Shown: positions 1-64,000 of the stretch, piece by piece
How the letters are laid out: the number at the start of each line of letters is the position of its first letter
How positions within the stretch are numbered: position 1 is the first letter of the stretch
Assembly (NCBI GenBank): GCA_937864815.1
Contig: CALMJY010000173.1
Span: 687-64,686 of the forward strand
Length of the DNA stretch: 64,000 bases
From: an uncultured Bacteroidota bacterium
GTDB lineage: Bacteria > Bacteroidota > Bacteroidia > Bacteroidales > VadinHA17
Direction: 5' to 3'
The notes under the pieces: model-generated
What the model was told of the DNA's origin: nothing
What the model saw: only the letters and a program-made list of their open reading frames with translations
Databases searched by the model: none
Program-made: the position numbers and the translations under genes

Positions 1-165
1 TGAGTATTAGAATCTAGATTTAAATGTTTTAATTTTTAACTATTTAAATCATAACCAACAACTTGTATAGCGAAGTCAGCTTTCTCATTTCTAAGAGGAA
101 ATCTGTCAGGATTAACCCATCCAATAATTTCCTGGATACCAGAGTAGCTTAATTGACCTAATTTA

Positions 166-1238
166 ACGTGAGTTCGATATAAAGTTAAAAATATAAACCC
201 TTAGATTGATCGATTATTTCAAGATTAAGAGATGGCTTCTTAGGTAAATAGGAATAAGCGATTAGACCAGATAACAAGTTGATTATAAACCCTTCCTGAC
301 TTCTATGGCGAGTATGTTCTATTTGGCAAATATTTTTAAGTTCATCCAGAACCGACTCAATAAGGGCTCTTTTTCGGAGCAATATTTTGTCTGAAAGGAG
401 CATCAGGGAGTTTTTCATGTTCTTTCTCAGTTTTGTGATCAGATGGATCCCGTCTATGAAGAGCTTCTCAAATAGAGATTGTGATATGTATCCTTTATCT
501 CCAAAGAGCTTTCCATAGATCCTGGCTAATAGGTTAGTACCAAGAAGCGGTTGTCTGTCATCGACATTCCCGGGAGTGAGCATAAAGTCGAGTATCTCTC
601 CTTTGTCGTTGATGACAAAATGCAGTTTAAGCCCGAAGAACCATCCGATGCTGCACTGTCCCTTTGTGGCAAGGCCTTTTAAAACCTTATGTGAGTGAGC
701 CCGCTTAATATGACAAGCCTTAATATGGGAGGAGTCTACATAGGATATTCCAGTGCAATTACCCAGACAGCGTGTTTTAAGAAAAACAGCCATAGGTAAT
801 AAGACCTTTTGCATTAACTCAACAAACCGGTTATATGATACGAGTCCTGGAAAGTCACCATGCATATGTTCACAGACATGAAAAAGATAATAATGTTTGA
901 AGTCTCTGTAACGCATTAAATGAAAATAAATTACAATGGTCATTACCTCACTCTCATTTAAACTGCAAGGCTTGATCCGTTTCCGCGAACCATCTCCAAT
1001 CTGGTGTGTTCGTAACTCGTTGATGAATACATCGTTAAAATCATCAACATTACAAAATATTTCTATAAGTTTGTCTTTTAAATCATTCATGGATTCTTTC
1101 TGTTTTTGTTGGTTGGCACTACAAATTTGGAAAGAATCCTTTTTTATAACTCATTGTAAATCATATAGTTATTAACATAATGATATTAATTTGTTAATAA
1201 CCAGTGATTTATATAATATTGTTATGTCGAACTCACGT
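166..1238 (-). mobile_element. IS982-family insertion sequence (1073 bp)
   Basis: It has perfect 12-bp terminal inverted repeats, ACGTGAGTTCGA (166-177) and TCGAACTCACGT (1227-1238). A 7-bp direct repeat TAATTTA sits at 159-165 and 1239-1245. It contains one transposase ORF. Confidence 0.85.
185..1090 (-). CDS. IS982-family DDE transposase
   Basis: It is 301 aa. The N-terminus ..KLIEIFCNVDDFNDVF.. and the size are typical of IS982 transposases, and it is bounded by the TIRs above. Confidence 0.85.
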   Translation of the reverse strand: MNDLKDKLIEIFCNVDDFNDVFINELRTHQIGDGSRKRIKPCSLNESEVMTIVIYFHLMRYRDFKHYYLFHVCEHMHGDFPGLVSYNRFVELMQKVLLPMAVFLKTRCLGNCTGISYVDSSHIKACHIKRAHSHKVLKGLATKGQCSIGWFFGLKLHFVINDKGEILDFMLTPGNVDDRQPLLGTNLLARIYGKLFGDKGYISQSLFEKLFIDGIHLITKLRKNMKNSLMLLSDKILLRKRALIESVLDELKNICQIEHTRHRSQEGFIINLLSGLIAYSYLPKKPSLNLEIIDQSKGLYF

Positions 1239-2549
1239 TAATTTATAGTCAGGATTGTGGCATAAATTATGTATCCTAATCTCGATGTCATCATTTGAGT
1301 ACAGAAGATATTTTAATGATGATCTTATTTTTTCTATCTTATTGTCATGTACAAAAGAAATATCTGCATAAAACCTTTGCACTCTTTTTTCAGATGAATG
1401 TAGATTCTTATATACAACTCTAGCCTCTTCAATAGATAATGTGTCGATGTGCCTGGTCGAAAGTAGTTTAGAATAAATTTCTTTGGATCGTTTTGCCATA
1501 CGTAGGGTATGATTATATGTTGTTTTATCCCATTTACAGTATTCCAAAAACAGCTTAGGAATTTCCTTTTTCCTTTCATTTAAATTTAGTCTTGGTTTAT
1601 TTTCTTTAAACCAAACCGTCTTAATCCAGTGCCAAAAATGATCTATAGTAAGGTAAATAGGGACTCCTGGGTATTCTCGAGAAGAAATATCTTTTACAAT
1701 TTCTTTTACATCATCAATTTGGCGCCAGAAAATTAGATACTGTTTTGCTTTAGGATTGATTTTCTTCTTTTGTTGTAAGGTTCTATTACCTAGGACTTTC
1801 CTTTGAAAAACCTTTTGTTCTCCTTCAGATTGTTTTAGTCTATGCAACGCTTTTTCATATATGTGTTTATAATTTTCTAGGTCTATTGGTTGAAGGATGT
1901 ATGATTGATTGAATAAATGATTAAAGTGATCAACCATTTCGTCAAGTGTTTGCTGGTCTTCCAATAATACATTAGTTTCTATATTTTTAAAAAGTCCGCC
2001 AGATGTAAAGTTAGATGAACCTATTACACAGTATTTTGGTCTATTATTTCGGTAAAAGAGAATGAATTTTGAATGAAAGGAGTCACCTAGAAAATGAATG
2101 CTAATTCTTGATTTTATTTGAATACTTTTTAAAGAATAGTAATTTGTTGGTGGTCTTAATGAAACTATTAATTGTATGTTTTTCGATTGATCTGCCCAGC
2201 CGGAAATGATGTCTGAATCTGAGTAAAAAGCTGAAGCAATTTTTATAGAATCTGCATCTTCTCCTAATTTGAGCAGCAATTCTCTAAGGTTGTCATGCTC
2301 ATTATTGGTTTGTATCATATTGTAAAGATTATTTAAAAGGTTCTCAAGTGACCGTTAAAGTCCCACCAATTTGGGAAGGTTTTGTCACCCGACTTATATC
2401 TGTGCAAGAGCCTAGTATTTTAGTTTGAAAGCTGTAACGTTACAAGAAGAGTATGGCGCACATGTTGCCGATTTGATAGAGCATAACGACTGTCACTGTA
2501 TAATTTATCTAGGAGTTAGAAATCTGTCAATGCACAGGATTTAATTATT

Positions 2550-2657
2550 GGGCAGATGCGAATGTCCGAGTGCAACAACCATCACAAATTTGTCTTGAGA
2601 GCAGGAGCAAAGGCAAAAACCGTGACGAGCTTATGAATTATACCGTCCGTGTTAGCC
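2550..2657. repeat. Dispersed intergenic repeat, copy A (family with 7735..7822, 28548..28656 and the 3' part of 4480..4756)
   Basis: The core is GGGCAGA..GTCCGAGTGCAA..ACAAATTTGTCTTG..GCAGGAGCAAAGGCAAAAACCGTGACGAGC..CCGTCCGTGTTAGCC. In gene orientation it starts with GGCTAAC 7 nt after the DUF1848 stop codon. Confidence 0.8.
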
Positions 2658-2664
2658 ATAGCTT

Positions 2665-3591
2665 TTATTTAAATCTTAAATTACTTTGGAAGTAATCGTT
2701 TTTGTCTTTTATAATGCAATCCTTTGTGATCTGACCGGTTATCAAAGGCGATAAAGGATCATGTTTCAAAATGTTATTTTTTACAGCGGTTAGACTGTAA
2801 TTTGCATAACAATAGAGGCAATTATGACTGCAGGTGTTATATTCTCCAATATCTGTGCTTTCTATACAGCCACAAGCATTTCTTTGATATTTGTCTTTAC
2901 TTGCTTTTATTTTATAGCCAATAATTCTTTCAATCAAGTCTTGATCGACACAATGGCCATGTTCAAAACCGAAATCCATTAGGTCAATATCTTCAGAGCA
3001 GGTTTCAATTTTTAAGTCATAAAGTCCTGTAGCATTTTTAAACCCATGACTAAGTTCGATTATGTCATGATTATTGGGTACCCTTGCTTCAAGCGTCTTT
3101 ATATTCTTCTCACATTTTTTATATAAATCCAAAAAGCTGATTATGCATTTTTCAGTATAGGGGGATAATATTTCTGCTAAATGGTTGAAGTATTTTATAT
3201 GATATTTAATGTCCATTTTTCTTGTAAGGAAGATCGGATCATATCGCCAAATAACTTTACTTTTCCCGATCTTCTGAGATAATTCAATAAATGTTTTAAT
3301 AATCTGGACTTTTTTAGCAACTCTCAATTCAATTGATGAATCATAAGGATTTAAGGTAAATTGGAAATAATATTTATAGTCTTTTAATTCTTCGAGTCTG
3401 GATATTATATTTTTAGGATTTTTAGTCCAAAACACAATACAGTCTATTTTGTTTGGATTTAGATCTATACGTGAAAGTAGTTTACTGTTAAATGGATTTC
3501 TAACTAATACAAATTGCTCTTTTATTCTATTTAGAAACCAATCAGAATAAAAGGCAGGTATATCGGTTCTCCGGCTGGCGCTGATTATCAT
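2665..3591 (-). CDS. DUF1848-family protein with a C-terminal radical-SAM-like Cys cluster
   Basis: It starts MIISASRRTDIPAFYSDWF, the DUF1848 hallmark as I recall it. The C-terminus reads CGCIESTDIGEYNTCSHNCLYCYA and contains CX3CX2C. The likely start is 3591, overlapping the upstream stop as TAATG; the ORF track extends to 3636. Confidence 0.8.
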   Translation of the reverse strand: MIISASRRTDIPAFYSDWFLNRIKEQFVLVRNPFNSKLLSRIDLNPNKIDCIVFWTKNPKNIISRLEELKDYKYYFQFTLNPYDSSIELRVAKKVQIIKTFIELSQKIGKSKVIWRYDPIFLTRKMDIKYHIKYFNHLAEILSPYTEKCIISFLDLYKKCEKNIKTLEARVPNNHDIIELSHGFKNATGLYDLKIETCSEDIDLMDFGFEHGHCVDQDLIERIIGYKIKASKDKYQRNACGCIESTDIGEYNTCSHNCLYCYANYSLTAVKNNILKHDPLSPLITGQITKDCIIKDKNDYFQSNLRFK

Positions 3592-4454
3592 TATAATTTT
3601 TCTATAATAAGTTGTGCACTTGAACAGAATTGCCAAGGATTGAATTTACTTATTTTAGGATTGACTGTAAAAAGAATATTGTTTTTTGGATGTTGATTGT
3701 GATACCAAAAGTAATTACTTAAGCTATGAGCATAGTGATAGCTATATACGTTGACACTTGGTATTTCTTTAGCCATATTTCCTATATCACCATAGTGTGA
3801 TCTGGGATCAACATCTGATAGACCTCTATTGAAGTCATTTATTATTATATATGAATCTTTTGGTAATCTGTTAAGAATATTCTTTATCAGTAACTTTTTA
3901 AGATTGATTATATTTGAATTTGATCTTAAGAGTTCAGAAATCAAGTAACTGATTATCACAATATTTGGAGAATTGTTTTTGAAGAAGGAATCTGTATTGT
4001 CAAGGAATTCATATACATCTTTATATTTTACCTCAAAAGGATTTGATGTATTACTTTTTATCCAGTCATGAATAGGTCTCCAATCTTTATTTATTTCTAT
4101 TCCACAATATTTTATAGATTTTTTAGGATTCAGCTCTTTCTGTAGAGTATCAATTCCTATAAAATCAGGACATGATCCACATCCTAAGGATAAAATGTTT
4201 AATTCACTTAATCTTTTAAGATTGCTGTATTTGACTAATAAATACCAAATTTCGGACGAATATTTATATGTGTATTTGCAACTGTAGAAATACAAAATAT
4301 TTTGACAGTTATACCCGTTTTCTCTCTTCCCATAATGAATGTTCTCGAGACATTTTTCGCAATCACCAGTTTGTGGACATTGATTCTTACAATCTGAGCA
4401 GATTTTTGTTCTTGAATAATTACTGTTACAGTAATTTAGAAATTCATTTATCAT
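3591..4454 (-). CDS. Class I SAM-dependent methyltransferase-like protein with an N-terminal Cys-rich (Zn-ribbon-like) region
   Basis: It carries CSDCKNQCPQTGDCEKC and then a motif-I-like LNILSLGCGSCPDFIG. It is translationally coupled to the DUF1848 gene. Confidence 0.7.
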   Translation of the reverse strand: MINEFLNYCNSNYSRTKICSDCKNQCPQTGDCEKCLENIHYGKRENGYNCQNILYFYSCKYTYKYSSEIWYLLVKYSNLKRLSELNILSLGCGSCPDFIGIDTLQKELNPKKSIKYCGIEINKDWRPIHDWIKSNTSNPFEVKYKDVYEFLDNTDSFFKNNSPNIVIISYLISELLRSNSNIINLKKLLIKNILNRLPKDSYIIINDFNRGLSDVDPRSHYGDIGNMAKEIPSVNVYSYHYAHSLSNYFWYHNQHPKNNILFTVNPKISKFNPWQFCSSAQLIIEKL

Positions 4455-4479
4455 ATTGGTAGGTTTGTTTCAAGTTATG

Positions 4480-4756
4480 GCTAACGGCCAGCGGGTATGG
4501 GCAGTAAGTGTTACCTGACACAGCCAGCAGGCCACCAGTCCTGGTACTTTAACCGAAAAGTTGTCCCTGTGGCAAGGAAGGTATGGCGCAATTTTTGCAA
4601 ATCCCGGCGATAGATTTAATTGTCTCTTTAGCACGGATCTGTCCAGAGCCGAAATCACAAAGTTTGTAAACGAACGAGATTTATCTATCACTATAAAGTT
4701 GTCTAGGTGTAGTGCAAAAATTGTGACAAACTTATTGCCTATACCCGCTTGTTAGC
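4480..4756. repeat. Long imperfect hairpin element D (attC-like or REP-like)
   Basis: The ends are GCTAAC (4480-4485) and GTTAGC (4751-4756). A 19-bp stem pairs 4490-4508 with 4731-4749 and has two G:T pairs on the + strand. The element lies between the stop of 4784..5263 and the start of 3591..4454. Confidence 0.75.
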
Positions 4757-4783
4757 ACAAGTATATTGTTATCCATGAGATAC

Positions 4784-5263
4784 TTAAAAATTTACGATCC
4801 ATACAGAATAATCATCAAGCAGTTTATAATTTTTGGATCTTTTATTCGTAGACTTCAATTCACTTAGAGGGATTTGGAATCGTTTTTTATCAGTAACTCG
4901 TATTACGTCAACAATTAGTCCATCGTATTCGTCATATCGCTCACCAGTTTTTTCCAGAATAAAAGTATCAAGGTATGATGGATTTGATTTTTTTAGTTTT
5001 TCATACTCTTTTAGACTGCCAGGTCCCAGAAGGTAAAATTCTTCCCAACTGAAGTCCTCAATCCCAGTGAGCTCAATTGGGTAAGATAAATTCTGATCCA
5101 GATATTCTTTATAGATGGTAATAGTATCCAATCTTTTAGATAAGTCTTCAGTTTTATTCTGAAATACTGCTTCTATGCGTTTTTCTTGGTTTTTAAAATT
5201 TTTGTCCATTTTAATTGGGTCATTGTTAAAGTGCTGTAATTGGCTAAAATAGGAAAAAATCAT
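4784..5263 (-). CDS. Hypothetical protein (159 aa, acidic)
   Basis: It is a clean ORF co-oriented with its neighbours. I recognise no motif. Confidence 0.6.
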   Translation of the reverse strand: MIFSYFSQLQHFNNDPIKMDKNFKNQEKRIEAVFQNKTEDLSKRLDTITIYKEYLDQNLSYPIELTGIEDFSWEEFYLLGPGSLKEYEKLKKSNPSYLDTFILEKTGERYDEYDGLIVDVIRVTDKKRFQIPLSELKSTNKRSKNYKLLDDYSVWIVNF

Positions 5264-5272
5264 TTAAGAGTT

Positions 5273-5490
5273 GTTAGCACAAGTATTTGTTTGTCGTGCG
5301 ATGGCAAAGTCCCGGTAAACGGCAGTATAGTTATTTTGTTAACAGAATAAGATATATGGCGGCGGGTAGGCCAATTATCTTTCGTACGAGGGGCATGTCC
5401 AGATAAGGGGCAGAAATTATTTTATTAAAGTAGAACATATTAAAGACGGCGCGAAGGCTAATATTTTGTGTATGAAATATTTGTGCTAAC
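5273..5490. repeat. 16-bp inverted repeat pair enclosing ~186 nt of non-coding DNA
   Basis: GTTAGCACAAGTATTT (5273-5288) pairs with AAATATTTGTGCTAAC (5475-5490), with one G:T on the + strand. The right arm is shared with hairpin 5483..5614. Confidence 0.7.
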
Positions 5491-5614
5491 GTTGAGTGTA
5501 TGTGCCGTAAGGGGTTGCGGAGCAGTTTCCTGTCCACCGATACGAAAGTTTGAGCGGGATACAACGCTTGAATACCCACTAAAACCCTTATGGCATATAC
5601 ACTTTGTTGGGCAC
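5483..5614. repeat. Imperfect hairpin element R5 (attC-like, 132 nt)
   Basis: The ends are GTGCTAAC (5483-5490) and GTTGGGCAC (5606-5614). A 19-bp stem pairs 5495-5513 with 5585-5603 and has two G:T pairs. It is homologous to the stem of element D with compensatory changes. It lies 9 nt from the ABC permease stop codon. Confidence 0.75.
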
Positions 5615-5623
5615 ATGAGGTTT

Positions 5624-6790
5624 TTATGTTAGTTTTAAATGTCTTCGCTTGAAAATTATTCCTCCAATTATGAAATAAAAAATCGTTAAAACAATAATCG
5701 AAATGATTTCGGGAATTATACTCGACACATCCATATTCATTATCAATGTTTTGTTTAGCGCTGAAATGGCGTGTGTCGGGGTCATTAATCCTTGAATATT
5801 AACTGAATAACCTGCTATTGTAAACAAGGCCTCACTTTTTAACGGGAAAGCAGCACCGGTAAAAAACATAAATAAGAACATAGGAAAGTTACCAACAACC
5901 AAAACTTCATTGGATGATTTTGTTATGGCTGCAATTATCAGACTAAAAGAAATAATTGACAAACTGGTTAAGCTGGCGATTAAAATCATAATTACAAATG
6001 AACCTTCATACTTAAAACCAAGCATAATCGCTGTAAGCAAAGTCAATAAAACCGAGATAACCCCAACTAGTAACTGAACAGAACTTATTCCTGCCAAAAA
6101 CTGAAAAACACTCAACTTTGAAAGTTTCAACCGCATAATGGTTTTGTTTTCAACTTCTGATACAAATGCAATACTTGCTGTAAACATTAACATTATTAAT
6201 GATACAATAAGAATACCCGGCACCATCATATCGAAACCACTTGCTGTTGCCGAAGTTCCTAATGCCGTTTCTTTCAGATTGACTATTCTTTTGTTATTAG
6301 TTATTTGCAATGCGTATTCATTTACTATTTCGTTTGCCCAAACGGCACTAATCAAATAATTTGTATTAGACAAATCACCGATAAATTCAACATTAACAAG
6401 CGAAGTACTGTCTGAAAGTTTTCGGTTTAGCAACGATTGAGAAAAAACAGTATCAATAATTATCAAAGCATCGGCTTTTTTGTTTTTCAATCTCTCAATA
6501 CCTTCTGTCCTGTTTGATGCTTCATGTACTGTAAATGGGAAAACAACACTATCTGTTTTGAAATTTTTAAAATATCCTATCAATTCATTACCGTAGTTTA
6601 TAGTTTGTCCCTTAACAAAAGCTCCTTTGTCACTATTGGCAATCAAAACTGTATATTGAGGTTTTGATGTTTCCGTTATCAGAAAATAAACGAAAATAAA
6701 AAATGGCCCCATTGATAATGAAAGCAAAAGTACCCAATAGCTTCTGATTTGCTCTTTCAGACTTTTTAAAATTATGCTAATTGTTTTCAT
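5624..6790 (-). CDS. ABC-2 type transporter permease
   Basis: It is 388 aa with an N-terminal TM segment, a large extracytoplasmic loop and a C-terminal cluster of TM segments. It overlaps the ATPase gene by 4 nt. Confidence 0.8.
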   Translation of the reverse strand: MKTISIILKSLKEQIRSYWVLLLSLSMGPFFIFVYFLITETSKPQYTVLIANSDKGAFVKGQTINYGNELIGYFKNFKTDSVVFPFTVHEASNRTEGIERLKNKKADALIIIDTVFSQSLLNRKLSDSTSLVNVEFIGDLSNTNYLISAVWANEIVNEYALQITNNKRIVNLKETALGTSATASGFDMMVPGILIVSLIMLMFTASIAFVSEVENKTIMRLKLSKLSVFQFLAGISSVQLLVGVISVLLTLLTAIMLGFKYEGSFVIMILIASLTSLSIISFSLIIAAITKSSNEVLVVGNFPMFLFMFFTGAAFPLKSEALFTIAGYSVNIQGLMTPTHAISALNKTLIMNMDVSSIIPEIISIIVLTIFYFIIGGIIFKRRHLKLT

Positions 6791-7716
6791 TGCCTTAAAT
6801 TTCTGCCAGTTAAATGAATGAATACATCTTCGAGTGTATTTTCCCGAAGTTTTATTTCTGCGATTTTTAGTCCGCTTTTTTCAGCAATGTTTTTTATTGC
6901 AGGCAATTGTTCAATGATATTTGAATGTTTGATAAATATAGTATCTTCATTGATTTTGATATTCATATCAAGTAGCTGAATACTATCTGAAAAAATCTTA
7001 GTTGAGTTTTCATTGTTGCTTTCAATTACTAATTCAAGAATATCGCCTTCGCCCACAGTTCGTTTAAGGTTTTGAGGAGTATCTAACAAGAGTAATTTTC
7101 CATGGTCTATAATAGCAACCCTGTCAGATAACCTTTCGGCTTCGTCCATGTTATGTGTTGTAAGAATTACTGTCTTTTGTATGCTGTATGTTTTTATAAA
7201 GTCACGGACCAGAATTCTGCTTTGCGGGTCTAATCCGGCTTCGGGCTCATCTAAAATAAGAATTTCGGGGTCATGAATTAGTGCAAGGCAAATGTTAAGT
7301 CTACGTTTCATTCCCCCAGATAAATTACTTGCTCTTACATGAGTTTTATCAGCCAAACCAAAAAGATTTAGCAATTCAATGGCTCTCATTTTAACTGACT
7401 TTGAAGGCAAACCATACATTTGTCCCATAAATAGCAATTGTTCCAAACAAGTCAATTTTGGGTAGAAGATGTTTTCCTGCGGGCAATAACCAATTATAGA
7501 CTTTTTGTCTTTACCATTGCAATTAGCAAAAGTGATTTCCCCTTCTGTAATTGGCAATAGTCCACAAATCATTAAGATTGTTGTTGTTTTACCTGCTCCA
7601 TTTGGACCCAAAAGTCCAAATATTTTATTTCGGTTAATGTCGAAACTTATCCCATCAACGGCTATAAATTCGTCATATTTTTTTTTAAGTCGTTCTATTT
7701 TAATCAATGTTTCCAT
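6787..7716 (-). CDS. ABC transporter ATP-binding protein
   Basis: It has Walker A GPNGAGKTT, signature LSGGMKRRL and Walker B ILILDEP. Confidence 0.93.
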   Translation of the reverse strand: METLIKIERLKKKYDEFIAVDGISFDINRNKIFGLLGPNGAGKTTTILMICGLLPITEGEITFANCNGKDKKSIIGYCPQENIFYPKLTCLEQLLFMGQMYGLPSKSVKMRAIELLNLFGLADKTHVRASNLSGGMKRRLNICLALIHDPEILILDEPEAGLDPQSRILVRDFIKTYSIQKTVILTTHNMDEAERLSDRVAIIDHGKLLLLDTPQNLKRTVGEGDILELVIESNNENSTKIFSDSIQLLDMNIKINEDTIFIKHSNIIEQLPAIKNIAEKSGLKIAEIKLRENTLEDVFIHLTGRNLRQ

Positions 7717-7734
7717 TAATAATTATTCGTTTAT

Positions 7735-7822
7735 GTGCAACACCCATTATAAATTTGTCTTGTGTGCAGGAGCAAAAGCAAAAAGTGTGACAAGCTTATT
7801 AACCCTACCGTCCGTGTTAGTG
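7735..7822. repeat. Dispersed intergenic repeat, copy B
   Basis: The core is GTGCAACACCCATTATAAATTTGTCTTGTGTGCAGGAGCAAAAGCAAAAAGTGTGACAAGCTTATT..CCGTCCGTGTTAGTG. It ends ~18 nt from the ABC ATPase start codon. Confidence 0.8.
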
Positions 7823-8020
7823 TTAATGATTCTATTTTTTTCTTGGTTTGAAGTCTTGTTAATTTGTTAACAGTCACCGTATTGTCTATTTGCAAGCTCT
7901 TTAAAAAGCTTTGGTTGTGCATCAGCCTATGAGGCTTTTAAATGTGCATGCAAATAGTAGATTTCTTTTAGTTTGGAAAGGTCTCGCTATGGGAAATCCT
8001 CTCATTGTCAGAAATAAATT

Positions 8021-10960
8021 TTATTGCAAATATTCAGATATTACCGAGATCAGCTTTTTCCTGTCGAATGGTTTTGAAATGAATCCCGAACAACCTGATC
8101 CAATTGCCTTTTCCCTGTCATCCGCAAAAGCTGTCTGGGCTATTATCGGTACTTTGATTCCTGCTTCGCGAATCAGTCTGGTTGCCGTATACCCATCCAT
8201 CTCAGGCATTTTAATATCCATGAGTATAAGATCTATATCCTTCCTGCTCAAAGCAAGGTTAAGAGCTTCTTTCCCATTTGAAGCTCTGTGGACTTTAATA
8301 TTTGTGGATGATAGGAGATAGGCTATCAGTTTAAAATTACTGTCAATATCCTCTGCCACCAGGATATTCTTTGTTTCGGGAAATACATAATCCGGTTTCA
8401 TTGATTCAACGGTTACGGGGACTGACTTTTCTACCGATTTTTCAAATGGGATTGTAAAAAAGAATGTGGCGCCATTTCCCTGCTCTGAGGATAACCATAT
8501 TCTGCCTCCGAGGAGTTCAACATAGGCTTTGGATATGGCAAGTCCAAGTCCGGTCCCTTCGTATGTTCTTGATTCACTGTATTGTATCTGATAGAATCTG
8601 TCAAATATCCGCTCATGATACTCTTTTGGGATACCAATTCCGGTATCCGACACGCTGAATTCAAGAAATTTATCGGTTTTCCTGCAGGAAATAGTCACAG
8701 AACCTGAAATGGTAAACTTAAACGCATTATTTAGCAGGTTTAAAATAATCTGTTTTAGTTTTGTTGAATCAATCATTACTTTAGAATCAGTTACTGAGAG
8801 TCGGGACTCGCAAACCAGGGTGATTCTTTTTTCTCTTGCTTTCGGTAACAGCTGATTACAAAGATTATTCAACAAGAGATTTATGTCGGTCTCGGTTTTA
8901 TGGATTTTTACCAGGTTGGCTTCAATGTTCGATATATCAACAATATCGGAAATAATTTCCAGCAGGTGGTTGCTGCTTTGAATAATAGTCTCAATATGAG
9001 ATTGCCGTGTCTGTGAGTCCAGTACTGGTTCTCCAAGCATTGATGCAAACCCCACAATTGCATTCATAGGAGTTCTGATTTCATGGGAGATATTATGCAA
9101 AAAGGCAGTTTTCAGCCTGTCGCTTTCCTCAGCTTTTTCCTTTGCTTTTATCAATTCATATTCATACTCTTTTCTTTCTGAGATATCACGCATACTGCCG
9201 ATTATCTTTTCTGGTTTGCCCTCGTCATCCAGAATAACTTTAGATGATATGGAACAGGGGACCAAAGAGCAATCTTTATTATTAAGTAAGATTTCAAAAT
9301 CAGTGACATAGCCTTCCCTTTTCAACTTAGTAAGCAATGAATGTCTTGTACTCTGATCATGATAGAAATCAGACATATATCTTCCGATCAGATCATTTCT
9401 GCTGTACTGGCCCTTTGACAGGAGAGTTATGGATGGACTTACATCCATTATTATTCCATCGAAAGTAGTCTCAAAGTACAGGTCCGTTACATTATCGAAA
9501 ATCTGATGATATTTCTTTTCGTTTTCTCTTATTTTCTTCTCAGTAATGTAACGGTCAGTAATATCACGAGCCGATGAAAGAGCACCGGTAGTTTTGTCAT
9601 GTGTATCCCTGAGCACACGCCACCACCACGTAAGGAGCTTCTCTTCACCATCATGTCGTCGTTGCCAGCTATCAAAATTAAGTTCATTCTTTGTCCCGTT
9701 AAAAATTGGCTGGAAAAGCTTATAAGTATCCTGCTCACCAACAAAAAAGGATTCAGCACTCTTCCCCACAACATCGTTGCCGAAGAATTCAAGACCTGAT
9801 TTATTGGCCCAGGTAAATATTTTATCATTATCGACTTCCATAATTATATTAGGAATGGATGAAAGAATAACCTCCTGACGGTAAAGAAGATTCTTTATCT
9901 TTTCTTCTGCCTGTCTGCGCTCGGTTATATCTTCAAAGGTAGTGTAGACCTGGTAAGGTTTGCTCTCTCCTGACCTGAACAGAGGAATAGCATTGATATT
10001 TATCCAGGTGTAGCCGTCGAGCAATGGATTAAAAATTCCCATCACCACATTGTGAACCTCTCTTCCTGTGGAAAGTGCCTCGATGGAAGGATGCTTGTTC
10101 CCAGGAAAATCAGAGCCATCATCATGGATGGATTTCCAGCGGGGATCCATGGAAGTTCTTCCCTGCATCTGATCGAATGTCAGACCCAGGATTCGTTCAG
10201 CAGCCGGATTAGCTGAGAAGATATGCCCGTCAGCATTCTGATATACAACACCTTGAACCATTGTTTCAAACATCCTGCGGAGCTTTTCCTCGCTTGACGT
10301 GAGCTTTTCAGCAATCTCGTTACTCAGCCTGATCTTATCTTTAAGATCAGATGTACGATCTTCAACGATTGATTCGAGCTTTTCATTTAAAAGCCTGAGT
10401 TCCTCCTGCGTTCTGATCAGCTTTTCATTCTGCTGTATTGCACCTTCATAAATATTCACCAGCAGATTAATAATTTTGTGCTGCTCAGTTTGTATGGACC
10501 TTTTCTTCCCCTTAAACAATATTTTAGTGTCGAAAGGCACTTTACCCCCATTTTTAATATCACCCCCTGACAGGAACTTGCTTATCTGCGACAAGAGGTA
10601 CCTCTCGTTGTAAGGCTTGGTAATGAAGCTGTCGGCGCCGCATGAAAGACCTTTTAAAATCTCCTCCGGATCAGACAGCCCGGTAAGTAGAATTACGTGA
10701 ATATTTTCAGTTCTTTTATCCGACTTGATTTTATTGCATAGTTCATATCCATCCATTTCAGGCATAACGATATCAGAGATAATGATAGACGTCAGTCTTT
10801 CAGAAATAATGCTTAGAGCCTTCTTTCCATTCGCGGCAACCGCTACTTTGTAATTATTATTCTCAAGCAGATATTTTAGCTGAGCTGCCTGGGTAGGGCT
10901 GTCCTCGGCAATAAGGATGTCAGTCTTTGCCGACTTGGTTTTATGCACCTGCCTTTTCAT
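8021..10960 (-). CDS. Hybrid sensor histidine kinase/response regulator (REC-coiled coil-PAS x3-HisKA-HATPase-REC)
   Basis: It has an N-terminal REC (DILIAEDSP..DIVMPEMDGY), H-box FLHNISHEIRTPMNAI, G-box GTGLGLAISK and a C-terminal REC (LMDIKMPEMDGY). Confidence 0.9.
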   Translation of the reverse strand: MKRQVHKTKSAKTDILIAEDSPTQAAQLKYLLENNNYKVAVAANGKKALSIISERLTSIIISDIVMPEMDGYELCNKIKSDKRTENIHVILLTGLSDPEEILKGLSCGADSFITKPYNERYLLSQISKFLSGGDIKNGGKVPFDTKILFKGKKRSIQTEQHKIINLLVNIYEGAIQQNEKLIRTQEELRLLNEKLESIVEDRTSDLKDKIRLSNEIAEKLTSSEEKLRRMFETMVQGVVYQNADGHIFSANPAAERILGLTFDQMQGRTSMDPRWKSIHDDGSDFPGNKHPSIEALSTGREVHNVVMGIFNPLLDGYTWININAIPLFRSGESKPYQVYTTFEDITERRQAEEKIKNLLYRQEVILSSIPNIIMEVDNDKIFTWANKSGLEFFGNDVVGKSAESFFVGEQDTYKLFQPIFNGTKNELNFDSWQRRHDGEEKLLTWWWRVLRDTHDKTTGALSSARDITDRYITEKKIRENEKKYHQIFDNVTDLYFETTFDGIIMDVSPSITLLSKGQYSRNDLIGRYMSDFYHDQSTRHSLLTKLKREGYVTDFEILLNNKDCSLVPCSISSKVILDDEGKPEKIIGSMRDISERKEYEYELIKAKEKAEESDRLKTAFLHNISHEIRTPMNAIVGFASMLGEPVLDSQTRQSHIETIIQSSNHLLEIISDIVDISNIEANLVKIHKTETDINLLLNNLCNQLLPKAREKRITLVCESRLSVTDSKVMIDSTKLKQIILNLLNNAFKFTISGSVTISCRKTDKFLEFSVSDTGIGIPKEYHERIFDRFYQIQYSESRTYEGTGLGLAISKAYVELLGGRIWLSSEQGNGATFFFTIPFEKSVEKSVPVTVESMKPDYVFPETKNILVAEDIDSNFKLIAYLLSSTNIKVHRASNGKEALNLALSRKDIDLILMDIKMPEMDGYTATRLIREAGIKVPIIAQTAFADDREKAIGSGCSGFISKPFDRKKLISVISEYLQ

Positions 10961-10965
10961 ATGAA

Positions 10966-12171
10966 TTACAATTTCAATCCAACCACAGTTATATCATCAA
11001 CCTGTTCTTCATTTCCTTTCCAGTCATTTAAAGCATCCAGTAAAAGCTGCTTTTGAGTTTCCAGTGGATTTTTATGTGATCTGATAAGCAGTTCCCTGAA
11101 TCGACAGGAACCAAGTTTCTTCATATCCTGTCCTCCAAACTGATCCTTGTATCCGTCGGTAAACATGTAAATGATGTCATCCGGATGTAATATCATTTTC
11201 TGGAGTGAAAAATCAGACAGATTTTCACTATATGCTAAAGACTTTTTATCTCCTTTCAATTCAATAATATCGTTGTTCCGCAGGATAAAAACAGGATTGA
11301 ATGCTCCGGAATACACCAGGGTTTTATTATTCAGATCATAACTTATTATTGCACCGTCCATCCCATCTTTAACCTCAAAGCATTCACCTTTTTGTCCCAG
11401 GGCTTCAATGATTTTTTCTCTTAACCGCTTAAGTATCAGGGGAGGTTCAACAATTTCTTCTCTTATTACTGTCTCATTTAACAAAGTTATTCCCAGGATA
11501 CTCATGAATGCACCGGGAATACCATGACCAGTGCAATCAAAAACACCTGCCAATATTTTCCTGCCGGTGTTATGAAACCAGTAAAAATCGCCGCTGACTA
11601 TATTTCTCGACAGGAATAGGAAGAATTGTTCTTTAAAAACAGCAGAACCATTCTGAGACGCCTTAATCACGGCTGACTGAATTGTCTGTGCATATTGAAT
11701 GCTGTATGTTATAAGTTTGTTTTTATATTCAATATCTTCGAGGTTTTTTGCTATCTCATCTCTGTTTCTCTTGAGTTCAATTTGTGTCCGTACCCTGGCT
11801 AACAGCTCTTTCTGGTTAAATGGCTTTGTGATATAGTCAACAGCGCCTGAATCAAATCCCTTTACAATACTTTCCGTATCGGTTTTAGCCGTAAGGAATA
11901 TTATCGGGATTTTCTGTTTTACGGGAACACTTTTTATTATTTTACATACATCATAACCATCTCTTCCCGGCATCATTATATCGAGAAGAATCAGATCGAA
12001 TTCCATTCTTTCAACCCATTTAAGAGCTGAATCACCTTCCAAAGCAAATTCAACATGGTAACCTTCATTTTGCAGATAATTGCCCAGAATCTGAAGGTTT
12101 TTCGGATTATCATCTACAATCAGGATAGAAGTTTCTACTGCTGTGCCATTATGTTTATCAGGCAATATCAT
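10966..12171 (-). CDS. Response regulator with SpoIIE/PP2C-type phosphatase output (RsbU-like)
   Basis: It has REC (ILIVDDNP..LDIMMPGRDGY..TKPF) followed by GDFYWF..DCTGHGIPGAFMS..TDGYKDQ..DDITVVGLKL. Confidence 0.9.
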   Translation of the reverse strand: MILPDKHNGTAVETSILIVDDNPKNLQILGNYLQNEGYHVEFALEGDSALKWVERMEFDLILLDIMMPGRDGYDVCKIIKSVPVKQKIPIIFLTAKTDTESIVKGFDSGAVDYITKPFNQKELLARVRTQIELKRNRDEIAKNLEDIEYKNKLITYSIQYAQTIQSAVIKASQNGSAVFKEQFFLFLSRNIVSGDFYWFHNTGRKILAGVFDCTGHGIPGAFMSILGITLLNETVIREEIVEPPLILKRLREKIIEALGQKGECFEVKDGMDGAIISYDLNNKTLVYSGAFNPVFILRNNDIIELKGDKKSLAYSENLSDFSLQKMILHPDDIIYMFTDGYKDQFGGQDMKKLGSCRFRELLIRSHKNPLETQKQLLLDALNDWKGNEEQVDDITVVGLKL

Positions 12172-12178
12172 TTTTATC

Positions 12179-12862
12179 TTAAAGCATTTTCAGTTTATTG
12201 GTTATATCCGACATTCTCCTGATAATTTCCTTAGCTTGATTCATTATATCAGGATGCTTACTTTTTCCGATCAGTTTTTCCATTTCTTGTAGTGCTGTAT
12301 CAAGCTCAAGGTAAATATCTTTCAATAGTATGCTCTGGTTCTTATCGAATTCCATGATTTTAACGCTTAAATCACTTCCATCTGTTTTTTCCTGTTTGGT
12401 CAGGCTCAGTTTTAACCAGTTATCGATCTTTTTTCCAAGCCATTCATTGATTTTCTCAAGGTTTTCTGTTTTTGACTTAAGATCCAGCTGTGTTTTAACT
12501 CTTGCAAGCAATTCCCTGTTATCAAATGGTTTTGTAACATAATCCTGGGCACCTACCTCAAATCCTTTCAGAATGCTCTCTCTTTCCGATTCGGCAGAAA
12601 GAAATATTACGGGTAGGTTATTCATCTTCTTATCAGAGCGTATTCTTTTACATACTTCAAATCCGTTCATCCCCGGCATGTTTAAATCGAGAAGGATCAG
12701 GTCAAATCTTCTCTTCTTCAGCCATTCAAGAGTCGCTTCACCATTGACAGCGAACTCAATCATGTAATTTTCATCATACAACAGTTTCCCCAGAACCTGC
12801 AGATTATGGGGATTATCATCAACCAGGAGGATCACGGGGCTTACTGGAAGAGATTTATTCAT
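12179..12862 (-). CDS. Response regulator, REC plus a helical C-terminal tail with no recognisable output domain
   Basis: It has LLVDDNP..LDLNMPGMNGF..TKPF followed by ~100 aa predicted helical. Confidence 0.85.
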   Translation of the reverse strand: MNKSLPVSPVILLVDDNPHNLQVLGKLLYDENYMIEFAVNGEATLEWLKKRRFDLILLDLNMPGMNGFEVCKRIRSDKKMNNLPVIFLSAESERESILKGFEVGAQDYVTKPFDNRELLARVKTQLDLKSKTENLEKINEWLGKKIDNWLKLSLTKQEKTDGSDLSVKIMEFDKNQSILLKDIYLELDTALQEMEKLIGKSKHPDIMNQAKEIIRRMSDITNKLKML

Positions 12863-12866
12863 ATAT

Positions 12867-15050
12867 TCATATTGTATTTGTTTCCATATCTTTTATTGAG
12901 TCAACAATAGCAGGGTATTTCCTTATCAGTGTCAGTATTTCTTCAATGTTGAAACTTTCGGCAGCCTGGGTCAGGTCTGTACCGTATCCGGTAATAATTG
13001 AAGTATTGTGTTTCTTCCCAAGTTCAATCAGCCTGTTTCCAAAATCCCTGACTTCGTTAATGGGTTGCACACGTGAAAATGTAGACCAGACTTCTTTAAA
13101 CTGCGTATCGAGTAAATGAATCAACTCCGCCAGGTCAGATATCTCTTCAGAGGTTTTGGTCCTGGGTAAAGATTGCTTCGTTTCAGGTGCTTTAACCGTT
13201 TCATAACGAATATTATTCATAAGTTCGAGGTATAATTCAGTCACCTGTACCGGTTTGATTAACAAGCCTGCAAACTCGCTCTTCCTCATCCGTTCCCGCT
13301 GGGCTTTCATTACAGATGCAGAGTATGCTATGACCGGAATATGCCGTAAACCTTTATTGCTTTTCAGTTTTTCCAGTAAGCCAAAACCGTCAAGAACAGG
13401 CATCCTTATATCAGTGATCACAAGATCAGGTTTATTTTTCTGGACAAGAGAATATGCCTTTTGTCCGTCCTCAGCTTCAATAATTTTTATTCTGGTATTT
13501 TTCAGGGCATCAATAAGGTATTTCCTGTTATGTTCAACATCATCAACCACGACAATCGTAGCTTCATGAAATTTTATTTCCGCGGGATCAAGCTCAATCT
13601 CCTGGGTCCTTTTTTCGAAATCCCTTAAATACGAAACATCAGAGATGCGTACTTTAAAATTACTTCCTTTTTTCAACCGTGAGTCAAGACCTATTGTCCC
13701 GTTCATAAGTTGAATAAGCCTCTGCGTGATCGCCAGCCCGAGTCCTGTGCCACCGTATTTTTTGATACTCTGGTTTTCACCCTGAATAAAGGGATCAAAG
13801 ATCTTATCCTGCACCTCCTGGGAAATACCAATTCCGGTATCAATAACTTCAATGACAAGATCAATATATTCTTCACTTTTTTCTTCAGATAATTTTACCA
13901 TCTGAGGATTTTCAGAATAAACCCTTAACTTGATATAGCCTTTCTCGGTGAACTTCACTGCATTCCCGATAAGATTGAGAATAATTTGCCGCAGCCTGGC
14001 ATCATCAACCAGAATGCCATCCGGAACACCCGATGAGATTTCAAGGATAAATCTTAATCCCTTTTCGGATAATCGTAAAGAAAATATTTGCTCAAATTCC
14101 GAAAAAAATGATCTGGCATTCACATATTCAAACTGCAATTCAAGCTTTCCTGCCTCGATCTTTGACAGGTCAAGAATATCGTTAATCAGGGTAAGCAGGC
14201 TTCGTCCGCTCGATTTTATTGAATCCAGGTAATCTCTCTGGGTTTTATCCTCAACCATGTGACCCAGAAGCTCAGCATATCCCAGTACTGCATTTAAAGG
14301 TGTCCGTATTTCATGGCTCATATTGGCAAGAAACTCACTCTTGGCTTTATTTGCAGCGTCAAGCTGAGCTGTGCGCTCTTTTATTCTCTGTTCAAGCTCG
14401 GCATTGAAAGCACGGATTTGTTCCTCGTCCTTTTTAAGTTCTTTGGTCCTTTCTTCTACCAGATCCTCAAGCTTTTCATTTAATAATCTCAGTTCATCAC
14501 GTGTTTGTATGAGCTCATTATTCTGGTGAACCGCTCCCCGATATATATTCAGCAGGAATTTAATCACCTTCCTGGAGCCGGTTCTTACTGTTCTTTTCTT
14601 TCCGCCATAGTTAATTTCTATATCAGTAAAATCACTTCTGAATTCAGGTACCTCCTTTTCAGCAAGTATCTTTCTTATGATGGAAAGGAGATATTCATCA
14701 TTGAATGGTTTGGTTATGAAACTGTCGGCGCCGCATGAGAGCCCCTCAATAACTTCATCAGGATCAGATAGGGAGGTCAATAAGATTACCGGTATATTTT
14801 CAATACTCTTATCTGATTTTATCCTTTCACAGAGTTCAAATCCATTCATTTGAGGCATGACGATATCCGATATTACCAGTAATGGTTTATTATCGGAAAG
14901 CCAGCTGAGGGCCTGCTGTCCATTCATACATGCTTCGACCTTGTATTGATGATTTTCGAGCAGATATTTTAACCGGGCAGCCTGCGTAGGGCTGTCTTCA
15001 ACGATTAAAATATCGGCGGACTGACCGGGACTTTTTATTTTCTTGCCCAT
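12867..15050 (-). CDS. Hybrid sensor histidine kinase (REC-coiled coil-HisKA-HATPase-REC-helical tail)
   Basis: It has H-box FLANMSHEIRTPLNAV, GGTGLGLAITQ and a second REC (ITDIRMPVLDGF). The N-terminal ~200 aa are paralogous to 8021..10960. Confidence 0.9.
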   Translation of the reverse strand: MGKKIKSPGQSADILIVEDSPTQAARLKYLLENHQYKVEACMNGQQALSWLSDNKPLLVISDIVMPQMNGFELCERIKSDKSIENIPVILLTSLSDPDEVIEGLSCGADSFITKPFNDEYLLSIIRKILAEKEVPEFRSDFTDIEINYGGKKRTVRTGSRKVIKFLLNIYRGAVHQNNELIQTRDELRLLNEKLEDLVEERTKELKKDEEQIRAFNAELEQRIKERTAQLDAANKAKSEFLANMSHEIRTPLNAVLGYAELLGHMVEDKTQRDYLDSIKSSGRSLLTLINDILDLSKIEAGKLELQFEYVNARSFFSEFEQIFSLRLSEKGLRFILEISSGVPDGILVDDARLRQIILNLIGNAVKFTEKGYIKLRVYSENPQMVKLSEEKSEEYIDLVIEVIDTGIGISQEVQDKIFDPFIQGENQSIKKYGGTGLGLAITQRLIQLMNGTIGLDSRLKKGSNFKVRISDVSYLRDFEKRTQEIELDPAEIKFHEATIVVVDDVEHNRKYLIDALKNTRIKIIEAEDGQKAYSLVQKNKPDLVITDIRMPVLDGFGLLEKLKSNKGLRHIPVIAYSASVMKAQRERMRKSEFAGLLIKPVQVTELYLELMNNIRYETVKAPETKQSLPRTKTSEEISDLAELIHLLDTQFKEVWSTFSRVQPINEVRDFGNRLIELGKKHNTSIITGYGTDLTQAAESFNIEEILTLIRKYPAIVDSIKDMETNTI

Positions 15051-15053
15051 GAT

Positions 15054-16100
15054 CTATTTTTTGGAACCTGATTTAATAAGTATCTCAACAATCTTTTCCG
15101 GAGAAAATGCATGGTCGGCAGCGCCAATTTTCAGAGCCTCGCCGGGCATCCCGAATACAACCGAGCTTTCCTCGTTCTGAACAATTGTCAATGCCCCTTT
15201 TTCTTTCATTTCTTTCAGTTCCCCTGCTCCGTCCGTACCCATGCCTGTAAGCAGGATTCCCACGGCATTTGGTCCGAAATTCTGAGCGACAGTGCGGAAA
15301 AGATAGCTGACAGAAGGTCTTAATCCATGTTCAGGCGGGCCACTGGTTAACTTAATTATTTTTCTCCTGTCAATTCCCATTTGATAATTATCCGGAGCAA
15401 TATAACCAATCCCTGCCCGGGCCTCTTCGCCGTCTTCAGCGATTTTCAGCCTGATACCAGAAGTCTTCGACAGCCATTCCTTAAACCCGGTTAAGAAACC
15501 TGCAGTTATATGCTGAACGATAAGAACCGGCACCGGCAGATCAGCCGGCAGCCCTGAAAGAATTATTTCAAGGGCAGTCGGGCCTCCTGTTGAAGCGCCG
15601 ATTGCGATGATCTCAATCCCTGACATCCCGGTCTCAAGTGTCTGTTCGAGACGAAGAGGTTTTGCCTGTTTATTCCGGCCTCTTGGGAAACGTTTTACCA
15701 CTTTTACTTCCGACATCAGCTTGACGGTTTGTATCAGCTCCATACGTAAAGCAGCGAAATCGGGATTTTCAAATCCCGGAGGACAAAGAACAACTGCCAG
15801 GGCGCCGGCTTCAAGAGATTTGAATGTACCCGCCACTTCTTTTGTCGTGGCGCTTCCGCTTACAATAATTACAGGGGTAGGGACAGTCTCCATGATCAAA
15901 CGGGTAGCCTCATAACCGTCTATTCCCGGCATATGTATATCCATGGTGATCACGTCCGGCTTCTTTGTCTTTGCCTGTTCAATTGCCTCAGCGCCGGAAG
16001 CAGCCAGACCCACAACACTGATATCAGGATCGGAAGAAAGAAGGTGAGCAAGGAATTCACGCTGAACCTTTGAGTCATCAACTATAAGAGCTTTGATCAT
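15054..16100 (-). CDS. cheB: Chemotaxis response regulator protein-glutamate methylesterase
   Basis: It has REC (ALIVDDS..MDIHMPGIDGY) plus a CheB esterase domain (GASTGGP, TGMGTDGA). Confidence 0.92.
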   Translation of the reverse strand: MIKALIVDDSKVQREFLAHLLSSDPDISVVGLAASGAEAIEQAKTKKPDVITMDIHMPGIDGYEATRLIMETVPTPVIIVSGSATTKEVAGTFKSLEAGALAVVLCPPGFENPDFAALRMELIQTVKLMSEVKVVKRFPRGRNKQAKPLRLEQTLETGMSGIEIIAIGASTGGPTALEIILSGLPADLPVPVLIVQHITAGFLTGFKEWLSKTSGIRLKIAEDGEEARAGIGYIAPDNYQMGIDRRKIIKLTSGPPEHGLRPSVSYLFRTVAQNFGPNAVGILLTGMGTDGAGELKEMKEKGALTIVQNEESSVVFGMPGEALKIGAADHAFSPEKIVEILIKSGSKK

Positions 16101-16133
16101 AACTTTTTCGTGTCACTTGTTACTTATTATTAC

Positions 16134-16205
16134 GGCGCAATGGCGCAAAGGCGCATGGGCGCAATGGTGTAAATATGCGACTGAGCCGCTGAGCCGTTGT
16201 GCCGT
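16134..16205. repeat. 8-nt microsatellite pair ('solo' bracket): (GGCGCAAN)x4, 16-nt degenerate spacer, (TGAGCCGY/TGTGCCGT)x3
   Basis: It has period-8 tandem units. They are the reverse complement of the two arrays that bracket the four-helix-bundle gene at 23152..23756. It lies between the cheA stop codon (2 nt away) and the cheB start codon. Confidence 0.9.
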
Positions 16206-16207
16206 CT

Positions 16208-18526
16208 TCATATCAACCTCCTAATAATTTCCAACAAATTTGTCTGGTCGAAGCTGCGTTTAACAATATATGCATCGGCACCGACCTCAATTCCCAGTTC
16301 ACGATCCTCGCGAGATTCAAGAGCTGTTACTAGGACAACCGGTATTTCACTTAGTTTCCTGTCGTTCCTTATTTTTGCAGTCAGTTCAAATCCGTTCATC
16401 CTTGGCATATCTACATCAGAAACAATCAGATCGAATCCTTCCATCCGCGCTTTAGTGAAAGCATCGGTCCCATCAATAGCTGTAGATACTTGATATCCTG
16501 CAGTTTCCAGTATGTTCTTCAACAGAGCCCTGGCAGTAACAGAATCCTCAGCAACAAGGATTTTCGCTGATTTTTCAGGAGTAATCCCGGCAGCAACAGG
16601 TCTACTGACCTTTTCTTGTGCACTTATTGATGATTTTATTAAATCGGGGACATATAATACAGGCACGACGTTTCCTGAACCCAGCACTGTGGCCCCTGAA
16701 ATATTCTTAACCCTGGTAAGAAGCTTTCCAAGGTTCTTTACAAGCACCTGCCGTTCATCAAGCACATCATCAACTCTGAATGCAACCACATCATCACCTG
16801 AGGTCAGAACAACTATACAGATCTGATCGGAACTCTTCGATGAAAGCTCTGTAGTTTTATTTCCTGGTTCCTGAAGACCCAGCACATTTCCAAGATCGGC
16901 CATCGGGATTACCTTTTTATCAAAACTGATAGTATCATGATTCTCAACAGTTTTAATCTCTCCGGATTCTGTCCTTAACACCCGAACTACATTAACAGAG
17001 GGAAGAATGAACATATATTCGCCGGTCTTCACAAGAATCCCCCTGAATGTGGCAAGCGTAACAGGAAGAAGTATATGAAAAGAAGTTCCCTTACTTTTTT
17101 CCGTCCTGACACTTACTTTACCATTAAGCTTTTCGACTTTTTCGCTTACTATTGACAGACCCAGGCCGCGGCCCGAGATATCTGTTATAACAGAGCTGGT
17201 CGAAACTCCGGACTTAAAGATCAGGGAAATAATCTCATCACGATTAAGATTTTCTGCAGCTTCGGCTGAAATAACGCCCGATCTGACAGCAGCTTTAAGA
17301 ACATTCTCAGTATCGATACCTTTACCGTCATCCGACAAAACGATTTCAATCATATCGCTTCCCCTGGCTTTGAATTCAAGATTTATTGTGCCAGACGGAG
17401 GCTTGTTTTGTTCTGTCCGTTCATGAGGTTTTCCTATACCATGGTCAAGACTGTTACGTATGAGATGCAGCAAAGGATCTTTAAGATCTTCAAGGATACG
17501 TTTATCGACCTCAAGTTCCATACCGGTAATATTAAATTTTACCTCTTTATTATGTTCATGAGAGATATCCCTGACCATGGAAGGAAAGGATTCAACAAGA
17601 GACGAGACCGGGAGCATGAGAATCTGTTTTACCTCCCCGAGATGGTCATTGGTCAGACGGTTAAAAGTATATTGATCCTTTTCGATTGAATGCTGTAATT
17701 CGTTGAGTCGGTTTTCCATTTCGGACAGACAGTTCCCTGCAAATTCATGATACTCATCATGTATCATTTTAGCTGTTTCCGGCACATCGATGCTGTATTT
17801 TGATAGTTGAGCTTTGAATCCGGTAACTCTGACATTGACGTCTTTCAGTTCATTTAGCCGCTGATCAAAGGATATTTTTGTCTGGAGCAATTCTTCTGAT
17901 TGTAACAGAAGGGGATCGAGTCTTGAAACAGGGATCCGGACCACTTTGGCCATGGCAGGTTCATAGCTTTCAGCTACTCCTGAGACTTTATTTTTTTCTG
18001 TTTCACTGACAATAACTTTTTCTTCAGTTTGCGGCTCGCCACTAAAATCAGGGTACTCTTTTCCGTGGGTGTCTGAAGGAGATTCTTCTGCCGCCTTCTT
18101 TAATTGATTGATTATATCCTTGTGTATTTGCCGCTCTGCAGGTGTTTTCACAATCCCATCTGTTGAGAGCAGCCTGGTTAAAATGTCGATTGCTTTTAAC
18201 AGGATATCGAAGAGCCGGGGAGATAAAACGATATCTTTTCTTTTCAGGGCAGCAAAAAGACTTTCAAACGGGTGGCAGACCGATTCAATTTCTTTCTGAT
18301 CGACAGAACGGGCCGCCCCTTTCAAACTGTGCACTTCGCGATACATATTTTCAATGAGTTCTGCAGCACGTTTTTCCGGCGGTTTCTTTTCCAGCTCAGT
18401 AAGACCTGCCGACAATATGCGCAGATGTTCTTCCGCCTCAATCCTGAAAGTTTCCCTGATCCGTTTTAGAAAATCTTCATCCATTTTATTCATTATATCC
18501 TGTTTAGATTTTGTACTGTTCAACAA
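16208..18526 (-). CDS. cheA: Chemotaxis histidine kinase CheA with a C-terminal receiver (WspE/FrzE-like)
   Basis: It has HPt [10 protein letters not shown], HATPase GRGLGLSIV, a CheW-like domain and a C-terminal REC ([18 protein letters not shown]). The true start is probably Met12 (18493), which would avoid overlap with mcp. Confidence 0.92.
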
Positions 18527-20138
18527 GCTCTTTCAGTTTTTGTCCGAGATCATGCAGATTTTTTACCGATTGTTCAGTTTGTACCATAATTGCTGCAGTC
18601 TCCATGCCGGCCTGGTTAATATTCTGCATTGCAGTTCCGATCTGTTCCATTCCGACCAGTTGCTGCTGGCTTGATGCAGCTATCTGCGTCGAAACCTGGG
18701 CTGCCTCATCGCTCATTTTTGCAAGCGCCCGTATTGCATCCCCGGCCTGTGCAGATTTTTGAACTCCCTCCTCAACTGCCTTATTCCCCTGCTCTGTGGC
18801 AAGAACGGCTTCGCTGGTGGCTTTCTGAATATCATTCAGTATATTCCGGACCTGTGTGGTTGCCTGTTTTGATTGCTCTGCAAGGTTTCTTATTTCCTGC
18901 GCCACAACAGCAAAACCCTTACCATGCTCGCCTGCTTTGGCTGCTTCAATAGCGGCATTGACAGCCAGGAGATTTGACTGATCTGCCAGATCGGTAACAG
19001 AGGCGATAATTTCTCCTATTGACCCGCTTTGTTCACTTAACCTGATAATTGTCTGACCGATCTTGTCCATCTGTTTCCGTATATGATTCATTCCTTCAAT
19101 AGTTTCATTAACACCTTTCTGGCCGTTCACAGATACCTGAGCCACCTGCTTTGTACTGTCAGACAGGGTATTGGCTTTCTGATTTGACAACTGGGCAGCC
19201 TGGCGTACCTCTTCGACGGTTGTGGTAGTCTCGGTAATAGCAGCGGCAGTTTCGGAGGAACCTGATGCAATCTGTGTTGTTGAAGCGAGGATTTCAGATG
19301 AACTGCTTGCAAGAATGTTCACCCCGTCCAGGATATCCTTCATCTGTTCCCTGAGCATCTGTATCATTTGGTTAATTGATTGAATCATTATTCCGAATTC
19401 ATCTTTTCGTTTTGCAAAACCAGAAAGATCCCCGGTGAGATCTTTGGCAGCAATCAGATTAGCCGTCTTCATGCTCACCTGTAAAGGTCTCGTAATACTT
19501 AAGGTCATCAGAATTGAGATAACAACAGTCAATAAGATGGCCGCTAACCCAAGAAATAGCATGATTAAACGTGCATTAGCTGCAGCTTTTTCAGCTTCCC
19601 GGTAACGCATATTACTGCGGTTTTCATTCTGAGTTATAAGATCATCTATATCATTTATCCATTTTTGAACTGCCCTGCTTGCCTTTTCATTCATAAGCAC
19701 TATCGCTTCTTCATATTTATGTGCCATTGCCAGATCGATCACCTGGTTATTCAGTTGTCTCGATGCGACCTGCGATGAATAAGTTTTATTAATAATAACA
19801 AATGACATTGTATCGTCTTTTGCTGTTAATCCTTCAAGTTCCTTAAAGTCCCTGTCATATAAGTTCCTTATAGAATCTATCTTTTGCTTCAGGTCAGATG
19901 TGGTTTTGTCATTTTTTAAAAGCAAAATATTGCGTAAGGCAATAGAGACTTCCCTGGTATGCTCGATCATATTATTTGCCAGCTGCAGACGGACATTATT
20001 TACTTTGATTATTCGATCAAGCTTTGCCTGAGTGACTTTGATCTGATTCGTATTTACAACGATTATAACAATCATAAAAGCCAGGATAAGAGTATAGCCT
20101 AATGCCAGCTTTAATCTGATCTTAAGATTTTTAAACAT
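18504..20138 (-). CDS. Methyl-accepting chemotaxis protein
   Basis: It has two TM segments, a HAMP domain and the conserved signalling hairpin [34 protein letters not shown]. Confidence 0.93.
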
Positions 20139-20211
20139 GGTATTTTCCTCCGTTAAAAATTTGATGGATAATTAAATAAATTATTTAATTTAAATCATTA
20201 TGAACCAGTTT

Positions 20212-20730
20212 CTAAGTTACTTCTTCATGTATAATGATCTTCTTATCATTCAGTATCTTTTCCCCATCCAGAATGATTACATTCCCCGGAGCTATTCCTT
20301 TGAGATAGTCTGAGCCAATACCGGTGACGGAAACAGGAGATGTTCTGATAGCATCAAAAGGAACAGGTTGCATGCCTGTTATATTATCGGCCAGTATACC
20401 AAACTCCATGGCCGGATTATGAAGGATGATTACTTTATTCAATTCACCCAGCCCTTTTTCGGGCAGATTAAAGAATTTCTTCAGATCCACTACCGGCAGT
20501 ATCTGACCCCTGACATTGATTATGCCTAATATAAATGAGGGAACACCGGGTAATTGTGTGAAGTCCCTGAGCGGATAGACTTCCCTGATAAATGCGACAT
20601 CAATACCATATATCTCACCCGCGAGTGCAAATATTAAAAAATCACCTGTGGCAGATGATGTCTGCTCTTCGGGCTCTCTTGCCATTTCCCTGGCCCTGTT
20701 TTTAAGTACAGCAATAATTTCTTTCTTCAT
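20212..20730 (-). CDS. cheW: CheW-like coupling protein
   Basis: It is a single CheW domain (..GIINVRGQILPVVDLKKFF..). Confidence 0.85.
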   Translation of the reverse strand: MKKEIIAVLKNRAREMAREPEEQTSSATGDFLIFALAGEIYGIDVAFIREVYPLRDFTQLPGVPSFILGIINVRGQILPVVDLKKFFNLPEKGLGELNKVIILHNPAMEFGILADNITGMQPVPFDAIRTSPVSVTGIGSDYLKGIAPGNVIILDGEKILNDKKIIIHEEVT

Positions 20731-22145
20731 TATACCTGTTTTACCTGTATGTTACTGTTAATGATTTCCCTTATATGCTTTACCGATAATCCTTCTGATC
20801 CTTCTACGATGTCATTATCTGTGTATTTCATCAGTAAGCCTAAAACATTATCGAAATGTCGTTTTGCCTTCATGATTATTCCCTGCAAAATGAATAAATT
20901 ACCCAACGTAAAGTGTCCCATAATATAATCCGGATCTATATAAACAGCCTGCTTAAGCGATTTGATCGCTTCGTGGTTTTTATTCATATCCTGCAGAATT
21001 GAAGCCCTCAGGAAGTACAGTGAAGGATCAAGCCTGTTTTGTGAAATGGCTTCATCACAGCTATTAAGAGCTTCAGCAAGATACCCTTTGTCGGCAAGCG
21101 ACCTGATGGCAGGTATTCTGTCAGTGCAGGTTTCTGAATGCGGATTACCGTGGATATTATGCGGTTGAAGTGAGTTGAGATCCTCCTTCGCTGAAGCTAT
21201 GGAGGATGAAAGTTGGAGGGAATCAACCGGTTGAGGTTCCTCTTTAAATAAAGCACTTGCTGATAATTGATGATCAGAGTATGATTTTGCAGAATGCTTT
21301 CTGGATTTTCTGTACAGGATTGCACCCGGAAAGTTTACAGGCTCCAGTTCCGGGAATAGTTGTGATGATAACTCGCACGAAGAGACAACCAGCCACCCAT
21401 TCCTGGATAATGATTGAGACAAATTTGCCGCGATTTTAATTGCCGCACCGGGTGTAAAATACATTAAAACGTTTCGGCAGAATATGATATCCGGTTTCCG
21501 GTTGTTGCAGATAGTTGACAGATATTCATCGTGATTAAGGTTGAAACATGAGAAGGTCACCATTTTCTTTATTTCAGGGATTATTTCATACCTGTTATCA
21601 TCGCGATGAATGGAATAAGAAGGTTTCAGCCAGGGAGGCGAATTTCGGAACGACCACGAAGAATATATCCCTGCATCTGCTTTCGTCAGGGCTTTTATAT
21701 TTATATCGGTAGCGACAATATCTACAGTCCATGATTTTATATCATGAATTGTTCTGTGAAGAGCAATAGCGATTGAATAGGGTTCCTCCCCGGTTGAACA
21801 TCCTGCGCTCCATATTCGTAATTTCCTGTCGCCCGGTTTTTTTGATTTAATTAATTCCGGAAATACAAAATCAGTTAATGCTGTAAATACCTGAGGTTCG
21901 CGCCAGAAATATGTTTCGGAAACAGTGAGGTGAGATGCAAGAGTTTCAATCTGATCATGAGTAAAAGAGGCTTTGCCGAGCCATTGAATGAAAGCGGTCA
22001 TATCATTAAATCCGCATTCCCGGGACGCTGAAACCAGGTTCCTCCCAAGGATTTCCCACCTTTCAGTGGGAAAGCTTAATCCGAGCCGCGATGCTATCAC
22101 TCCGCTAACTACTGATAAATCCTCATCTGTCAGCTTACGGTTCAT
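20730..22145 (-). CDS. cheR: CheR-type protein-glutamate O-methyltransferase with C-terminal TPR repeats
   Basis: It has the SAM motif IWSAGCSTGEEPYSIA and a C-terminal TPR-like region. Confidence 0.9.
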   Translation of the reverse strand: MNRKLTDEDLSVVSGVIASRLGLSFPTERWEILGRNLVSASRECGFNDMTAFIQWLGKASFTHDQIETLASHLTVSETYFWREPQVFTALTDFVFPELIKSKKPGDRKLRIWSAGCSTGEEPYSIAIALHRTIHDIKSWTVDIVATDINIKALTKADAGIYSSWSFRNSPPWLKPSYSIHRDDNRYEIIPEIKKMVTFSCFNLNHDEYLSTICNNRKPDIIFCRNVLMYFTPGAAIKIAANLSQSLSRNGWLVVSSCELSSQLFPELEPVNFPGAILYRKSRKHSAKSYSDHQLSASALFKEEPQPVDSLQLSSSIASAKEDLNSLQPHNIHGNPHSETCTDRIPAIRSLADKGYLAEALNSCDEAISQNRLDPSLYFLRASILQDMNKNHEAIKSLKQAVYIDPDYIMGHFTLGNLFILQGIIMKAKRHFDNVLGLLMKYTDNDIVEGSEGLSVKHIREIINSNIQVKQV

Positions 22146-22621
22146 TTCTTTTTTGTTTTCATTGCTTTCTCCAGTAGTTTCTCCTCATCAAGACTAAGAA
22201 ACTTCTCCAGGTTATAAATAAGAATAAGCTCATCATTTATTATTGCCACTCCCTTCATGTTTTTTGCATACGGCAGGATTTTTCCTGCTTCTTTCATCGG
22301 TACTTGTGCAAGATCGTTTACACCTGAAACAGAATCAACAACAATTGCTATCTGCCTTTTTCCCGTATCGGCAATTATTATCTGGTCGTCCAGGCTAATT
22401 TCACGATCGGCAAGAGCAAATCGTTCACGGAGATTAACCACCGGGATTATCTGGCCCTGTACATTGATTATGCCTGAAATGATTTCCGGAGCTTCGGGCA
22501 GGAACCTTATCTCAACTGCATGAATTACCCTTTTTACCGAATGCAGGGGAATTGCATATTTCAGTTCGTCGAGAGTAAAAACAACTATCTGATCTTCAAT
22601 TGTTGGTAGCAGTTCTGCCAT
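22142..22621 (-). CDS. cheW: CheW-like coupling protein (second copy)
   Basis: It has a CheW domain (..GIINVQGQIIPVVNLRERF..) and overlaps cheR by 4 nt. Confidence 0.85.
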   Translation of the reverse strand: MAELLPTIEDQIVVFTLDELKYAIPLHSVKRVIHAVEIRFLPEAPEIISGIINVQGQIIPVVNLRERFALADREISLDDQIIIADTGKRQIAIVVDSVSGVNDLAQVPMKEAGKILPYAKNMKGVAIINDELILIYNLEKFLSLDEEKLLEKAMKTKKK

Positions 22622-22625
22622 ATAG

Positions 22626-22997
22626 TCAGCTTTTATTAATTTCCGACAGTTTATTAATAATATCTTTTATCCTTTCAACCTCCTGGTTCTTATCAAGGAA
22701 GTAATGAGCTCCCAGGTCATAGCACCTTCTTCTATATTGCCAGAATGGGTAATTTGTCAGCATACAAATTGTGGTCTTCAATTTCAATTCGCTGAGTTTC
22801 TCCAATACCTCTATCCCATTCATTTCCGGCATCCGGATATCAATAATTGCAAGATCAGGCTCGTATTCTTTGATACTTCGCAGTGCATCCAAACCGTTTT
22901 CAGCTTCATACACACTTAAATTCTTATCAGTATCTTCTAACAGGCCTTTAATTCTTTCTCTCAACAGAGAGGAATCATCTGCAATTACTATTTTCAT
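22626..22997 (-). CDS. cheY: CheY-like single-domain response regulator
   Basis: It is 123 aa with IVIADDS..IIDIRMPEMNG. It is the first gene of the che operon. Confidence 0.85.
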   Translation of the reverse strand: MKIVIADDSSLLRERIKGLLEDTDKNLSVYEAENGLDALRSIKEYEPDLAIIDIRMPEMNGIEVLEKLSELKLKTTICMLTNYPFWQYRRRCYDLGAHYFLDKNQEVERIKDIINKLSEINKS

Positions 22998-23151
22998 ATC
23001 GAATCAGTTATTATTTATCCCGGGACCAGGTTTTTCATGCTTCCCGGGAAATACAATGTTAGTAAATGCAGACAGTGTAAGATATAGTAATTTAGCCTGT
23101 TAGCATGTAGGGGAAGGATGATTTTGTTGTAGGGGAAAGATGACATGGATG

Positions 23152-23207
23152 GCTCAACGGCACAACGGCTCAACGGCATAACGGCTCAACGGCATAACGG
23201 CTCAGCG
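23152..23207. repeat. 8-nt microsatellite (GCTCAACG/GCAYAACG)x7
   Basis: It is a perfect period-8 tandem array. It is enclosed by the 8-bp inverted pair TGTTAGCA (23098-23105) / TGCTAACA (23262-23269). Confidence 0.92.
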
Positions 23208-23298
23208 GCAAGATTACAGTAAATAACGAATTTAAAATATAAGGTTATTTTTATACTTTAGTGCTAACATATTCATTACTAATTTTAATCGCTGCAAA

Positions 23299-23652
23299 AT
23301 GGGAAATTTCCAAAAACTTCGTGTTTGGCAAATAGCCAAAGATCTTGCTGTTAAAATCTACAGGTTAACGCAAAATCAAAAATTTTCAAGGGATCGTGGA
23401 TTTAAAGATCAGATTCAAAGATCCGCAGTCAGTATTCCTTCAAATATTTCTGAGGGTGATGAATTAGAAACTGACAAGCAATCAGTTCGTCATTTCTATA
23501 TTGCTAAAGGATCTGCAGCGGAATTATTGACTCAGATAATTATTGGATATGAAGTCGGTTATATAATTAAAAATGATGCTGATCAACTGATTGAGGAATG
23601 TAAGATCATTTCTGTTATGTTGACAAAACTAATTCGCGCCAGAAGTACCTGA
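23299..23652 (+). CDS. Four-helix-bundle protein ('23S rRNA intervening sequence protein' / Avd-like family)
   Basis: It is 117 aa with GNFQKLRVWQIAKDLAVKIYRLT..FSRDRGFKDQIQRSAVSIPSNISEG, typical of this family. It is the only convincing + strand gene in the first 30 kb. Confidence 0.85.
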   Translation: MGNFQKLRVWQIAKDLAVKIYRLTQNQKFSRDRGFKDQIQRSAVSIPSNISEGDELETDKQSVRHFYIAKGSAAELLTQIIIGYEVGYIIKNDADQLIEECKIISVMLTKLIRARST

Positions 23653-23660
23653 TTCTTTTG

Positions 23661-23756
23661 CCTGCGCCCTTGCGCCTTTGCGCCGCTGCGCCTTTGCGCC
23701 TTTGCGCCATTACGCCCTTGCGCCCTTGCGCCTTTGCGCCCTTGCGCCCTTGCGCC
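23661..23756. repeat. 8-nt microsatellite (YTTGCGCC)x12
   Basis: It is a period-8 tandem array. It starts 8 nt after the four-helix-bundle stop codon and ends 1 nt before the convergent RR stop codon. Confidence 0.92.
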
Positions 23757-23757
23757 G

Positions 23758-24387
23758 TCATTCTATCATATTATTCCTTATAGCATATATCGTCAGCTCG
23801 GCATTATTCTTCATGCCCATTTTCTCAAGAATTCTGATTCGGTATGTGCTTACTGTTTTATCGGAAATAAAGATTTGCTTCGCGATTTCAGTAACGGATT
23901 TCCCTTTTGCCAGCATAAGCATCACCTGGAATTCTCTCTCAGAGAGTTTATCATGAGGTTTACCGGCATCTTCTCCGTATCCGTTAAAAGCGATTTTCTC
24001 AGCTAAGGAAGCCGTAACATATCTTCCACCCGATGCGATTTTTCTTATTGCAAGAGCTAATTCTTCAGATGCTGTGTCTTTCGAAAGGTATCCTGATGCG
24101 CCAAGGTGAAACGCCCTGATGGCATATTGCTCCTGGGGATAGACGCTTAACATAAGGACATGAATTTTCAGATCATGATCCCTGATGTTTCTTAGAACAT
24201 CCAGTCCGTTAATACCGGGCATAGCAACATCAAGGACCACGAGGTCATAATTTCCAACTTTGATTTTTGTCCAGGCTTCATCCCCGGTTACAGCTTCATC
24301 TATCCGGCATATTTCGTCAAGAGACTTTAATATCTGCTTAAGTCCCTCACGGACTATTGAATGATCGTCGGCAATAAGAACATTCAT
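23758..24387 (-). CDS. NarL/FixJ-family response regulator (REC + LuxR HTH)
   Basis: It has VLIADDH..LDVAMPGINGL and LSEREFQVMLMLAKGKSVTEIAKQIFISDKTVSTYRIRILEKMG. Confidence 0.92.
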   Translation of the reverse strand: MNVLIADDHSIVREGLKQILKSLDEICRIDEAVTGDEAWTKIKVGNYDLVVLDVAMPGINGLDVLRNIRDHDLKIHVLMLSVYPQEQYAIRAFHLGASGYLSKDTASEELALAIRKIASGGRYVTASLAEKIAFNGYGEDAGKPHDKLSEREFQVMLMLAKGKSVTEIAKQIFISDKTVSTYRIRILEKMGMKNNAELTIYAIRNNMIE

Positions 24388-24403
24388 TTCAAAATGCTTA
24401 AAT

Positions 24404-27400
24404 TTAAGGTATTGTTATAGTTAAAGTTGTGCCTTTATTCTTTCTGGATGAGATATCTAAATTACCTCCATACTGACGTGCACGTTCACGCATCCCCAGA
24501 ATTCCCAATGATTCAATTGAGTCTGCTTTTTCCTTAGAGATTCCTATACCATTATCTCTAACAGAAAGAATAGTACCTGCATTTGTTTTTTGAAGTTTGA
24601 TGGAAACTGAAGTTGCATTTGCATGGCGCATAACATTTGTAAGCGCTTCCTGCAGAACTCTGAAGAGTACCAGGTTTTTCTTTTCATCATCATACCTGCA
24701 ATCGTCTGCCTGCAGATCACATTTAATACCTGATCTTGTTTCAAAACTGTTAATATACCATTCTATTGCAGGCACTAATCCCAGATCAAAGAGGATTTCC
24801 GGACGTAGTTCTGAAGAGATATGCTGTACATCTTTAATTGTGTTTGAGACCAGCTCAATAATATCATTTAGTCTGGCAACAGCATCAGGCTTGGTACTGA
24901 TTTCTTTCTTCAACCTGTTAAGATCCATTTTCAGGGCTGTCAGCGATTGTCCGAGCTGATCGTGCATTTCGCGTGAAACATAAGTCCTTTCCTCTTCCCG
25001 TATTTCATTCAGGCGCCGGTACAGATCTTCAAGTGACTTCCTTGACCTCAGAATCTCTTCTTCTCCTTTCTTTCGCTCTGTGATGTCCTCTCCCGAACTC
25101 AACGTGGCCACGATTGTGCCGTTCTTATCCTTCAGAACAGTGTTATGCCAGGCAATCAGACGTTCTTCTCCGCGTGCAGTCAGGATCGGGTTCTCAACAT
25201 ATTCTCTAGGTTCTACCTTTCCGGCGAGCAAGTCAGCAAATACATTTTTAATTCTCTCTCTCCCTTTTTCAGGCAAGACAGTATCAAACCAATTCTTACC
25301 GACGAGGTCCGGCTCAGCAAGACCAATAACCTGACACGCTTTCCGATTGACTAACACGATATTTTGATCCGCCCCAATCACTACAATCATCACTCCGGCG
25401 ATGTTAAGGTATTGTTGGGCCAGATTTTTCTCATGTTGCAACGCCTGCTCCGCCTGTTTGCGGTCGGTTATATCATTATAGATGACCTGGTACTGCCTGG
25501 TCCCATCCCAGAGGATCTCCTTCCGCCACACTTGGAGATGGCGTACTTCTCCATTTTTTCTGACAACACTCACTTCATAATCATTTGCACTGAAATCCCC
25601 CTGTTTTCTCAGTTGTTTCCTTTTTTGAGCCTGAATATAGCTTTCAGGTGTATACCGGTCTTTTAAAGGTGAATTCTGCAGTTCTTTAAGATTTTCGTAT
25701 CCGTACAAATCCAGAAGAATCTTATTTGCATAAATTGTTTCACCCTCAAATGAGGCAATTCGTATTCCCAGGGGAGAATCATCGAGAGAATGACGAAAGT
25801 TATCTTTCTCAAGACACGGCGCTTCCTCAGCCCGTTTGCGTTCGGTGATGTCAGTGCAGGTCCCGATCATGCGGAGGGCTTCGCCGCTCTCGCTGTAAAT
25901 CCCTTTGCCTGTCGCATTGATCCAGCGGATTTTGCCATCCGGCATCACCACCCGATATTCGTTGACCAGAACGACGTGCTCATCCAGCGCCTGCATGATG
26001 CGTGCTTCTGCGTGTGCCAAATCTTCGGGATGCAAAACCCGCCGCCACGACTCGAAGGAAGCCGTGTCCTTGTTTTTGTCCAGACCGAACAGAACGAACA
26101 TCATCGTGGTCCAATCGATATGTCCGGAGACGACATTCCAGTCCCAGACGCCCACGCCTGCCGCATCCTGCGCCAGTTCAAGACGCTCGGCAAATCGGTG
26201 CAGCTCTTGCTCCATTCGTTTGCGTTCGGTGATGTCTACGACTGTAGTGATGAAATGTAATGGTTCATTTCTATCATTCCGAATCAATACGGCACTTACA
26301 TCTGCCCAAATATATGAACCATCCTTCTTTATATATCGTTTGTCAAAGCGTGCCGAATTTTCTTCACCTTTTAATAACTTGCCGATAATCAGTTCTGTGT
26401 TTTCAATTTCGTCTGCCGGAGTTAATTCCTGCCATTTTTTGTTTTTTAATTCATCCGCACTATAACCAAGCATTTTACAATATGCATCATTGACATTTAT
26501 TTCACCAGTTGGCAATGTCATTGATTTACCGACATTGGTAGTTTCAAATACCTGTTTAAATTTCCTCTCGCTTTCCATCAGCGCCTTCTGGCTTGCCCGT
26601 TCTTCCGTTTGATCTCTGAACACAAGAACAACACCAATAATTTCATTCTTCTCATCCCGTATCGGTGAACCGCTGTCTGCTATCGGAATTTCCTTTCCAT
26701 CTTTTGAGATAAGCAATGTGTGATTTGCAAACCCTGTAACGTACTCTTCTTTTAAAACCAGTTGAACAGGATTTTCTAACCTCGTCCGTGTGTTTTCATT
26801 GATGATCCGGAACACTTCTTCAAGGGGTTTGTTCTTTGCCTCATGTTCTTTCCAACCGGTTAATTGTTCGGCAACATTATTCATATACTTCACTCTGCCC
26901 TTTTTATCCGTTGCGATAACCGCATCGCCAATGCTGTAGAGTGTTGTGCGATATTCTTCCTGGGTCTGCCAAAGCGTTTTATAGATATTTCTCTGACGGT
27001 AATGATAGACCCACATAATCCCGGTTCCACATAATAACACCAATATTCCGGTCAACAGGGAAGTCAGTATTGCCAACAGATTGAGATTAGAATATATCTC
27101 TTTTTTGTCAACCTTTGCTACCATATACCACGAAGTGCCAGGCACACGACGGATGTCACTCAACACTTCAACACCACGGTAATCCTTACCTTCAAAAACT
27201 CCTTCAAGTCCCATAACCGATTGAACAGCAGGCACATCTTTTTGAGTTAAGGAAATCTTTATGGTCAGGGCAGCGTTGGTATGAAACCGCAAGTCATTCA
27301 GAAACAGGACGCTGTCGCCATTCTTATGGATAAGCAGTGTTTCCGATGTTTTGCTCGGCGTGGGCCAGGATTGAATTAATGGATATAAGTAGCTATATGG

Positions 27401-27967
27401 ATTGGTTCGAAGAACGAGAATTGCAATCGTGATATTCGTTTCATTTCTGAGGGGCACAATAATGTCATAATGAATTGTATTTTCTAATTTGCAGTAATAG
27501 AAATCAGAACATACGACACTATCAGCTTTTGAGGCATTCAGGATCTTTTCCACTGCAACAGGATCAAGCCGGTCCAATACTTTTCCTACAGAGAGAAGAG
27601 GCTCTCCATTATTATCCATGAGATAAATGCTTTCGTACCCATTCTCTTCTTGAAGCATGGTAATAGGTTTCTCAATATCTGTTTTGAACATGATATCGTC
27701 TTTTTTATTCAACCATTGCTCAACTCCATGGATAAAAAACGGTGATTGAGAAATAACCCGTGCATCGGAAATTCGCCCATTTTGCCACTGTACAAGTTGA
27801 TCAATTTTTAACGAAGCAATTGCTTTCAGATCGCTGTACTTTTCTTCTCGGATCATATTTGCCTGGTTGTTATGGAAAAGATACCCGCATGCGACTATAG
27901 AAGCAGAGAGAATGCCAATGAGCAGAAGAATCTGACGTCTCGCGATAGTTTTGTCTTTTATTTCCAT
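24404..27967 (-). CDS. Multi-PAS sensor histidine kinase (HisKA_3 / NarX-type)
   Basis: It is 1187 aa with an N-terminal TM segment, a periplasmic sensor region and a second TM segment. About five PAS modules are separated by DITERK-type linkers. It also has H-box MHDQLGQSLTALKMDL and a HATPase domain. Confidence 0.9.
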   Translation of the reverse strand: MEIKDKTIARRQILLLIGILSASIVACGYLFHNNQANMIREEKYSDLKAIASLKIDQLVQWQNGRISDARVISQSPFFIHGVEQWLNKKDDIMFKTDIEKPITMLQEENGYESIYLMDNNGEPLLSVGKVLDRLDPVAVEKILNASKADSVVCSDFYYCKLENTIHYDIIVPLRNETNITIAILVLRTNPYSYLYPLIQSWPTPSKTSETLLIHKNGDSVLFLNDLRFHTNAALTIKISLTQKDVPAVQSVMGLEGVFEGKDYRGVEVLSDIRRVPGTSWYMVAKVDKKEIYSNLNLLAILTSLLTGILVLLCGTGIMWVYHYRQRNIYKTLWQTQEEYRTTLYSIGDAVIATDKKGRVKYMNNVAEQLTGWKEHEAKNKPLEEVFRIINENTRTRLENPVQLVLKEEYVTGFANHTLLISKDGKEIPIADSGSPIRDEKNEIIGVVLVFRDQTEERASQKALMESERKFKQVFETTNVGKSMTLPTGEINVNDAYCKMLGYSADELKNKKWQELTPADEIENTELIIGKLLKGEENSARFDKRYIKKDGSYIWADVSAVLIRNDRNEPLHFITTVVDITERKRMEQELHRFAERLELAQDAAGVGVWDWNVVSGHIDWTTMMFVLFGLDKNKDTASFESWRRVLHPEDLAHAEARIMQALDEHVVLVNEYRVVMPDGKIRWINATGKGIYSESGEALRMIGTCTDITERKRAEEAPCLEKDNFRHSLDDSPLGIRIASFEGETIYANKILLDLYGYENLKELQNSPLKDRYTPESYIQAQKRKQLRKQGDFSANDYEVSVVRKNGEVRHLQVWRKEILWDGTRQYQVIYNDITDRKQAEQALQHEKNLAQQYLNIAGVMIVVIGADQNIVLVNRKACQVIGLAEPDLVGKNWFDTVLPEKGRERIKNVFADLLAGKVEPREYVENPILTARGEERLIAWHNTVLKDKNGTIVATLSSGEDITERKKGEEEILRSRKSLEDLYRRLNEIREEERTYVSREMHDQLGQSLTALKMDLNRLKKEISTKPDAVARLNDIIELVSNTIKDVQHISSELRPEILFDLGLVPAIEWYINSFETRSGIKCDLQADDCRYDDEKKNLVLFRVLQEALTNVMRHANATSVSIKLQKTNAGTILSVRDNGIGISKEKADSIESLGILGMRERARQYGGNLDISSRKNKGTTLTITIP
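25833..25852. repeat. 20-nt exact direct repeat (left copy) bounding the GC-rich PAS cassette
   Basis: CGTTTGCGTTCGGTGATGTC is identical to 26217..26236. The offset is 384 nt, which is 128 codons. Confidence 0.9.
26217..26236. repeat. 20-nt exact direct repeat (right copy)
   Basis: It is identical to 25833..25852 and encodes DITERKR on the minus strand. Confidence 0.9.
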
Positions 27968-28547
27968 GGTGACCTTCTTTTTATTGCAGTAAAATAAACT
28001 TGAATTTTATTGCGCCTGTTAGCTCAAGATTATGTACCAAATGTGATAATCGATAGAAATGAATGCTTTAATTCAATTTGTTAGTTTGCGTACTTTTAAA
28101 AAATGTTCATGGTCATTTTCATCTTATCAGCTAAAGAGTTTAACACCCGGGATATTCCCGGATAAAGAGGATTCAACAACAAATTCTATGAGCAACGCAT
28201 CTATGCTTTAACAAAATTAAAAAAAATAGCGAATTTTCCTAATTATGAATCACTTGTGTCCTACTAGACCTATGCGAAGACATTTGGCTATAGCTTTTGC
28301 CTGAGGGCTGGATTTAGTATTGGGCATAGGTCAATGTGCCAAATCAGCGGTCGTGGTTTAATGTTTGAGGAGAGCAGAAAACATGTCAGCGTATTGTTAT
28401 TTTGTTAACAGCACTGGTGCAGTCTAGTCCCGGCGAACGGAGTGAGTCGGGAGTCGCGCCGAAGGCCCTGACCGAAGCGAAGCGAGCGTCATGGGGTACA
28501 AGTTTAAGCGGAGCCAGGAATCAGTCAAGGTATAGGATTTAAATTGC

Positions 28548-28656
28548 GGGCAGAGGAGCGTGTCCGGGTGCAAGAACTATTACAAATTTGTCTTGGATGC
28601 AGGAGCTAAAGCAAAAAGTGTGACAAGCAACTTACCCATATTGTCCGTGTTAGCGG
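28548..28656. repeat. Dispersed intergenic repeat, copy C
   Basis: The core is GGGCAGAGGAGCGTGTCCGGGTGCAAG..ACAAATTTGTCTTGGATGCAGGAGCTAAAGCAAAAAGTGTGACAAGC..TTGTCCGTGTTAGCGG. It lies ~15 nt from the stop of 28672..28917. Confidence 0.8.
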
Positions 28657-28671
28657 CCGATTTTTTATTAT

Positions 28672-28917
28672 TCACTTATCAAGCTTTTTCCATTCACCTG
28701 AATTATACCTTCTAATTATTTCTTTTGCTACATCGTTTGAAAATTGTTGAATTCCAGAAGATGATCTTTTCCCTTCCAGCCTGCATTTTGGACATGTAGC
28801 CATTTGAGCGATATTATTATGTTCCATCGGAGATTCACATACAGGACATAACGGCACAACATTTTTAATATTGAATTTTCCTGTTAACAAATCATAATCG
28901 TAGTCCCAAGTCCACAT
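28672..28917 (-). CDS. Hypothetical small Zn-ribbon protein (81 aa)
   Basis: It has two CxxC pairs (CPVC, CPKC). I recognise no family. Confidence 0.5.
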   Translation of the reverse strand: MWTWDYDYDLLTGKFNIKNVVPLCPVCESPMEHNNIAQMATCPKCRLEGKRSSSGIQQFSNDVAKEIIRRYNSGEWKKLDK

Positions 28918-29164
28918 CGAATCGTTAATGCCAAACTTATCAACTCGAAGCTTATATCTGTGCAGAAATATATCAGGGCTACGGCAATTCTTATACGCCG
29001 TTTCTCAATCATGGAGATGGGTTATCCGGGACCCGGCTCAGAGTATAATGACATTTAGTTTAAGACGAAGTTGCAAATATACTACTAATGGGTCAATACA
29101 TCACATTGTTCTTTTTGCCAACGTCAGTATAAATTGAGAATAACACAAATCCGATTTCATAATT

Positions 29165-29198
29165 CTGCACCTTAAGTGAAGTCACACTTAAGGTGCAG
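29165..29198 (-). terminator. Stem-loop downstream of 29230..29610 (putative intrinsic terminator)
   Basis: A 14-bp perfect stem pairs CTGCACCTTAAGTG with CACTTAAGGTGCAG around a 6-nt loop. It lies 32 nt after the stop codon. The U-tract is weak. Confidence 0.5.
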
Positions 29199-29229
29199 AT
29201 TAAAATAAAAGAATCTGGGAAAGTAATAT

Positions 29230-29610
29230 TTATGACTGACTGATTTCAGGTAAGATTTTCCATAACCTGCTTTCCATATTTGTCAGATCAAATGGTTTCT
29301 CAACTATTGCATCAACTCCGCTATTTATCATTTCAACATACAGAGACGGATTTAAAGTGGAGGCTACCATAAGAATCTTCATTGAGCCTGTGCTGTATGA
29401 TGCTTTAATCCTTTTTGCCAGTTCAATACCATTCAAAGAAGGCGTAAGATAATCACAGATCAGGATATCTACATGACCGTTTTTTACAAGAAAATCAGAG
29501 GCAGACTTGCCATCAGTTACTATATGCACCTCAAATGAATTACATAACTGATCAGAAAGCAACAGATTACTGTTTTTATCTTCAGATGCTATTAACACTT
29601 TGCATTTCAT
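29230..29610 (-). CDS. Orphan single-domain response regulator
   Basis: It has a REC fold with ILICDYLTPSLNG and EKPF. Confidence 0.8.
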   Translation of the reverse strand: MKCKVLIASEDKNSNLLLSDQLCNSFEVHIVTDGKSASDFLVKNGHVDILICDYLTPSLNGIELAKRIKASYSTGSMKILMVASTLNPSLYVEMINSGVDAIVEKPFDLTNMESRLWKILPEISQS

Positions 29611-29998
29611 TTTCTTTTGTATTGATTATAATCAATATATGCCAATGATTGTGCCATTCTTGTTATGTAATAGTATGTCAGATAAATACATGGCGATTCT
29701 GATTTTTTATTGATTTGAAATATCTTCGTAAACGAATATAGAATACCCGGAACCGGGCATTTTTAAATAAAAAAGCAGAGAATCGAGCCAGAAGATTCTC
29801 ATTCTAAATAGACTCCCGTATTATGATATTTATGTTCTTCAGAAAACATGGTTTTCGTTTCTTTCCTACTGGTAACTAAAAATTGACCTTTTAATCCTGC
29901 CTGACCAGGAAATCTGCTAATCAACTTTTGGCAAGTATGCTTTTCAGATGCATAAAGTGGTAATGGTCTGATAACAGCCATTTAAATATTTCCTATAA

Positions 29999-30290
29999 AC
30001 GCGTTGTGCGGTTGACAATTAAATAAAAGAGTCTGTAATTGGTCGATAACTATGTTAAAAACTCAAATAAATAATCTAATCTTCTCATATTCTTGCAATT
30101 ACCCCCCTTCCCGGCCTTCCCCCTGCGCCTTCGCGTAGCCGCTTCGGCGGAGCAAGGCAGGGGGGAAGGAGTACTGCATTTCCCCCTGGGGGAAAATGAA
30201 AGGGGGTTTATTTCGAAAAAATACAAAATATGTAACTAAAAGGTTATTGAGCACTAAATGAATATATTAAGATTCAACCGCACAACACGT
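29999..30290. mobile_element. MITE-like non-autonomous element, full copy (292 bp)
   Basis: It has 17-bp TIRs, ACGCGTTGTGCGGTTGA (29999-30015) and TCAACCGCACAACACGT (30274-30290), with 1 mismatch. A 9-bp direct repeat TTCCTATAA sits at 29990-29998 and 30291-30299. There is no ORF. It has an internal GC-rich hairpin at 30115-30169. Confidence 0.85.
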
Positions 30291-30799
30291 TTCCTATAAG
30301 TATTATTATAAATAATATCCTTATACGAAAATCCGGTATCTATTTCTGCTACATAAATCAAACTCCGACAAATGATTTTTTAATCAGTTAACTGGAATCA
30401 TTCCGAATCTATGGTAATAGTTTCATGGTCATTTCCTGAGAGTTTCCTCACAAACTTACTTTACCTCCTATTATGAGCCATATTGGTTTCATTTAACTTT
30501 GGATTGTCTGTTATAACAACTTTTTAATACGGACCTCTAGTTCTAAAGGATTGAAGGGCTTGGTTATATAGTCATCTGCCCCCAGCTTAAGCAAATCAGA
30601 TCTGCAAATACTGCTGTCTAAGCTCGAAAGGATAATGATTGGTATTCTGCCATATTGTTTACTTGCCTTGAATTGTGTTACCAGAACTCTGCCATCAGTA
30701 TCCGGCATCACCAGATCAGTAATAATCACATCAGGGAAAAAACCATCACTTACCTTTCTCATTGCCTGAGCAACGCTCTGAGCTATAACTATTTCAAAG

Positions 30800-32226
30800 C
30801 ACTAGTGTCCGACTAAAATAATAAAAAGAGGGGTACTCCCCAAAGGTTTCCCCCAATGTTGTAATTTGGTTTTACCACAAACTAAACACAACATGGGTAA
30901 AATTACAGAAATAAAATTAGTCGGACAGCCGATCTTCAAACAGATAATGAATTTGGTTGATAAAGTTGACATACAGGGATTGATAAGGAAGCATGAGAGT
31001 GATTATTATTACAAGTCATTCAAAACCCGTACACACCTTTTCACAATGCTGTTCGGGATACTGAGCCGGTGCGATTCGATGACAGAAGTCTGCGAAGGGC
31101 TTCGTGCAATGGGCGGCAAGCTTAATCATCTGGGTATGGACCAGGCACCAGCTAAGAGTACAGCATGCGACGGACTGCGTAACAGAAGCCATAAGTTCTT
31201 TGAGGATCTATATTTTACCCTGGTAAAACATTATCATAGTTTTTTGTCGGACAGCCGGACATTTGGACTGACTTTTAAGGAGGTACTTATTATTGATTCC
31301 ACGACAATCCGGTTATTCAGTGACATATTAAAAGGAGTTGGCCGTAATCCAAAGGGTGACGGCAAGAAAAAAGGAGGAATGAAGGTCCATATGCTTATTG
31401 ATGCAGTTCAATCGGTTGGACGGTTTATCAAAATGACGGCAGCAAAGGTCAATGATCAGAAGTTTTTAAAGAGTCTTGAGTTGATATCCGACAGCATGAT
31501 CGTGTTTGATAAAGCCTATAACTATTACCACCAGTTTGCACTTTGGACACAGAAGCGTGTATATTTTGTCACCCGGATGAAAAAGAATGCTGTCTATACG
31601 ATTATAGAGGTTAAAAGAGAACATTATCGCAAGAGAGGCAAGGCAAAAGTATTAAGAGATGAGATCATCGAGCTGGAGTATCATCCAGAGAAAGAAGACG
31701 GAAAACAAGATCTTAAAACCAAGCTCACAATGAGATTAAGAAAGGTCAGCTATCAGGATGAGCAGAACCGCTACTACGATTTTCTTACAAACAATTTTGA
31801 TATATCAGCAGAAGATGTCGCATTCCTGTATAAGAAAAGATGGGGCATTGAGATACTGTTCAAGAAAATGAAGCAGAACTTTCAGCTGCATTACTTCTAT
31901 GGTGAGAATGAAAATGCAATCTATACCCAGGTCTGGTGTACTTTAATAGCCCAATTGCTATTGACTGTGACACAGAAGATCGCACAGGCGAAAAAAGCTT
32001 TCTCTGTAGTGGCATCGTTGGTTCGGATACACCTGATAAGCATGCTGGATGTAAATGAACTTTTGCGCAGCACAAAAAGAGCTTTTAAGAGTAAATCGAT
32101 ACCCCCTGGGTTACAATTATCCTTTAATTTGCAGGAGGTCAGTTTTTAAATACAAAATATGATACTTGATAATCAGATACATACGAGAATGAATCAAGTA
32201 TCTAAATTATTAATCGGATAACAGTG
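30800..32226 (+). mobile_element. IS4-family insertion sequence (1427 bp)
   Basis: A 9-bp TSD ATTTCAAAG sits at 30791-30799 and 32227-32235. The terminal inverted repeats are imperfect: CACTAGTGTCCGACTAA.. and ..TTAATCGGATAACAGTG. Confidence 0.88.
30893..32149 (+). CDS. IS4-family DDE transposase
   Basis: It starts MGKITEIKLVGQPIFKQIMNLVD..SFKTRTHLFTMLFGILSRCDSMTEVCEGL.. as in IS4-type transposases with an N-terminal DUF4372-like region. The ORF track starts at a TTG (30866); the ATG at 30893 is more plausible. Confidence 0.85.
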   Translation: MGKITEIKLVGQPIFKQIMNLVDKVDIQGLIRKHESDYYYKSFKTRTHLFTMLFGILSRCDSMTEVCEGLRAMGGKLNHLGMDQAPAKSTACDGLRNRSHKFFEDLYFTLVKHYHSFLSDSRTFGLTFKEVLIIDSTTIRLFSDILKGVGRNPKGDGKKKGGMKVHMLIDAVQSVGRFIKMTAAKVNDQKFLKSLELISDSMIVFDKAYNYYHQFALWTQKRVYFVTRMKKNAVYTIIEVKREHYRKRGKAKVLRDEIIELEYHPEKEDGKQDLKTKLTMRLRKVSYQDEQNRYYDFLTNNFDISAEDVAFLYKKRWGIEILFKKMKQNFQLHYFYGENENAIYTQVWCTLIAQLLLTVTQKIAQAKKAFSVVASLVRIHLISMLDVNELLRSTKRAFKSKSIPPGLQLSFNLQEVSF

Positions 32227-32443
32227 ATTTCAAAGTTAATTGACAGAAAAGCCCTGAGAATGATTAAGAGTTCTGCACTGTCATCGACTAAAAGTACTTT
32301 TTTTTTCATATAGTTTTATTTGTTATTATCCTGACAAGGATTATACCAGAGCGAATAAGTGTTTGTTTTATAGTATTTTAGACTATATGAACAAAACATG
32401 CGGGCTCCATTTATATATTCGGAATCGAAGACAGTCTTTGAAA

Positions 32444-33856
32444 TCAATGAGTATTGTTCTCCGGGTGGGTTGGAATTTTGATCTTATGCTTCTGAATACG
32501 GCGGTAAAGAGAATTCCATTCGATATTGAGCAATCGTGCGGCTTCAGCCTTATTATAATTTACTTTGTTAAGTACATTCATAATTATCTGTTTTTCTATC
32601 TCTGTCAGATCATAAATACCGGATAAAGGATTTTGTTGTTCGGAAAAAACAGAAGGAGGATTAATATACTGAATGTCAGATGGTCTGATAAACTCATTAT
32701 TACTAAGAATAACGGCTCTTTCGATAATATTTCTTAGTTCTCTCACATTACCGGGATACGAATAAGATTTCAGCAATTCATATGTTTCATTGCTGAATCC
32801 CTGTACAGGTTTACCAAGCTTTTTTACTAAATCTTTCAGGAAATGATCAGCAAGTTCAGGGATATCGCTTTTTCTATCCTTTAGTTTTGGCATTTCTATT
32901 ATAAATGTTCCAATTCGGTGATAAAGGTCAAGTCTGAATTTGGTGCCAGAGGTAAGTTCGGGAATCGGTTTATTTGTTGCTGCCATTAGCCTGATATCGA
33001 ATTTGTTTTCCTGATGAGCTCCAACTTTAGTATATCTTCTGTCTTCAAGGACTCTGAGAAGCTTTACCTGCAGGGGAATTGTCATTTCTCCAATTTCATC
33101 AAGAAATAATGTACCGCCATTGGCGGTTTCAAACCAGCCGGCTTTATCGCTTATTGCCCCTGTAAAACTTCCTTTTTTATGTCCGAAGAATTCGCTTTCA
33201 AAAAGAGATTCAGGAATAGCTGACATGTTAACAGCGCAGAAAAGTTCATCCTTTCTGCTGCTCATTTCGTGAATCCCTCTGGCTACAAGCTCCTTACCTG
33301 TTCCGCTCTCGCCGATTATCAGTACTGATGTATCCGGAGTTGCAGCAACCATTTTTATCTGATGTCTTATGTTATTTATTGAAGAAGACTTTCCGATTAT
33401 CAGATTTTCAGCTTCAGCTTTTATAACTTGTTTAAGTACAGAGTTCTTTTTCTTTACAAGATCGAGATTAGCATTCAGATCTGAATATTTGAGTGTCCTT
33501 TCAATAGCAATCCATATTTCACCAGTATCAAATGGTTTCTTTAGAAAATCAACAGCACCTTTTCTAAGGGCATCAATAACAACATCCATATTACCAGCAG
33601 AACTGATCATTATTACCGAGATACCGGGGTATTCTGCCTTTACCCTTTCAAGTACCTGCAAACCATCCATCTCAGGAAGTTTAAAGTCGCAGATTATTAA
33701 ATGGACTTTTTCGTTTTTAAGGATCTTAAATGCTGTAGAGGGAGCTTCAACTGCGAAGATATTATGCTTCTCTTTCAGAATTGACCGCAGGAAATCCCTG
33801 ATTACCGGATCATCATCGATAACAAGAACTGTCGTTTTTTCCTTATGCTGGTTCAA
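32444..33856 (-). CDS. Sigma-54-dependent response regulator (NtrC family: REC-AAA+-Fis HTH)
   Basis: It has VLVIDDDP..ICDFKLPEMDG, Walker A GESGTGKE, ESEFFGHKKGSFTGA and a C-terminal HTH AEAARLLNIEWNSLYRRIQKH. Confidence 0.93.
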   Translation of the reverse strand: MNQHKEKTTVLVIDDDPVIRDFLRSILKEKHNIFAVEAPSTAFKILKNEKVHLIICDFKLPEMDGLQVLERVKAEYPGISVIMISSAGNMDVVIDALRKGAVDFLKKPFDTGEIWIAIERTLKYSDLNANLDLVKKKNSVLKQVIKAEAENLIIGKSSSINNIRHQIKMVAATPDTSVLIIGESGTGKELVARGIHEMSSRKDELFCAVNMSAIPESLFESEFFGHKKGSFTGAISDKAGWFETANGGTLFLDEIGEMTIPLQVKLLRVLEDRRYTKVGAHQENKFDIRLMAATNKPIPELTSGTKFRLDLYHRIGTFIIEMPKLKDRKSDIPELADHFLKDLVKKLGKPVQGFSNETYELLKSYSYPGNVRELRNIIERAVILSNNEFIRPSDIQYINPPSVFSEQQNPLSGIYDLTEIEKQIIMNVLNKVNYNKAEAARLLNIEWNSLYRRIQKHKIKIPTHPENNTH

Positions 33857-33858
33857 GG

Positions 33859-34956
33859 TTAATCGGTTTCATCAGTTTTAAGACTAATTATTATATTAGT
33901 GCCTTCCTCAGGGTTACTTGTGGCAGTCATCAGGCATTTGTTAAGTTTGATAAGGTCCCTGACAATGAAAAGACCAAGTCCGGTTCCCTTCTCAGCATTG
34001 GTTCCTGTTGAAAAATGATGTTCATTTCTGATGAATACCCTGTCAAATACTTCAGGTAACATTCCGATTCCATTGTCCCTCACATGTACTTCCAGAATAC
34101 CATTCTTTAAAACAGATAAAATGTCAATTTTCCCTCCACGGGGGGTGAATTTTATTGCATTGCCAATAAGATTCAGGAATACTACCATTATCGAATTATC
34201 CTCGAACAAAGCACAGGTATTTTCCGGGATATTCAGGTTGATCTTTATTTCTTTCCTGAGGGCGTTCTCCTTAACAAAATCAATACTTCGAAGCATAACG
34301 GGATAAATATCCTGTACTTTCAGGGAAAGATTTACTTTCTGTCCCTGGTATTTAGTATAATTCAATAAGTTATCAATAAAAGCGGAAGTCTCATTCACAG
34401 TTTTGTCAAGGTGTTTCATCAACACCATGAATTGATCATCACTTGGGTTAATTGCTCCTGTGGCAATTGAATTAATTGACATTTTAATGGTTGCGAATGG
34501 AGATCGGATGTCGTGAGCTATTATGGAATAGAGTCTGTCACGTATCCTGTTGAATTCCCTGATGGTTCTGAGTGAGTCAGCCAGTTCTGCATGGATTTTA
34601 ATCCTGGAGAGGAGCTCCTCTCTCATGAATGGTTTTGTCAAATAGTCAACCCCGCCGGCCCTGAAACCTTCTGTTATATCACCGGGCTGGTCTTTTGCAG
34701 TCAGGAAAATAACAGGAATATTTGACAGATCGTTATTACTTTTTAGGATCCGGCACACCTCGAATCCATCCATTTCCGGCATCATAACATCAAGAAGGAC
34801 AATATCGGGTATGAAAGATTCCAGGGTTGCAAGGGCAGCCTTTCCTCCAGTGGCCAGGCTCACAAGATAACCTTCATTATGCAGCATGCCCGCAGTATAC
34901 TGCAGGTTTGTGCTATTGTCATCAACAACCAGAACAATTGTTTTCCCGTCTTTCAT
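33859..34956 (-). CDS. Response regulator-histidine kinase fusion (REC-HisKA-HATPase)
   Basis: It has VLVVDDNS..LDVMMPEMDGF, H-box IIAHDIRSPF and GTGLGLFIV. Confidence 0.9.
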   Translation of the reverse strand: MKDGKTIVLVVDDNSTNLQYTAGMLHNEGYLVSLATGGKAALATLESFIPDIVLLDVMMPEMDGFEVCRILKSNNDLSNIPVIFLTAKDQPGDITEGFRAGGVDYLTKPFMREELLSRIKIHAELADSLRTIREFNRIRDRLYSIIAHDIRSPFATIKMSINSIATGAINPSDDQFMVLMKHLDKTVNETSAFIDNLLNYTKYQGQKVNLSLKVQDIYPVMLRSIDFVKENALRKEIKINLNIPENTCALFEDNSIMVVFLNLIGNAIKFTPRGGKIDILSVLKNGILEVHVRDNGIGMLPEVFDRVFIRNEHHFSTGTNAEKGTGLGLFIVRDLIKLNKCLMTATSNPEEGTNIIISLKTDETD

Positions 34957-34965
34957 TTTTTGCTG

Positions 34966-35445
34966 CTATTCACGGTTCAGAATCTTTGAAAGGCCATATA
35001 GTACCCTCATATATTCATCTCTTGATTTTCTCATTTCGATTTCACTGTTTGCAAGAAAATCGCGTGCAAGCTTGAGTTGCACCTGATTTCTGACTCTTAC
35101 AATAAGCTCCTCTTTCCTGAATGGTTTGGTAATATAATCCACTCCTCCTTCCCTGAAACCTTTTACAACATCATCAATATCACTCTTAGCAGTCAGAAAA
35201 ATTACAGGAACATTCTTAGTTCTTTCATTTGATTTAAGGATTTTACAAACCTCAAATCCATCCATGCCTGGCATCATTATATCTAAAAGAATAATATCAA
35301 TCCTGGTCTTTTCGAGAGTATCAAGGGCACTTTTACCATCAAGAGCAAGTGCAATCTTGTAGTTCTCTTCCTTTAGAAGGCTGTTAACAACCTTAAGATT
35401 TTCCTGGTTATCATCCACAACCAGGATATGTACATCATTCTCCAT
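34966..35445 (-). CDS. Single-domain response regulator
   Basis: It has ILVVDDNQ..LDIMMPGMDGF..TKPF. Confidence 0.88.
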   Translation of the reverse strand: MENDVHILVVDDNQENLKVVNSLLKEENYKIALALDGKSALDTLEKTRIDIILLDIMMPGMDGFEVCKILKSNERTKNVPVIFLTAKSDIDDVVKGFREGGVDYITKPFRKEELIVRVRNQVQLKLARDFLANSEIEMRKSRDEYMRVLYGLSKILNRE

Positions 35446-35448
35446 ATA

Positions 35449-38304
35449 TCATGTTTGTTTTAGTGAAACAGTGTTCTCAACCACGCGGGGAAAATCAGCC
35501 ATGAGGCGTTTAATTATATCAATATCAACAGCTTCCAGGCCTGAGAAAAGTCTTGAGGCATATTCTCTAAGATACTCGTAACTGTTATCCTCTCCGATCT
35601 TATCAAGCTTCACAGAAAACTCTTCAATCCTGTATAATATCAGATGGTCCTTAATGGCTATCCATTCATTCATCATATCATCCTTAAGTAACGGTATAAG
35701 AACAGGAAGGCTGTCTTTAAGCTTTGCATTAATTACCGGATTAAACACAGGAAGTACGTCTATTTGAACCTGCAAGTTTCTGACTACTTGGTGCTTGAGA
35801 TATTTAGTAAGAATGGCAAGAAGGCTCGCCCTCGTTACAGGTTTGGAAAGGAAATCATCGAAATTTATATTTGATGTTATCGTATCTTTACTGAAAACTG
35901 AGGCAGTATAGGCGATCAGTGGAATTTTCTTGATCCTTTCATCTGCTTTAACAATCTCTGCTACTTCATTGCCGCTCAATCCGGGCATTCTGATATCAAG
36001 AAGAATAAGATCAGGTGTATTGTTTTTGAGATACTCTATCGCACTTTCCCCGCAATTAACTGATGAGACTTTCAGATTCAGGGATTCGATCAGATAATCA
36101 ATCATCTCGATGTTGGTACTTACATCATCTACAATAAGTATATGCGAATCACTAAAAATGATCTCATCAAAACCATCCTGGAGTTTTGACGATAAACCTT
36201 TTGCAGTATCGATAAAAGTAACAGGCAGACTTATCTGAAAGACAGAGCCTGAATCTTCTTCACTCGTTACCGTTATTCTTCCTGACATTTTTTCGATCAG
36301 CCTCTTTGAGATCGCCAGACCAAGTCCAATTCCTTCATACAATCTGTTAGATTGCCCCGACTGCTGTCTGAATGACTCAAAGATGACCTCCTGCTGTGAT
36401 GACGGGATTCCTATTCCGGAATCCTCCACTTCAATGATCATGGTCCCGGAATCAGCTTTTTCAAATCTGAATTCCACTCTGATGTTAATAAATCCTTTAT
36501 GAGTGAATTTTACTGCATTACCAACAAGATTGAACAATACCTGCTTTATCCTTATTTCATCAAGCATTAGTCCATGAGGAACATATTCAGGAAGAAACAA
36601 ACTCATCTCTATGCCTTTCTGACTGGCTTTATCCTGGAATAGAAGTTTTATCTCATTTAGAATACTTTTCAGATCAACCGGCTCAAGACTGATCTCCAAT
36701 TTTCCGGCTTCAATCTTGGAAAGATCGAGTATATCATTGAGAAGGGAGAGTAAGAGGTTTCCGCTGCTGAGCACCGATTTAAGAATTTTTCTGTGCTGCT
36801 CGGATTCCAACTTGTGATATAAAGCCTCACTGAAACCCAGAATAGCATTCATTGGCGTTCTGATCTCATGGCTCATATTTGCCAGAAACTCGCTTTTGGC
36901 TTTATTTGCCATATTTGCCTTGTCGCGTTCATCGATCAGCGAAAACTCCATGATCTTACGTTCATATGTATTGGCAATGATTCCAGATACTGTCCGCAAT
37001 AATTCCAGTTCAGTTTTCGTCCAGTGTTTATTCCTGATACATTCATCAAATCCTATAAAACCGAAAAAGTGACCCTTGACAAAAAGGGGATATACAATTA
37101 TTGATTTAATCCCCTGAGGTTCAAGTATTTCTATTATGTCAGCAGGAAGTTCTAAAATATCTTCTGAATATACCCTTCCTTCCTCCATCAGATACTTCTT
37201 CCATGAAGGGATCAATTCATAAGGTATTCGCTGTAATTCATTTATCTGTGGAGAAATATTAGTATTACACCATTCATATGTATTGTTTGTGACAAGCCCT
37301 CCTTCAGAATCTTCAAATATATAAACCCGGCTCACACCAGTGTGAATTCCGATTTTCTCAATGGCCGAATTAATCCTTGTATTAAAATCGGTCAGGTTAT
37401 TCATATCAAGTGCAATCTCTGAAAGTATCTCCTGCTGCTGCAGATTCATCTGCAACCTGATCTCATGCTCCTTAAGATTTGTAATATCTGCAATAATAGC
37501 TATAACGCCATATGGTTGATTATCCTTTACAAGTCTGTTTGTATAGATAAGAACAGGGAAGTTTGATCCGTCTTTTGCAATTAACCGGAATTCATGAACC
37601 GGATATTTATCTGTCTGTAATGCTTCTGAAAGATTTTTAATTGCTAAAGGCCTGTCGTTTTCGGAAAAGAACGAGAAAGCGCTTACTCCACTTTTAAGCT
37701 CCTCTTCAGTTAAACCCATTCTCTCAAGGGCAAAGTTATTCGCATATTTCACTATCCCATCCGTATTGATTTGACATAACATCTGCGGAAGAAGATCCTG
37801 CAGTGTTCTGTATCTTCGTTCACTTTCCTCAAGGTTTTCATTTTTAATACATAACAAGGAGGCTTTTGCCAGTTTATTATTTACAGGCCTCAGGGATTCA
37901 AGTAGATCCTTTCCGAGGAAACCTGAGTTTTTAAGCAGGACAAGAAACCCGAATTCAGGCAAATCTATTATATGATAATGATTTCCGCCCTCAGTAATAC
38001 CAAGCATTGGCATTTGGTTTCTGAATTCCTCAAGACTTATGGATGTAAACTTTTCAGGAATAAGGCTTTTAAGTTTTTCATATTCACTTTTTGTAACCAG
38101 TACATATGGTTTCGAAAAGATCATTTCCGAGGAGAATTCATCCAATTCCTCTGTTTGTGTCATAAAAATTATACCGGTATGACAATCCAGTGCCTTAAGA
38201 TATGAAGTCACGGAACTTCTCATCATCTCGTACAGGTTTAGACCATTACCTGTCTCAAGTGTCAGTTCATACAATAATTTATAATCATAAGGTTTTTCTG
38301 GCAT
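35449..38304 (-). CDS. Hybrid sensor histidine kinase (PAS-GAF-HisKA-HATPase-REC-helical tail)
   Basis: It has H-box FLANMSHEIRTPMNAI, EGIGLGLAISK, REC ILIVDDVS..LDIRMPGLSG, and a C-terminal tail similar to that of 12867..15050. Confidence 0.9.
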   Translation of the reverse strand: MPEKPYDYKLLYELTLETGNGLNLYEMMRSSVTSYLKALDCHTGIIFMTQTEELDEFSSEMIFSKPYVLVTKSEYEKLKSLIPEKFTSISLEEFRNQMPMLGITEGGNHYHIIDLPEFGFLVLLKNSGFLGKDLLESLRPVNNKLAKASLLCIKNENLEESERRYRTLQDLLPQMLCQINTDGIVKYANNFALERMGLTEEELKSGVSAFSFFSENDRPLAIKNLSEALQTDKYPVHEFRLIAKDGSNFPVLIYTNRLVKDNQPYGVIAIIADITNLKEHEIRLQMNLQQQEILSEIALDMNNLTDFNTRINSAIEKIGIHTGVSRVYIFEDSEGGLVTNNTYEWCNTNISPQINELQRIPYELIPSWKKYLMEEGRVYSEDILELPADIIEILEPQGIKSIIVYPLFVKGHFFGFIGFDECIRNKHWTKTELELLRTVSGIIANTYERKIMEFSLIDERDKANMANKAKSEFLANMSHEIRTPMNAILGFSEALYHKLESEQHRKILKSVLSSGNLLLSLLNDILDLSKIEAGKLEISLEPVDLKSILNEIKLLFQDKASQKGIEMSLFLPEYVPHGLMLDEIRIKQVLFNLVGNAVKFTHKGFINIRVEFRFEKADSGTMIIEVEDSGIGIPSSQQEVIFESFRQQSGQSNRLYEGIGLGLAISKRLIEKMSGRITVTSEEDSGSVFQISLPVTFIDTAKGLSSKLQDGFDEIIFSDSHILIVDDVSTNIEMIDYLIESLNLKVSSVNCGESAIEYLKNNTPDLILLDIRMPGLSGNEVAEIVKADERIKKIPLIAYTASVFSKDTITSNINFDDFLSKPVTRASLLAILTKYLKHQVVRNLQVQIDVLPVFNPVINAKLKDSLPVLIPLLKDDMMNEWIAIKDHLILYRIEEFSVKLDKIGEDNSYEYLREYASRLFSGLEAVDIDIIKRLMADFPRVVENTVSLKQT

Positions 38305-38531
38305 CTGGCATTTAGCAATTAAATATCATAGTCTTTTTTTAAAGAAGTAGATGCGATCTGATTGTTACAAAAATAATGTTTTCCCTGATATAATTCGGCT
38401 ATTGTTTCGAAATTAATAAAATACCTGCAATTCAGGTTGTATTTATGATTCTATTGACTATTAACAGATTAACTGAGGAATTTAAAATTGTTATATATCA
38501 AATCACACAAATCCATAAAACCAGGTACTCC

Positions 38532-39728
38532 TTAATTTCCCCGTTTGGCTCGCTCCCAGTTTACTGACTGGGAACTTTTAAGATAACGATTAAGTCCGAG
38601 AAATACAGAAAGATTCATAATGAAAAAATAAAATGGAACAAAAAGAAGTTTAACGCGGATAAACCTGTTCTCAAGATACCAGCCAAGCAGGGCTGACAGA
38701 TAGAAAATAACCTGAAGCCAGAAGAGAATACTGTACAAACCGGGGTTGAACAATCCTTCATTTATTGCAAGAAAAAAACCTGCAGGGAAGAGCAGCAGAA
38801 GACAAATGGGAGTGATGGTCCAGCGCAGTACCCTGTGAGAAATATACTGAAACGATAAGGTACCATACCTGAAAACATTCAGAAGGGATCTAAGTCTGAT
38901 AACAGACTGAATCCCTCCTGCAGAGATCCTGATCTTCCTTTTGAGTTCTTCCTTTACATTGGCTGATGCAGTCTCCATTGCATAAGCTTCCGGATCATAC
39001 TGGATTGTATAACCCTCCTGGGCAACTCTGAGAGATATTACAAAATCATCAAGTAGAGTGTCCTTTTCAACCTCACGGTAAAGATCAGTCCGAATGGCGA
39101 AGAGTTCACCTGCAGCACCAACAACAGAATACAGTTCCGCATCCCATTTCTTTAGTGTTGACTCATACCTCCAGTATAATCCTTCACCTGCCCCTGCTGC
39201 AGCATCCTTTTCCTTATTAAATATCCTCTTTTCACCTGATACGCATCCAACTTTCTCATCACTGAAGAGGTCGACAATTCGCCGGATTGAAGAACTGCCC
39301 AGCATTGTATTTGCATCACTGAAAACCACATAGGGTGTTTTTACAAGCTTAATTCCCCTGTTCATGGCTGCAATTTTACCATTACGGTCAGGAAGGTGGT
39401 AGACTTCCGCTTCAGGGTATTTTTTAAGCAGATCGGGGGTTCCGTCATCAGATCCATCAGTAACCCAGACTATATGAAGTTTTTCAGCCGGATAGTCAAG
39501 CTCCAGTGAGTTCTTCATTTTCATTTCGACATAGTCTTTTTCGTTATAAGCCGCAATGAAAAGAGTAACTTCAGGTTCGAATCCGGGATTTGCAATTCTT
39601 TTCCTCTTTAATCCCAATAAACGTCTGACCCTGACAATGAAGTATAGTACTATTCCATAACCGACATATGTATAAAACACTATGAACAGCAGTAACCAGA
39701 AGAGAATTTCCAATATGACCATAAGCAT
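38532..39728 (-). CDS. Family 2 glycosyltransferase with membrane-spanning C-terminus (processive synthase-like)
   Basis: It has AAYNEKDY..VTDGSDDGT..FSDANT..GAAGELFAIR..RKIRISAGG flanked by TM segments. Confidence 0.82.
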   Translation of the reverse strand: MLMVILEILFWLLLFIVFYTYVGYGIVLYFIVRVRRLLGLKRKRIANPGFEPEVTLFIAAYNEKDYVEMKMKNSLELDYPAEKLHIVWVTDGSDDGTPDLLKKYPEAEVYHLPDRNGKIAAMNRGIKLVKTPYVVFSDANTMLGSSSIRRIVDLFSDEKVGCVSGEKRIFNKEKDAAAGAGEGLYWRYESTLKKWDAELYSVVGAAGELFAIRTDLYREVEKDTLLDDFVISLRVAQEGYTIQYDPEAYAMETASANVKEELKRKIRISAGGIQSVIRLRSLLNVFRYGTLSFQYISHRVLRWTITPICLLLLFPAGFFLAINEGLFNPGLYSILFWLQVIFYLSALLGWYLENRFIRVKLLFVPFYFFIMNLSVFLGLNRYLKSSQSVNWERAKRGN

Positions 39729-39748
39729 TGTACTAATATTGAATTATA

Positions 39749-39928
39749 ACGCGTTGTGCGGTTGACAATTAAATAAAAGAGTCTGTAATTGGTCGATAAC
39801 TATGTTAAAACTCAAATAAATAATCTAATCTTCTCATATTCTTGCAATTACCCCCTTCCCGGCCTTCCCCCTGCGCCTTCGTCCCGAGTACTCGGGACTT
39901 CGGCGGAGCAAGGCAGGGGGAAGGACGT
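39749..39928. mobile_element. MITE-like element, internally deleted copy (180 bp) inside the EPS operon
   Basis: The first ~130 nt are near-identical to 29999..30130. A 10-bp direct repeat TTGAATTATA sits at 39739-39748 and 39929-39938. Of the right TIR, only the terminal ACGT remains. Confidence 0.8.
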
Positions 39929-39939
39929 TTGAATTATAC

Positions 39940-41067
39940 TCATTTTATTAAAAAATCCTTATAGTGCTTTTCGATATCTCTAACCATACCTTCCACTGTG
40001 AATCTTTCCAATATTGTTTTCCTTGCATTTTCTGAAAGTCTTTTTGCCAGTACTTTGTCATTATGTACAGTAAGAATTGCTTCTGCAAATTTACCCGCAT
40101 CTTTAACAGGAAAGAGAATTCCATTAAAACCTTCTGATATTATCTCGCTGGTACCATCCACATGTGTTGCAACTACAACCTTTCCCATCGACATGGCTTC
40201 AAGAACACCGATGGGTAAACCTTCCCATAATGATGGAAGACAGTAAATATCAGCCGCCTTGAGAATGGCAGGGACATCCTGTCTGAAATTCTCAAGGATA
40301 ATATTTGCTTCTAAATGGCTTTCTTTAACAATATTAACGACCTCCTCTTTAAGATCCCCTTCTCCAACCATAAGAAGCACGACATCCTTTGTTCTTTCAA
40401 GAATAATCTTCATAGCCCTTATGAGAGTTAAGGGATCTTTCTGAGTGGTTATCCTGACTATGTAAACAATTAGTGTTTTATTCTCTCCTATACCAAATTC
40501 TTTTCTGATATCACTGTAATGGTTGTCAGGATTAAACTTATCTGTATTTATCCCGTTGTAAATAACAAGTGATCTTTTCATATTCCATCCTTTCACTCCG
40601 TCAGCCTGATTACTATTTGATACACAGATTACAGAATCGGAAACCGAAGTGAGAAAACGTTCAGAGAGTTTCCTTATTAATTTTACCACAGGTTTCTGAT
40701 CCTGATGAAAGGACCATCCATGAACCGTATAAATGAGTGGCAGTTTAAGTTGTTTAGCCGGGGAAAAAAGATTTGAATTTGCCCTTGTGCCATGGGCATG
40801 AATAATATCAATATCGAGTCCTTTAATAAGTTGCTTCACTCTTTTCCATACTCTCCAGTCGAATCCTCTTTCTGTTTCAATCACATGAACATCTATGCCA
40901 TGATCCCTTAACTGGTCAACCATTGGGCCGTAAGTAAAACTAAGTACAACCGGTTCAAACACGGACCGGTCAATTTTTGAGACCAGCTCCAGAACATGGG
41001 TTTCTCCTCCGCCAATGTTTCCCTGTCTTATAGCTTCCAGCACACGTATTTTTTTCATATCACTCAT
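39940..41067 (-). CDS. GT4/GT1-type glycosyltransferase
   Basis: It has an N-terminal GGxE-type motif (NIGGGETHV) and a C-terminal EGLPIGVLEAMSMGKVVVAT. Confidence 0.88.
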   Translation of the reverse strand: MSDMKKIRVLEAIRQGNIGGGETHVLELVSKIDRSVFEPVVLSFTYGPMVDQLRDHGIDVHVIETERGFDWRVWKRVKQLIKGLDIDIIHAHGTRANSNLFSPAKQLKLPLIYTVHGWSFHQDQKPVVKLIRKLSERFLTSVSDSVICVSNSNQADGVKGWNMKRSLVIYNGINTDKFNPDNHYSDIRKEFGIGENKTLIVYIVRITTQKDPLTLIRAMKIILERTKDVVLLMVGEGDLKEEVVNIVKESHLEANIILENFRQDVPAILKAADIYCLPSLWEGLPIGVLEAMSMGKVVVATHVDGTSEIISEGFNGILFPVKDAGKFAEAILTVHNDKVLAKRLSENARKTILERFTVEGMVRDIEKHYKDFLIK

Positions 41068-42257
41068 TTTAATTTTCCTGATGAAGTATGCCTTGTATGA
41101 ATGAATTGTTTATTGGCACCTTTGACCTTTAATAACGACTTAAACATTAACCACATACCTCCCGGAAGTGAAGCCAGAGCTTTTAGAGTTGTTGCATTAT
41201 AGAAAGATCGTGGCACAGAGAAAACAAAAACCATGACACATGTTACAAATAATAATAACCACAAGTAATTAAATGTAAGAATGTTATCAGTCAATAAATT
41301 ATAAACTATAAAAACAGCTGTTAAGAGAATAACAGATCCAAGCAGCAAAACCCTTGGAGGCTGGATCATCTGAAGTGATTTATCAAAATAGTCAATATTC
41401 CCACTAATTATGAGTTCTTTCAAAGAGTCAGAGAATGACTTCCTGAAGTATATTATCTGGGCTGACAACCAACGTTTTCTCTGATTATGGAATACTTCAG
41501 CCTGTTGCACCTTTTCATCAAGAACACAGGCATCATCAAGGAATTCTATTTTATACCCGTCTTTCAGCATTTTAAGTTCAAGCTCCTTGTCAATTCCTCC
41601 AACAGCTTTTACATCTGACATCAGTTCTTTGAAGAACCTGTACCGGAATGCCATGCCTGACCCGATAATTGCTGATGAAAGTCCCAGAACACGGTGTCCC
41701 TTCCTGAAGATATGATTATTAATCTCTTCGCTTGCAGCATCAAGAACAGCCATAGAATTGTTCATATTCTTAGCCACCCTGTGACCCTGGACAACCTGAA
41801 AATCCTTTTCAAAAAGAGCATTAATCTTCCCAAGAAAACCTCGCTCCATGAGATTGTCGGCATCGAGCACCAGGGCTATCTCATAATCCTCCGGAAGTTG
41901 CTCCATTGCCTTGTTAAGGGCTTTAGCTTTGGTACTCTTTTCAAATACAACTTCAATTACTTTCAGAGGAAGTGCCCTCAATTTAACCAGGGTGTCGTTC
42001 TTAAATGAATCGGCTATTATTACAACATCATAATATTCCGGTGGATAATCCTGAAGAAGAGCATCTTTCGCAACTTCTATGATAACTTCATCCTCTTTGT
42101 AACCGGGTATCATCACAGCAATTTTCCTGAAACGGGTTACTGCAGGGTAGGGGGGCTGTTTATAGAATAATCCGGCAAAAGCAAAAACGAATATATATAA
42201 GGTTGCCTGGCCAAGAGCAAGGAGAAATACTATTTGTATAATATTTATTATCTGCAT
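41064..42257 (-). CDS. Family 2 glycosyltransferase, membrane-anchored
   Basis: It has MIPGYKEDEV..LVLDADN..QRKRW and TM segments at both ends. Confidence 0.82.
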   Translation of the reverse strand: MQIINIIQIVFLLALGQATLYIFVFAFAGLFYKQPPYPAVTRFRKIAVMIPGYKEDEVIIEVAKDALLQDYPPEYYDVVIIADSFKNDTLVKLRALPLKVIEVVFEKSTKAKALNKAMEQLPEDYEIALVLDADNLMERGFLGKINALFEKDFQVVQGHRVAKNMNNSMAVLDAASEEINNHIFRKGHRVLGLSSAIIGSGMAFRYRFFKELMSDVKAVGGIDKELELKMLKDGYKIEFLDDACVLDEKVQQAEVFHNQRKRWLSAQIIYFRKSFSDSLKELIISGNIDYFDKSLQMIQPPRVLLLGSVILLTAVFIVYNLLTDNILTFNYLWLLLFVTCVMVFVFSVPRSFYNATTLKALASLPGGMWLMFKSLLKVKGANKQFIHTRHTSSGKLK

Positions 42258-42263
42258 ATCAGA

Positions 42264-43214
42264 TCATTTTTTAACATTTCTCCTTTTACGGATCGTATCT
42301 CTTACTTTCAGAGCAAAATTTCTGAGACGGGGAAAGTATTTTCCACTTTTCATATTATAGAATACTGATTCCGAATCAAAAATCATCTCAAAATTCTCAA
42401 TGCATAAAACTGGCTTTTTTGATATTCTGTTTATCTCAACAGCCTGTGACAGATCGCTCTCAAAAAAAAGAATATAGGGTTTTGACATATAAGCTTTTGC
42501 CTTATGCTGTGCATGACTGTTTGCCTTCTGACGGGCGGCCATATCGGGAAGATCGAGCATTACAAGATCATTGTACTTCACATTGTTGGCCTTAAGCCAT
42601 GACTCTGTCTCTTTCCTGTATTTTTCAAGCCTGGAAGTCACCAGTGTACCAATTCTGACTCCGGGTATAAAAAGTGGCCGGGCATTAAGGAGAAAATTTA
42701 TATATTTTTCCCCGTCATCATTCTCATCAGGTGCGGGATCTTCGCATAAAACACCATCAATATCAAAACAGGCTTTTTCGAGGGATGAATGGTTGAGTAT
42801 ATTCCACTGGAAGTACCTGGGTATTGGTACAGTCTCAAAAAAGTAATCTACAGTTTTTTCCTTTCCTGGTGTCATATAGATTGCGCAATAACTTATATCG
42901 AATGAGGAGGAATAGCTCCTGAGTTTTTCCTTTACCTCATTCATCGCAGCTCCGGAACTTACACTGTCATCAACAACCAGTACTTTTCTGAAATCCTTAA
43001 TGTCGAAAAAACTACCCCTTGCCCCGGCTTTATAAATATGACCATTGATGAAGGAATGGATATCAGTATAAGGTCTGTTAAGATAGAGTGCAAGCAGATT
43101 GGCCGGAAGCATACCGCTGCGGGGAACACCAACAATGAGGTCAAAATCGCGGGGCAGGATACTTAATCTTCTAAGTATAATTTTGTTAATATCAGCCACA
43201 TTTCTGTAATGCAT
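42264..43214 (-). CDS. Phosphoribosyltransferase-domain / HAD-like phosphatase fusion protein
   Basis: It has a type I PRTase PRPP loop, KVLVVDDSVSSGAAM, and then HAD motif I, CFDIDGVLCED. Confidence 0.65.
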   Translation of the reverse strand: MHYRNVADINKIILRRLSILPRDFDLIVGVPRSGMLPANLLALYLNRPYTDIHSFINGHIYKAGARGSFFDIKDFRKVLVVDDSVSSGAAMNEVKEKLRSYSSSFDISYCAIYMTPGKEKTVDYFFETVPIPRYFQWNILNHSSLEKACFDIDGVLCEDPAPDENDDGEKYINFLLNARPLFIPGVRIGTLVTSRLEKYRKETESWLKANNVKYNDLVMLDLPDMAARQKANSHAQHKAKAYMSKPYILFFESDLSQAVEINRISKKPVLCIENFEMIFDSESVFYNMKSGKYFPRLRNFALKVRDTIRKRRNVKK

Positions 43215-43232
43215 ATTTCTTGAATTAACTGA

Positions 43233-44410
43233 TTACTTGATAAGACAGTTATAAATGTTACTTACGTTGTTTTTCCAGGTGTGTGTCTGGGCAAACAGTA
43301 TTCGCTGACGGGTCTTCTCCTCACTGTTTTCGCTCAGAGCTTTATCAACAGCTTCCTGATATTCTGCAATAGAGGAACAGAGATAACAATGATCCCTGAA
43401 GAGTTCCATCGTACCTGTTTTTGTTGCTACAACAGGTTTGCCCATTGCGAGGTATTCATCGACTTTACGTGGATAATTGCCAATAGTTATCTCATTAACA
43501 AGCTGAGGGTTAAGACAAACCTGCAGCGCTGCCATGTATTCCGGGACTGAACTTTTCGGAATGCTTCCGGTAAAATGAACATTTTTCAGTGAATGCAGCT
43601 CATGAGATGCAAAAAGCTTGTCTTCCCTTCCTGTCATAACAAAAGAGTACTGAGGTCTGCTTTTTGCAAGTTCAAAGATCAGGTTTGCATCAAGTCTTGT
43701 ACTGTTAATATCACCTATATAGCCGATTCTTGGTTCAGGAATATTCATCATTGCTTCGGGTACTGAATGGCTTATGGTAGTATCATAGGCCGAGAGATCA
43801 ACTCCCTGCCCTACATCAAAACTTTTCGGGTTGAAGGATGATGCAAATCCTGCCAATTGGGGTGAATTACATACTACCAGATCACATTTACCGATGAGTT
43901 CAGGCTCGAGTCGTGGTGCATGTTTCCTCCAGTAATACATCGGAAGAAGGTTATCTCTTCTGTAATATACTGTCAGTGAGGCAGCAAGATAATCCCCGGA
44001 GTAAAAACTCCGGTAAATATCGTTGTCGATGAAATGTATAAAGTCTTTAAATCCAAGTTCATCTGCCACTTTTTTTACATAATTAAATATCTTCCGGTTA
44101 TTAAGTCTGTTGAAAAAGTCAAATAATATTCCGTCAGGCAAAGCATTCACCGGCCATACTGAAAACGGGAAATCAACAATCCACAGAGTATCAGATATTT
44201 GCCTTAAAGTACTTTTTTTTTTATAACCTCAAGCCTTTGCTTTGTTTCCGGTTTAGGCTTATTTCTGAATGATTCAATAAAGTCTAAAGGAGTATTAAAA
44301 TAAAGTACACGGTTGTCTTTCGAAACCTCACGGGCGATGTCGATGGCATTTGAACCTATGGGAATATCCCAGGGCTGTAGTCCGGTGAATATAAAATCCT
44401 TCCCTTTCAT
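43233..44410 (-). pseudogene. GT1/GT4-type glycosyltransferase interrupted by a frameshift in an A10 tract
   Basis: The N-terminal ORF 44410->44204 ends ..EVIKKKVL*. The second frame is open from 44228 (..KKKSTLRQISDTLWIVDFPFSVWPVNALPDG..) and has no ATG of its own. A11 or A8 would fuse the two frames. Confidence 0.8.
44213..44222. repeat. Homopolymer T10 (A10 in gene sense) at the frameshift site
   Basis: It is ten consecutive T on the + strand. Confidence 0.95.
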
Positions 44411-44446
44411 AATCTGGTATTAATAGTAATATAATAGACAATACAT

Positions 44447-45934
44447 TTACACGCTTTTGAATTCAACCATGGTCTTTTGGTCATTTTGTTCTTCCGTTTT
44501 GCTGTCGAACACTTCAGAACTCATCAGAATTGCCATGGACACTATCATAAGTATGAAAGTCGGATTCTGACTATAAACTGCATTACCATAATTTGCAACC
44601 ATTATACCTGCCATTCCTGAAGCCAGGGCAGCCATTTTGATCTTCAGTTCCGGATCCCTGATCCTGAACATTATCCTTAATGATGATTTAATCAGTACAT
44701 AGAAAAAAATGAACAGAAGGAATACCAGCCCAACAATACCCAGTTCAACCCAAACCAGTACGTAGCCACTGTCTGTCGGCACATGTGAAAGGTAAGCATT
44801 AGGGAGAAATCTCTGAGCCTTTACTCCACCGTGCCCAAGTCCTCCTCCGAAGGGTCGTGTAGCCATATAGTTCTTTAATAACCGCTGGTTAGCAAGACGA
44901 ACCTGTAATGAGATATCATTTGGATCAAATGCTGTTCGCATCCTGCGGATATTTGAATTACCCTGACCTATTGTTGTGAATTTGAAAAAAATAAAAACTG
45001 TTATAATAAGGATAAATCCTGCTGTTGTGACCCATAAGTTCTTTTTCAGAATAAAATAGGTTGTAAATCCCACCAGAGGGACACTGAGAGCTCCCCTGGT
45101 ACCGGAGATGAAAAGACCATAGAGTGCAAGCACTCCCACTACAATAAAAAATATTTTCCTGCGGATTTCTTTCTGTGCTGTAGCGACAATAATTGCCATA
45201 ACAGCTGAATATCCCTGATTGGCACCAAACTGTCCGGCATCGCTCATAAACGAGAAAGCCCTGAGTTTTCCGAAGAGCACATGTGTTTTATAATTCCCCT
45301 CATTCAACCAGGCCTGTTCAAACGGATCAGCTCCGAATCGGACCTGCATAATGCCTTTTAATGTTGCCAGCAGTGAGAAGATTGCCCATAGTAGAAAAAA
45401 AGCATCCAGTTTTCTGTTTGTATTGATAAAAAGCAAAGTAAGTGGTACAGCCAGTATCATATATAACCCCAGTCCTCTTCCTGAAGACCATGCACCCAGG
45501 CTTTGTGCCTCAGGATTAAAAATTTGAAATACCAAATATGCGAACCAGATAGCAGAAAGGTAAGTTATATCCCTTTTTACAGGAGACCAGTCAACTCTCT
45601 CCCTGAACTTATTGAAAATAAGCGCTATATAGGTTATTATCAGAATGGCATCAAAAAATAGTCCGAACTGGATACCGGAAATGTATTTGCCCAGACCCAG
45701 ATAAACAAATGAATAAATAACAGCTGTATATAAGCCAGTTATTGGGTATTTGAAAAGAAAATACATCCACCCTGAAAGAATTGGAAGTACACATAACGCT
45801 GCCAATCCGATAATTCCCATTTTGCTGATAATAAGAGCTGAAACAAATATCACTGACAGCATCATGACAATATATCCAGGCTTAGAAAGCCTGTCAGAAC
45901 CAGTTGCAATATCAAATGGACTTTGCGGATTCAT
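44447..45934 (-). CDS. O-antigen ligase/polymerase-family membrane protein (Wzy-like)
   Basis: It is 495 aa with ~10-12 TM segments and a large loop, and it sits in the EPS locus. Confidence 0.72.
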   Translation of the reverse strand: MNPQSPFDIATGSDRLSKPGYIVMMLSVIFVSALIISKMGIIGLAALCVLPILSGWMYFLFKYPITGLYTAVIYSFVYLGLGKYISGIQFGLFFDAILIITYIALIFNKFRERVDWSPVKRDITYLSAIWFAYLVFQIFNPEAQSLGAWSSGRGLGLYMILAVPLTLLFINTNRKLDAFFLLWAIFSLLATLKGIMQVRFGADPFEQAWLNEGNYKTHVLFGKLRAFSFMSDAGQFGANQGYSAVMAIIVATAQKEIRRKIFFIVVGVLALYGLFISGTRGALSVPLVGFTTYFILKKNLWVTTAGFILIITVFIFFKFTTIGQGNSNIRRMRTAFDPNDISLQVRLANQRLLKNYMATRPFGGGLGHGGVKAQRFLPNAYLSHVPTDSGYVLVWVELGIVGLVFLLFIFFYVLIKSSLRIMFRIRDPELKIKMAALASGMAGIMVANYGNAVYSQNPTFILMIVSMAILMSSEVFDSKTEEQNDQKTMVEFKSV

Positions 45935-45955
45935 GCTTATGGTTTGAAGAATATC

Positions 45956-46846
45956 TTACTTAGGTTTTACAATCTGATCGAACCGCTTCCTGTTTATAAC
46001 TTTTATAAGCCGGAGCTTTATACCATTCAAAAGACCTCCATCCATTACGAGCCTGCGATCGCTGGTCCATACTCTTGATCTTCTGTTGTTAACATACATG
46101 ATCTTGTAACCTGCCTTTTTTATAGAGGATGCCATCATCCCATCTTCACTGTTAGTTACATAGTCAGCGCTTCCCAATTCATTTCTGAACTTGCGGGGTT
46201 TATCCATAATGAAACCATTAGCCTCTAGTCCGATGCTCTTGATAAAACCAAAACTGAAACCCATTACCCTTCGTGCCTCAGTCTTTTTCGATTTAAGTGA
46301 TTTCATTAAGCTTGTCGCTGTTTCATAAAGTGCCATCATAAACCTGCTTTGTCCCTCAGAAGGGATGAATGAATATGAACCATAGATGCATGCCACACCT
46401 TTCTTCTCATTATCTGATAATGCTTTGGTCATGGTTTTGATCCAGTATGGGGGATATGCTGTATCACTGTCGCAGCACAAATGGTATTTTCCGCGGGCTT
46501 CCAGCAAACCTCGTCTCCTGGCGGGTGCAATCCCCTGGTTTGTTTCCAATATTGACCTGACGCCAATATTATCAAGAACAGACTGGGTTTTATCTGTTGA
46601 ATTATTGTTTATAACATACAGTTCACATGGGAAATCATATTCATTGTATGCCAGCGAAGCAATTGTTTTAGCAATATTCTCTTCTTCATTCCAGGCAGAA
46701 ATAACTATAGAGACCAGGGGGTCAGAAACATCAAATTTCTCTAATCGTTTCCTGAGATCCGCAATATCAGCAGCAGAAAGTTTATTAAAGTCGGAAAACT
46801 TCTTCATCAATGCTCTGAGCCAGCCGGGCAAGCGAAAATCTATCAT
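45956..46846 (-). CDS. Family 2 glycosyltransferase
   Basis: It has VSIVISAWNEEENI..NNNSTD..CCDSD. Confidence 0.85.
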   Translation of the reverse strand: MIDFRLPGWLRALMKKFSDFNKLSAADIADLRKRLEKFDVSDPLVSIVISAWNEEENIAKTIASLAYNEYDFPCELYVINNNSTDKTQSVLDNIGVRSILETNQGIAPARRRGLLEARGKYHLCCDSDTAYPPYWIKTMTKALSDNEKKGVACIYGSYSFIPSEGQSRFMMALYETATSLMKSLKSKKTEARRVMGFSFGFIKSIGLEANGFIMDKPRKFRNELGSADYVTNSEDGMMASSIKKAGYKIMYVNNRRSRVWTSDRRLVMDGGLLNGIKLRLIKVINRKRFDQIVKPK

Positions 46847-46876
46847 TTTATTGCTATTTTTTTAAATTATGAAATG

Positions 46877-47770
46877 TTACTTTCTTTTTAAAAGGAGTGG
46901 AAGTTTCAGAATCTTATTCATGCTTTTTTTCACTAGTCTTCTGAATTCACTTATAGGAACAAAGCCCTTCCATGCTGTAAGTTCCAGGTAACTGAAGTAC
47001 ATCTCCTGGTATCTTTTATCGAACTTATAGGTTTTATAAATAGGCTTCCTCCAGATAAAATGGATAAGAGATGCATCAGGGACCCATTCCTCTGCCGACC
47101 AGCTCCATCTTGTATTGAGTTCGAGCCATTTGTTTGCAAAAACCACATTAAGGCCATACTGATCGGGATAATTGGCATACTGACGGTTTTCTTCAATACA
47201 TCTGAATATCGCAGGTGTCAGGTCCTGCTCCCTCCATTTTTTAGTATTCATCAGCAGCAATCCTGTGTTGAAATACCTTGTGGATGCATCGAATCCCAGC
47301 TCTTTGTAGTTTCTCACAGCCGAAGAGCTCCCGAATTCTCTGATTCTTACATCTAAAACTGCCCCGATAATATACCCTCCGAGATCGGTATGCCATAACT
47401 TCGAGATATCATCATTTACTATCATGTCAACATCCATATAAATGACTTTCTCATAACCAACTGGAATGAAATAGGGGATGAACATCCTCATATGTATAAT
47501 CAACGGATATGAGCTGTTGTCGTAAGGAATACTCATCCCTTCAGGTATAACCTGGTCTTTTAAAAGCCAGTGGAATGTAAACATGTGCGGACTTACAGAT
47601 CTTGTAAGTTTTGATCTGTTCTTCACTGAAATACCATCATCAAGAATGAAGAAATGGATATGCTCCTCAGTTCTGTGGTTAACCTCTATGGATTTCACCA
47701 ATCCGGCTAGAAGAGGCATATAATGATTATCACAGGCAACTACTATTACTATTGGTTGATGTGCATCCAT
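46877..47770 (-). CDS. Family 8 glycosyltransferase
   Basis: It has VVACDNHYM.., the DxD motif YMDVDMIV, and ..YFNTGLLLMN. Confidence 0.85.
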   Translation of the reverse strand: MDAHQPIVIVVACDNHYMPLLAGLVKSIEVNHRTEEHIHFFILDDGISVKNRSKLTRSVSPHMFTFHWLLKDQVIPEGMSIPYDNSSYPLIIHMRMFIPYFIPVGYEKVIYMDVDMIVNDDISKLWHTDLGGYIIGAVLDVRIREFGSSSAVRNYKELGFDASTRYFNTGLLLMNTKKWREQDLTPAIFRCIEENRQYANYPDQYGLNVVFANKWLELNTRWSWSAEEWVPDASLIHFIWRKPIYKTYKFDKRYQEMYFSYLELTAWKGFVPISEFRRLVKKSMNKILKLPLLLKRK

Positions 47771-47796
47771 ATTACTTGTAATTCAATAAATGAATA

Positions 47797-49167
47797 TTAC
47801 CGCTTTTTTGCAGACAGTTGGACTTGTAATTTACTAAATACATTTCTGTAAAAATCAAGTCCTGATGAAAATATCTTATAATGTGATATATGTAATTCCC
47901 TGTCAAGAAAATAGAATCCGATCATAACCCCGAGCAGGGTGAATATTACAGAAGCAACAGCCACAGCCAGCAGAGATTTAAATATAAATACTGCAACCAG
48001 ATCGCCTATAACATTGGCAATGACCATAAAAAATACCTTAATAAGGTTTTTGTCAGGTTTATTAATACTGTCAAGACCCACGCCTGTCATTCTGTCGAGA
48101 GGAAGCAGCAGGCCGTAAAGTGAAAACACTCTTACAATGTTGGCAGTATTGACTCCGGTCATTGGATCTGTACCGATATACTGTGGTCCTCCTAATACAA
48201 GGACAAAAAAATCAGCCAGTATGAAGGTGCAGAAGCTTATAAAAATAAACAGGTATGTCATAGCACCGGAATAGTTATAGAATACCGATTTGATCTCATC
48301 AGTTTTGCCCTGAATGCTTGCTTTTGACATTTTGGGAAATGCAGTAGCGGCAAAACTGCGGAGCGGGATCATCTGTAACTCTGTAAGTTTCATCGGGATG
48401 CTGTATAGAGCGACTGCGGCAGGTCCTAAAGGACTAAGACTGATTATAAGAGTATCTGCACTTCTGAGCATATTTGTCCAGATCAGGGTAAAAGTGGTGT
48501 ATTTTCCGAAATCGAGAAGAATTTTTGTTGTTTCCCTGGTTGCTTTTGGTATGTGTCTGAGTCCATCCCAGCGCATAACCATGCAAACCAAGGAGGTTAT
48601 TGAATTGATGGCAAGCATAGCAATAATTAGTTGCATTAATGTCATTCTGGCGATGAAAAAATGAAATGCCAGAATCAGAAAAAATCCTACACTGTTTATC
48701 ACTCTAACCAGTAATATCTTACCAAACTTCTGATCGGCCTGCATTATAACAAGCGCAGTATTGAAAGGCAGCGTGATAAATGCAAGGAGCGGATACCAGA
48801 CAAAGAACAATTCATAGCCGGCTTTTCTTATGGGTTCTTCAAAGAAGTACCGGGAAACGATAAGAGTAACAGCTATGAGTATCGTTGCAACCAATCCTAT
48901 AAGCCCGTTTGATCCGATGAATTTCATCCTGTCATGGCCCTCTGTTCCGGATAGATAACGTACTACTGCAGTGTTGGTGATCCCGAACCGGAACATCTCA
49001 ATAAAGGTGCCCGATGATATGAACAACACATACTCTCCGAACTGATCCACGGGAAAACTCCTTGCCAGGAGGGCAAATCCTGCAAATCCGAAGATGGCGA
49101 TTGCCATATTCCCTGCAAGGGAGAGAAAGTTATCCTCACTTACTATTTTTTTAATTGTTTTTTCCAA
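47797..49167 (-). CDS. wzx: Wzx-type oligosaccharide flippase (MOP superfamily)
   Basis: It is 456 aa with ~12-14 TM segments and sits in the EPS locus. Confidence 0.78.
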   Translation of the reverse strand: MEKTIKKIVSEDNFLSLAGNMAIAIFGFAGFALLARSFPVDQFGEYVLFISSGTFIEMFRFGITNTAVVRYLSGTEGHDRMKFIGSNGLIGLVATILIAVTLIVSRYFFEEPIRKAGYELFFVWYPLLAFITLPFNTALVIMQADQKFGKILLVRVINSVGFFLILAFHFFIARMTLMQLIIAMLAINSITSLVCMVMRWDGLRHIPKATRETTKILLDFGKYTTFTLIWTNMLRSADTLIISLSPLGPAAVALYSIPMKLTELQMIPLRSFAATAFPKMSKASIQGKTDEIKSVFYNYSGAMTYLFIFISFCTFILADFFVLVLGGPQYIGTDPMTGVNTANIVRVFSLYGLLLPLDRMTGVGLDSINKPDKNLIKVFFMVIANVIGDLVAVFIFKSLLAVAVASVIFTLLGVMIGFYFLDRELHISHYKIFSSGLDFYRNVFSKLQVQLSAKKR

Positions 49168-49179
49168 AAGCTCTGCAGA

Positions 49180-51576
49180 TTATATTTGACTTTCAGAAAA
49201 AAACTGAAACCTGAAGAAATTCTTCATTTTACGCCTCAATATGCTTCTCTCTTTTGGTAGTTCACCCATAACAGATTCAACAGCAAGTAGTTCAACTCCG
49301 TTAAGAATAAAATGGATCTTATTCTGAGCGACTTTTTCAAGGGCATCAAGAACTGATTGGTCAGCCACTGACCAGTTCCTGTTTGACCTTACTACCAGCA
49401 GTGGTATGTCAGCAGCAGAAATCAGGCTGGCAGGGTATGGATAATACAATACCGGTGGAATTTCAATCAGCACATAATCAGGAATATACTGTAAGGTGAT
49501 ATTATTTTGTTCCAGGATTTCCTTATAGTCCTTTACATTGTAAAACTTATCATCAACCTTGTAAGTAAAGTAGTGGTCATTACCAAGATATGATTCAGAA
49601 TCACTGAGGAAGAGGCTTCCATAATCCACCCTTGGATCAGGATAACCGAGGAGCCTGCTAAGGAAAGGAAACTGTCTTATTCTTCTTATCTTTCCGGCCA
49701 GAGAAACCGGTAATTCAGCTTTGGGACTGTTCATCTGAATTACTTCGAATTTCTCAAGTGATTCATGAGAATAGCTTAACATAAGAATACTCCTGCCCTG
49801 ACGTAGCAGCTTGCCGGCAAGATTACCAGCTATTGTTGTTTTACCTTCATTATTCATTGTGCTGAAGATAATAAAGGTACAGGTGTTATTTCTTTTACCG
49901 GTGCTCTTCAGATACAGATCTGCATTCTGGATTGTAAGTTCAAGAAGCCTGTTAACAATAAATGTAAAATTGACTGTTCCCACATTCAGTAGGAATTTTG
50001 GAATGACACCTAGGAACGGAATTTTTAATGTATGTGCAGCTTTTAACGGATTCTTAAGTGTTTCATCGAAATATTCCATTGCAAATATTGCTGACAAAAC
50101 TATTGCCAGACCGGCCAATGCTGCAGCCAGCACAAGCAGTTTCCGTTTTGTGGGTATTGGATTAAGAGGATAATACGGGGGATCAACAGCTTTAATATTA
50201 GATGAAAACTCATTATCCTGTAACCTAAGGTTGGCAAGGTTCAGTCCATGAAGTATCTCAAGATATTCACTTTCCGAAACTGATATTTCTCTTTCAATCC
50301 TCTTCAGATTGGCTCCCGCCGGAGCATAAATCTCATATTGCCGGAGAAACTCATTGTAGTTTTCTGACATTACCTGAAGGCTCGCCTTTGCATCTTCAAA
50401 ATCAATTGTTTTATTGAGCCATTCAGTAAGAATATCTTTAACCGGTAGACCTTCAATAGTGTTTCCATAAATAAAAAGCTGGTTGACATCCTTCTTTATC
50501 TCTTCCTTCAGATTCTCTGCCGTCAGTTTTAAATCTACCAGCTTCCGGATATCAGCTTCATCGGACGAAAGCCTTGATTCTGCTGCGGCTATCTGATAAC
50601 TGATCTCACCCAGCCTGTTCTTTTTTTCGAGCACATCAGCACTCTTTATCTGTATCTGCTGCTGTGCGGTAAGTTTCTCCTCAATCCGTTTTATTGAAGC
50701 TTCCAGACCGGCAATTTCGACTATTTTGTTTTTATATTCGGACCCCATTTCTTCCTTAACCATTGCAACAGCCTTACTTTGCTCATAATAGTTAATTATA
50801 TTATTTTCCATATTAAAGGCCAGAAGCTTATCTTCAGCTTTTTTGAGCTTTGCTGCTGCCATTGAGAGTTCGGTTTCAAAATATTTTACAATCGCATCCG
50901 ACCGGTTTTCTTTAATATGTTTGAAGTTTCTGATACATACCTCATTCATAATTTCAAGAGTCTGCTGACATATTCCGGGATCATCAGCCTGGTAATCCAT
51001 TTTAAGAAGGTCGCTGCTGAATATCCTCTGGACCCTGATGGATGAAATTGCACTGACAGAATAATGCGGATGTGTATAATTAAGCAGCTTGTAAACGAAA
51101 TTAGTATCACTGCTGTGCATAAGGCCGGTGAGGTTTTTAACTGTAAGTTCATAGGCACTTGAATCAGAGAGGGAACCATCGCCAATGTTTCTGTTGGCAA
51201 CAAGACTGTGTATATACAGGGGGGTGATCTCCTTAAGCTTATTGAAAGACTTTAAGGAAATGTACTTGGGATTATAATCAGTCATCATCAGATGACGGCT
51301 CAGCAACCTTATCGCCACTTCATTCTGAGTTTCGCGTGACTTGATAATATTTATCAGGTTATCAAAAGCGGTATTTGTAGCTGCAAAGTTGAAAGTTTTA
51401 TTCATTTCCACCGACAACCCTGTTGCGAGTCCTGTGTAGAGGGTTGTCTGTGAGGCATAGGAGAATGTTGGCTTTCTGGTTATAAATGCAACCATACCTG
51501 CCAGCAGGAGAGGAAAAACCACCAGAAGTACGATATGCTTTCGAACCAGTCGTATGATATCTATTATACTTATCAT
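49180..51576 (-). CDS. Polysaccharide co-polymerase / chain-length determinant with a degenerate BY-kinase-like domain
   Basis: It has an N-terminal TM segment, a long coiled coil and a second TM segment. The P-loop-like STMNNEGKTT is present, and there is no C-terminal Tyr cluster. Confidence 0.72.
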   Translation of the reverse strand: MISIIDIIRLVRKHIVLLVVFPLLLAGMVAFITRKPTFSYASQTTLYTGLATGLSVEMNKTFNFAATNTAFDNLINIIKSRETQNEVAIRLLSRHLMMTDYNPKYISLKSFNKLKEITPLYIHSLVANRNIGDGSLSDSSAYELTVKNLTGLMHSSDTNFVYKLLNYTHPHYSVSAISSIRVQRIFSSDLLKMDYQADDPGICQQTLEIMNEVCIRNFKHIKENRSDAIVKYFETELSMAAAKLKKAEDKLLAFNMENNIINYYEQSKAVAMVKEEMGSEYKNKIVEIAGLEASIKRIEEKLTAQQQIQIKSADVLEKKNRLGEISYQIAAAESRLSSDEADIRKLVDLKLTAENLKEEIKKDVNQLFIYGNTIEGLPVKDILTEWLNKTIDFEDAKASLQVMSENYNEFLRQYEIYAPAGANLKRIEREISVSESEYLEILHGLNLANLRLQDNEFSSNIKAVDPPYYPLNPIPTKRKLLVLAAALAGLAIVLSAIFAMEYFDETLKNPLKAAHTLKIPFLGVIPKFLLNVGTVNFTFIVNRLLELTIQNADLYLKSTGKRNNTCTFIIFSTMNNEGKTTIAGNLAGKLLRQGRSILMLSYSHESLEKFEVIQMNSPKAELPVSLAGKIRRIRQFPFLSRLLGYPDPRVDYGSLFLSDSESYLGNDHYFTYKVDDKFYNVKDYKEILEQNNITLQYIPDYVLIEIPPVLYYPYPASLISAADIPLLVVRSNRNWSVADQSVLDALEKVAQNKIHFILNGVELLAVESVMGELPKERSILRRKMKNFFRFQFFSESQI

Positions 51577-52322
51577 TTCCCTGAATTGTTGCTAACATTA
51601 ATTTTAAAACCTACCATTTCTTCAAGGATCATCAGCGAGGTTATCAGTTCACTCTTCGCAGATTCAAAATCGGCTTCAGCTGATGATGCAATCTCTGATA
51701 TACGTGCATATTCGCTTACAGTTACATGCCCGTTCGTAAATTCAGCTTCCACCATTTCCATATTAATTCTGGCATTGCCCAGGCTTCGTGATTTTATCTT
51801 CAGCATCTTTTGTTTAAGAAGTACGTCATTGTAATGTGTGATAATTGATTGCCGGAGTTCACTGAGTTGAGCATCCGCCATACTGGCAGCCTGACCGAGT
51901 TCAGATGTTGCCTGTTTGATCTGGTTTTTCCTGTTCACGAAATCATAAAAAGGGAATTTTATGAAAGCTCCCACACCATAATTCAGTTGATTGCTCCTTG
52001 ATGCATATATATAAGGATTCTGTCCGTCAGTGGCATTTGAAGTGAAGATGTCAAATGTTCCATACCTCATATCAGCCTGGACACCAAGATTCCGGATCCA
52101 GTAATTCTTTTGTGATTGCAGGTTTGAAGCTTTTGCGTTTACTTCATGTTCACGGAATTTTATCATTGGATTATGTATGGTTGCAGAATCGATTAGAACA
52201 CTTAGTGGCGGAAGTACAATTTCAAAATCATCCGGAGATACATCCTGTATCTTAGAACCCTGCCCGTTTGCAGGTAGCAGGCCACTTAACAGAAGTAACA
52301 GAAAGATTATTAATGGACGCAT
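51573..52322 (-). CDS. Half-size TolC-like outer-membrane protein
   Basis: It has a signal peptide (MRPLIIFLLLLLSGLLPANG) and helical/beta repeats resembling the OEP family. It shares an ATGA overlap with the co-polymerase gene. Confidence 0.5.
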   Translation of the reverse strand: MRPLIIFLLLLLSGLLPANGQGSKIQDVSPDDFEIVLPPLSVLIDSATIHNPMIKFREHEVNAKASNLQSQKNYWIRNLGVQADMRYGTFDIFTSNATDGQNPYIYASRSNQLNYGVGAFIKFPFYDFVNRKNQIKQATSELGQAASMADAQLSELRQSIITHYNDVLLKQKMLKIKSRSLGNARINMEMVEAEFTNGHVTVSEYARISEIASSAEADFESAKSELITSLMILEEMVGFKINVSNNSGK

Positions 52323-52343
52323 ATTCTGTAAATTGAATATTAA

Positions 52344-53564
52344 TTATACTGAGTCTTTTTGAAATAGTGCCGGGAATGTTCTGAGTATAAGTTTAATATC
52401 ATACCAGAAAGAGTATCTGTCCCCGGTAAAATGATCTGCATACTCATTGTCAAGCTTTTTTCGTTCATCTTCTGACATATTACCACCACGTCCTCTCAAT
52501 TCTACCTGCCACAGACCTGTAATACCGGCCGGGGCAAGAAATCTTTTTGACATGGCATCTATTGTAAGCAGTTCAGCTTCATAGACAGGCAATGGTCTGT
52601 TTCCAACTATCGACATATCGCCTTTCAGAACGTTAATAAGCTGGGGGAGTTCATCTATACTTGTATTCCTGATAATCATACCTACCCAGGTAATACGGGG
52701 GTCGTCAACTATTTTTACATATGCTGACTTCGTTTTCGCAATTTCTCTTTTCTGGGTAGTGTACCAGTAATCACAGATGATATGGTTATCAATGTGAAGC
52801 ACAGGTGAACATTTTGTCCCGTCTCGCAGTTCGCTGCACTTCGGACAAGGAACTGAGAAATCGATTTCTGACTGACTGGACCGTGTCTTATACTGATTTT
52901 TTTCCTTTGCTAGTTTATTTAGTTCAGCATCAGATCCCTGACGCATGGACCTAAGCTTGTAAAAATCAAATGTTTTTCTGCCTACTCTTTTTGAGACATA
53001 ATAGACACTGCCTTTTGATTCAAGTCTGATCGCCAGCATTATGAGAAGGATAAGCGGTGAAAGAACAAGCATGGCACCTCCTGCAACTGCTATATCAAAA
53101 AGACGTTTTGTGACAGGCATTCTGTAAACCAATTGCTTCTGAGTTTGGGATGATGAGTTTTCTGATTTCATCCTGAATGAATACAGGAAACTGATCCTGC
53201 TTACAAGGTCTTCAGTTTTTGGAAAAGGTTCAACATAATAATCGTCAATACGCCTTGCAAAGGCATTTCTCATCTGCTCTTCCCTGAATTCCGGAGATAT
53301 CAGAATAAATGGGATACCATTTAGACTACTATGCGCCCTTATCCATTCATGAATATGAAATCCATCGCCTCCCGGTATTGTCACTTCACAGATAACAGAG
53401 TAAATATTTCTTTCGGATTTCAGTAAACTGACAGCCTGTAGAGCACTTTCAGCAATCGTAAGTGCAATACCTGACGATGCTCTTATCCTGCTTATGTTTT
53501 CAGCCGAACTGCCTATGTAGAGAATATTCCTTATTTCTTCCATTTTCTGTATATTTATTACCAC
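52344..53564 (-). CDS. Priming sugar transferase (bacterial sugar transferase family) with an N-terminal degenerate receiver domain
   Basis: The C-terminus has RLFDI..KLRSM..DDPRIT..DELPQLINVLKGDMSIVGNRPLP. The N-terminus has a REC-like fold with ICEVTIPGGDG and YYVEPF. The start is either GTG 53564 or ATG 53543. Confidence 0.85.
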   Translation of the reverse strand: MVINIQKMEEIRNILYIGSSAENISRIRASSGIALTIAESALQAVSLLKSERNIYSVICEVTIPGGDGFHIHEWIRAHSSLNGIPFILISPEFREEQMRNAFARRIDDYYVEPFPKTEDLVSRISFLYSFRMKSENSSSQTQKQLVYRMPVTKRLFDIAVAGGAMLVLSPLILLIMLAIRLESKGSVYYVSKRVGRKTFDFYKLRSMRQGSDAELNKLAKEKNQYKTRSSQSEIDFSVPCPKCSELRDGTKCSPVLHIDNHIICDYWYTTQKREIAKTKSAYVKIVDDPRITWVGMIIRNTSIDELPQLINVLKGDMSIVGNRPLPVYEAELLTIDAMSKRFLAPAGITGLWQVELRGRGGNMSEDERKKLDNEYADHFTGDRYSFWYDIKLILRTFPALFQKDSV

Positions 53565-53950
53565 TTTACAGCATAATGAATAGGGTACAGGTTCTTTTTC
53601 ACAATCTCTTCAAGCTCCTCCGGATTAAATGGTTTGGTAAGATAATCCTGGGCACCGAGCCTGTAGCATTTTATTCTTTCTTTGCTTGCATCCTGAGCTG
53701 AAAGCATTATTACTGGGGTATGCTTCGTGTAGCCTCTTTGTCTGACCTTTTCAAGAAATTCATATCCATTCTGGTTAGGCATCTGGATATCACAGATTAT
53801 AAGGTGCGGCTGATTTCCTTCAAGCCACTCAAGAGCCTCATTACCATCTCCTTTACAGATTATGTCATAATCCTTTGAAAGAAAATTTTCGAGGAGCAGA
53901 CGAATACTTAGTTCGTCATCGATTACGAGAATTTTGTGCTTCATACTCAC
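53558..53950 (-). CDS. Single-domain response regulator at the head of the EPS locus
   Basis: It has canonical REC residues: ILVIDDE..ICDIQMPNQNG..LSA..TKPF. Confidence 0.9.
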   Translation of the reverse strand: MSMKHKILVIDDELSIRLLLENFLSKDYDIICKGDGNEALEWLEGNQPHLIICDIQMPNQNGYEFLEKVRQRGYTKHTPVIMLSAQDASKERIKCYRLGAQDYLTKPFNPEELEEIVKKNLYPIHYAVKW

Positions 53951-54121
53951 TAAAAATTTGCAATTATTCTTAGATTTAATAATATCCGGAAAAATCCATT
54001 AATACATTGCATACGCCGATTAATCTGACCACATGGCGCCGGAGTAAATTGACCACATCGAAGTTGGTCCTTTAAAAAGAGCTTTCTCACGGTAAAAAGT
54101 GGTTATACAAATTTATCTTTT

Positions 54122-54486
54122 TTAATTCAATATTTCCATATTTTTATGTCTTTCCCTGGTCTTTCTCAGAGATTCCCCCCTGAGCTCGATCCTGTGTGCA
54201 TCATGAACTATCCTGTCGAGGATAGCGTCTGCAATGGTTTTTTCTCCAAATAACTTCATGCCAGCAGTTAACAGGAAGTTGTGAAGTTATAATCATTGAG
54301 GACTTTTTATGACGGTCTTCCACAATTTCCATCAGTGCTGAGCGGCTCTGATTATCGATTGGCACAAGGCCGAAGTCATCGATTATCAGAAGATCCTGCC
54401 TCTCTATTTTTGATATCTCTCTGAGATACGATCCGTCTGCCTTGCCCATCTTTAGCCTGGAGAAGAGTTTTCCAAGGTTTGCATAA
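54122..54486 (-). pseudogene. IstB-like (IS21 helper ATPase) gene remnant, 5'-truncated and frameshifted
   Basis: It reads ..[48 protein letters not shown], then a frameshift, then [28 protein letters not shown]... Direct repeats TGACCACAT at ~54040-54075 look like an IS21-type end. Confidence 0.7.
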
Positions 54487-55099
54487 TGCAAATCGTCAGC
54501 CAAATGTTTACCAGTAATATCATAAATTTAAGGTGTGGTTTTTAACATTAACCACACAATAAAATGGAAGAAAACAACCAGAAAAAGAGTGCTACACAAA
54601 TCGTAAAAGAGATTAAAAGGCGGACCCGCCGTAAATTTACAGCTGAAGAAAAAATCAAGATCGTACTTGAAGGCATGCGAGGCGAAGACACCATCGCTGC
54701 TATATGCCGTAAATATGCTATCCATCAGAATAACTACTTCAAGTGGAGTAAAGAGTTCATCGAAGCAGGGAAGCGAAGGCTAAGCGGCGATACCCTTCGT
54801 GAAGCCACCCGGGATGAAGTGGCAGATCTTCGCAGGATGAACGATCTGCTTAAGCGTGAGCTCGGCGAAATGTACATTGAAAACAAGGAGCTAAAAAAAA
54901 CCTTGACTGGCTTAGAGTCCGAAGAATTATAAAACTTAAGAAGTATATGAGACTAAGCCAGGATGAAAAGATCGAGATTATTAATCTTGTAGATAACTCT
55001 GATCTGAGCGCCAGCCGTACTTTAAAGGAATTAGGCATTCATAAGAAAACCTTCTATAACTGGTACAAGCGGTATCTTGATGAGGGTATTGACGGCCTT
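54487..55099 (+). mobile_element. IS3-family element, left end only (IRL + orfA + 5' ~50 codons of orfB)
   Basis: It starts TGCAAATCGTCAGCCAAATGTTTACCAGTAA. The orfB fragment MRLSQDEKIEIINLVDNSDLSASRTLKELGIHKKTFYNWYKRYLDEGIDGL ends at ~55099. Confidence 0.8.
54564..54932 (+). CDS. IS3-family transposase OrfA (HTH)
   Basis: It is 122 aa with ..FTAEEKIKIVLEGMRGEDTIAAICRKYAIHQNNYFKWSKEFIEAGKRRL.. and a leucine-zipper-like tail. Confidence 0.8.
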   Translation: MEENNQKKSATQIVKEIKRRTRRKFTAEEKIKIVLEGMRGEDTIAAICRKYAIHQNNYFKWSKEFIEAGKRRLSGDTLREATRDEVADLRRMNDLLKRELGEMYIENKELKKTLTGLESEEL

Positions 55100-55738
55100 T
55101 GGCTTTTGTTGCCAGGCCGTCAAAGCCCCCCTCAAGATACCTTCGGTACCAGTTGTAGAATGTGCGTTTGTGTATTCCCAGTTCCTGTAAAGTCCTGTTA
55201 GCGCTTAGATCAGACCCATCCACCAGACGGATGATCTCATATTTTTCCTCTTGAGTGAACCGCATATACTTCTTGTTTTTTACGATTCTTCTGACTCTAA
55301 GCCAGTCAAGGTTTTTTTTAACTCCTTGTTGTCTATGTATAACTCGCCAAGTTCACGCTTCAGGAGATCATTCATTCTTCGAAGCTCTGTTACTTCATCC
55401 CTGGTTGCTTCACGAAGCGTGTCGCCGCTTAATCTGCGCTTGCCAGCTTCGATAAACTCCTTGCTCCATTTGAAGTAATTGTTAGTGTGAATGGCATATT
55501 TCCGGCAGATTGCTGCGATGGTATCTTCACCACGCATACCTTCAAGAACGATCTTAATCTTTTCCTCAGCAGTGAAAGTTCGACGGGTCCGTCTTTTGAT
55601 CTCTTTTACGACTTGTTCTGCACTCTGTTTTTTGCTCTTTTCTTCCATTTTTAAGTGTGGTTTAGTGGTAAACATTAATTTAAAAACCACACCTTAAATT
55701 TATATCTTTACTGGTAAACATTTGGCTGACGATTTACA
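55100..55738 (-). mobile_element. Second, ~80%-identical IS3-family left end in inverted orientation
   Basis: In its own sense the outer end reads TGTAAATCGTCAGCCAAATGTTTACCAGTAA. The orfB fragment MRFTQEEKYEIIRLVDGSDLSANRTLQELGIHKRTFYNWYRRYLEGGFDGLATKAKG stops at the junction. Confidence 0.8.
55280..55648 (-). CDS. IS3-family transposase OrfA (second copy)
   Basis: It starts MEEKSKKQSAEQVVKEIKRRTRRTFTAEEKIKIVLEGMRGEDTIAAICRKYAIH... The start is taken at Met15 of the tracked ORF. Confidence 0.8.
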   Translation of the reverse strand: MEEKSKKQSAEQVVKEIKRRTRRTFTAEEKIKIVLEGMRGEDTIAAICRKYAIHTNNYFKWSKEFIEAGKRRLSGDTLREATRDEVTELRRMNDLLKRELGELYIDNKELKKTLTGLESEES

Positions 55739-56163
55739 ATTGCAAATTCGGTTGGAGTGAAGGTCCTTTCAATATTTCCAACGTCATCCGTGAATGGTAT
55801 TGCCCCCAGAGAAGAATATTTAAAACTCGCAGCTGTCACCTGTTTCTTATCAAATCTCTTATAACCTGAAAGATATGCTATGTTAATATCAGGATTTAGA
55901 GCTCTAAGCCAAGGAGTATATGAAATTCCAATCCCTCCATTCCCGGTGATGAATGTAAATTTGGCAGGATTCCAGAACATGCTGAAACAATCGGGTAAAG
56001 TGGCCACACCAACATCGCCCATTGCTCCCGCTCTGGAATCCGGAACGATTGTAAGAAAGGGAACTACAGTCTGTATCGGGTTATTATTCTCCTGGGCATT
56101 CAGCCTGAAATGAATTAAAAATGCAGCTAAGATAAATACAACAATAAGTAGGTTAGGTTTCAT
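55739..56163 (-). pseudogene. porV: porV (type IX secretion outer-membrane protein) 5' fragment truncated by the IS3 end
   Basis: It has a signal peptide plus VVPFLTIVPDSRAGAMGDVGVATLPD..WNPAKF, typical of the PorV/LptO N-terminus. Only ~140 aa remain before the IS sequence. Confidence 0.7.
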
Positions 56164-56263
56164 ATCTGGGTTTAGTTTAATATCCTCTCAGGTCAACTAA
56201 AAACAGAATCTGAATGACTTCTATTATGTACTTCCTGATAATATTTTGTTACAAAAACATTAA

Positions 56264-57310
56264 TCAGTTTACCGCACCTGATAATTGATTGAAGGCATCG
56301 CTCTCAATGCTCTGGATCTCACTGAAATTAACACTTGCACGGTGAATCTTCTCTTTGAGATCATCAGCTGTTTCCGCATCTGCAAACAATTGTCCTATTG
56401 TAGAAAATAAGTCGCCTGATTTCCTGAATTTTTCTGACGGCCCGAGTAACTTTTCATTCCCGGTGAGTTTTGCTGATTCAGCAAGAAACCTTGAATACAT
56501 ATATCGGAAACAGCCTCCTCCGGTTCCTCCGACCTCAATATAGATGTACAGGCTGAATAGGTTCATTCTCAACTCATGGTCGCTGAATAACTCAGGCCAC
56601 TTCATCAGTTCCTTCGAGGCATGTGCTATTCCCCTGATTCCGATATTTCTTATGGGTGGATTCATTTGTGAATCTATAGTCTGCTTCATTGCAGAATATA
56701 TATCCTCAGCTCCCGGCTGGTGAAAACCGCTGAAATCAAACTCTAAATATGTATTGCCAGGTGGGAAGGGTTTGAACTTAGAACCTCTGGCTTTGCTTAA
56801 TTGTTCAAGAGTGATCGCATGATAGAATCCTTTTTTGAGGCCGGCAGCCCGGGCGTCTATATCAGAGCAGAGTACACTATTTATTCCATCAAATCCGCAG
56901 ACAATAAAAGTATGTCCTCCGAAATGATACTCCTCCGGAAACTCAAACCATGGCAGAAAACCCATATCCCCGAAAAGCATCACAGGCTCTTCTTTAAGCA
57001 GCTTGGCGATCAGGGATTCTTGTGCTTTTTTTAAGCTTCCGGTTGAAATGGCCCTTATCTTTACTCCTGTCCTCTGACCGATATCATTAAAGAAGCCTTT
57101 ATTATTACCCCTTCCCCCGATAAAAATACTGTCTTCTGTTCCCATTTTCATCTTCCAGTAGATGAATCCCATTCCTGAACCAAGACCCAGAAGCATATCT
57201 TCTGTCAGGGGACTATTATGAAAGTGAAATATCTTTGCCAGTGAGTTGGTCTGGCAGTGATAGCCGTCAAGCGCAGGACAGCCGGGAAATGGATTAATTT
57301 CCTTATTCAT
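56264..57310 (-). CDS. BtrH-N-like / DUF4872-type protein
   Basis: The N-terminus ..LDGYHCQTNSLAKIFHF..GLGSGMGFIYW and the size resemble BtrH N-terminal domain proteins. This assignment is from memory. Confidence 0.55.
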   Translation of the reverse strand: MNKEINPFPGCPALDGYHCQTNSLAKIFHFHNSPLTEDMLLGLGSGMGFIYWKMKMGTEDSIFIGGRGNNKGFFNDIGQRTGVKIRAISTGSLKKAQESLIAKLLKEEPVMLFGDMGFLPWFEFPEEYHFGGHTFIVCGFDGINSVLCSDIDARAAGLKKGFYHAITLEQLSKARGSKFKPFPPGNTYLEFDFSGFHQPGAEDIYSAMKQTIDSQMNPPIRNIGIRGIAHASKELMKWPELFSDHELRMNLFSLYIYIEVGGTGGGCFRYMYSRFLAESAKLTGNEKLLGPSEKFRKSGDLFSTIGQLFADAETADDLKEKIHRASVNFSEIQSIESDAFNQLSGAVN

Positions 57311-57318
57311 AATTCTTT

Positions 57319-57858
57319 TTAATTAATTCCATCCTTCAGAGTACTTATAAAACTTTCAAATTGAACTTCTATCTCACCCTTAAAATTATCATCATTCAGG
57401 TGTGTTTTCATAAAAGCTTCCGTATCTTCTTTCTGATCATCAGGCAGGACAAGAACAATCGGAAAAGCCTGGCATAAAGTGCACTTGCCTTTTAACATCC
57501 CTTCCACCTCCTTAAAAACTAATCCATGTCCGAATTTTTCATCTTTCTTTTCATATGTACTGCCGCAACAGGTCACAAAAACCAGCTGGTTTATTTCTTG
57601 TATATACTTACTTACAAAACTTCGCAACGGAGGAATAAACCTGCCCATCCATATCGGTCCGCATAGGATAATCCTTTCATATTCCTTGATCCTGTGCTTC
57701 AGCGGCCGAATACCCAAATGTATCTTCAATAAGAACAAAAGGAAGAGGTTCAGCCTTGGTCTTATTTTTTCAATATCACAGAACAGGCTTCCTGCAATTT
57801 TCCGGGCAAGATATTGGTTACTGCCTTTTCTGGAATAATAAACCACGATCGTTTTCAT
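57319..57858 (-). CDS. Flavodoxin-like fold protein
   Basis: It starts MKTIVVYYSRKGSNQYLARKIA. Confidence 0.5.
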   Translation of the reverse strand: MKTIVVYYSRKGSNQYLARKIAGSLFCDIEKIRPRLNLFLLFLLKIHLGIRPLKHRIKEYERIILCGPIWMGRFIPPLRSFVSKYIQEINQLVFVTCCGSTYEKKDEKFGHGLVFKEVEGMLKGKCTLCQAFPIVLVLPDDQKEDTEAFMKTHLNDDNFKGEIEVQFESFISTLKDGIN

Positions 57859-57962
57859 ATCATTAAATTATCTTTATCAGGAATTCTGTTCCCGGACAAA
57901 AATGTATTGTCAACAGATTTTGTTTTTCAGATGCTTATAACGAATGTAAGAAATAATCAATT

Positions 57963-58613
57963 TTACATAAACTTGACTATTATTGCTTTAATTACTTTCG
58001 TAACCAGACTGGTCTGATGAATACAATTCATAAACATCTCCATAATCTTCTTTACCTTTGTTAATGAAGCCATTTCTTCATTATTAACTATAAGGTCAAG
58101 TATACCGGAATAGAATATTTCATTTGCCTTTTTTTCATAGTTGCTTAGATTGTCACAACACGAGGTTATTTCCCTTTTGTTACTACCGGTATTACGGAAA
58201 TATCTGCAACAGACAGTTAATTCTTTCGAGGCCTGGGTTATGATACCGGCTAGTTCGTTAAAAATAAGATATTTTACTTCAATTCTGCTCGAATACAACA
58301 TCCTGCCAATATTGTTAATAGATTCCAGCAAATCATTAATCTGATTGACAAGTTCATTTATGTCTTCCTTGTCAAATGGAACAATAATCAGCGACCTTAA
58401 CAAAGAATAAGTATCACCTGTCAGGGAATCTGATAATGTCTGAAGTTCATTCAGCCTGAGAATTATTTCTGATTGTTTCTGCCGATCATCTGTTTGTATT
58501 AAAATCTCAAGTTGTTCAGCGGCTAAAACGAGATTTTCAGCATTGTTTTCAATAGAAGGAACCAATGAATGGTATTTCGGAGCAAATACATCAACCAAGC
58601 GCATTCTGTTCAT
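57963..58613 (-). CDS. DUF47/PhoU-like helical protein
   Basis: It is 216 aa and all-helical, with an N-terminus ..DVFAPKYHSLVPSIENNAENLVLAAEQL.. resembling the DUF47 family. Confidence 0.45.
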   Translation of the reverse strand: MNRMRLVDVFAPKYHSLVPSIENNAENLVLAAEQLEILIQTDDRQKQSEIILRLNELQTLSDSLTGDTYSLLRSLIIVPFDKEDINELVNQINDLLESINNIGRMLYSSRIEVKYLIFNELAGIITQASKELTVCCRYFRNTGSNKREITSCCDNLSNYEKKANEIFYSGILDLIVNNEEMASLTKVKKIMEMFMNCIHQTSLVTKVIKAIIVKFM

Positions 58614-58944
58614 ATAATTATAATTTAGTAAACTAAGTATCTTCCTGCTGAGACGGCCCTGTCTTTCAGGAAAATAAAGCTAAATTATTTTACTGGAATC
58701 TCTGTGTGCAAATTGTAAAGATTCTGTTACATTACCTGTTTCATTTTTCCCCCTGCCTGAATTCTTTTATTTTCAATTCTTTCTGGATTTCGATGGAAAA
58801 TTTCCTGAAAAGAATCATGAAAGCAAATGTTCTATGTACTCATCTGCAGGAGCAGTATATGGTCATGGAACTCCACTGTAGGAAATAATAATCAATACTC
58901 TGCCTGCAGCTTTTATCCATCGGGAGAGCTGAAATAGCATGTAA

Positions 58945-59005
58945 GTGAGAGTGTGAGCCAGCCAACGCTGAAGCTTCACCGTTGGTGGAAGACCCACACT
59001 CTCAC
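58945..59005 (-). terminator. Long stem-loop after the oxidoreductase gene (putative terminator)
   Basis: GTGAGAGTGTG (58945-58955) pairs with CACACTCTCAC (58995-59005), with an inner CCAACG/CGTTGG helix. It lies 17 nt downstream of the stop codon at 59022. Confidence 0.5.
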
Positions 59006-59021
59006 TCGCACTTTAACAAAG

Positions 59022-60611
59022 TTACAGTTCCCAGCCCTTTCTGTATTCGCGGGTAAGCAACTTGTTTGCTTCGGGATTATTTGTTATTTGCCGTGTAACT
59101 CTGTCAAACTCAATTCTGGTGCCGGCCCTGACAGCCACAATTCCAAGGTTTATCATCGTGGAAAGGGCTTCTGCGGAGGCGAAGTTGGCCGGTGTGTTTT
59201 TCGATCCGCCCCTGCATGCTGCTATCCACTCCTCAAATTTTGGAGGGAGCTGACCGATCCTCGGACCTGCCTGGGCTGCCTGACCGGCAGCTGGTGGTGG
59301 TCCCTGGGGTGCACCTCTCTGGCGTTCTACTGGAGGCGTGTATTTGTCCCCCATATAGGTTTTCATTTTGCTTTCAGGCAATAATCTTCCGTCGAGAATC
59401 TTGCCTTTGTCACCAATATACAGGATCCCTGTGTTGCCCATCAGTTTTTTATCTTCCTCCAGCTCAGGAATTGCAGGGGGCCTCATTCCGCCATCATGCC
59501 AGTATACATCAATCGGTCCCCGGGATCCTTTAGCATTATAATGCACACGTATCGATTCTGCAAGAGGAAATGAAAAGTCATTTCTGATAGCACCTGTTGC
59601 GAAATTCAAAGTCCTGCATGCCTTGCTGCCAAAGCCATCAGCCCAGGCCGGAACATCAAGGTCCCAGGCATCGCAGACAGTCCACATAGTGTAATGACCC
59701 ATATCAGCAAACGATCCGCCGCCGAAATCATACCATCCTCTGAAAAGTGTGTGGGTATAGTCAGGGCTGTACGGGCGGTCGGGAACCGGACCCAGCCACA
59801 TCTGCCAGTCGAATCCTTCAGGAACAGGAGGCAGATTCACCGGCATTTCAGTGTTTTGTGTCCACATTGGCCTGGCTGACCATTCGTGGACTTCCTTTAA
59901 TGTACCTATAGTCCCGTCTGCGACCATTTTTTTGATTTCCTCGCTGGATCTGTAACTGTTATAGGGCATGAAGTAAGTTGCGACTCCTGTTTCCTTTGCA
60001 GTTTTGATAACAAGGTCCGATTCGTACAACCTGTTTGCCAGAGGCTTATGGACAATAACATGTTTGCCTTTTTTCATTGCCGCGATGGCAATTGCAGCAT
60101 GAAGGTGATCGGGTGTCATGATCTTCACTGCGTCAATTTCCTCTTTTTCGAGCAATTCCCTGAAGTCGTTGTAAGCATTGACTGCTTTAAACTTATCGTT
60201 GGCCCTCTGGTTCGCATAGAAAGTTTCAATTACCTCTTTCATCACCATGCGGCCGCCCGGAACATATTTAATTCCTTCTCTCCAGGTGGGATTACTCAGA
60301 TAGTTTCTGATAGTATTCAGCGTTCCTGTCGGAACATTTGTGCCGTTTCCAAAGTTCAGATAGTTTCTCCCGTCTGTTTCAGGGTCACAGACTGCTGCTA
60401 TCTGAAGATCTGGACAATTCATGAACGGACCAAGCTCAGCGAATCCCTGCATGCCGCATCCGATATGTGCCATTCTGATCTTATCACCGGGAGCGACAGA
60501 TCCGAATTGCTTCCCCAATACATTCTTAGGGACAAATGTGAAAGCTGCAGCTGTTGCAGCAGTGCCCAGGAATTTTCGTCTGGACACCATTCGTTTGTTT
60601 TGCTCTTTCAT
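59022..60611 (-). CDS. Gfo/Idh/MocA-family oxidoreductase with a Tat signal
   Basis: It has a twin-arginine signal SRRKFLGTAATAAAF and a Rossmann region IGCGMQG. Confidence 0.85.
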   Translation of the reverse strand: MKEQNKRMVSRRKFLGTAATAAAFTFVPKNVLGKQFGSVAPGDKIRMAHIGCGMQGFAELGPFMNCPDLQIAAVCDPETDGRNYLNFGNGTNVPTGTLNTIRNYLSNPTWREGIKYVPGGRMVMKEVIETFYANQRANDKFKAVNAYNDFRELLEKEEIDAVKIMTPDHLHAAIAIAAMKKGKHVIVHKPLANRLYESDLVIKTAKETGVATYFMPYNSYRSSEEIKKMVADGTIGTLKEVHEWSARPMWTQNTEMPVNLPPVPEGFDWQMWLGPVPDRPYSPDYTHTLFRGWYDFGGGSFADMGHYTMWTVCDAWDLDVPAWADGFGSKACRTLNFATGAIRNDFSFPLAESIRVHYNAKGSRGPIDVYWHDGGMRPPAIPELEEDKKLMGNTGILYIGDKGKILDGRLLPESKMKTYMGDKYTPPVERQRGAPQGPPPAAGQAAQAGPRIGQLPPKFEEWIAACRGGSKNTPANFASAEALSTMINLGIVAVRAGTRIEFDRVTRQITNNPEANKLLTREYRKGWEL

Positions 60612-60716
60612 AGGTTAGTGTCTCCTCTCAGATCTCAGGTATTTGATTATTAATAAGATGAACATAAACTTATGGACTTTAAAGCGATCCCTGTGAATGT
60701 ACAGGAAGCTATTAAA

Positions 60717-61169
60717 TCATTTTTTCCAGAGATTCTCCCCGTATTCCCAGCCTTTACGGGCAGGTTCCTTAATATAGGCATCCAATTCGGTATGATTCCT
60801 GACTTTCATATTTGCAGCATCATATTCAATGCGGGTATCGAATCGCTGTGCCAGAACACCAACGAGAGCCATCTCCACCAAACCTGCAGAATAATCAAAA
60901 TTTGAACCCGGCATAGTATTGTTCTTGATGGCTTCAACCCATTCGCGCTGTGGATTCTCTTCAAAGACCCTGGGGATTGTCTGAGCCGGCAGGGTTTTCT
61001 GAAATTCGGTCCATTCTTTACCGGGCAGTAAAATCTGGGGATTATTCGGACGGCCGCCTGTCATCAGACAATGCTTATCACCAACCATGATCATCCCGCT
61101 TCCCGGTAATTCTTTAAGGTTCCATTCCGGACGATTATCGGGTTTTAATCCGCCTTCGTACCAGCGCAT
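60717..61169 (-). pseudogene. C-terminal fragment of a paralogous Gfo/Idh/MocA oxidoreductase
   Basis: MRWYEGGLKPDNRPEW.. aligns with ~residue 370 onward (VYWHDGGMRPP..) of 59022..60611. The N-terminal ~350 aa are absent, and the frame is closed by a stop ~35 nt upstream. Confidence 0.65.
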
Positions 61170-61306
61170 GGTAACATAATAACTGCTAATTTTACTGAAA
61201 CTGATTAGTTACAAAAAATTCATTCATGTTTTGTAATTTTCCATAATTTTTACTACTTTTAAGTTCTCTCATTAATAATGTGCAATACAACTAAAAATCA
61301 GAACAG

Positions 61307-62632
61307 ATGAAAATTGCAATTGTAGGAAGCGGATATGTCGGTCTTGTTACCGGAACATGTTTTTCCGAAGTAGGTATTGATGTGGTTTGTGTAGACGTTA
61401 ATAAAGAAAAAATTGATAACCTTAAAAACGGTATCATTCCGATTTTTGAACCGGGCCTCGACGATATGGTTCACCGGAATGTTAAAAAAGGTCGTCTGAG
61501 TTTTACAACCAGCATTACTGAAGCTCTGGTAGATGCTGAGGTTCTGTTCATCGCAGTCGGAACACCACCTGATGAAGACGGAAGTGCTGATCTTAAATAT
61601 GTTCTGTCTGTGGCCCGTGACTGCGGAAGGAATATGAATGACTATCTTCTCATTGTAACTAAGAGTACAGTTCCGGTAGGTACAGCAACACAAGTCCGGG
61701 ATGCTGTTCAGGATGAACTGAACAAAAGAGGAGTCTCAATAGAATTTGATGTTGCCTCTAATCCTGAGTTTCTGAAAGAAGGTGCTGCTATTGATGACTT
61801 TCTTAAACCGGACCGCATAGTAATCGGCCTCAACAGTACCCGTGCGGAAGAGATTATGAAAAGTCTTTATAAACCTTTCACTCTTAACGGACATCCGGTC
61901 ATATTCATGGATATAACATCAGCAGAAATGACAAAGTATGCTGCTAATTCCATGCTGGCAACAAAGATAAGTTTCATGAATGATATGGCTAACCTCTGTG
62001 AGATTGTTGGCGCAGATATTAATATGGTAAGGAAGGGTATAGGATCCGATTCGAGGATAGGGACCAAATTCATTTACCCCGGTATCGGATACGGAGGCTC
62101 ATGTTTCCCAAAAGATGTCCAGGCTCTCGTAAAAACAGCAGGCGAATATAGGTACAATCTGAGGGTGCTTAAAGCAGTTGAAGCAGTAAACAAAGACCAG
62201 AAGCTGGTCCTTTTCAACAAAATGCTCAGACACTTTAACAATGACCTCAAGGGAAAAACAGTTGCAGTATGGGGACTTTCTTTCAAGCCACAAACAGATG
62301 ATATGCGCGAAGCTCCCTCGCTGGTGATCATCAATGAATTACTTGAGGCCGGAGCAAAAGTAAAGGCTTACGATCCTGTTGCAATGAAAGAAGCAAAACA
62401 TCATTTTGGAGATATAATAGCATATTATGAGGATCAGTATGAGGCACTGATTGATGCCGATTGTCTGGCTCTTTTAACCGAATGGCCGGAATTCAAATTC
62501 CCTAAATTTCCTGTCATAAAGAAACTCATGATAAATCCTGTTGTATTCGATGGCCGCAATATCTATGACAAGGCTGAAATGAAACGGAATGGTTTTGCAT
62601 ATTACTGCATCGGAATTGATACGACGAAATAG
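61307..62632 (+). CDS. ugd: UDP-glucose 6-dehydrogenase
   Basis: It has [16 protein letters not shown] and the catalytic [10 protein letters not shown]. Confidence 0.93.
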
Positions 62633-62747
62633 AAGAGAGCGGAGAGCATAAAGCGTAGAGTCAGGTTGATGGAGATGCTTCTGTCCTTGCTTTGCGTTTT
62701 TACCGTCTGTTTAAATATAATGTAACAGGAAACTAACAATAATAAAT

Positions 62748-63686
62748 ATGATCAGGAAAAAGGTATTGGTAACTGGAGGTGCCGGTTTTGTAGGGTCACA
62801 TCTTTGCGACCGCCTTTTGAAAGAGGGAAATGAGGTGGTTTGTCTCGACAATTACTTCACCGGCCAGAAGCAGAATATAGTTCACCTGCTGAATAACCCG
62901 TATTTTGAATTGATAAGGCATGATGTTACAATGCCTTTTTTCATTGAAGTTGATGAAATTTATAACCTTGCATGTCCGGCATCACCTGTTCACTACCAGT
63001 ATAATGCAATAAAAACCATAAAGACATCTGTGATGGGTGCCGTCAACATGCTCGGACTGGCTAAACGGATAAGGGCCAGGATCCTTCAGGCCTCTACAAG
63101 TGAAGTATATGGTGACCCTCAGGTTCATCCCCAGGTTGAGACTTACTGGGGGCATGTAAATCCGATTGGTGACAGGGCATGTTATGATGAGGGTAAAAGA
63201 GCTGCAGAAACACTGTTTGTGAATTATCATAAACAGAATAATGTAAAGATCAAGATTGTCAGAATATTTAATACATATGGTCCGAGGATGCACCCCAACG
63301 ATGGTAGGGTTGTCTCAAATTTCATTGTTCAGGCTCTTCAGAACAAAGATATTACAGTCTACGGTGATGGTCAGCAGACCAGAAGCTTCCAGTATGTTGA
63401 TGATCTGGTTGAAGGTATGATACGATTGATGGCCAGCCGTGAGGATTTTACAGGTCCGGTCAATATAGGTAATCCTAATGAGTTTACTATTCTTGAACTT
63501 GCCGAGAAAGTAATAAAACTGACAGGTTCAAAATCTAAAATTGTGAGAATGCCTCTACCTGCTAATGATCCTATGCAAAGACGGCCTGATATAACTCTCG
63601 CAAAAAAGGAACTCGATTGGCAACCGGGAATTCAATTAAATGAAGGACTCATGAAGACAATTGATTATTTCAGATCTGTAATTTAA
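62748..63686 (+). CDS. uxs: UDP-glucuronate decarboxylase (UDP-xylose synthase)
   Basis: It has [28 protein letters not shown] and YDEGKRAAE (YxxxK). Confidence 0.9.
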
Positions 63687-64000
63687 TCTATTAAAAAATC
63701 ATCCAGTAAATCCCTGTTATTATCCATAATAAACTGCTGCCACCAAAGCGCCAGCACTAACAGGTGAGATAATTGTGCATAAACAGTTTGTTTATGCCAG
63801 AACCAGTCTTTAACATCCAGAGTCGATTGTTCAACCTGTGTGGTAAACCGCTGTAGCTCATTCAAATCAAAGATGCCGGCCGTGGAAAAAGTCCTGGTAA
63901 TGAAGCTATATACCTTTTTACGAAACTCAGCATCATCAAAAAACAGGCTCATCGGAGCAAATCCTCCCTGTTTTTTCCTTTGTGTGATTTCAGCTGGAAG
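63683..64000 (-). CDS. Asparagine synthase-like protein, C-terminal end (partial, runs off the window)
   Basis: The frame is open to position 64000 (..[23 protein letters not shown]..). RKKxGF is typical of AsnB-family C-termini. Confidence 0.5.

Follow-up and report, generated by a model that had tools for sequence, protein, structure and literature searches.

What kind of genetic element is formed by a small four-helix-bundle (4HB) gene that lies between two arrays of short tandem repeats? In the window, the whole 64,000-nucleotide stretch analysed here, such an arrangement occurs at 23151–23756, between two response-regulator genes (the RR209–RR123 site). The gene belongs to PF05635, a very large family for which we know of no function outside diversity-generating retroelements (DGRs). 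Family members are also carried by intervening sequences (IVSs) of 23S rRNA genes, which are inserted in 23S helices 9, 25 or 45. To our knowledge, IVSs have been regarded as selfish and horizontally acquired for thirty years, with no known mechanism of mobility. The first-pass annotation of the window proposed that the gene is a discrete, possibly selfish or mobile cassette with repeat brackets. Our analysis supports this proposal. The locus probably belongs to a widespread type of selfish cassette situated between genes, which would correspond, outside ribosomal genes, to the ORF-bearing IVS of 23S rRNA. The features discussed below are the following.

16134–16205, no strand: solo pair without a gene, (GGCGCAAW)x4.2, a 14-nt spacer and (YTGAGCCG/TTGTGCCG)x3, found by TRF
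23151–23210, + strand: G-rich arm, (GGCNCAAC)x7.5, TRF period 8 and 16, scores 71 and 106
23211–23298, + strand: leader, probable promoter and 5′UTR, ...TTTATACTTTAGTGCTAAC...AATCGCTGCAAA directly before the ATG
23299–23652, + strand: 4HB gene, 117 aa, PF05635/TIGR02436 match ('23S rRNA intervening sequence protein')
23663–23756, + strand: C-rich arm, (YTTGCGCC)x11.8, TRF score 132

In the G-rich arm, GGCTCAAC alternates with GGCAYAAC, giving a 16-nt super-unit, GGCTCAACGGCATAAC (TRF). The arms had been described as two different microsatellites, but YTTGCGCC is the reverse complement of GGCGCAAR; both arrays are built from one GGCNCAAS unit family, inverted relative to each other, and their units differ at positions 4 and 8. 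The window contains 5 arrays, compared to a mean of 1.04 in first-order Markov sequences simulated from it, where the highest score was 40. The position of the second array was confirmed: the C-rich arm begins 8–10 nt past the 4HB stop codon and stops 1 nt short of the stop codon (23758–23760) of the convergent LuxR-type response regulator gene. Small ORFs are readable through the arrays, for instance from an ATG directly before each G-rich arm; they were treated as chance. The leader probably holds a promoter, judging by a TAnnTTTG-like Bacteroidota −7 box, and the G-rich arm sits upstream of it. The last ∼50 nt of the leader (TTTA...TTTAGTGCTAAC...CGCTGCAAA) are conserved at L002, L003, L004, L005 and L016 (L-numbers are labels of relatives' loci), which occupy two further genomic contexts. 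As a check for phase variation, we noted that the repeat tracts of the window are outside the ORF, with the G-rich tract upstream of the probable promoter. Over 6.3 kb, 4 substitutions and not a single indel separate an ENA contig from the window, and the array copy number is the same in both; copy number differs between the window and both L002 and L003, and between L089 and L090.

From 185 to 27967, the minus strand carries every ORF of at least 140 aa, whereas the 4HB gene is on the plus strand. Its orientation opposite to the neighbours, pointed out in the first-pass annotation, thus holds for the window, but it is not a rule: at the 67 GTDB loci scored for gene direction, 30 genes point the same way as both neighbours, and 10 point against both. 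Genes called within ∼3 kb of the cassette encode CheW, CheR, response regulators and a PAS-domain protein (precomputed Pfam matches), the last of which we read as a histidine kinase. At gathering level, Rfam gave nothing in the window and no rRNA, with chance-level matches only at 22900–23900. The sole transposase of the window is an IS4-type gene (30866–32149), 7 kb from the cassette.

An 8-bp inverted pair, TGTTAGCA/TGCTAACA, had also been reported around the first array. The pair exists; however, it is not a part of the cassette, being absent from the orthologous L002. One arm belongs to the host DNA that precedes the RR123 gene, beside a CCCCTACA operator that relatives with an empty site conserve as well; the other arm (TGCTAACA, 23211–23298) lies within the conserved promoter/5′UTR of the cassette. 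At the host side, the TGCTAACA octamer is common only to the window and L098, and chance alone should give an estimated ∼0.2 such 8-bp pairs per 170 nt. The GTTAGC/GCTAAC 'box' to which the pair had been linked is not enriched, with 16 occurrences in the window versus ∼27 expected from base composition (an estimate). The TGTTAGCA/GTTAGC box is a chance occurrence.

The 4HB protein matches Pfam PF05635 with an E-value of 2e-32 (111.9 bits, cut-off 33.8), NCBIfam TIGR02436 with 3e-33 (114.5 bits, cut-off 24) and NF008912 with 131.1 bits (cut-off 124). PF05635 is its sole Pfam match; the HUH/Y1 (IS200/IS605-like) transposase is absent, and we found no recognised catalytic or DNA-binding domain. 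The protein contains the family motif QIQRSAVSIPSNISEG and the helix-face motif GxxRxxxSxxxNxxE (G34...QIQR41SAVS45IPSN49ISE52G53), which has been reported for the family (PMC3936711) and whose residues are invariant across alignment A1. Its PDB relatives 2GSC (XCC0516, E 3e-13) and 2RLD have five chains per entry; by analogy with these solved structures, the window protein would be a homopentamer. Compared to relatives, the dN/dS of the gene is 0.05–0.11 (∼0.08), and the protein is under strong purifying selection. The family profile matches at least 20,660 clusters at 50% identity (E ≤ 1e-3). PADLOC and PHROGs gave no match for the gene, leaving a defence-system reading unsupported, and tblastn against 50,697 phage records gave no 4HB match.

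Like the window copy, every relative examined shows the array–gene–array layout, in five bacterial phyla and inside an rRNA gene. TRF detected arrays of 7–9-nt units on at least one side of the gene at 68 of the 71 evaluable GTDB loci, and on both sides at 48; at seven TRF-poor loci, including the three without any TRF array, degenerate arrays could be recognised by eye. Array density at the GTDB loci is 4.0 per kb beside the gene versus 0.40 per kb beyond 1 kb. A further sample, whose choice was independent of the gene, contains six copies, all with arrays (6/6); the corresponding densities are 2.27 and 0.094 per kb. The median array is ∼5 units long. The plasmid copies, nine cyanobacterial and one a 23S rRNA IVS, have arrays in 10/10 and inverted arrays in 9/10; in the cyanobacterial ones the units are heptamers, and the gene is co-directional inside operons. 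An Azospirillum 23S rRNA gene carries the layout inside its IVS, and the XCC0516-type gene of Xanthomonas lies between accB and accC, co-directional with this operon and flanked by GGGAATC arrays.

The repeat unit varies from one copy of the gene to another. Paralogues within one genome bear different units, and the similarity of arrays in 6-mer content rises with protein identity (Spearman 0.27, reached by 0 of 2000 permutations); the GGCGCAA core follows the protein subfamily, as an octamer in Bacteroidales and as a heptamer in Desulfobacterales. Since the unit differs among paralogues and tracks protein identity, it follows the gene lineage and not the host. The arrays belong to the 4HB gene. 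Unbracketed gene copies, or arrays that are generic microsatellites, had been named beforehand as grounds against a cassette; we found instead that the copies from GTDB genomes, plasmids, Xanthomonas and the independent sample are bracketed, and that the arrays are concentrated near the gene. In the full-text literature outside subscription journals, no paper ties the 4HB family to flanking tandem arrays generally; the nearest are the report of the Coxiella IVS heptamers (PMC4990558) and papers on stand-alone repeats only.

The inverted orientation of the two arms is also general. For 34 of the 43 equal-period pairs the arms match as reverse complements with at most two mismatches; compared directly, 9 of 43 do. 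The mean reverse-complement distance of the arms is 1.67, compared to 2.85 ± 0.27 for shuffled pairings (0 of 2000 reach the observed value), and across 52 loci the arms pair much better with each other than with shuffled partners (P = 7e-9). In MFE folds of the window on both strands, array pairs with array across ∼450 nt (z −3.2 and −4.9). Both arrays repeat one unit in opposite orientations and are predicted to be able to form a long interrupted stem. Because the window arms mismatch at 2 of 8 positions, leaving 3-bp blocks on the plus strand, this stem would be weaker than in cyanobacterial or rRNA copies. Sense and antisense pairing energies showed no strand bias from G–U asymmetry (21 versus 27 loci, P = 0.40), and the strand of folding followed no pattern in 11 operon- or rRNA-embedded copies; the absence of bias gives no specific support for an RNA over a DNA structure, or for a simple shared origin of the arms. 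The probable promoter of this Bacteroidales subfamily lies downstream of the 5′ arm, so the cassette's own mRNA would contain one arm only, and the stem would be possible only in read-through transcripts or in DNA.

Inverted pairs at the relatives' loci fall into two size classes by inner gap. The gene class consists of 48 pairs with gaps of 360–610 nt, and 47 of these enclose a 4HB ORF; the solo class consists of 28 pairs with gaps of 0–90 nt. The solo pair of the window (16134–16205) is of the same unit family as the cassette arrays and fills the gap between cheA (stop 16208) and cheB (start 16100). Its hairpin folds have predicted energies of −37.4 and −30.8 kcal/mol, with z −2.8 on both strands. 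An ATGA overlap with the cheA stop is present at this pair and was treated as chance. Further solo pairs occupy intergenic gaps of relatives' lexA/Y-family polymerase loci. Solo pairs of matching unit coexist with cassettes in the same genomes.

That solo pairs sit precisely in operon gaps (cheA–cheB, lexA/Y-family polymerase, Nostoc and Xanthomonas) would also suit a host function. The 4HB protein might be a global nucleic-acid-binding regulator of the host, with arrays as its operators or RNA sites; the flanking arrays would then provide autoregulation, and the solo pairs would be a regulon setting termination, stability or translation in operons. The strong purifying selection, the pentameric relatives together with the median of ∼5 units per array, and the G-rich arms of cyanobacteria and proteobacteria, which place GGAG/GGGA directly before the ATG, are all in keeping with such a regulator. 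In Geobacter metallireducens, moreover, paired tandem 7–9-nt sites have been annotated for unidentified global regulators (PMC2700814). We nevertheless consider this explanation unlikely, in view of how the copies turn over.

Looking for presence/absence polymorphism, including replacement, we found it at the site occupied in the window and also in plasmid operons of Nostoc. The RR209–RR123 site is empty in L101, L139 and L140, holds a solo pair in L133, and is gene-less in L102 and L104, where arrays (L102) or remnant units (L104) of the window's unit family surround an unrelated ∼200-nt hairpin repeat in place of the gene. Other 4HB lineages, each with its own arrays, occupy the site in L103, L099, L106, L107 and L098 (61, 54, 53, 31 and 27% identity, respectively). 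L098 is the closest relative, with a flanking-gene dS of 0.13 to the window, yet its 27%-identical 4HB gene has 11-nt arrays; possible single-unit remnants of the window's unit lie outside them. In the Nostoc plasmid operons, filled and empty sites are exactly between stop and start codon, and their comparison revealed no evident target-site duplication or other insertion signature. Synonymous divergence of the 4HB gene (0.69 and 0.63) is 2–3 times below that of the adjacent host gene (1.95 and 1.30), a hint of exchange between lineages. Cassettes are gained, lost and replaced at one intergenic site, and we infer that the cassette is mobile. The replacement at RR209–RR123 could reflect transfer followed by homologous recombination in the host flanks instead of transposition.

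For a host regulator, empty orthologous sites, a swap for a 27%-identical lineage with another unit at a host dS of 0.13, and the coexistence of several lineages and units in one genome are all unexpected; nor would one expect it within rRNA helices, and the lowered dS of the gene, with its hint of lineage exchange, also argues against it. A selfish cassette remains our preferred reading.

The same loci bear on a second alternative, in which the arrays are generic REP/STRR-type hairpin microsatellites of the host that arise by slippage, and the 4HB gene separately lands or stays in their loops. The abundance of solo pairs (28 in the sampled loci), the published count of 70–75 convergent pairs in Xanthomonas (PMC4692102), the unrelated hairpin repeat inside the window-family arrays of L102 and remnants of L104, the nested or multilayer arrays at L013, L024, L039, L046 and L063, and the possible remnants outside the 11-nt arrays of L098 could all be explained in this way. 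We judge it quite improbable, however, because the unit differs among paralogous cassettes of one genome and, at one site, between near-identical hosts, and because the GGCGCAA core stays with its protein subfamily in both Bacteroidales and Desulfobacterales. Moreover, the rRNA IVS brings its own arrays to a place where the host has none, and the filled and empty Nostoc sites differ by arrays and gene arriving together.

The cassette has a polarity: the G-rich arm is 5′ on both strands in 22 solo pairs versus 6, and in 32 gene pairs versus 8. One may therefore ask about a link with reverse transcription, since a G-rich repeat added to each host 3′ end would generate the observed polarity. The 4HB protein would then be an Avd-like accessory of a distant reverse transcriptase, with arrays formed as telomerase-like templated repeats on the 3′ ends of a break and the cassette joined between them. 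PF05635 has been reported to resemble the Avd protein of DGRs (PMC10053308), the units are telomere-sized, L067 bears (AAACCCT)n, and neither a transposase nor a target duplication was found. On the other hand, a search for a reverse transcriptase or a template/variable repeat (TR/VR) pair, the check proposed with the first-pass annotation, turned up neither: no reverse transcriptase lies beside the gene in the annotated contexts (within ∼3 kb in the window, cyanobacteria and Xanthomonas), and a direct-repeat scan of the whole window gave no TR/VR-like pair, the only repeats being the arrays, receiver-domain paralogy and unrelated dispersed repeats. The family is also missing from the phage records searched, and it is the polarity that has to carry the argument. 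We regard this scenario as very improbable.

How does the preferred reading, a selfish cassette, compare with known systems? The ORF-bearing 23S rRNA IVS (Leptospira, Coxiella 'S23p') is the closest, as it also has a PF05635 gene in the loop of a stem formed by complementary termini; tandem heptamers are present in the Coxiella IVS (PMC4990558), and the Azospirillum IVS has an identical array–gene–array layout. Different from an IVS, the window copy lies between response-regulator genes and not in an rRNA helix, is probably transcribed from a promoter of its own located after the 5′ arm, is accompanied by solo pairs that lack a gene, and has long imperfect octamer arrays as arms instead of a 28-bp near-perfect stem. 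In Coxiella burnetii, RNase III cuts the IVS stem in vitro, and the heptamers are strain-variable in copy number (PMC4990558). According to that paper and the Salmonella and Leptospira work cited therein, the terminal stem of an rRNA IVS is cut by RNase III, the insert leaves the host transcript, and the insertion is harmless. We know of such RNase III processing only in rRNA IVSs (Coxiella, PMC4990558).

The REPIN/RAYT system likewise combines a small conserved gene with an inverted flanking repeat that is also dispersed as gene-less hairpin doublets; its repeat is specific to the gene lineage, and several families per genome are possible. However, RAYT is an HUH/Y1 transposase whereas the window protein is a four-helix bundle, REPs are single ∼20-nt palindromes instead of tandem 7–11-nt microsatellite arrays, and RAYTs are single-copy, whereas 4HB genes are often multi-copy and are found inside operons and rRNA. 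Avd belongs to a homologous pentameric four-helix-bundle fold family, but the window has no adjacent reverse transcriptase (within ∼3 kb) and no template/variable repeat, and the window-subfamily profile reaches no Avd entry in the PDB at E ≤ 0.01. The lack of a transposase in the cassette, and of a target-site duplication between filled and empty Nostoc sites, sets it apart from IS elements and MITEs.

Among published dispersed repeats, the GGGAATC 'G-quadruplex' repeats of Xanthomonas and the Geobacter and cyanobacterial STRR-type repeats resemble our arrays in unit length, intergenic place and frequent convergent pairing (PMC4692102, PMC2700814); in the passages searched, these papers treat the repeats as stand-alone DNA or RNA motifs and do not name the 4HB family. 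The link made here is that the XCC0516-type gene is flanked by exactly the GGGAATC family. Cyanobacterial 4HB genes are likewise flanked by heptamer arrays; a derivation from 4HB cassettes is not claimed for all such published repeats.

How such a cassette may work can be outlined by analogy. It would consist of a PF05635 gene between two inverted arrays of one 7–9-nt (rarely 11-nt) unit, oriented so that the G-rich arm would be 5′ on either strand. A transcript reading through it would fold arm on arm and then be processed or insulated as in an rRNA IVS. The 4HB protein, a pentamer in solved relatives, would be the trans-acting factor that recognises the cognate repeat, and solo pairs would be cassette-less derivatives or landing pads. 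Neither a transposase in the cassette nor a target duplication was seen, and we saw no reverse transcriptase gene beside it.

More tentatively, it is possible that 4HB proteins at large are dedicated partners of inverted arrays and form a ubiquitous selfish class, REPIN/RAYT-like yet mechanistically different, lacking a known transposase fold. If this were true, one system would cover the cyanobacterial STRR-type heptamers, the Xanthomonas GGGAATC repeats, the paired sites of Geobacter and the ORF-bearing rRNA IVSs, and the pentamer, reading about five units, would cause arrays to spread, to be maintained or to be excised at the RNA level.

The evidence joins rRNA IVSs and the separately described Xanthomonas, Geobacter and cyanobacterial repeats into one architecture, namely inverted lineage-specific arrays round a conserved gene, together with solo pairs, with documented gain, loss and replacement. 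For annotation, it means that 4HB genes in cas, accBC, chemotaxis and rRNA operons are passengers and not members of the respective pathways.

The cassette resides at 23151–23756 of the window, in the gap between the genes of one LuxR-type response regulator (RR209) and one CheY-like receiver (RR123). Its parts, the two flanking genes and one solo pair (gene-less inverted array pair) are as follows.

22626–22997, minus strand: CheY-like receiver gene
23151–23210: left 8-nt array, 7.5 copies, 16-nt super-unit GGCTCAACGGCATAAC (TRF)
23299–23652, plus strand: four-helix-bundle (4HB) ORF, 117 aa, PF05635 and TIGR02436 matches
23663–23756: right 8-nt array, 11.8 copies of YTTGCGCC (TRF)
23758–24387, minus strand: RR209 gene
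16134–16167 and 16182–16205: solo pair, GGCNCAAS-family units, 14-nt spacer (TRF)

The 4HB protein matches PF05635 ('23S rRNA intervening sequence protein') and TIGR02436 ('four helix bundle protein') with E-values of 2e-32 and 3e-33, respectively. Its nearest solved relative is XCC0516 (PDB 2GSC, E 3e-13); like PDB 2RLD, this entry contains five chains. An identical 117-aa protein is present on ENA metagenome contigs, the nearest named genomes being Bacteroidales and Rikenellaceae MAGs; an uncultured Bacteroidales host is probable. A dN/dS of 0.05–0.11 indicates strong purifying selection on the gene. As the first-pass annotation stated, it runs opposite to its neighbours; all ORFs of at least 140 aa between 185 and 27967 are on the minus strand. 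Further neighbours are CheW, CheR and one large PAS-domain protein, read as a histidine kinase. Neither a catalytic or DNA-binding domain nor a transposase was recognised in the cassette, no reverse transcriptase was seen among the genes within ∼3 kb of the 4HB gene, a direct-repeat scan of the whole window gave no TR/VR-like pair, and comparison with defence-system (PADLOC) and phage (PHROGs) families gave no hit.

The window contains five arrays of this kind, with TRF scores up to 132; first-order Markov simulations gave a mean of 1.04 and a top score of 40. The two flanking arrays were initially described as different microsatellites. However, YTTGCGCC read on the other strand is GGCGCAAR, a unit of the GGCNCAAS family to which the left array also belongs; the right array is the same family, inverted. 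The arms are mismatched at 2 of 8 positions. For either strand, the predicted minimum-free-energy structure pairs them with each other across ∼450 nt (−176.9 kcal/mol, z −3.2; −188.5 kcal/mol, z −4.9). The solo pair fills the gap from the cheA stop to the cheB start.

The annotation also enclosed the left array in one 8-bp inverted pair built on a GTTAGC box. The pair exists (TGTTAGCA at 23098, TGCTAACA at 23262), but the comparisons point to chance. The TGTTAGCA arm belongs to the host DNA upstream of the gene for the receiver. The other arm lies in the leader of the cassette; the final ∼50 nt of this leader are also conserved in other copies. TGCTAACA is common to the window and L098 (a relative's locus) only, the orthologous locus L002 is without the pair, and GTTAGC was rejected as an enriched box, with 16 occurrences in the window against ∼27 expected from composition. 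In the host region near 23098, one CCCCTACA box pair is conserved in relatives with a filled, solo or empty site. The direct repeat TGTAGGGGAAGGATGA / TGTAGGGGAAAGATGA (23107–23143), upstream of the receiver gene, reads as CCCCTACA twice on the strand of that gene. The chemotaxis operon probably uses it as an operator or promoter element, to which the adjacent LuxR-type regulator may respond.

Searching GTDB genomes with a profile built on close relatives gave 80 loci, with hosts among Bacteroidales, Desulfobacterales, Saprospiraceae, Nitrospirae, a gammaproteobacterial symbiont and others. For the 71 loci that offer 250 bp or more on each side, 6–10-nt TRF arrays were counted within 250 bp; 68 have an array on at least one side of the 4HB gene and 48 on both. 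Seven TRF-poor loci, including the three without any TRF array, show degenerate arrays by inspection. Array density falls from 4.0 per kb within 250 bp of the gene to 0.40 per kb at distances above 1 kb. In a gene-independent sample (313 kb around RR209 homologues, six 4HB genes), the values are 2.27 per kb beside 4HB genes and 0.094 per kb elsewhere; L107, the only one of the six loci without a TRF array, has irregular inverted arms GTCTTGAG/CTCAAGAC. Other 4HB copies are thus bracketed too, and the arrays are not generic intergenic microsatellites, so that neither of the two refuting outcomes named in the annotation is borne out.

Most arrays in relatives have a period of 7 nt (78) or 8 nt (72), and six have one of 9 nt, with median copies of 4.6–4.9 per array. 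The unit varies between loci, but the units on the two sides of a gene are reverse complements of each other: among equal-period pairs, 34/43 agree within two mismatches as reverse complements versus 9/43 directly, and the mean reverse-complement distance is 1.67 versus 2.85 ± 0.27 when shuffled (0/2000 shuffles reach 1.67). The inner gaps of inverted pairs are bimodal, 0–90 nt (28 solos) or 360–610 nt (48 pairs). The latter enclose a 4HB ORF in 47 cases, a count biased because the loci were selected for the gene. In 22 of the 28 solos, the G-rich arm precedes the other; among gene pairs, 32 have this order, 8 have the opposite one and 7 are ties. No strand bias of arm pairing energy was seen.

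Two side observations concern Desulfobacterota. Downstream of the 4HB gene in L067 (Desulfobacterales MAG), the C-rich arm (AAACCCT)x8.7 has the sequence of the plant-type telomere repeat, and the G-rich arm consists of (ATAGGGT)x20. In L071, L073, L075, L077, L079, L051 and L064, the cassette lies directly upstream of one Y-family-polymerase-like gene. The upstream gene is LexA-like by eye in L051 and L064; in the L071–L079 loci one solo pair with the cassette's unit follows immediately after the polymerase gene, which thus has repeats on both sides.

The more alike two 4HB proteins are, the more alike their arrays are in 6-mer content (Spearman 0.27; 0/2000 permutations reach this value). 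The GGCGCAA core follows the 4HB subfamily of the window, as an octamer in Bacteroidales and a heptamer in Desulfobacterales. Distant second paralogues in the same loci (32–62% identity) have their own inverted arrays of different units, such as GGCGCAAC and ATCAGGG in L014. These comparisons indicate that the unit belongs to the 4HB gene, not to the host. Alternatively, the 4HB protein could be a host regulator and the arrays its operators; in Geobacter metallireducens, three classes of paired tandem 7–9-nt sites on opposite strands are annotated for unknown global regulators (PMC2700814). We give the regulator reading lower weight than that of an IVS-type cassette.

Evidence for gain, loss and replacement comes from the cassette's own site in the window, which is common to L002 and L003. 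The RR209–RR123 gap was scored in 80 metagenomic loci with RR209 homologues.

L101, L139, L140: empty
L133: solo pair
L102 (arrays of the window's unit family), L104 (remnant units): gene-less, ∼200-nt unrelated hairpin repeat between arms
L103 (61% identity), L099/L100 (54%), L106 (53%), L107 (31%), L098 (27%): other 4HB lineages, each with its own arrays

L098 is the closest relative (RR209 protein 94% identical, dS 0.13), yet its PF05635 gene is only 27% identical to that of the window and its arrays are of 11-nt ATTGAATGACC. Outside them, at 3131–3160 and 3690–3705, short single-unit-like stretches of the window's family (GGGCGC-TTTGCGCC, CTGAGCCGTT) may be what is left of an earlier GGCNCAA-type cassette that the present one displaced. 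Synonymous divergence of the 4HB gene from L002 and L003 is 0.69 and 0.63, 2–3x below the values for RR209 next to it (1.95 and 1.30); this hints at exchange between lineages, with the caveat that the 4HB gene is short. The hairpin repeat, with arms GGATTGCTTCG...CTCGCAATGAC / GTCATTGCGAGG...CGAAGCAATCC, is found in L102 (3130–3380), L104 (1361–1690) and L105 (3130–3450), each time in the RR209–RR123 gap, and flanked by remnant octamer arrays in L102 and L104. It resembles a dispersed hairpin element of another kind that inserts at this spot.

On Nostoc plasmids, homologous operons carry the cassette in different intergenic gaps, with different units. Compared to empty sites, filled sites have array, gene and array within the few bases between one stop codon and the next ATG, with no evident target duplication. 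The presence/absence polymorphism sought is therefore found at both places. Arm copy numbers are unequal between the two N. punctiforme plasmids. Arrays could instead be pre-existing landing pads for the gene, as gene-less pairs might suggest, or arise by templated repeat addition; both receive lower weight than turnover of array and gene as one unit.

A tblastn search of plasmids returned 21 records, mostly cyanobacterial, at 30–41% identity. Arrays abut the 4HB gene in 10/10 fetched loci and are inverted in 9/10 (for example, GGGAAAA/CCCTTTTC, AGGGAAC/CTGTTCC, AGGGTGT/CTACACC and TCAGGAG/CTGACTC). The cyanobacterial gene is co-directional within operons such as cas6-[4HB]-cas4 and cmr2-[4HB]-cmr3, in agreement with an earlier record of the PF05635 family within cas loci (PMC3936711). 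The XCC0516-type gene of Xanthomonas is found between accB and accC, with (GGGAATC)n on one side and the complementary array on the other. These heptamers are the G-quadruplex repeats of Rehm et al., with 70–75 convergent pairs per genome; the searched passages of that paper do not mention the 4HB gene (PMC4692102).

On the Azospirillum lipoferum plasmid AZO_p2, the 4HB gene is inside a gene called bacterial LSU rRNA by Rfam (2537 bits), flanked by GAGGACG/GTCTTCT arrays. It is a classical ORF-bearing intervening sequence (IVS) of 23S rRNA, with the same array-gene-array layout as in the window. The Coxiella IVS is reported to have an S23p ORF in the loop of its terminal stem, and tandem GACAGAT heptamers in strain-variable number (PMC4990558). 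Strict members of the IVS class lie inside rRNA; the element of the window does not, and the best description for it is an IVS-type 4HB cassette outside rRNA. In the freely accessible full-text literature, we found no paper uniting the 4HB family with flanking inverted arrays and solo pairs.

The window also contains other repeats, of which the system at 4490–5490 is unrelated to the octamer arrays, and one transposase gene.

4490–4509 / 4730–4749: 20-nt inverted pair spanning 220 nt
4749–4773 and 5271–5295: 25-nt direct repeat TTGTTAGCACAAGTAT..., flanking ORF 4784–5263 (159 aa, only weak Pfam match)
5475–5490: inverted copy of the 25-nt repeat
2512–2675, 7735–7820, 28510–28673: three-copy intergenic repeat, 86–164 nt, 73–85% identical, ending ...CCGTCCGTGTTAG; without a gathering-level Rfam match; possible small non-coding RNA or MITE-like element
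29985–30122, 39735–39871: ∼140-nt repeat, 91–92% identity, 9.75 kb apart, each copy ending with C-rich tract CCCCCCTTCCCGGCCTTCCCC
30866–32149, plus strand: IS4-type DDE transposase gene (PF01609 and DUF4372), among the few plus-strand genes

Taken together, these observations show that the cassette is a unit of gene and inverted arrays, with arms able to pair, and is subject to turnover. In published rRNA work, such stems are RNase III substrates (for the Coxiella terminal stem, in vitro; PMC4990558), and their cleavage takes the insert out of the transcript. In the window subfamily, the 5′ arm is upstream of the probable promoter. By analogy with rRNA IVS, read-through transcripts over the window cassette and the solo pairs would be processed or insulated, and the conserved, putatively pentameric 4HB protein would recognise its cognate repeat.

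Follow-up and report, generated by a model that had tools for sequence, protein, structure and literature searches.

A PAS unit of a Bacteroidales-like sensor kinase as a probable sub-genic horizontal acquisition recombined within DITERK-coding words

The third PAS unit (PAS3) of a predicted sensor histidine kinase from an uncultured lake Bacteroidales-like bacterium of 39% GC very probably entered the gene by sub-genic horizontal transfer, its source presumably having a GC content of about 57-60%, through recombination inside the short DNA words coding for the motif DITERK. The kinase gene is a mosaic, in which a shift in composition is confined to one unit, a close homologue of this unit is found in an unrelated lineage, and the unit is absent from the orthologue of a close relative, and it represents a well-resolved case of sub-genic horizontal transfer combined with domain shuffling. 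The window referred to below is the whole stretch of 64,000 nucleotides that was analysed, and its host identity is indicated by a UDP-glucose dehydrogenase that is 80-89% identical to homologues from Bacteroidetes and Bacteroidales MAGs. No tRNA genes marking an island are present in the window.

The kinase (Table 1) comprises a dCache-like periplasmic domain and a predicted membrane span (aa 1-336), followed by five PAS units, HisKA_3 and HATPase_c. The dCache_1 Pfam match in the N-terminal part is weak, and the putative membrane span is deduced from a hydrophobic stretch near aa 296-320. Pfam searches on the whole protein returned PAS_3 (1.6e-53), PAS_9, PAS, PAS_4, HisKA_3 (6e-12) and HATPase_c (7e-15), with HisKA_3 located at aa 993-1057 (46 bits, against a cutoff of 24) and HATPase_c at aa 1101-1187 (56 bits). 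Together with the adjoining NarL/LuxR-type regulator, the gene of which starts 16 nt downstream of the kinase gene, these two domains place the protein among the predicted HisKA_3 (NarX/LiaS-type) two-component sensor kinases. PAS3 itself matches PAS_3 (PF08447), at a score that exceeds the gathering threshold, with the best stretch at aa 617-703 covering model positions 2-88 of 89; its closest solved PAS structure is 3mr0 (E 6e-18), and a DIT motif with a helical linker (CTDITERKRAEEA, aa 704-716) is present at its C-terminal side. The linker between PAS3 and PAS4 has an unusual Pro-Cys (AEEAPCLEK).

Table 1. Coordinates of the features of the kinase locus in the window
Feature	Position	Strand	Basis or remark
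Predicted sensor histidine kinase gene	24404-27967	minus	ORF of 1187 aa and Pfam matches
NarL/FixJ-type response regulator, cognate (REC and GerE HTH)	23758-24387	minus	ORF; Pfam Response_reg, GerE
PAS1 (aa 337-465)	26573-26959	minus	Ends in variant linker RDQTEER
Probable horizontally transferred unit: DIT word, linker helix, PAS_3-type core (PAS3), DIT word, 7 nt	25826-26236	minus	L131 homology
20-mer, 5' copy, DITERKR at PAS2 end (aa 578-584)	26217-26236	minus	Exact repeat, in frame
20-mer, 3' copy, DITERKR at PAS3 end (aa 706-712)	25833-25852	minus	Exact repeat, in frame
DITDRK codons, PAS4 end (aa 832-837)	25457-25474	minus	Spelled GATATAACCGACCGCAAA, partly host-style (GAT ATA)
DITERK codons, PAS5 end (aa 961-966)	25070-25087	minus	3' breakpoint of the allelic replacement
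Central PAS array (PAS3, PAS4, PAS5; 1132 nt)	25088-26219	minus	Replaced by 1504 nt in L010

The composition of PAS3 sets this unit apart from the remainder of the gene. The segment 25853-26236 has a GC content of 57.0% vs a window mean of 39.3% (sd 4.5%, sliding windows of 384 nt), which ranks in the top 0.09% of all 384-nt windows, and the 384-nt window of highest GC (58%) begins at 25808. At the codon level, PAS3 (aa 585-712) presents a GC3 of 0.70 vs 0.39±0.067 in a reference of 1468 windows of 128 codons from 33 ORFs (z=4.7), and the 128-codon window of highest GC3 in the entire 64 kb begins precisely at aa 585. The neighbouring units are host-like in GC3 (PAS2 0.31, PAS4 0.40), the values of the remaining PAS units of the kinase span 0.31-0.50, and the shift is confined to the PAS3 unit. 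A preliminary description of this DNA had proposed a GC-rich segment between flanks of lower GC, encoding a module of distinct composition, and both proposals agree with this shift, in which the window-wide maxima of GC and of GC3 fall at PAS3. Other GC-rich spots of the window, found in a CheB gene, at the end of an MCP gene and in an oxidoreductase gene, have a GC3 of no more than 0.55, are unrelated to PAS units and were set aside.

The 20-mer CGTTTGCGTTCGGTGATGTC has exactly two copies in the window, with an offset of 384 nt, or 128 codons, and both encode DITERKR in frame, precisely as first described; no additional copies were found in the window at up to three mismatches, and the matches expected by chance numbered 0 in 100 shuffles, an excess that is valid against a random-sequence model only. 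Both copies belong to a four-copy family of words coding for DIT(E/D)RK, one per PAS unit, at spacings of 387, 378 and 384 nt. The same 20-mer occurs in at least 120 unrelated genomes, and among the matches listed it always lies in frame as DITERKR within uninterrupted coding sequence, at loci with a mean GC of 57%, i.e., it is an ordinary mid/high-GC spelling of DITERKR. Given the ubiquity of this word, the identity of the two copies is not itself a scar or a joint, and the evidence for transfer lies in the edges of homology rather than in the identity of the 20-mers. The earlier suggestion that the recombination joints are still visible stands in so far as the edges of homology fall at DIT words, and was abandoned for the identical 20-mers as joints. 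The related suggestion of a cassette bounded by the 20-mers is correct at the 5' edge, which falls at a DIT word, and had to be amended at the 3' edge, where the foreign tract extends, after boundary correction, about 7-25 nt beyond the repeat.

Direct repeats exactly one unit apart may also arise if a neighbouring PAS unit is duplicated in tandem within the gene, with the 20-mers marking the borders of the duplication. The probability of such an origin is close to nil, given that it is refuted by the unit identity matrix, in which PAS3 is 22-25% identical to each other unit of the kinase, and that PAS3 has no nucleotide similarity to these units outside the DIT words.

A foreign copy of the unit was found on a JGI lake contig of 67% GC (L131), of which positions 2380-2790 align with 26236-25826 of the window over 411 ungapped nt at 89.8% nucleotide identity (E 7.5e-160), and just outside this tract the identity drops to the random values of 0.17-0.47. 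This homology begins with the first base of the DIT word on the 5' side and extends to 7 nt beyond the 3' word (25826), and the 411-nt unit has a GC of 57% and a GC3 of 0.69-0.70. PAS3 is 84% identical to unit 1 of L131, and the next best value among all fetched loci is 39%. The dS between the two copies is 0.24 (dN/dS 0.31), which is comparable with the dS of 0.18 and 0.08 obtained for the pair of Bacteroidales strains discussed below, and which shows that the transfer was recent.

The kinase adjoining the unit on L131 is 54% identical to a kinase from a lake Verrucomicrobia MAG, and on the basis of this one protein match the host of this contig is probably a member of the Verrucomicrobiota. 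The L131 copy of the unit is atypical within its own contig (59% vs 67% GC), and the L131 host also looks like a recipient. The search for a donor lineage across metagenome, genome, viral and plasmid collections gave no copy above 90% identity, and viral contigs and plasmids, as potential vectors, yielded no copy of the unit. The protein search with PAS3 only returned solely proteins of up to 254 aa at no more than 51% identity and missed the window's own protein, so it is uninformative on donors, and the HMMER search with the unit ranks its targets by the score summed across PAS repeats, in which the closest single unit is not separable.

The orthologous kinase (P0050/L010) of a co-occurring strain, which is about 92-95% identical and comes from the same lakes, has 1311 aa. 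In a blastn comparison of the window with this locus, 91.9% identity was obtained for 27981-26220 and 95.0% for 25087-23760, with nothing between the two segments, and the 1504 nt that take the place of the central array in L010 encode, according to the unit identity matrix, four unrelated GC-rich PAS units. The junction alignments place the breaks inside the DITERK codons of PAS2 and PAS5, and the periplasmic sensor, PAS1, PAS2, the kinase core and the response regulator (95% identical) are kept. The positions 26220-26236 are a crossover zone common to the alternative allele and the foreign unit, given that the L010 homology ends at 26220 and the L131 homology starts at 26236. The whole array from PAS3 to PAS5 is an exchangeable block between strains, and the PAS3 event is part of this larger pattern.

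The PAS3 unit is absent from the L010 orthologue, which is the one other allele known. No allele with PAS4-PAS5 and without PAS3 was found, and the insertion of a single unit is for this reason indistinguishable from the replacement of multiple units followed by differential amelioration. The search for further alleles with aa 1-583 of the kinase returned solely more distant relatives, at 58-66% identity. The import of a PAS domain of higher GC through recombination at the linker, as originally put forward, is supported along three independent lines by the GC3 deviation of PAS3, the L131 copy, and the orthologous allele that lacks the unit.

The same observations bear on the reading of PAS3 as a long-resident native module, in which the GC would follow from the amino-acid and codon constraints of this type of PAS domain, and the repeat from the conservation of DITERKR alone. 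The 20-mer is indeed a generic spelling of the motif, and the GC of PAS5 and of portions of other genes is also somewhat raised. Even so, amino-acid composition cannot give the GC3 of PAS3, the other PAS units of the kinase do not share it, the unit is missing from the orthologous allele, and vertical descent cannot account for the dS of 0.24 between the unit and its counterpart in a 67%-GC organism from a different phylum, which makes a native origin highly improbable.

A mosaic of this type may also be produced by a metagenome assembler that jumps, at the shared 20-mer, from the Bacteroidales gene to a GC-rich PAS gene and back. The window is a metagenome contig assembled by MEGAHIT at k141, the positions 25819-25852 are matched by many unrelated contigs from the same lakes (depth about 150), and an insert bounded by a shared word is the expected look of a graph mis-join. 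However, the identical 1187-aa protein is found in NCBI, JGI/IMG, Logan and ENA, on at least four contigs from different assemblers; the shared word has 20 nt, far under k=141 and also under the k=31 used by Logan; a Logan contig built at k=31 (run X1) crosses the 3' joint and matches 25702-25869 without a mismatch; and the nearest foreign copy is 90% rather than 100% identical. A mis-assembly is therefore extremely improbable, and the repeated recovery of each allele from independent assemblies shows that the PAS3 mosaic is not a chimera.

The L010 allele is on record in ENA and twice in JGI, and run X1 contains both alleles. The support for the joints at the level of the reads consists of one Logan contig of 168 nt over the 3' joint (98% likeness), the run search for the cassette with both joints returned X1 and X4 only, and no run was found for the interior of the PAS3 unit among the runs searched. 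Apparent joints, such as one from 25852 to 26217 that skips 364 nt and one that goes back 765, trace to unrelated genes of high GC, whose similarity is limited to the 20-35 nt of the DIT word, and were disregarded because the precise loss of one unit would skip 384 nt. The loose end that begins with ACGCGCACC... at 26219 likewise probably belongs to a different gene rather than to a third allele.

In the proposed mechanism, PAS3 would have been inserted, or would have replaced something, by recombination inside the short D-I-T-E-R-K-coding DNA words. As neither the motif nor the reading frame of these words ever varies, the product of a crossover inside one of them would stay in frame, with the linker helix of each PAS core retained. 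The same words are the breakpoints of the larger PAS3-PAS5 allele polymorphism. The DIT word is near-identical in DNA across many PAS genes (GACATCACCGA.CGCAA..), and every GC-rich unit spells the motif as GACATCACCG..CGCA, so that microhomology is available. This microhomology would have guided the recombination, rather than random breaks having been filtered by selection, and the position of the breakpoints at domain borders could, on the other hand, reflect selection for functional proteins and not a preference of recombination. Along with the identity and GC content of the donor and the direction of the transfer, we infer the functional effect of the exchange, by which a change of array would be expected to alter the inputs that the kinase receives in the cytoplasm, or its relay, and to keep its periplasmic input and its output.

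The presence of two alternative arrays at one locus in co-occurring strains, with breakpoints at the same short conserved words, also recalls programmed intragenomic switching, in which silent PAS cassettes would be copied by gene conversion, as in antigenic variation, and an Avd-like PF05635 gene lies near the kinase (23299-23652). Against this stand the absence of a second copy of either array from the 64-kb window and of a reverse transcriptase, invertase or recombinase among the ORFs scanned, the 5-8% by which the strains differ throughout, hence not as switch variants of one clone, and the foreign composition of the units, one of which has a 90% match in another phylum. Programmed switching is thus very unlikely, and the acquisition of PAS3 by horizontal transfer is the reading adopted here.

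Swaps of modules between species at conserved stretches, which result in in-frame mosaics, are known from NRPS/PKS modules and from mosaic penicillin-binding protein genes; the present case differs from these in the protein family and in the shared stretch, which here has only about 17-27 nt. In histidine kinases, the N-terminal sensing modules were found to be rearranged or replaced with the kinase core kept, and some of the shuffled PAS domains apparently came from distant sources (Alm, Huang & Arkin 2006; PMC1630713). The kinase described here likewise keeps its core as the sensor modules change, but the shuffling in that study was inferred from the domain architectures of paralogues, with the mechanism stated as unclear, whereas here the edges were observed directly at the DNA level, as were a copy from another phylum with 90% identity and two alleles within a single population. 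Sub-genic lateral genetic transfer and the resulting mosaic genes were surveyed by Chan, Darling, Beiko & Ragan 2009 (PMC2639706), and as in their cases, a fragment smaller than a gene would have passed from one lineage to another and become integrated into a resident gene by recombination; according to the survey, domain-coding regions are not favoured as modules of transfer, whereas the piece identified here is exactly one PAS unit with its linker, delimited by words that code for the motif. The DIT motif and the PAS-coiled-coil linker have a structural and signalling role in BvgS (PMC4810494) and in LOV receptors (PMC9098866), and the repeat described here encodes the same motif, located where the PAS core ends on its C-terminal side and the linker helix begins. 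The literature found on the motif contains no description of the DNA that codes for it as a recombination site.

Few bacterial signalling proteins vary as much as multi-PAS kinases, and this locus provides a nucleotide-resolved case in which one PAS unit is common, at 90% DNA identity, to a Bacteroidales organism of 39% GC and an organism of 67% GC. Should the proposed role of the DIT words be true, they would offer a concrete molecular mechanism for the long-noted and unexplained shuffling of sensor domains, and if the phenomenon is general, a conserved structural motif would double as a recombination signal that ensures a fold-preserving, in-frame exchange of modules, and this would also inform the design of chimeric sensors.

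The broader proposal, that DIT(E)RK-coding words are general in-frame recombination sites through which PAS units and arrays are exchanged across phyla and kept as population alleles, is put forward tentatively, as a possibility somewhat less probable than its contrary. In two more distant relatives (P0062 and P0070), close homology is lost directly after the PAS1 linker, with 69% identity in the head (aa 1-465) and 25% in the PAS2 region. Among the loci selected for containing the 20-mer, an ascertainment that applies to this inter-phylum pair, L020 (Tepidisphaeraceae) and L053 (Sulfuricella) have at least 554 nt in common at 83% identity, and this common stretch ends just past DITERKR.

The kinase under study (minus-strand ORF 24404-27967, 1187 aa) would, judging by its predicted domains (see the table), belong to a two-component system with a periplasmic dCache-like sensor, five PAS units and a HisKA_3 core, the gene of a NarL-type regulator lying 16 nt downstream and a chemotaxis gene cluster adjoining the locus. 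Its third unit, PAS3, is an intact PAS_3-type domain, with 3mr0 as its closest solved relative. The preliminary description considered this module to be GC-rich relative to the flanks of the gene, and the sliding-window statistics bear this out, given that the segment enclosed by two identical 20-mers has 57% GC, in the top 0.09% of all 384-nt windows in the 64 kb (mean 39.3%, sd 4.5%), the global maximum (58%) starting at 25808. The GC3 of PAS3 is 0.70 against a background of 0.39±0.067 (z=4.7; 1468 windows of 128 codons from 33 ORFs), and the highest GC3 window of all starts exactly at aa 585, next to host-like values in PAS2 (0.31) and PAS4 (0.40) and a slightly raised one in PAS5 (0.50). 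Given these GC and GC3 statistics, the compositional claim holds, and the shift is sharply localised. The second-highest GC in the window is that of a GFO/IDH/MocA-type oxidoreductase gene (59022-60611, minus strand; 48.7% overall, with 384-nt windows of up to 55% GC and GC3 up to 0.55), a milder deviation than that of PAS3.

Domains of the kinase, aligned segments and homology edges
Feature	Position	Counterpart	Strand	Identity	Source
Weak dCache-like domain	N-terminal part of kinase		minus		Pfam
PAS1	aa 337-465		minus		Pfam
PAS2	aa 466-584		minus		Pfam
PAS3	aa 585-712		minus		Pfam
PAS4	aa 713-838		minus		Pfam
PAS5	aa 839-967		minus		Pfam
HisKA_3 + HATPase_c	after the PAS units		minus		Pfam
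Aligned segment	window 27981-26220	L010 2987-4748		91.9%	DNA comparison
Central PAS array	window 26219-25088 (1132 nt; PAS3-PAS5)	L010 4749-6252 (1504 nt; four other PAS units)		no identity detected	DNA comparison
Aligned segment	window 25087-23760	L010 6253-7580		95.0%	DNA comparison
Homology edges	window/L010 two; window/L131 two; L020/L053 one				alignment

The 20-mer CGTTTGCGTTCGGTGATGTC occurs exactly twice in the window (25833-25852 and 26217-26236), with no further copy there at up to 3 mismatches and none expected in shuffled sequence. As described beforehand, and as search and translation confirm, the copies are offset by 384 nt (128 codons), in the same frame of the ORF, and both read GAC ATC ACC GAA CGC AAA CG, i.e., DITERKR (aa 578-584 and 706-712). 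They belong to a four-copy family of words coding for the DIT(E/D)RK motif, spaced by 387, 378 and 384 nt, which terminates PAS2-PAS5, PAS1 ending in the variant DQTEER. In a scan of one genome per species, the exact 20-mer was found in at least 120 unrelated bacteria and archaea. Among the matches listed, all 121 occurrences are in frame as DITERKR in uninterrupted coding sequence, the word stands at the expected PAS domain end, often with a charged, helix-like linker after it (40 contexts), and the loci have a mean GC of 57%, none being below 41%. Given this widespread in-frame occurrence in unrelated genomes, the 20-mer is how a very conserved motif is ordinarily spelled at mid/high GC, and two identical copies are expected wherever two such PAS units stand in tandem. 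The earlier view that recombination joints are still visible thus stands in part, since homology edges do fall at the DIT-coding words, but the identity of the two copies of this generic word is not, alone, a recombination scar. Two exact copies are also present in a Thalassospiraceae MAG (L073, 736-755 and 1117-1136), 381 nt or one PAS unit apart.

A search with the unit apart from its gene, in which JGI metagenome contigs were scanned with the PAS3 peptide, retrieved a copy with 85% protein identity in a lake contig of 67% GC (L131, Ga0233425_10006433). Window positions 26236-25826 align with L131 2380-2790 at 89.8% DNA identity over 411 nt without gaps (E 7.5e-160). In 30-nt windows, identity is 0.17-0.47 just upstream of the first DIT word and 0.8-1.0 across the whole unit, and it falls to ~0.5 or less within ~15 nt of the second word. 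The two copies differ by 17 synonymous and 21 non-synonymous codons (dS 0.24, dN/dS 0.31). The window host is a Bacteroidota, Bacteroidales-like organism, its UDP-glucose dehydrogenase being 80-89% identical to homologues from such MAGs, and for the kinase beside the unit in L131 the best match (54%) comes from a lake Verrucomicrobia MAG. An origin of PAS3 by internal duplication is excluded by the identity matrix of the units, as its protein shares only 22-25% identity with the rest of the PAS units in the kinase, 24-35% with those of the L010 allele and, L131 aside, at best 39% with a unit of any further locus retrieved.

In L131 itself, the unit and the next PAS unit form a tract of ~56-61% GC in a background of 65-80%, and the PAS gene has the look of a fragment imported without its 5' part. 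Given the tract of lower GC and the truncated start, the L131 host also looks like a recipient. The gene in question (2200-3150, 309 aa) has two PAS units, in front of which stand a stop codon and just the final strand of a further PAS (GKTIKTYGVNQDITERRR), and a DruA/DUF4338-like ORF (1217-2170) lies upstream on the opposite strand.

The orthologous kinase of a related strain provides the allele without PAS3. This closest homologue in the protein collection (P0050, 1311 aa) is encoded on the ENA contig L010 and recurs twice in the JGI data; its four central PAS units have 53% GC overall, with GC3 of 0.75-0.91 in one. At the first junction, the alleles are identical through GTCGTAGACATCACCGAACGCAA and diverge from the next base, and at the second, identity returns at GACAT.ACAGAGCGAAAG, both breakpoints being inside DITERK codons. 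The flanks of the gene have dS of 0.18 and 0.08 between the two strains. The GC3 of PAS3, the alternative allele and dS all contradict a native origin of the unit. The acquisition from a higher-GC source that had been proposed gains from the L131 copy, the GC3 shift and this allele, which support the recent entry into a Bacteroidales kinase of what would be one PAS unit together with its linker, of inferred ~57-60% GC origin.

An assembly chimera that made the mosaic kinase is unlikely, given that four sources contribute the identical protein, on at least four contigs, that the shared word is far below the k of the assemblers, and that the 3' joint is covered by a contig built at k=31. When Logan contigs from lake-water runs were placed on the gene, the L010-type allele was found at a depth of ~40-54 in X1 and X5, the loose ends of its contigs matching L010 exactly. 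A further contig of 168 nt from X1 matches the window without a difference from 25702 to 25869, so that the two alleles occur together in at least one sample. Synteny with L010 stops ~400 nt upstream of the kinase gene, with just 78% identity at 28204-28362. The window has two small response-regulator genes (29230-29610 and 30511-30762) and an IS4-like DDE transposase with DUF4372 (30866-32149) in the region 28204-32149, in place of which L010 carries DUF2062 and short-chain dehydrogenase genes.

Both borders of the foreign segment fall in DIT-coding words. Seventeen nucleotides (26220-26236) are common to the host-type allele and the window, the foreign copy sharing 15 of them, so the 5' crossover is placed there. 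The 3' crossover lies between 25826 and ~25815 and yields a hybrid linker, DITERKRAEEA|PCLEKDNFRHSL; in its second half, this linker is similar to the N-cap seen on PAS4-type units of Syntrophus and Smithella MAGs. All five homology edges seen are within a few nt of a DIT word, such words making up ~4% of the kinase gene; these are edges counted, two of them in the same 5' word, rather than independent events, and no probability is attached. The pattern is read as recombination that may be guided by the short microhomology of the motif-encoding words, after which selection would retain the in-frame, fold-preserving products. Programmed intragenomic cassette switching is very improbable, given that the 64-kb window has no silent copies and that the two strains differ throughout; no reverse transcriptase, invertase or recombinase was seen among the ORFs scanned.

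Similar breaks were observed elsewhere. At least 554 nt of PAS-coding DNA, the 5' extent being limited by the locus end, are 83% identical between a Tepidisphaeraceae MAG (Planctomycetota; L020 2220-2773) and a Sulfuricella MAG (Betaproteobacteria; L053 1-554), and identity falls to ~0.3 directly past the DITERKR word, followed by two different HisKA domains. In two more distant relatives outside the window (P0062 and P0070, 966 aa), the sensor and PAS1 are 69% identical to the window kinase, and past the PAS1 linker DQTEER comes a different PAS2 (25%), with HisKA, HATPase and REC fused directly behind it; the shared head thus stands before another class of kinase.

As a structural feature of PAS-linked signalling proteins, the DIT motif is already known (PMC4810494, PMC9098866), and no description of its coding words as recombination joints was found in the literature searched, where journal coverage was partial. 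That histidine kinase families shuffle their PAS and other sensor domains has been shown from architectures, with the mechanism explicitly left open (PMC1630713), whereas the window kinase provides homology edges at the DNA level. A survey of sub-genic transfer concluded that such transfer shows no preference for domains as modules (PMC2639706). The present case is an unusually well-resolved instance of mosaic genes, or domain shuffling by sub-genic transfer, and carries a testable mechanistic suggestion for such shuffling.

The allelic difference presumably concerns the cytoplasmic inputs of the kinase, with a periplasmic input and an output common to both alleles. The chemotaxis-type cluster (12867-22997, all on the minus strand) encodes a CheY-like REC, CheW, CheR-TPR, MCP, CheA-CheW-REC and CheB, with further hybrid kinases and a REC-SpoIIE phosphatase beyond it (8021-15050). 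Between the response regulator and the chemotaxis genes lies a PF05635 gene (23S rRNA intervening-sequence protein, Avd-like four-helix bundle; 117 aa, 23299-23652, plus strand), with no reverse transcriptase seen nearby; it was also called at the matching place in L010, though blastn gave no DNA similarity there. A 798-aa ORF (49180-51576, minus strand) within the polysaccharide biosynthesis cluster (~38-53 kb) has no Pfam match at E<=1e-5. Finally, the low-GC stretch at 1-7000 (28-36%), with an IS (DDE_Tnp_1_3, 185-1090), an ABC-2 transporter, a PLD-like/NgoFVII-type nuclease-like ORF (1233-2318) and a DUF1848 ORF (2665-3636), may be a separate mobile or defence-related island.
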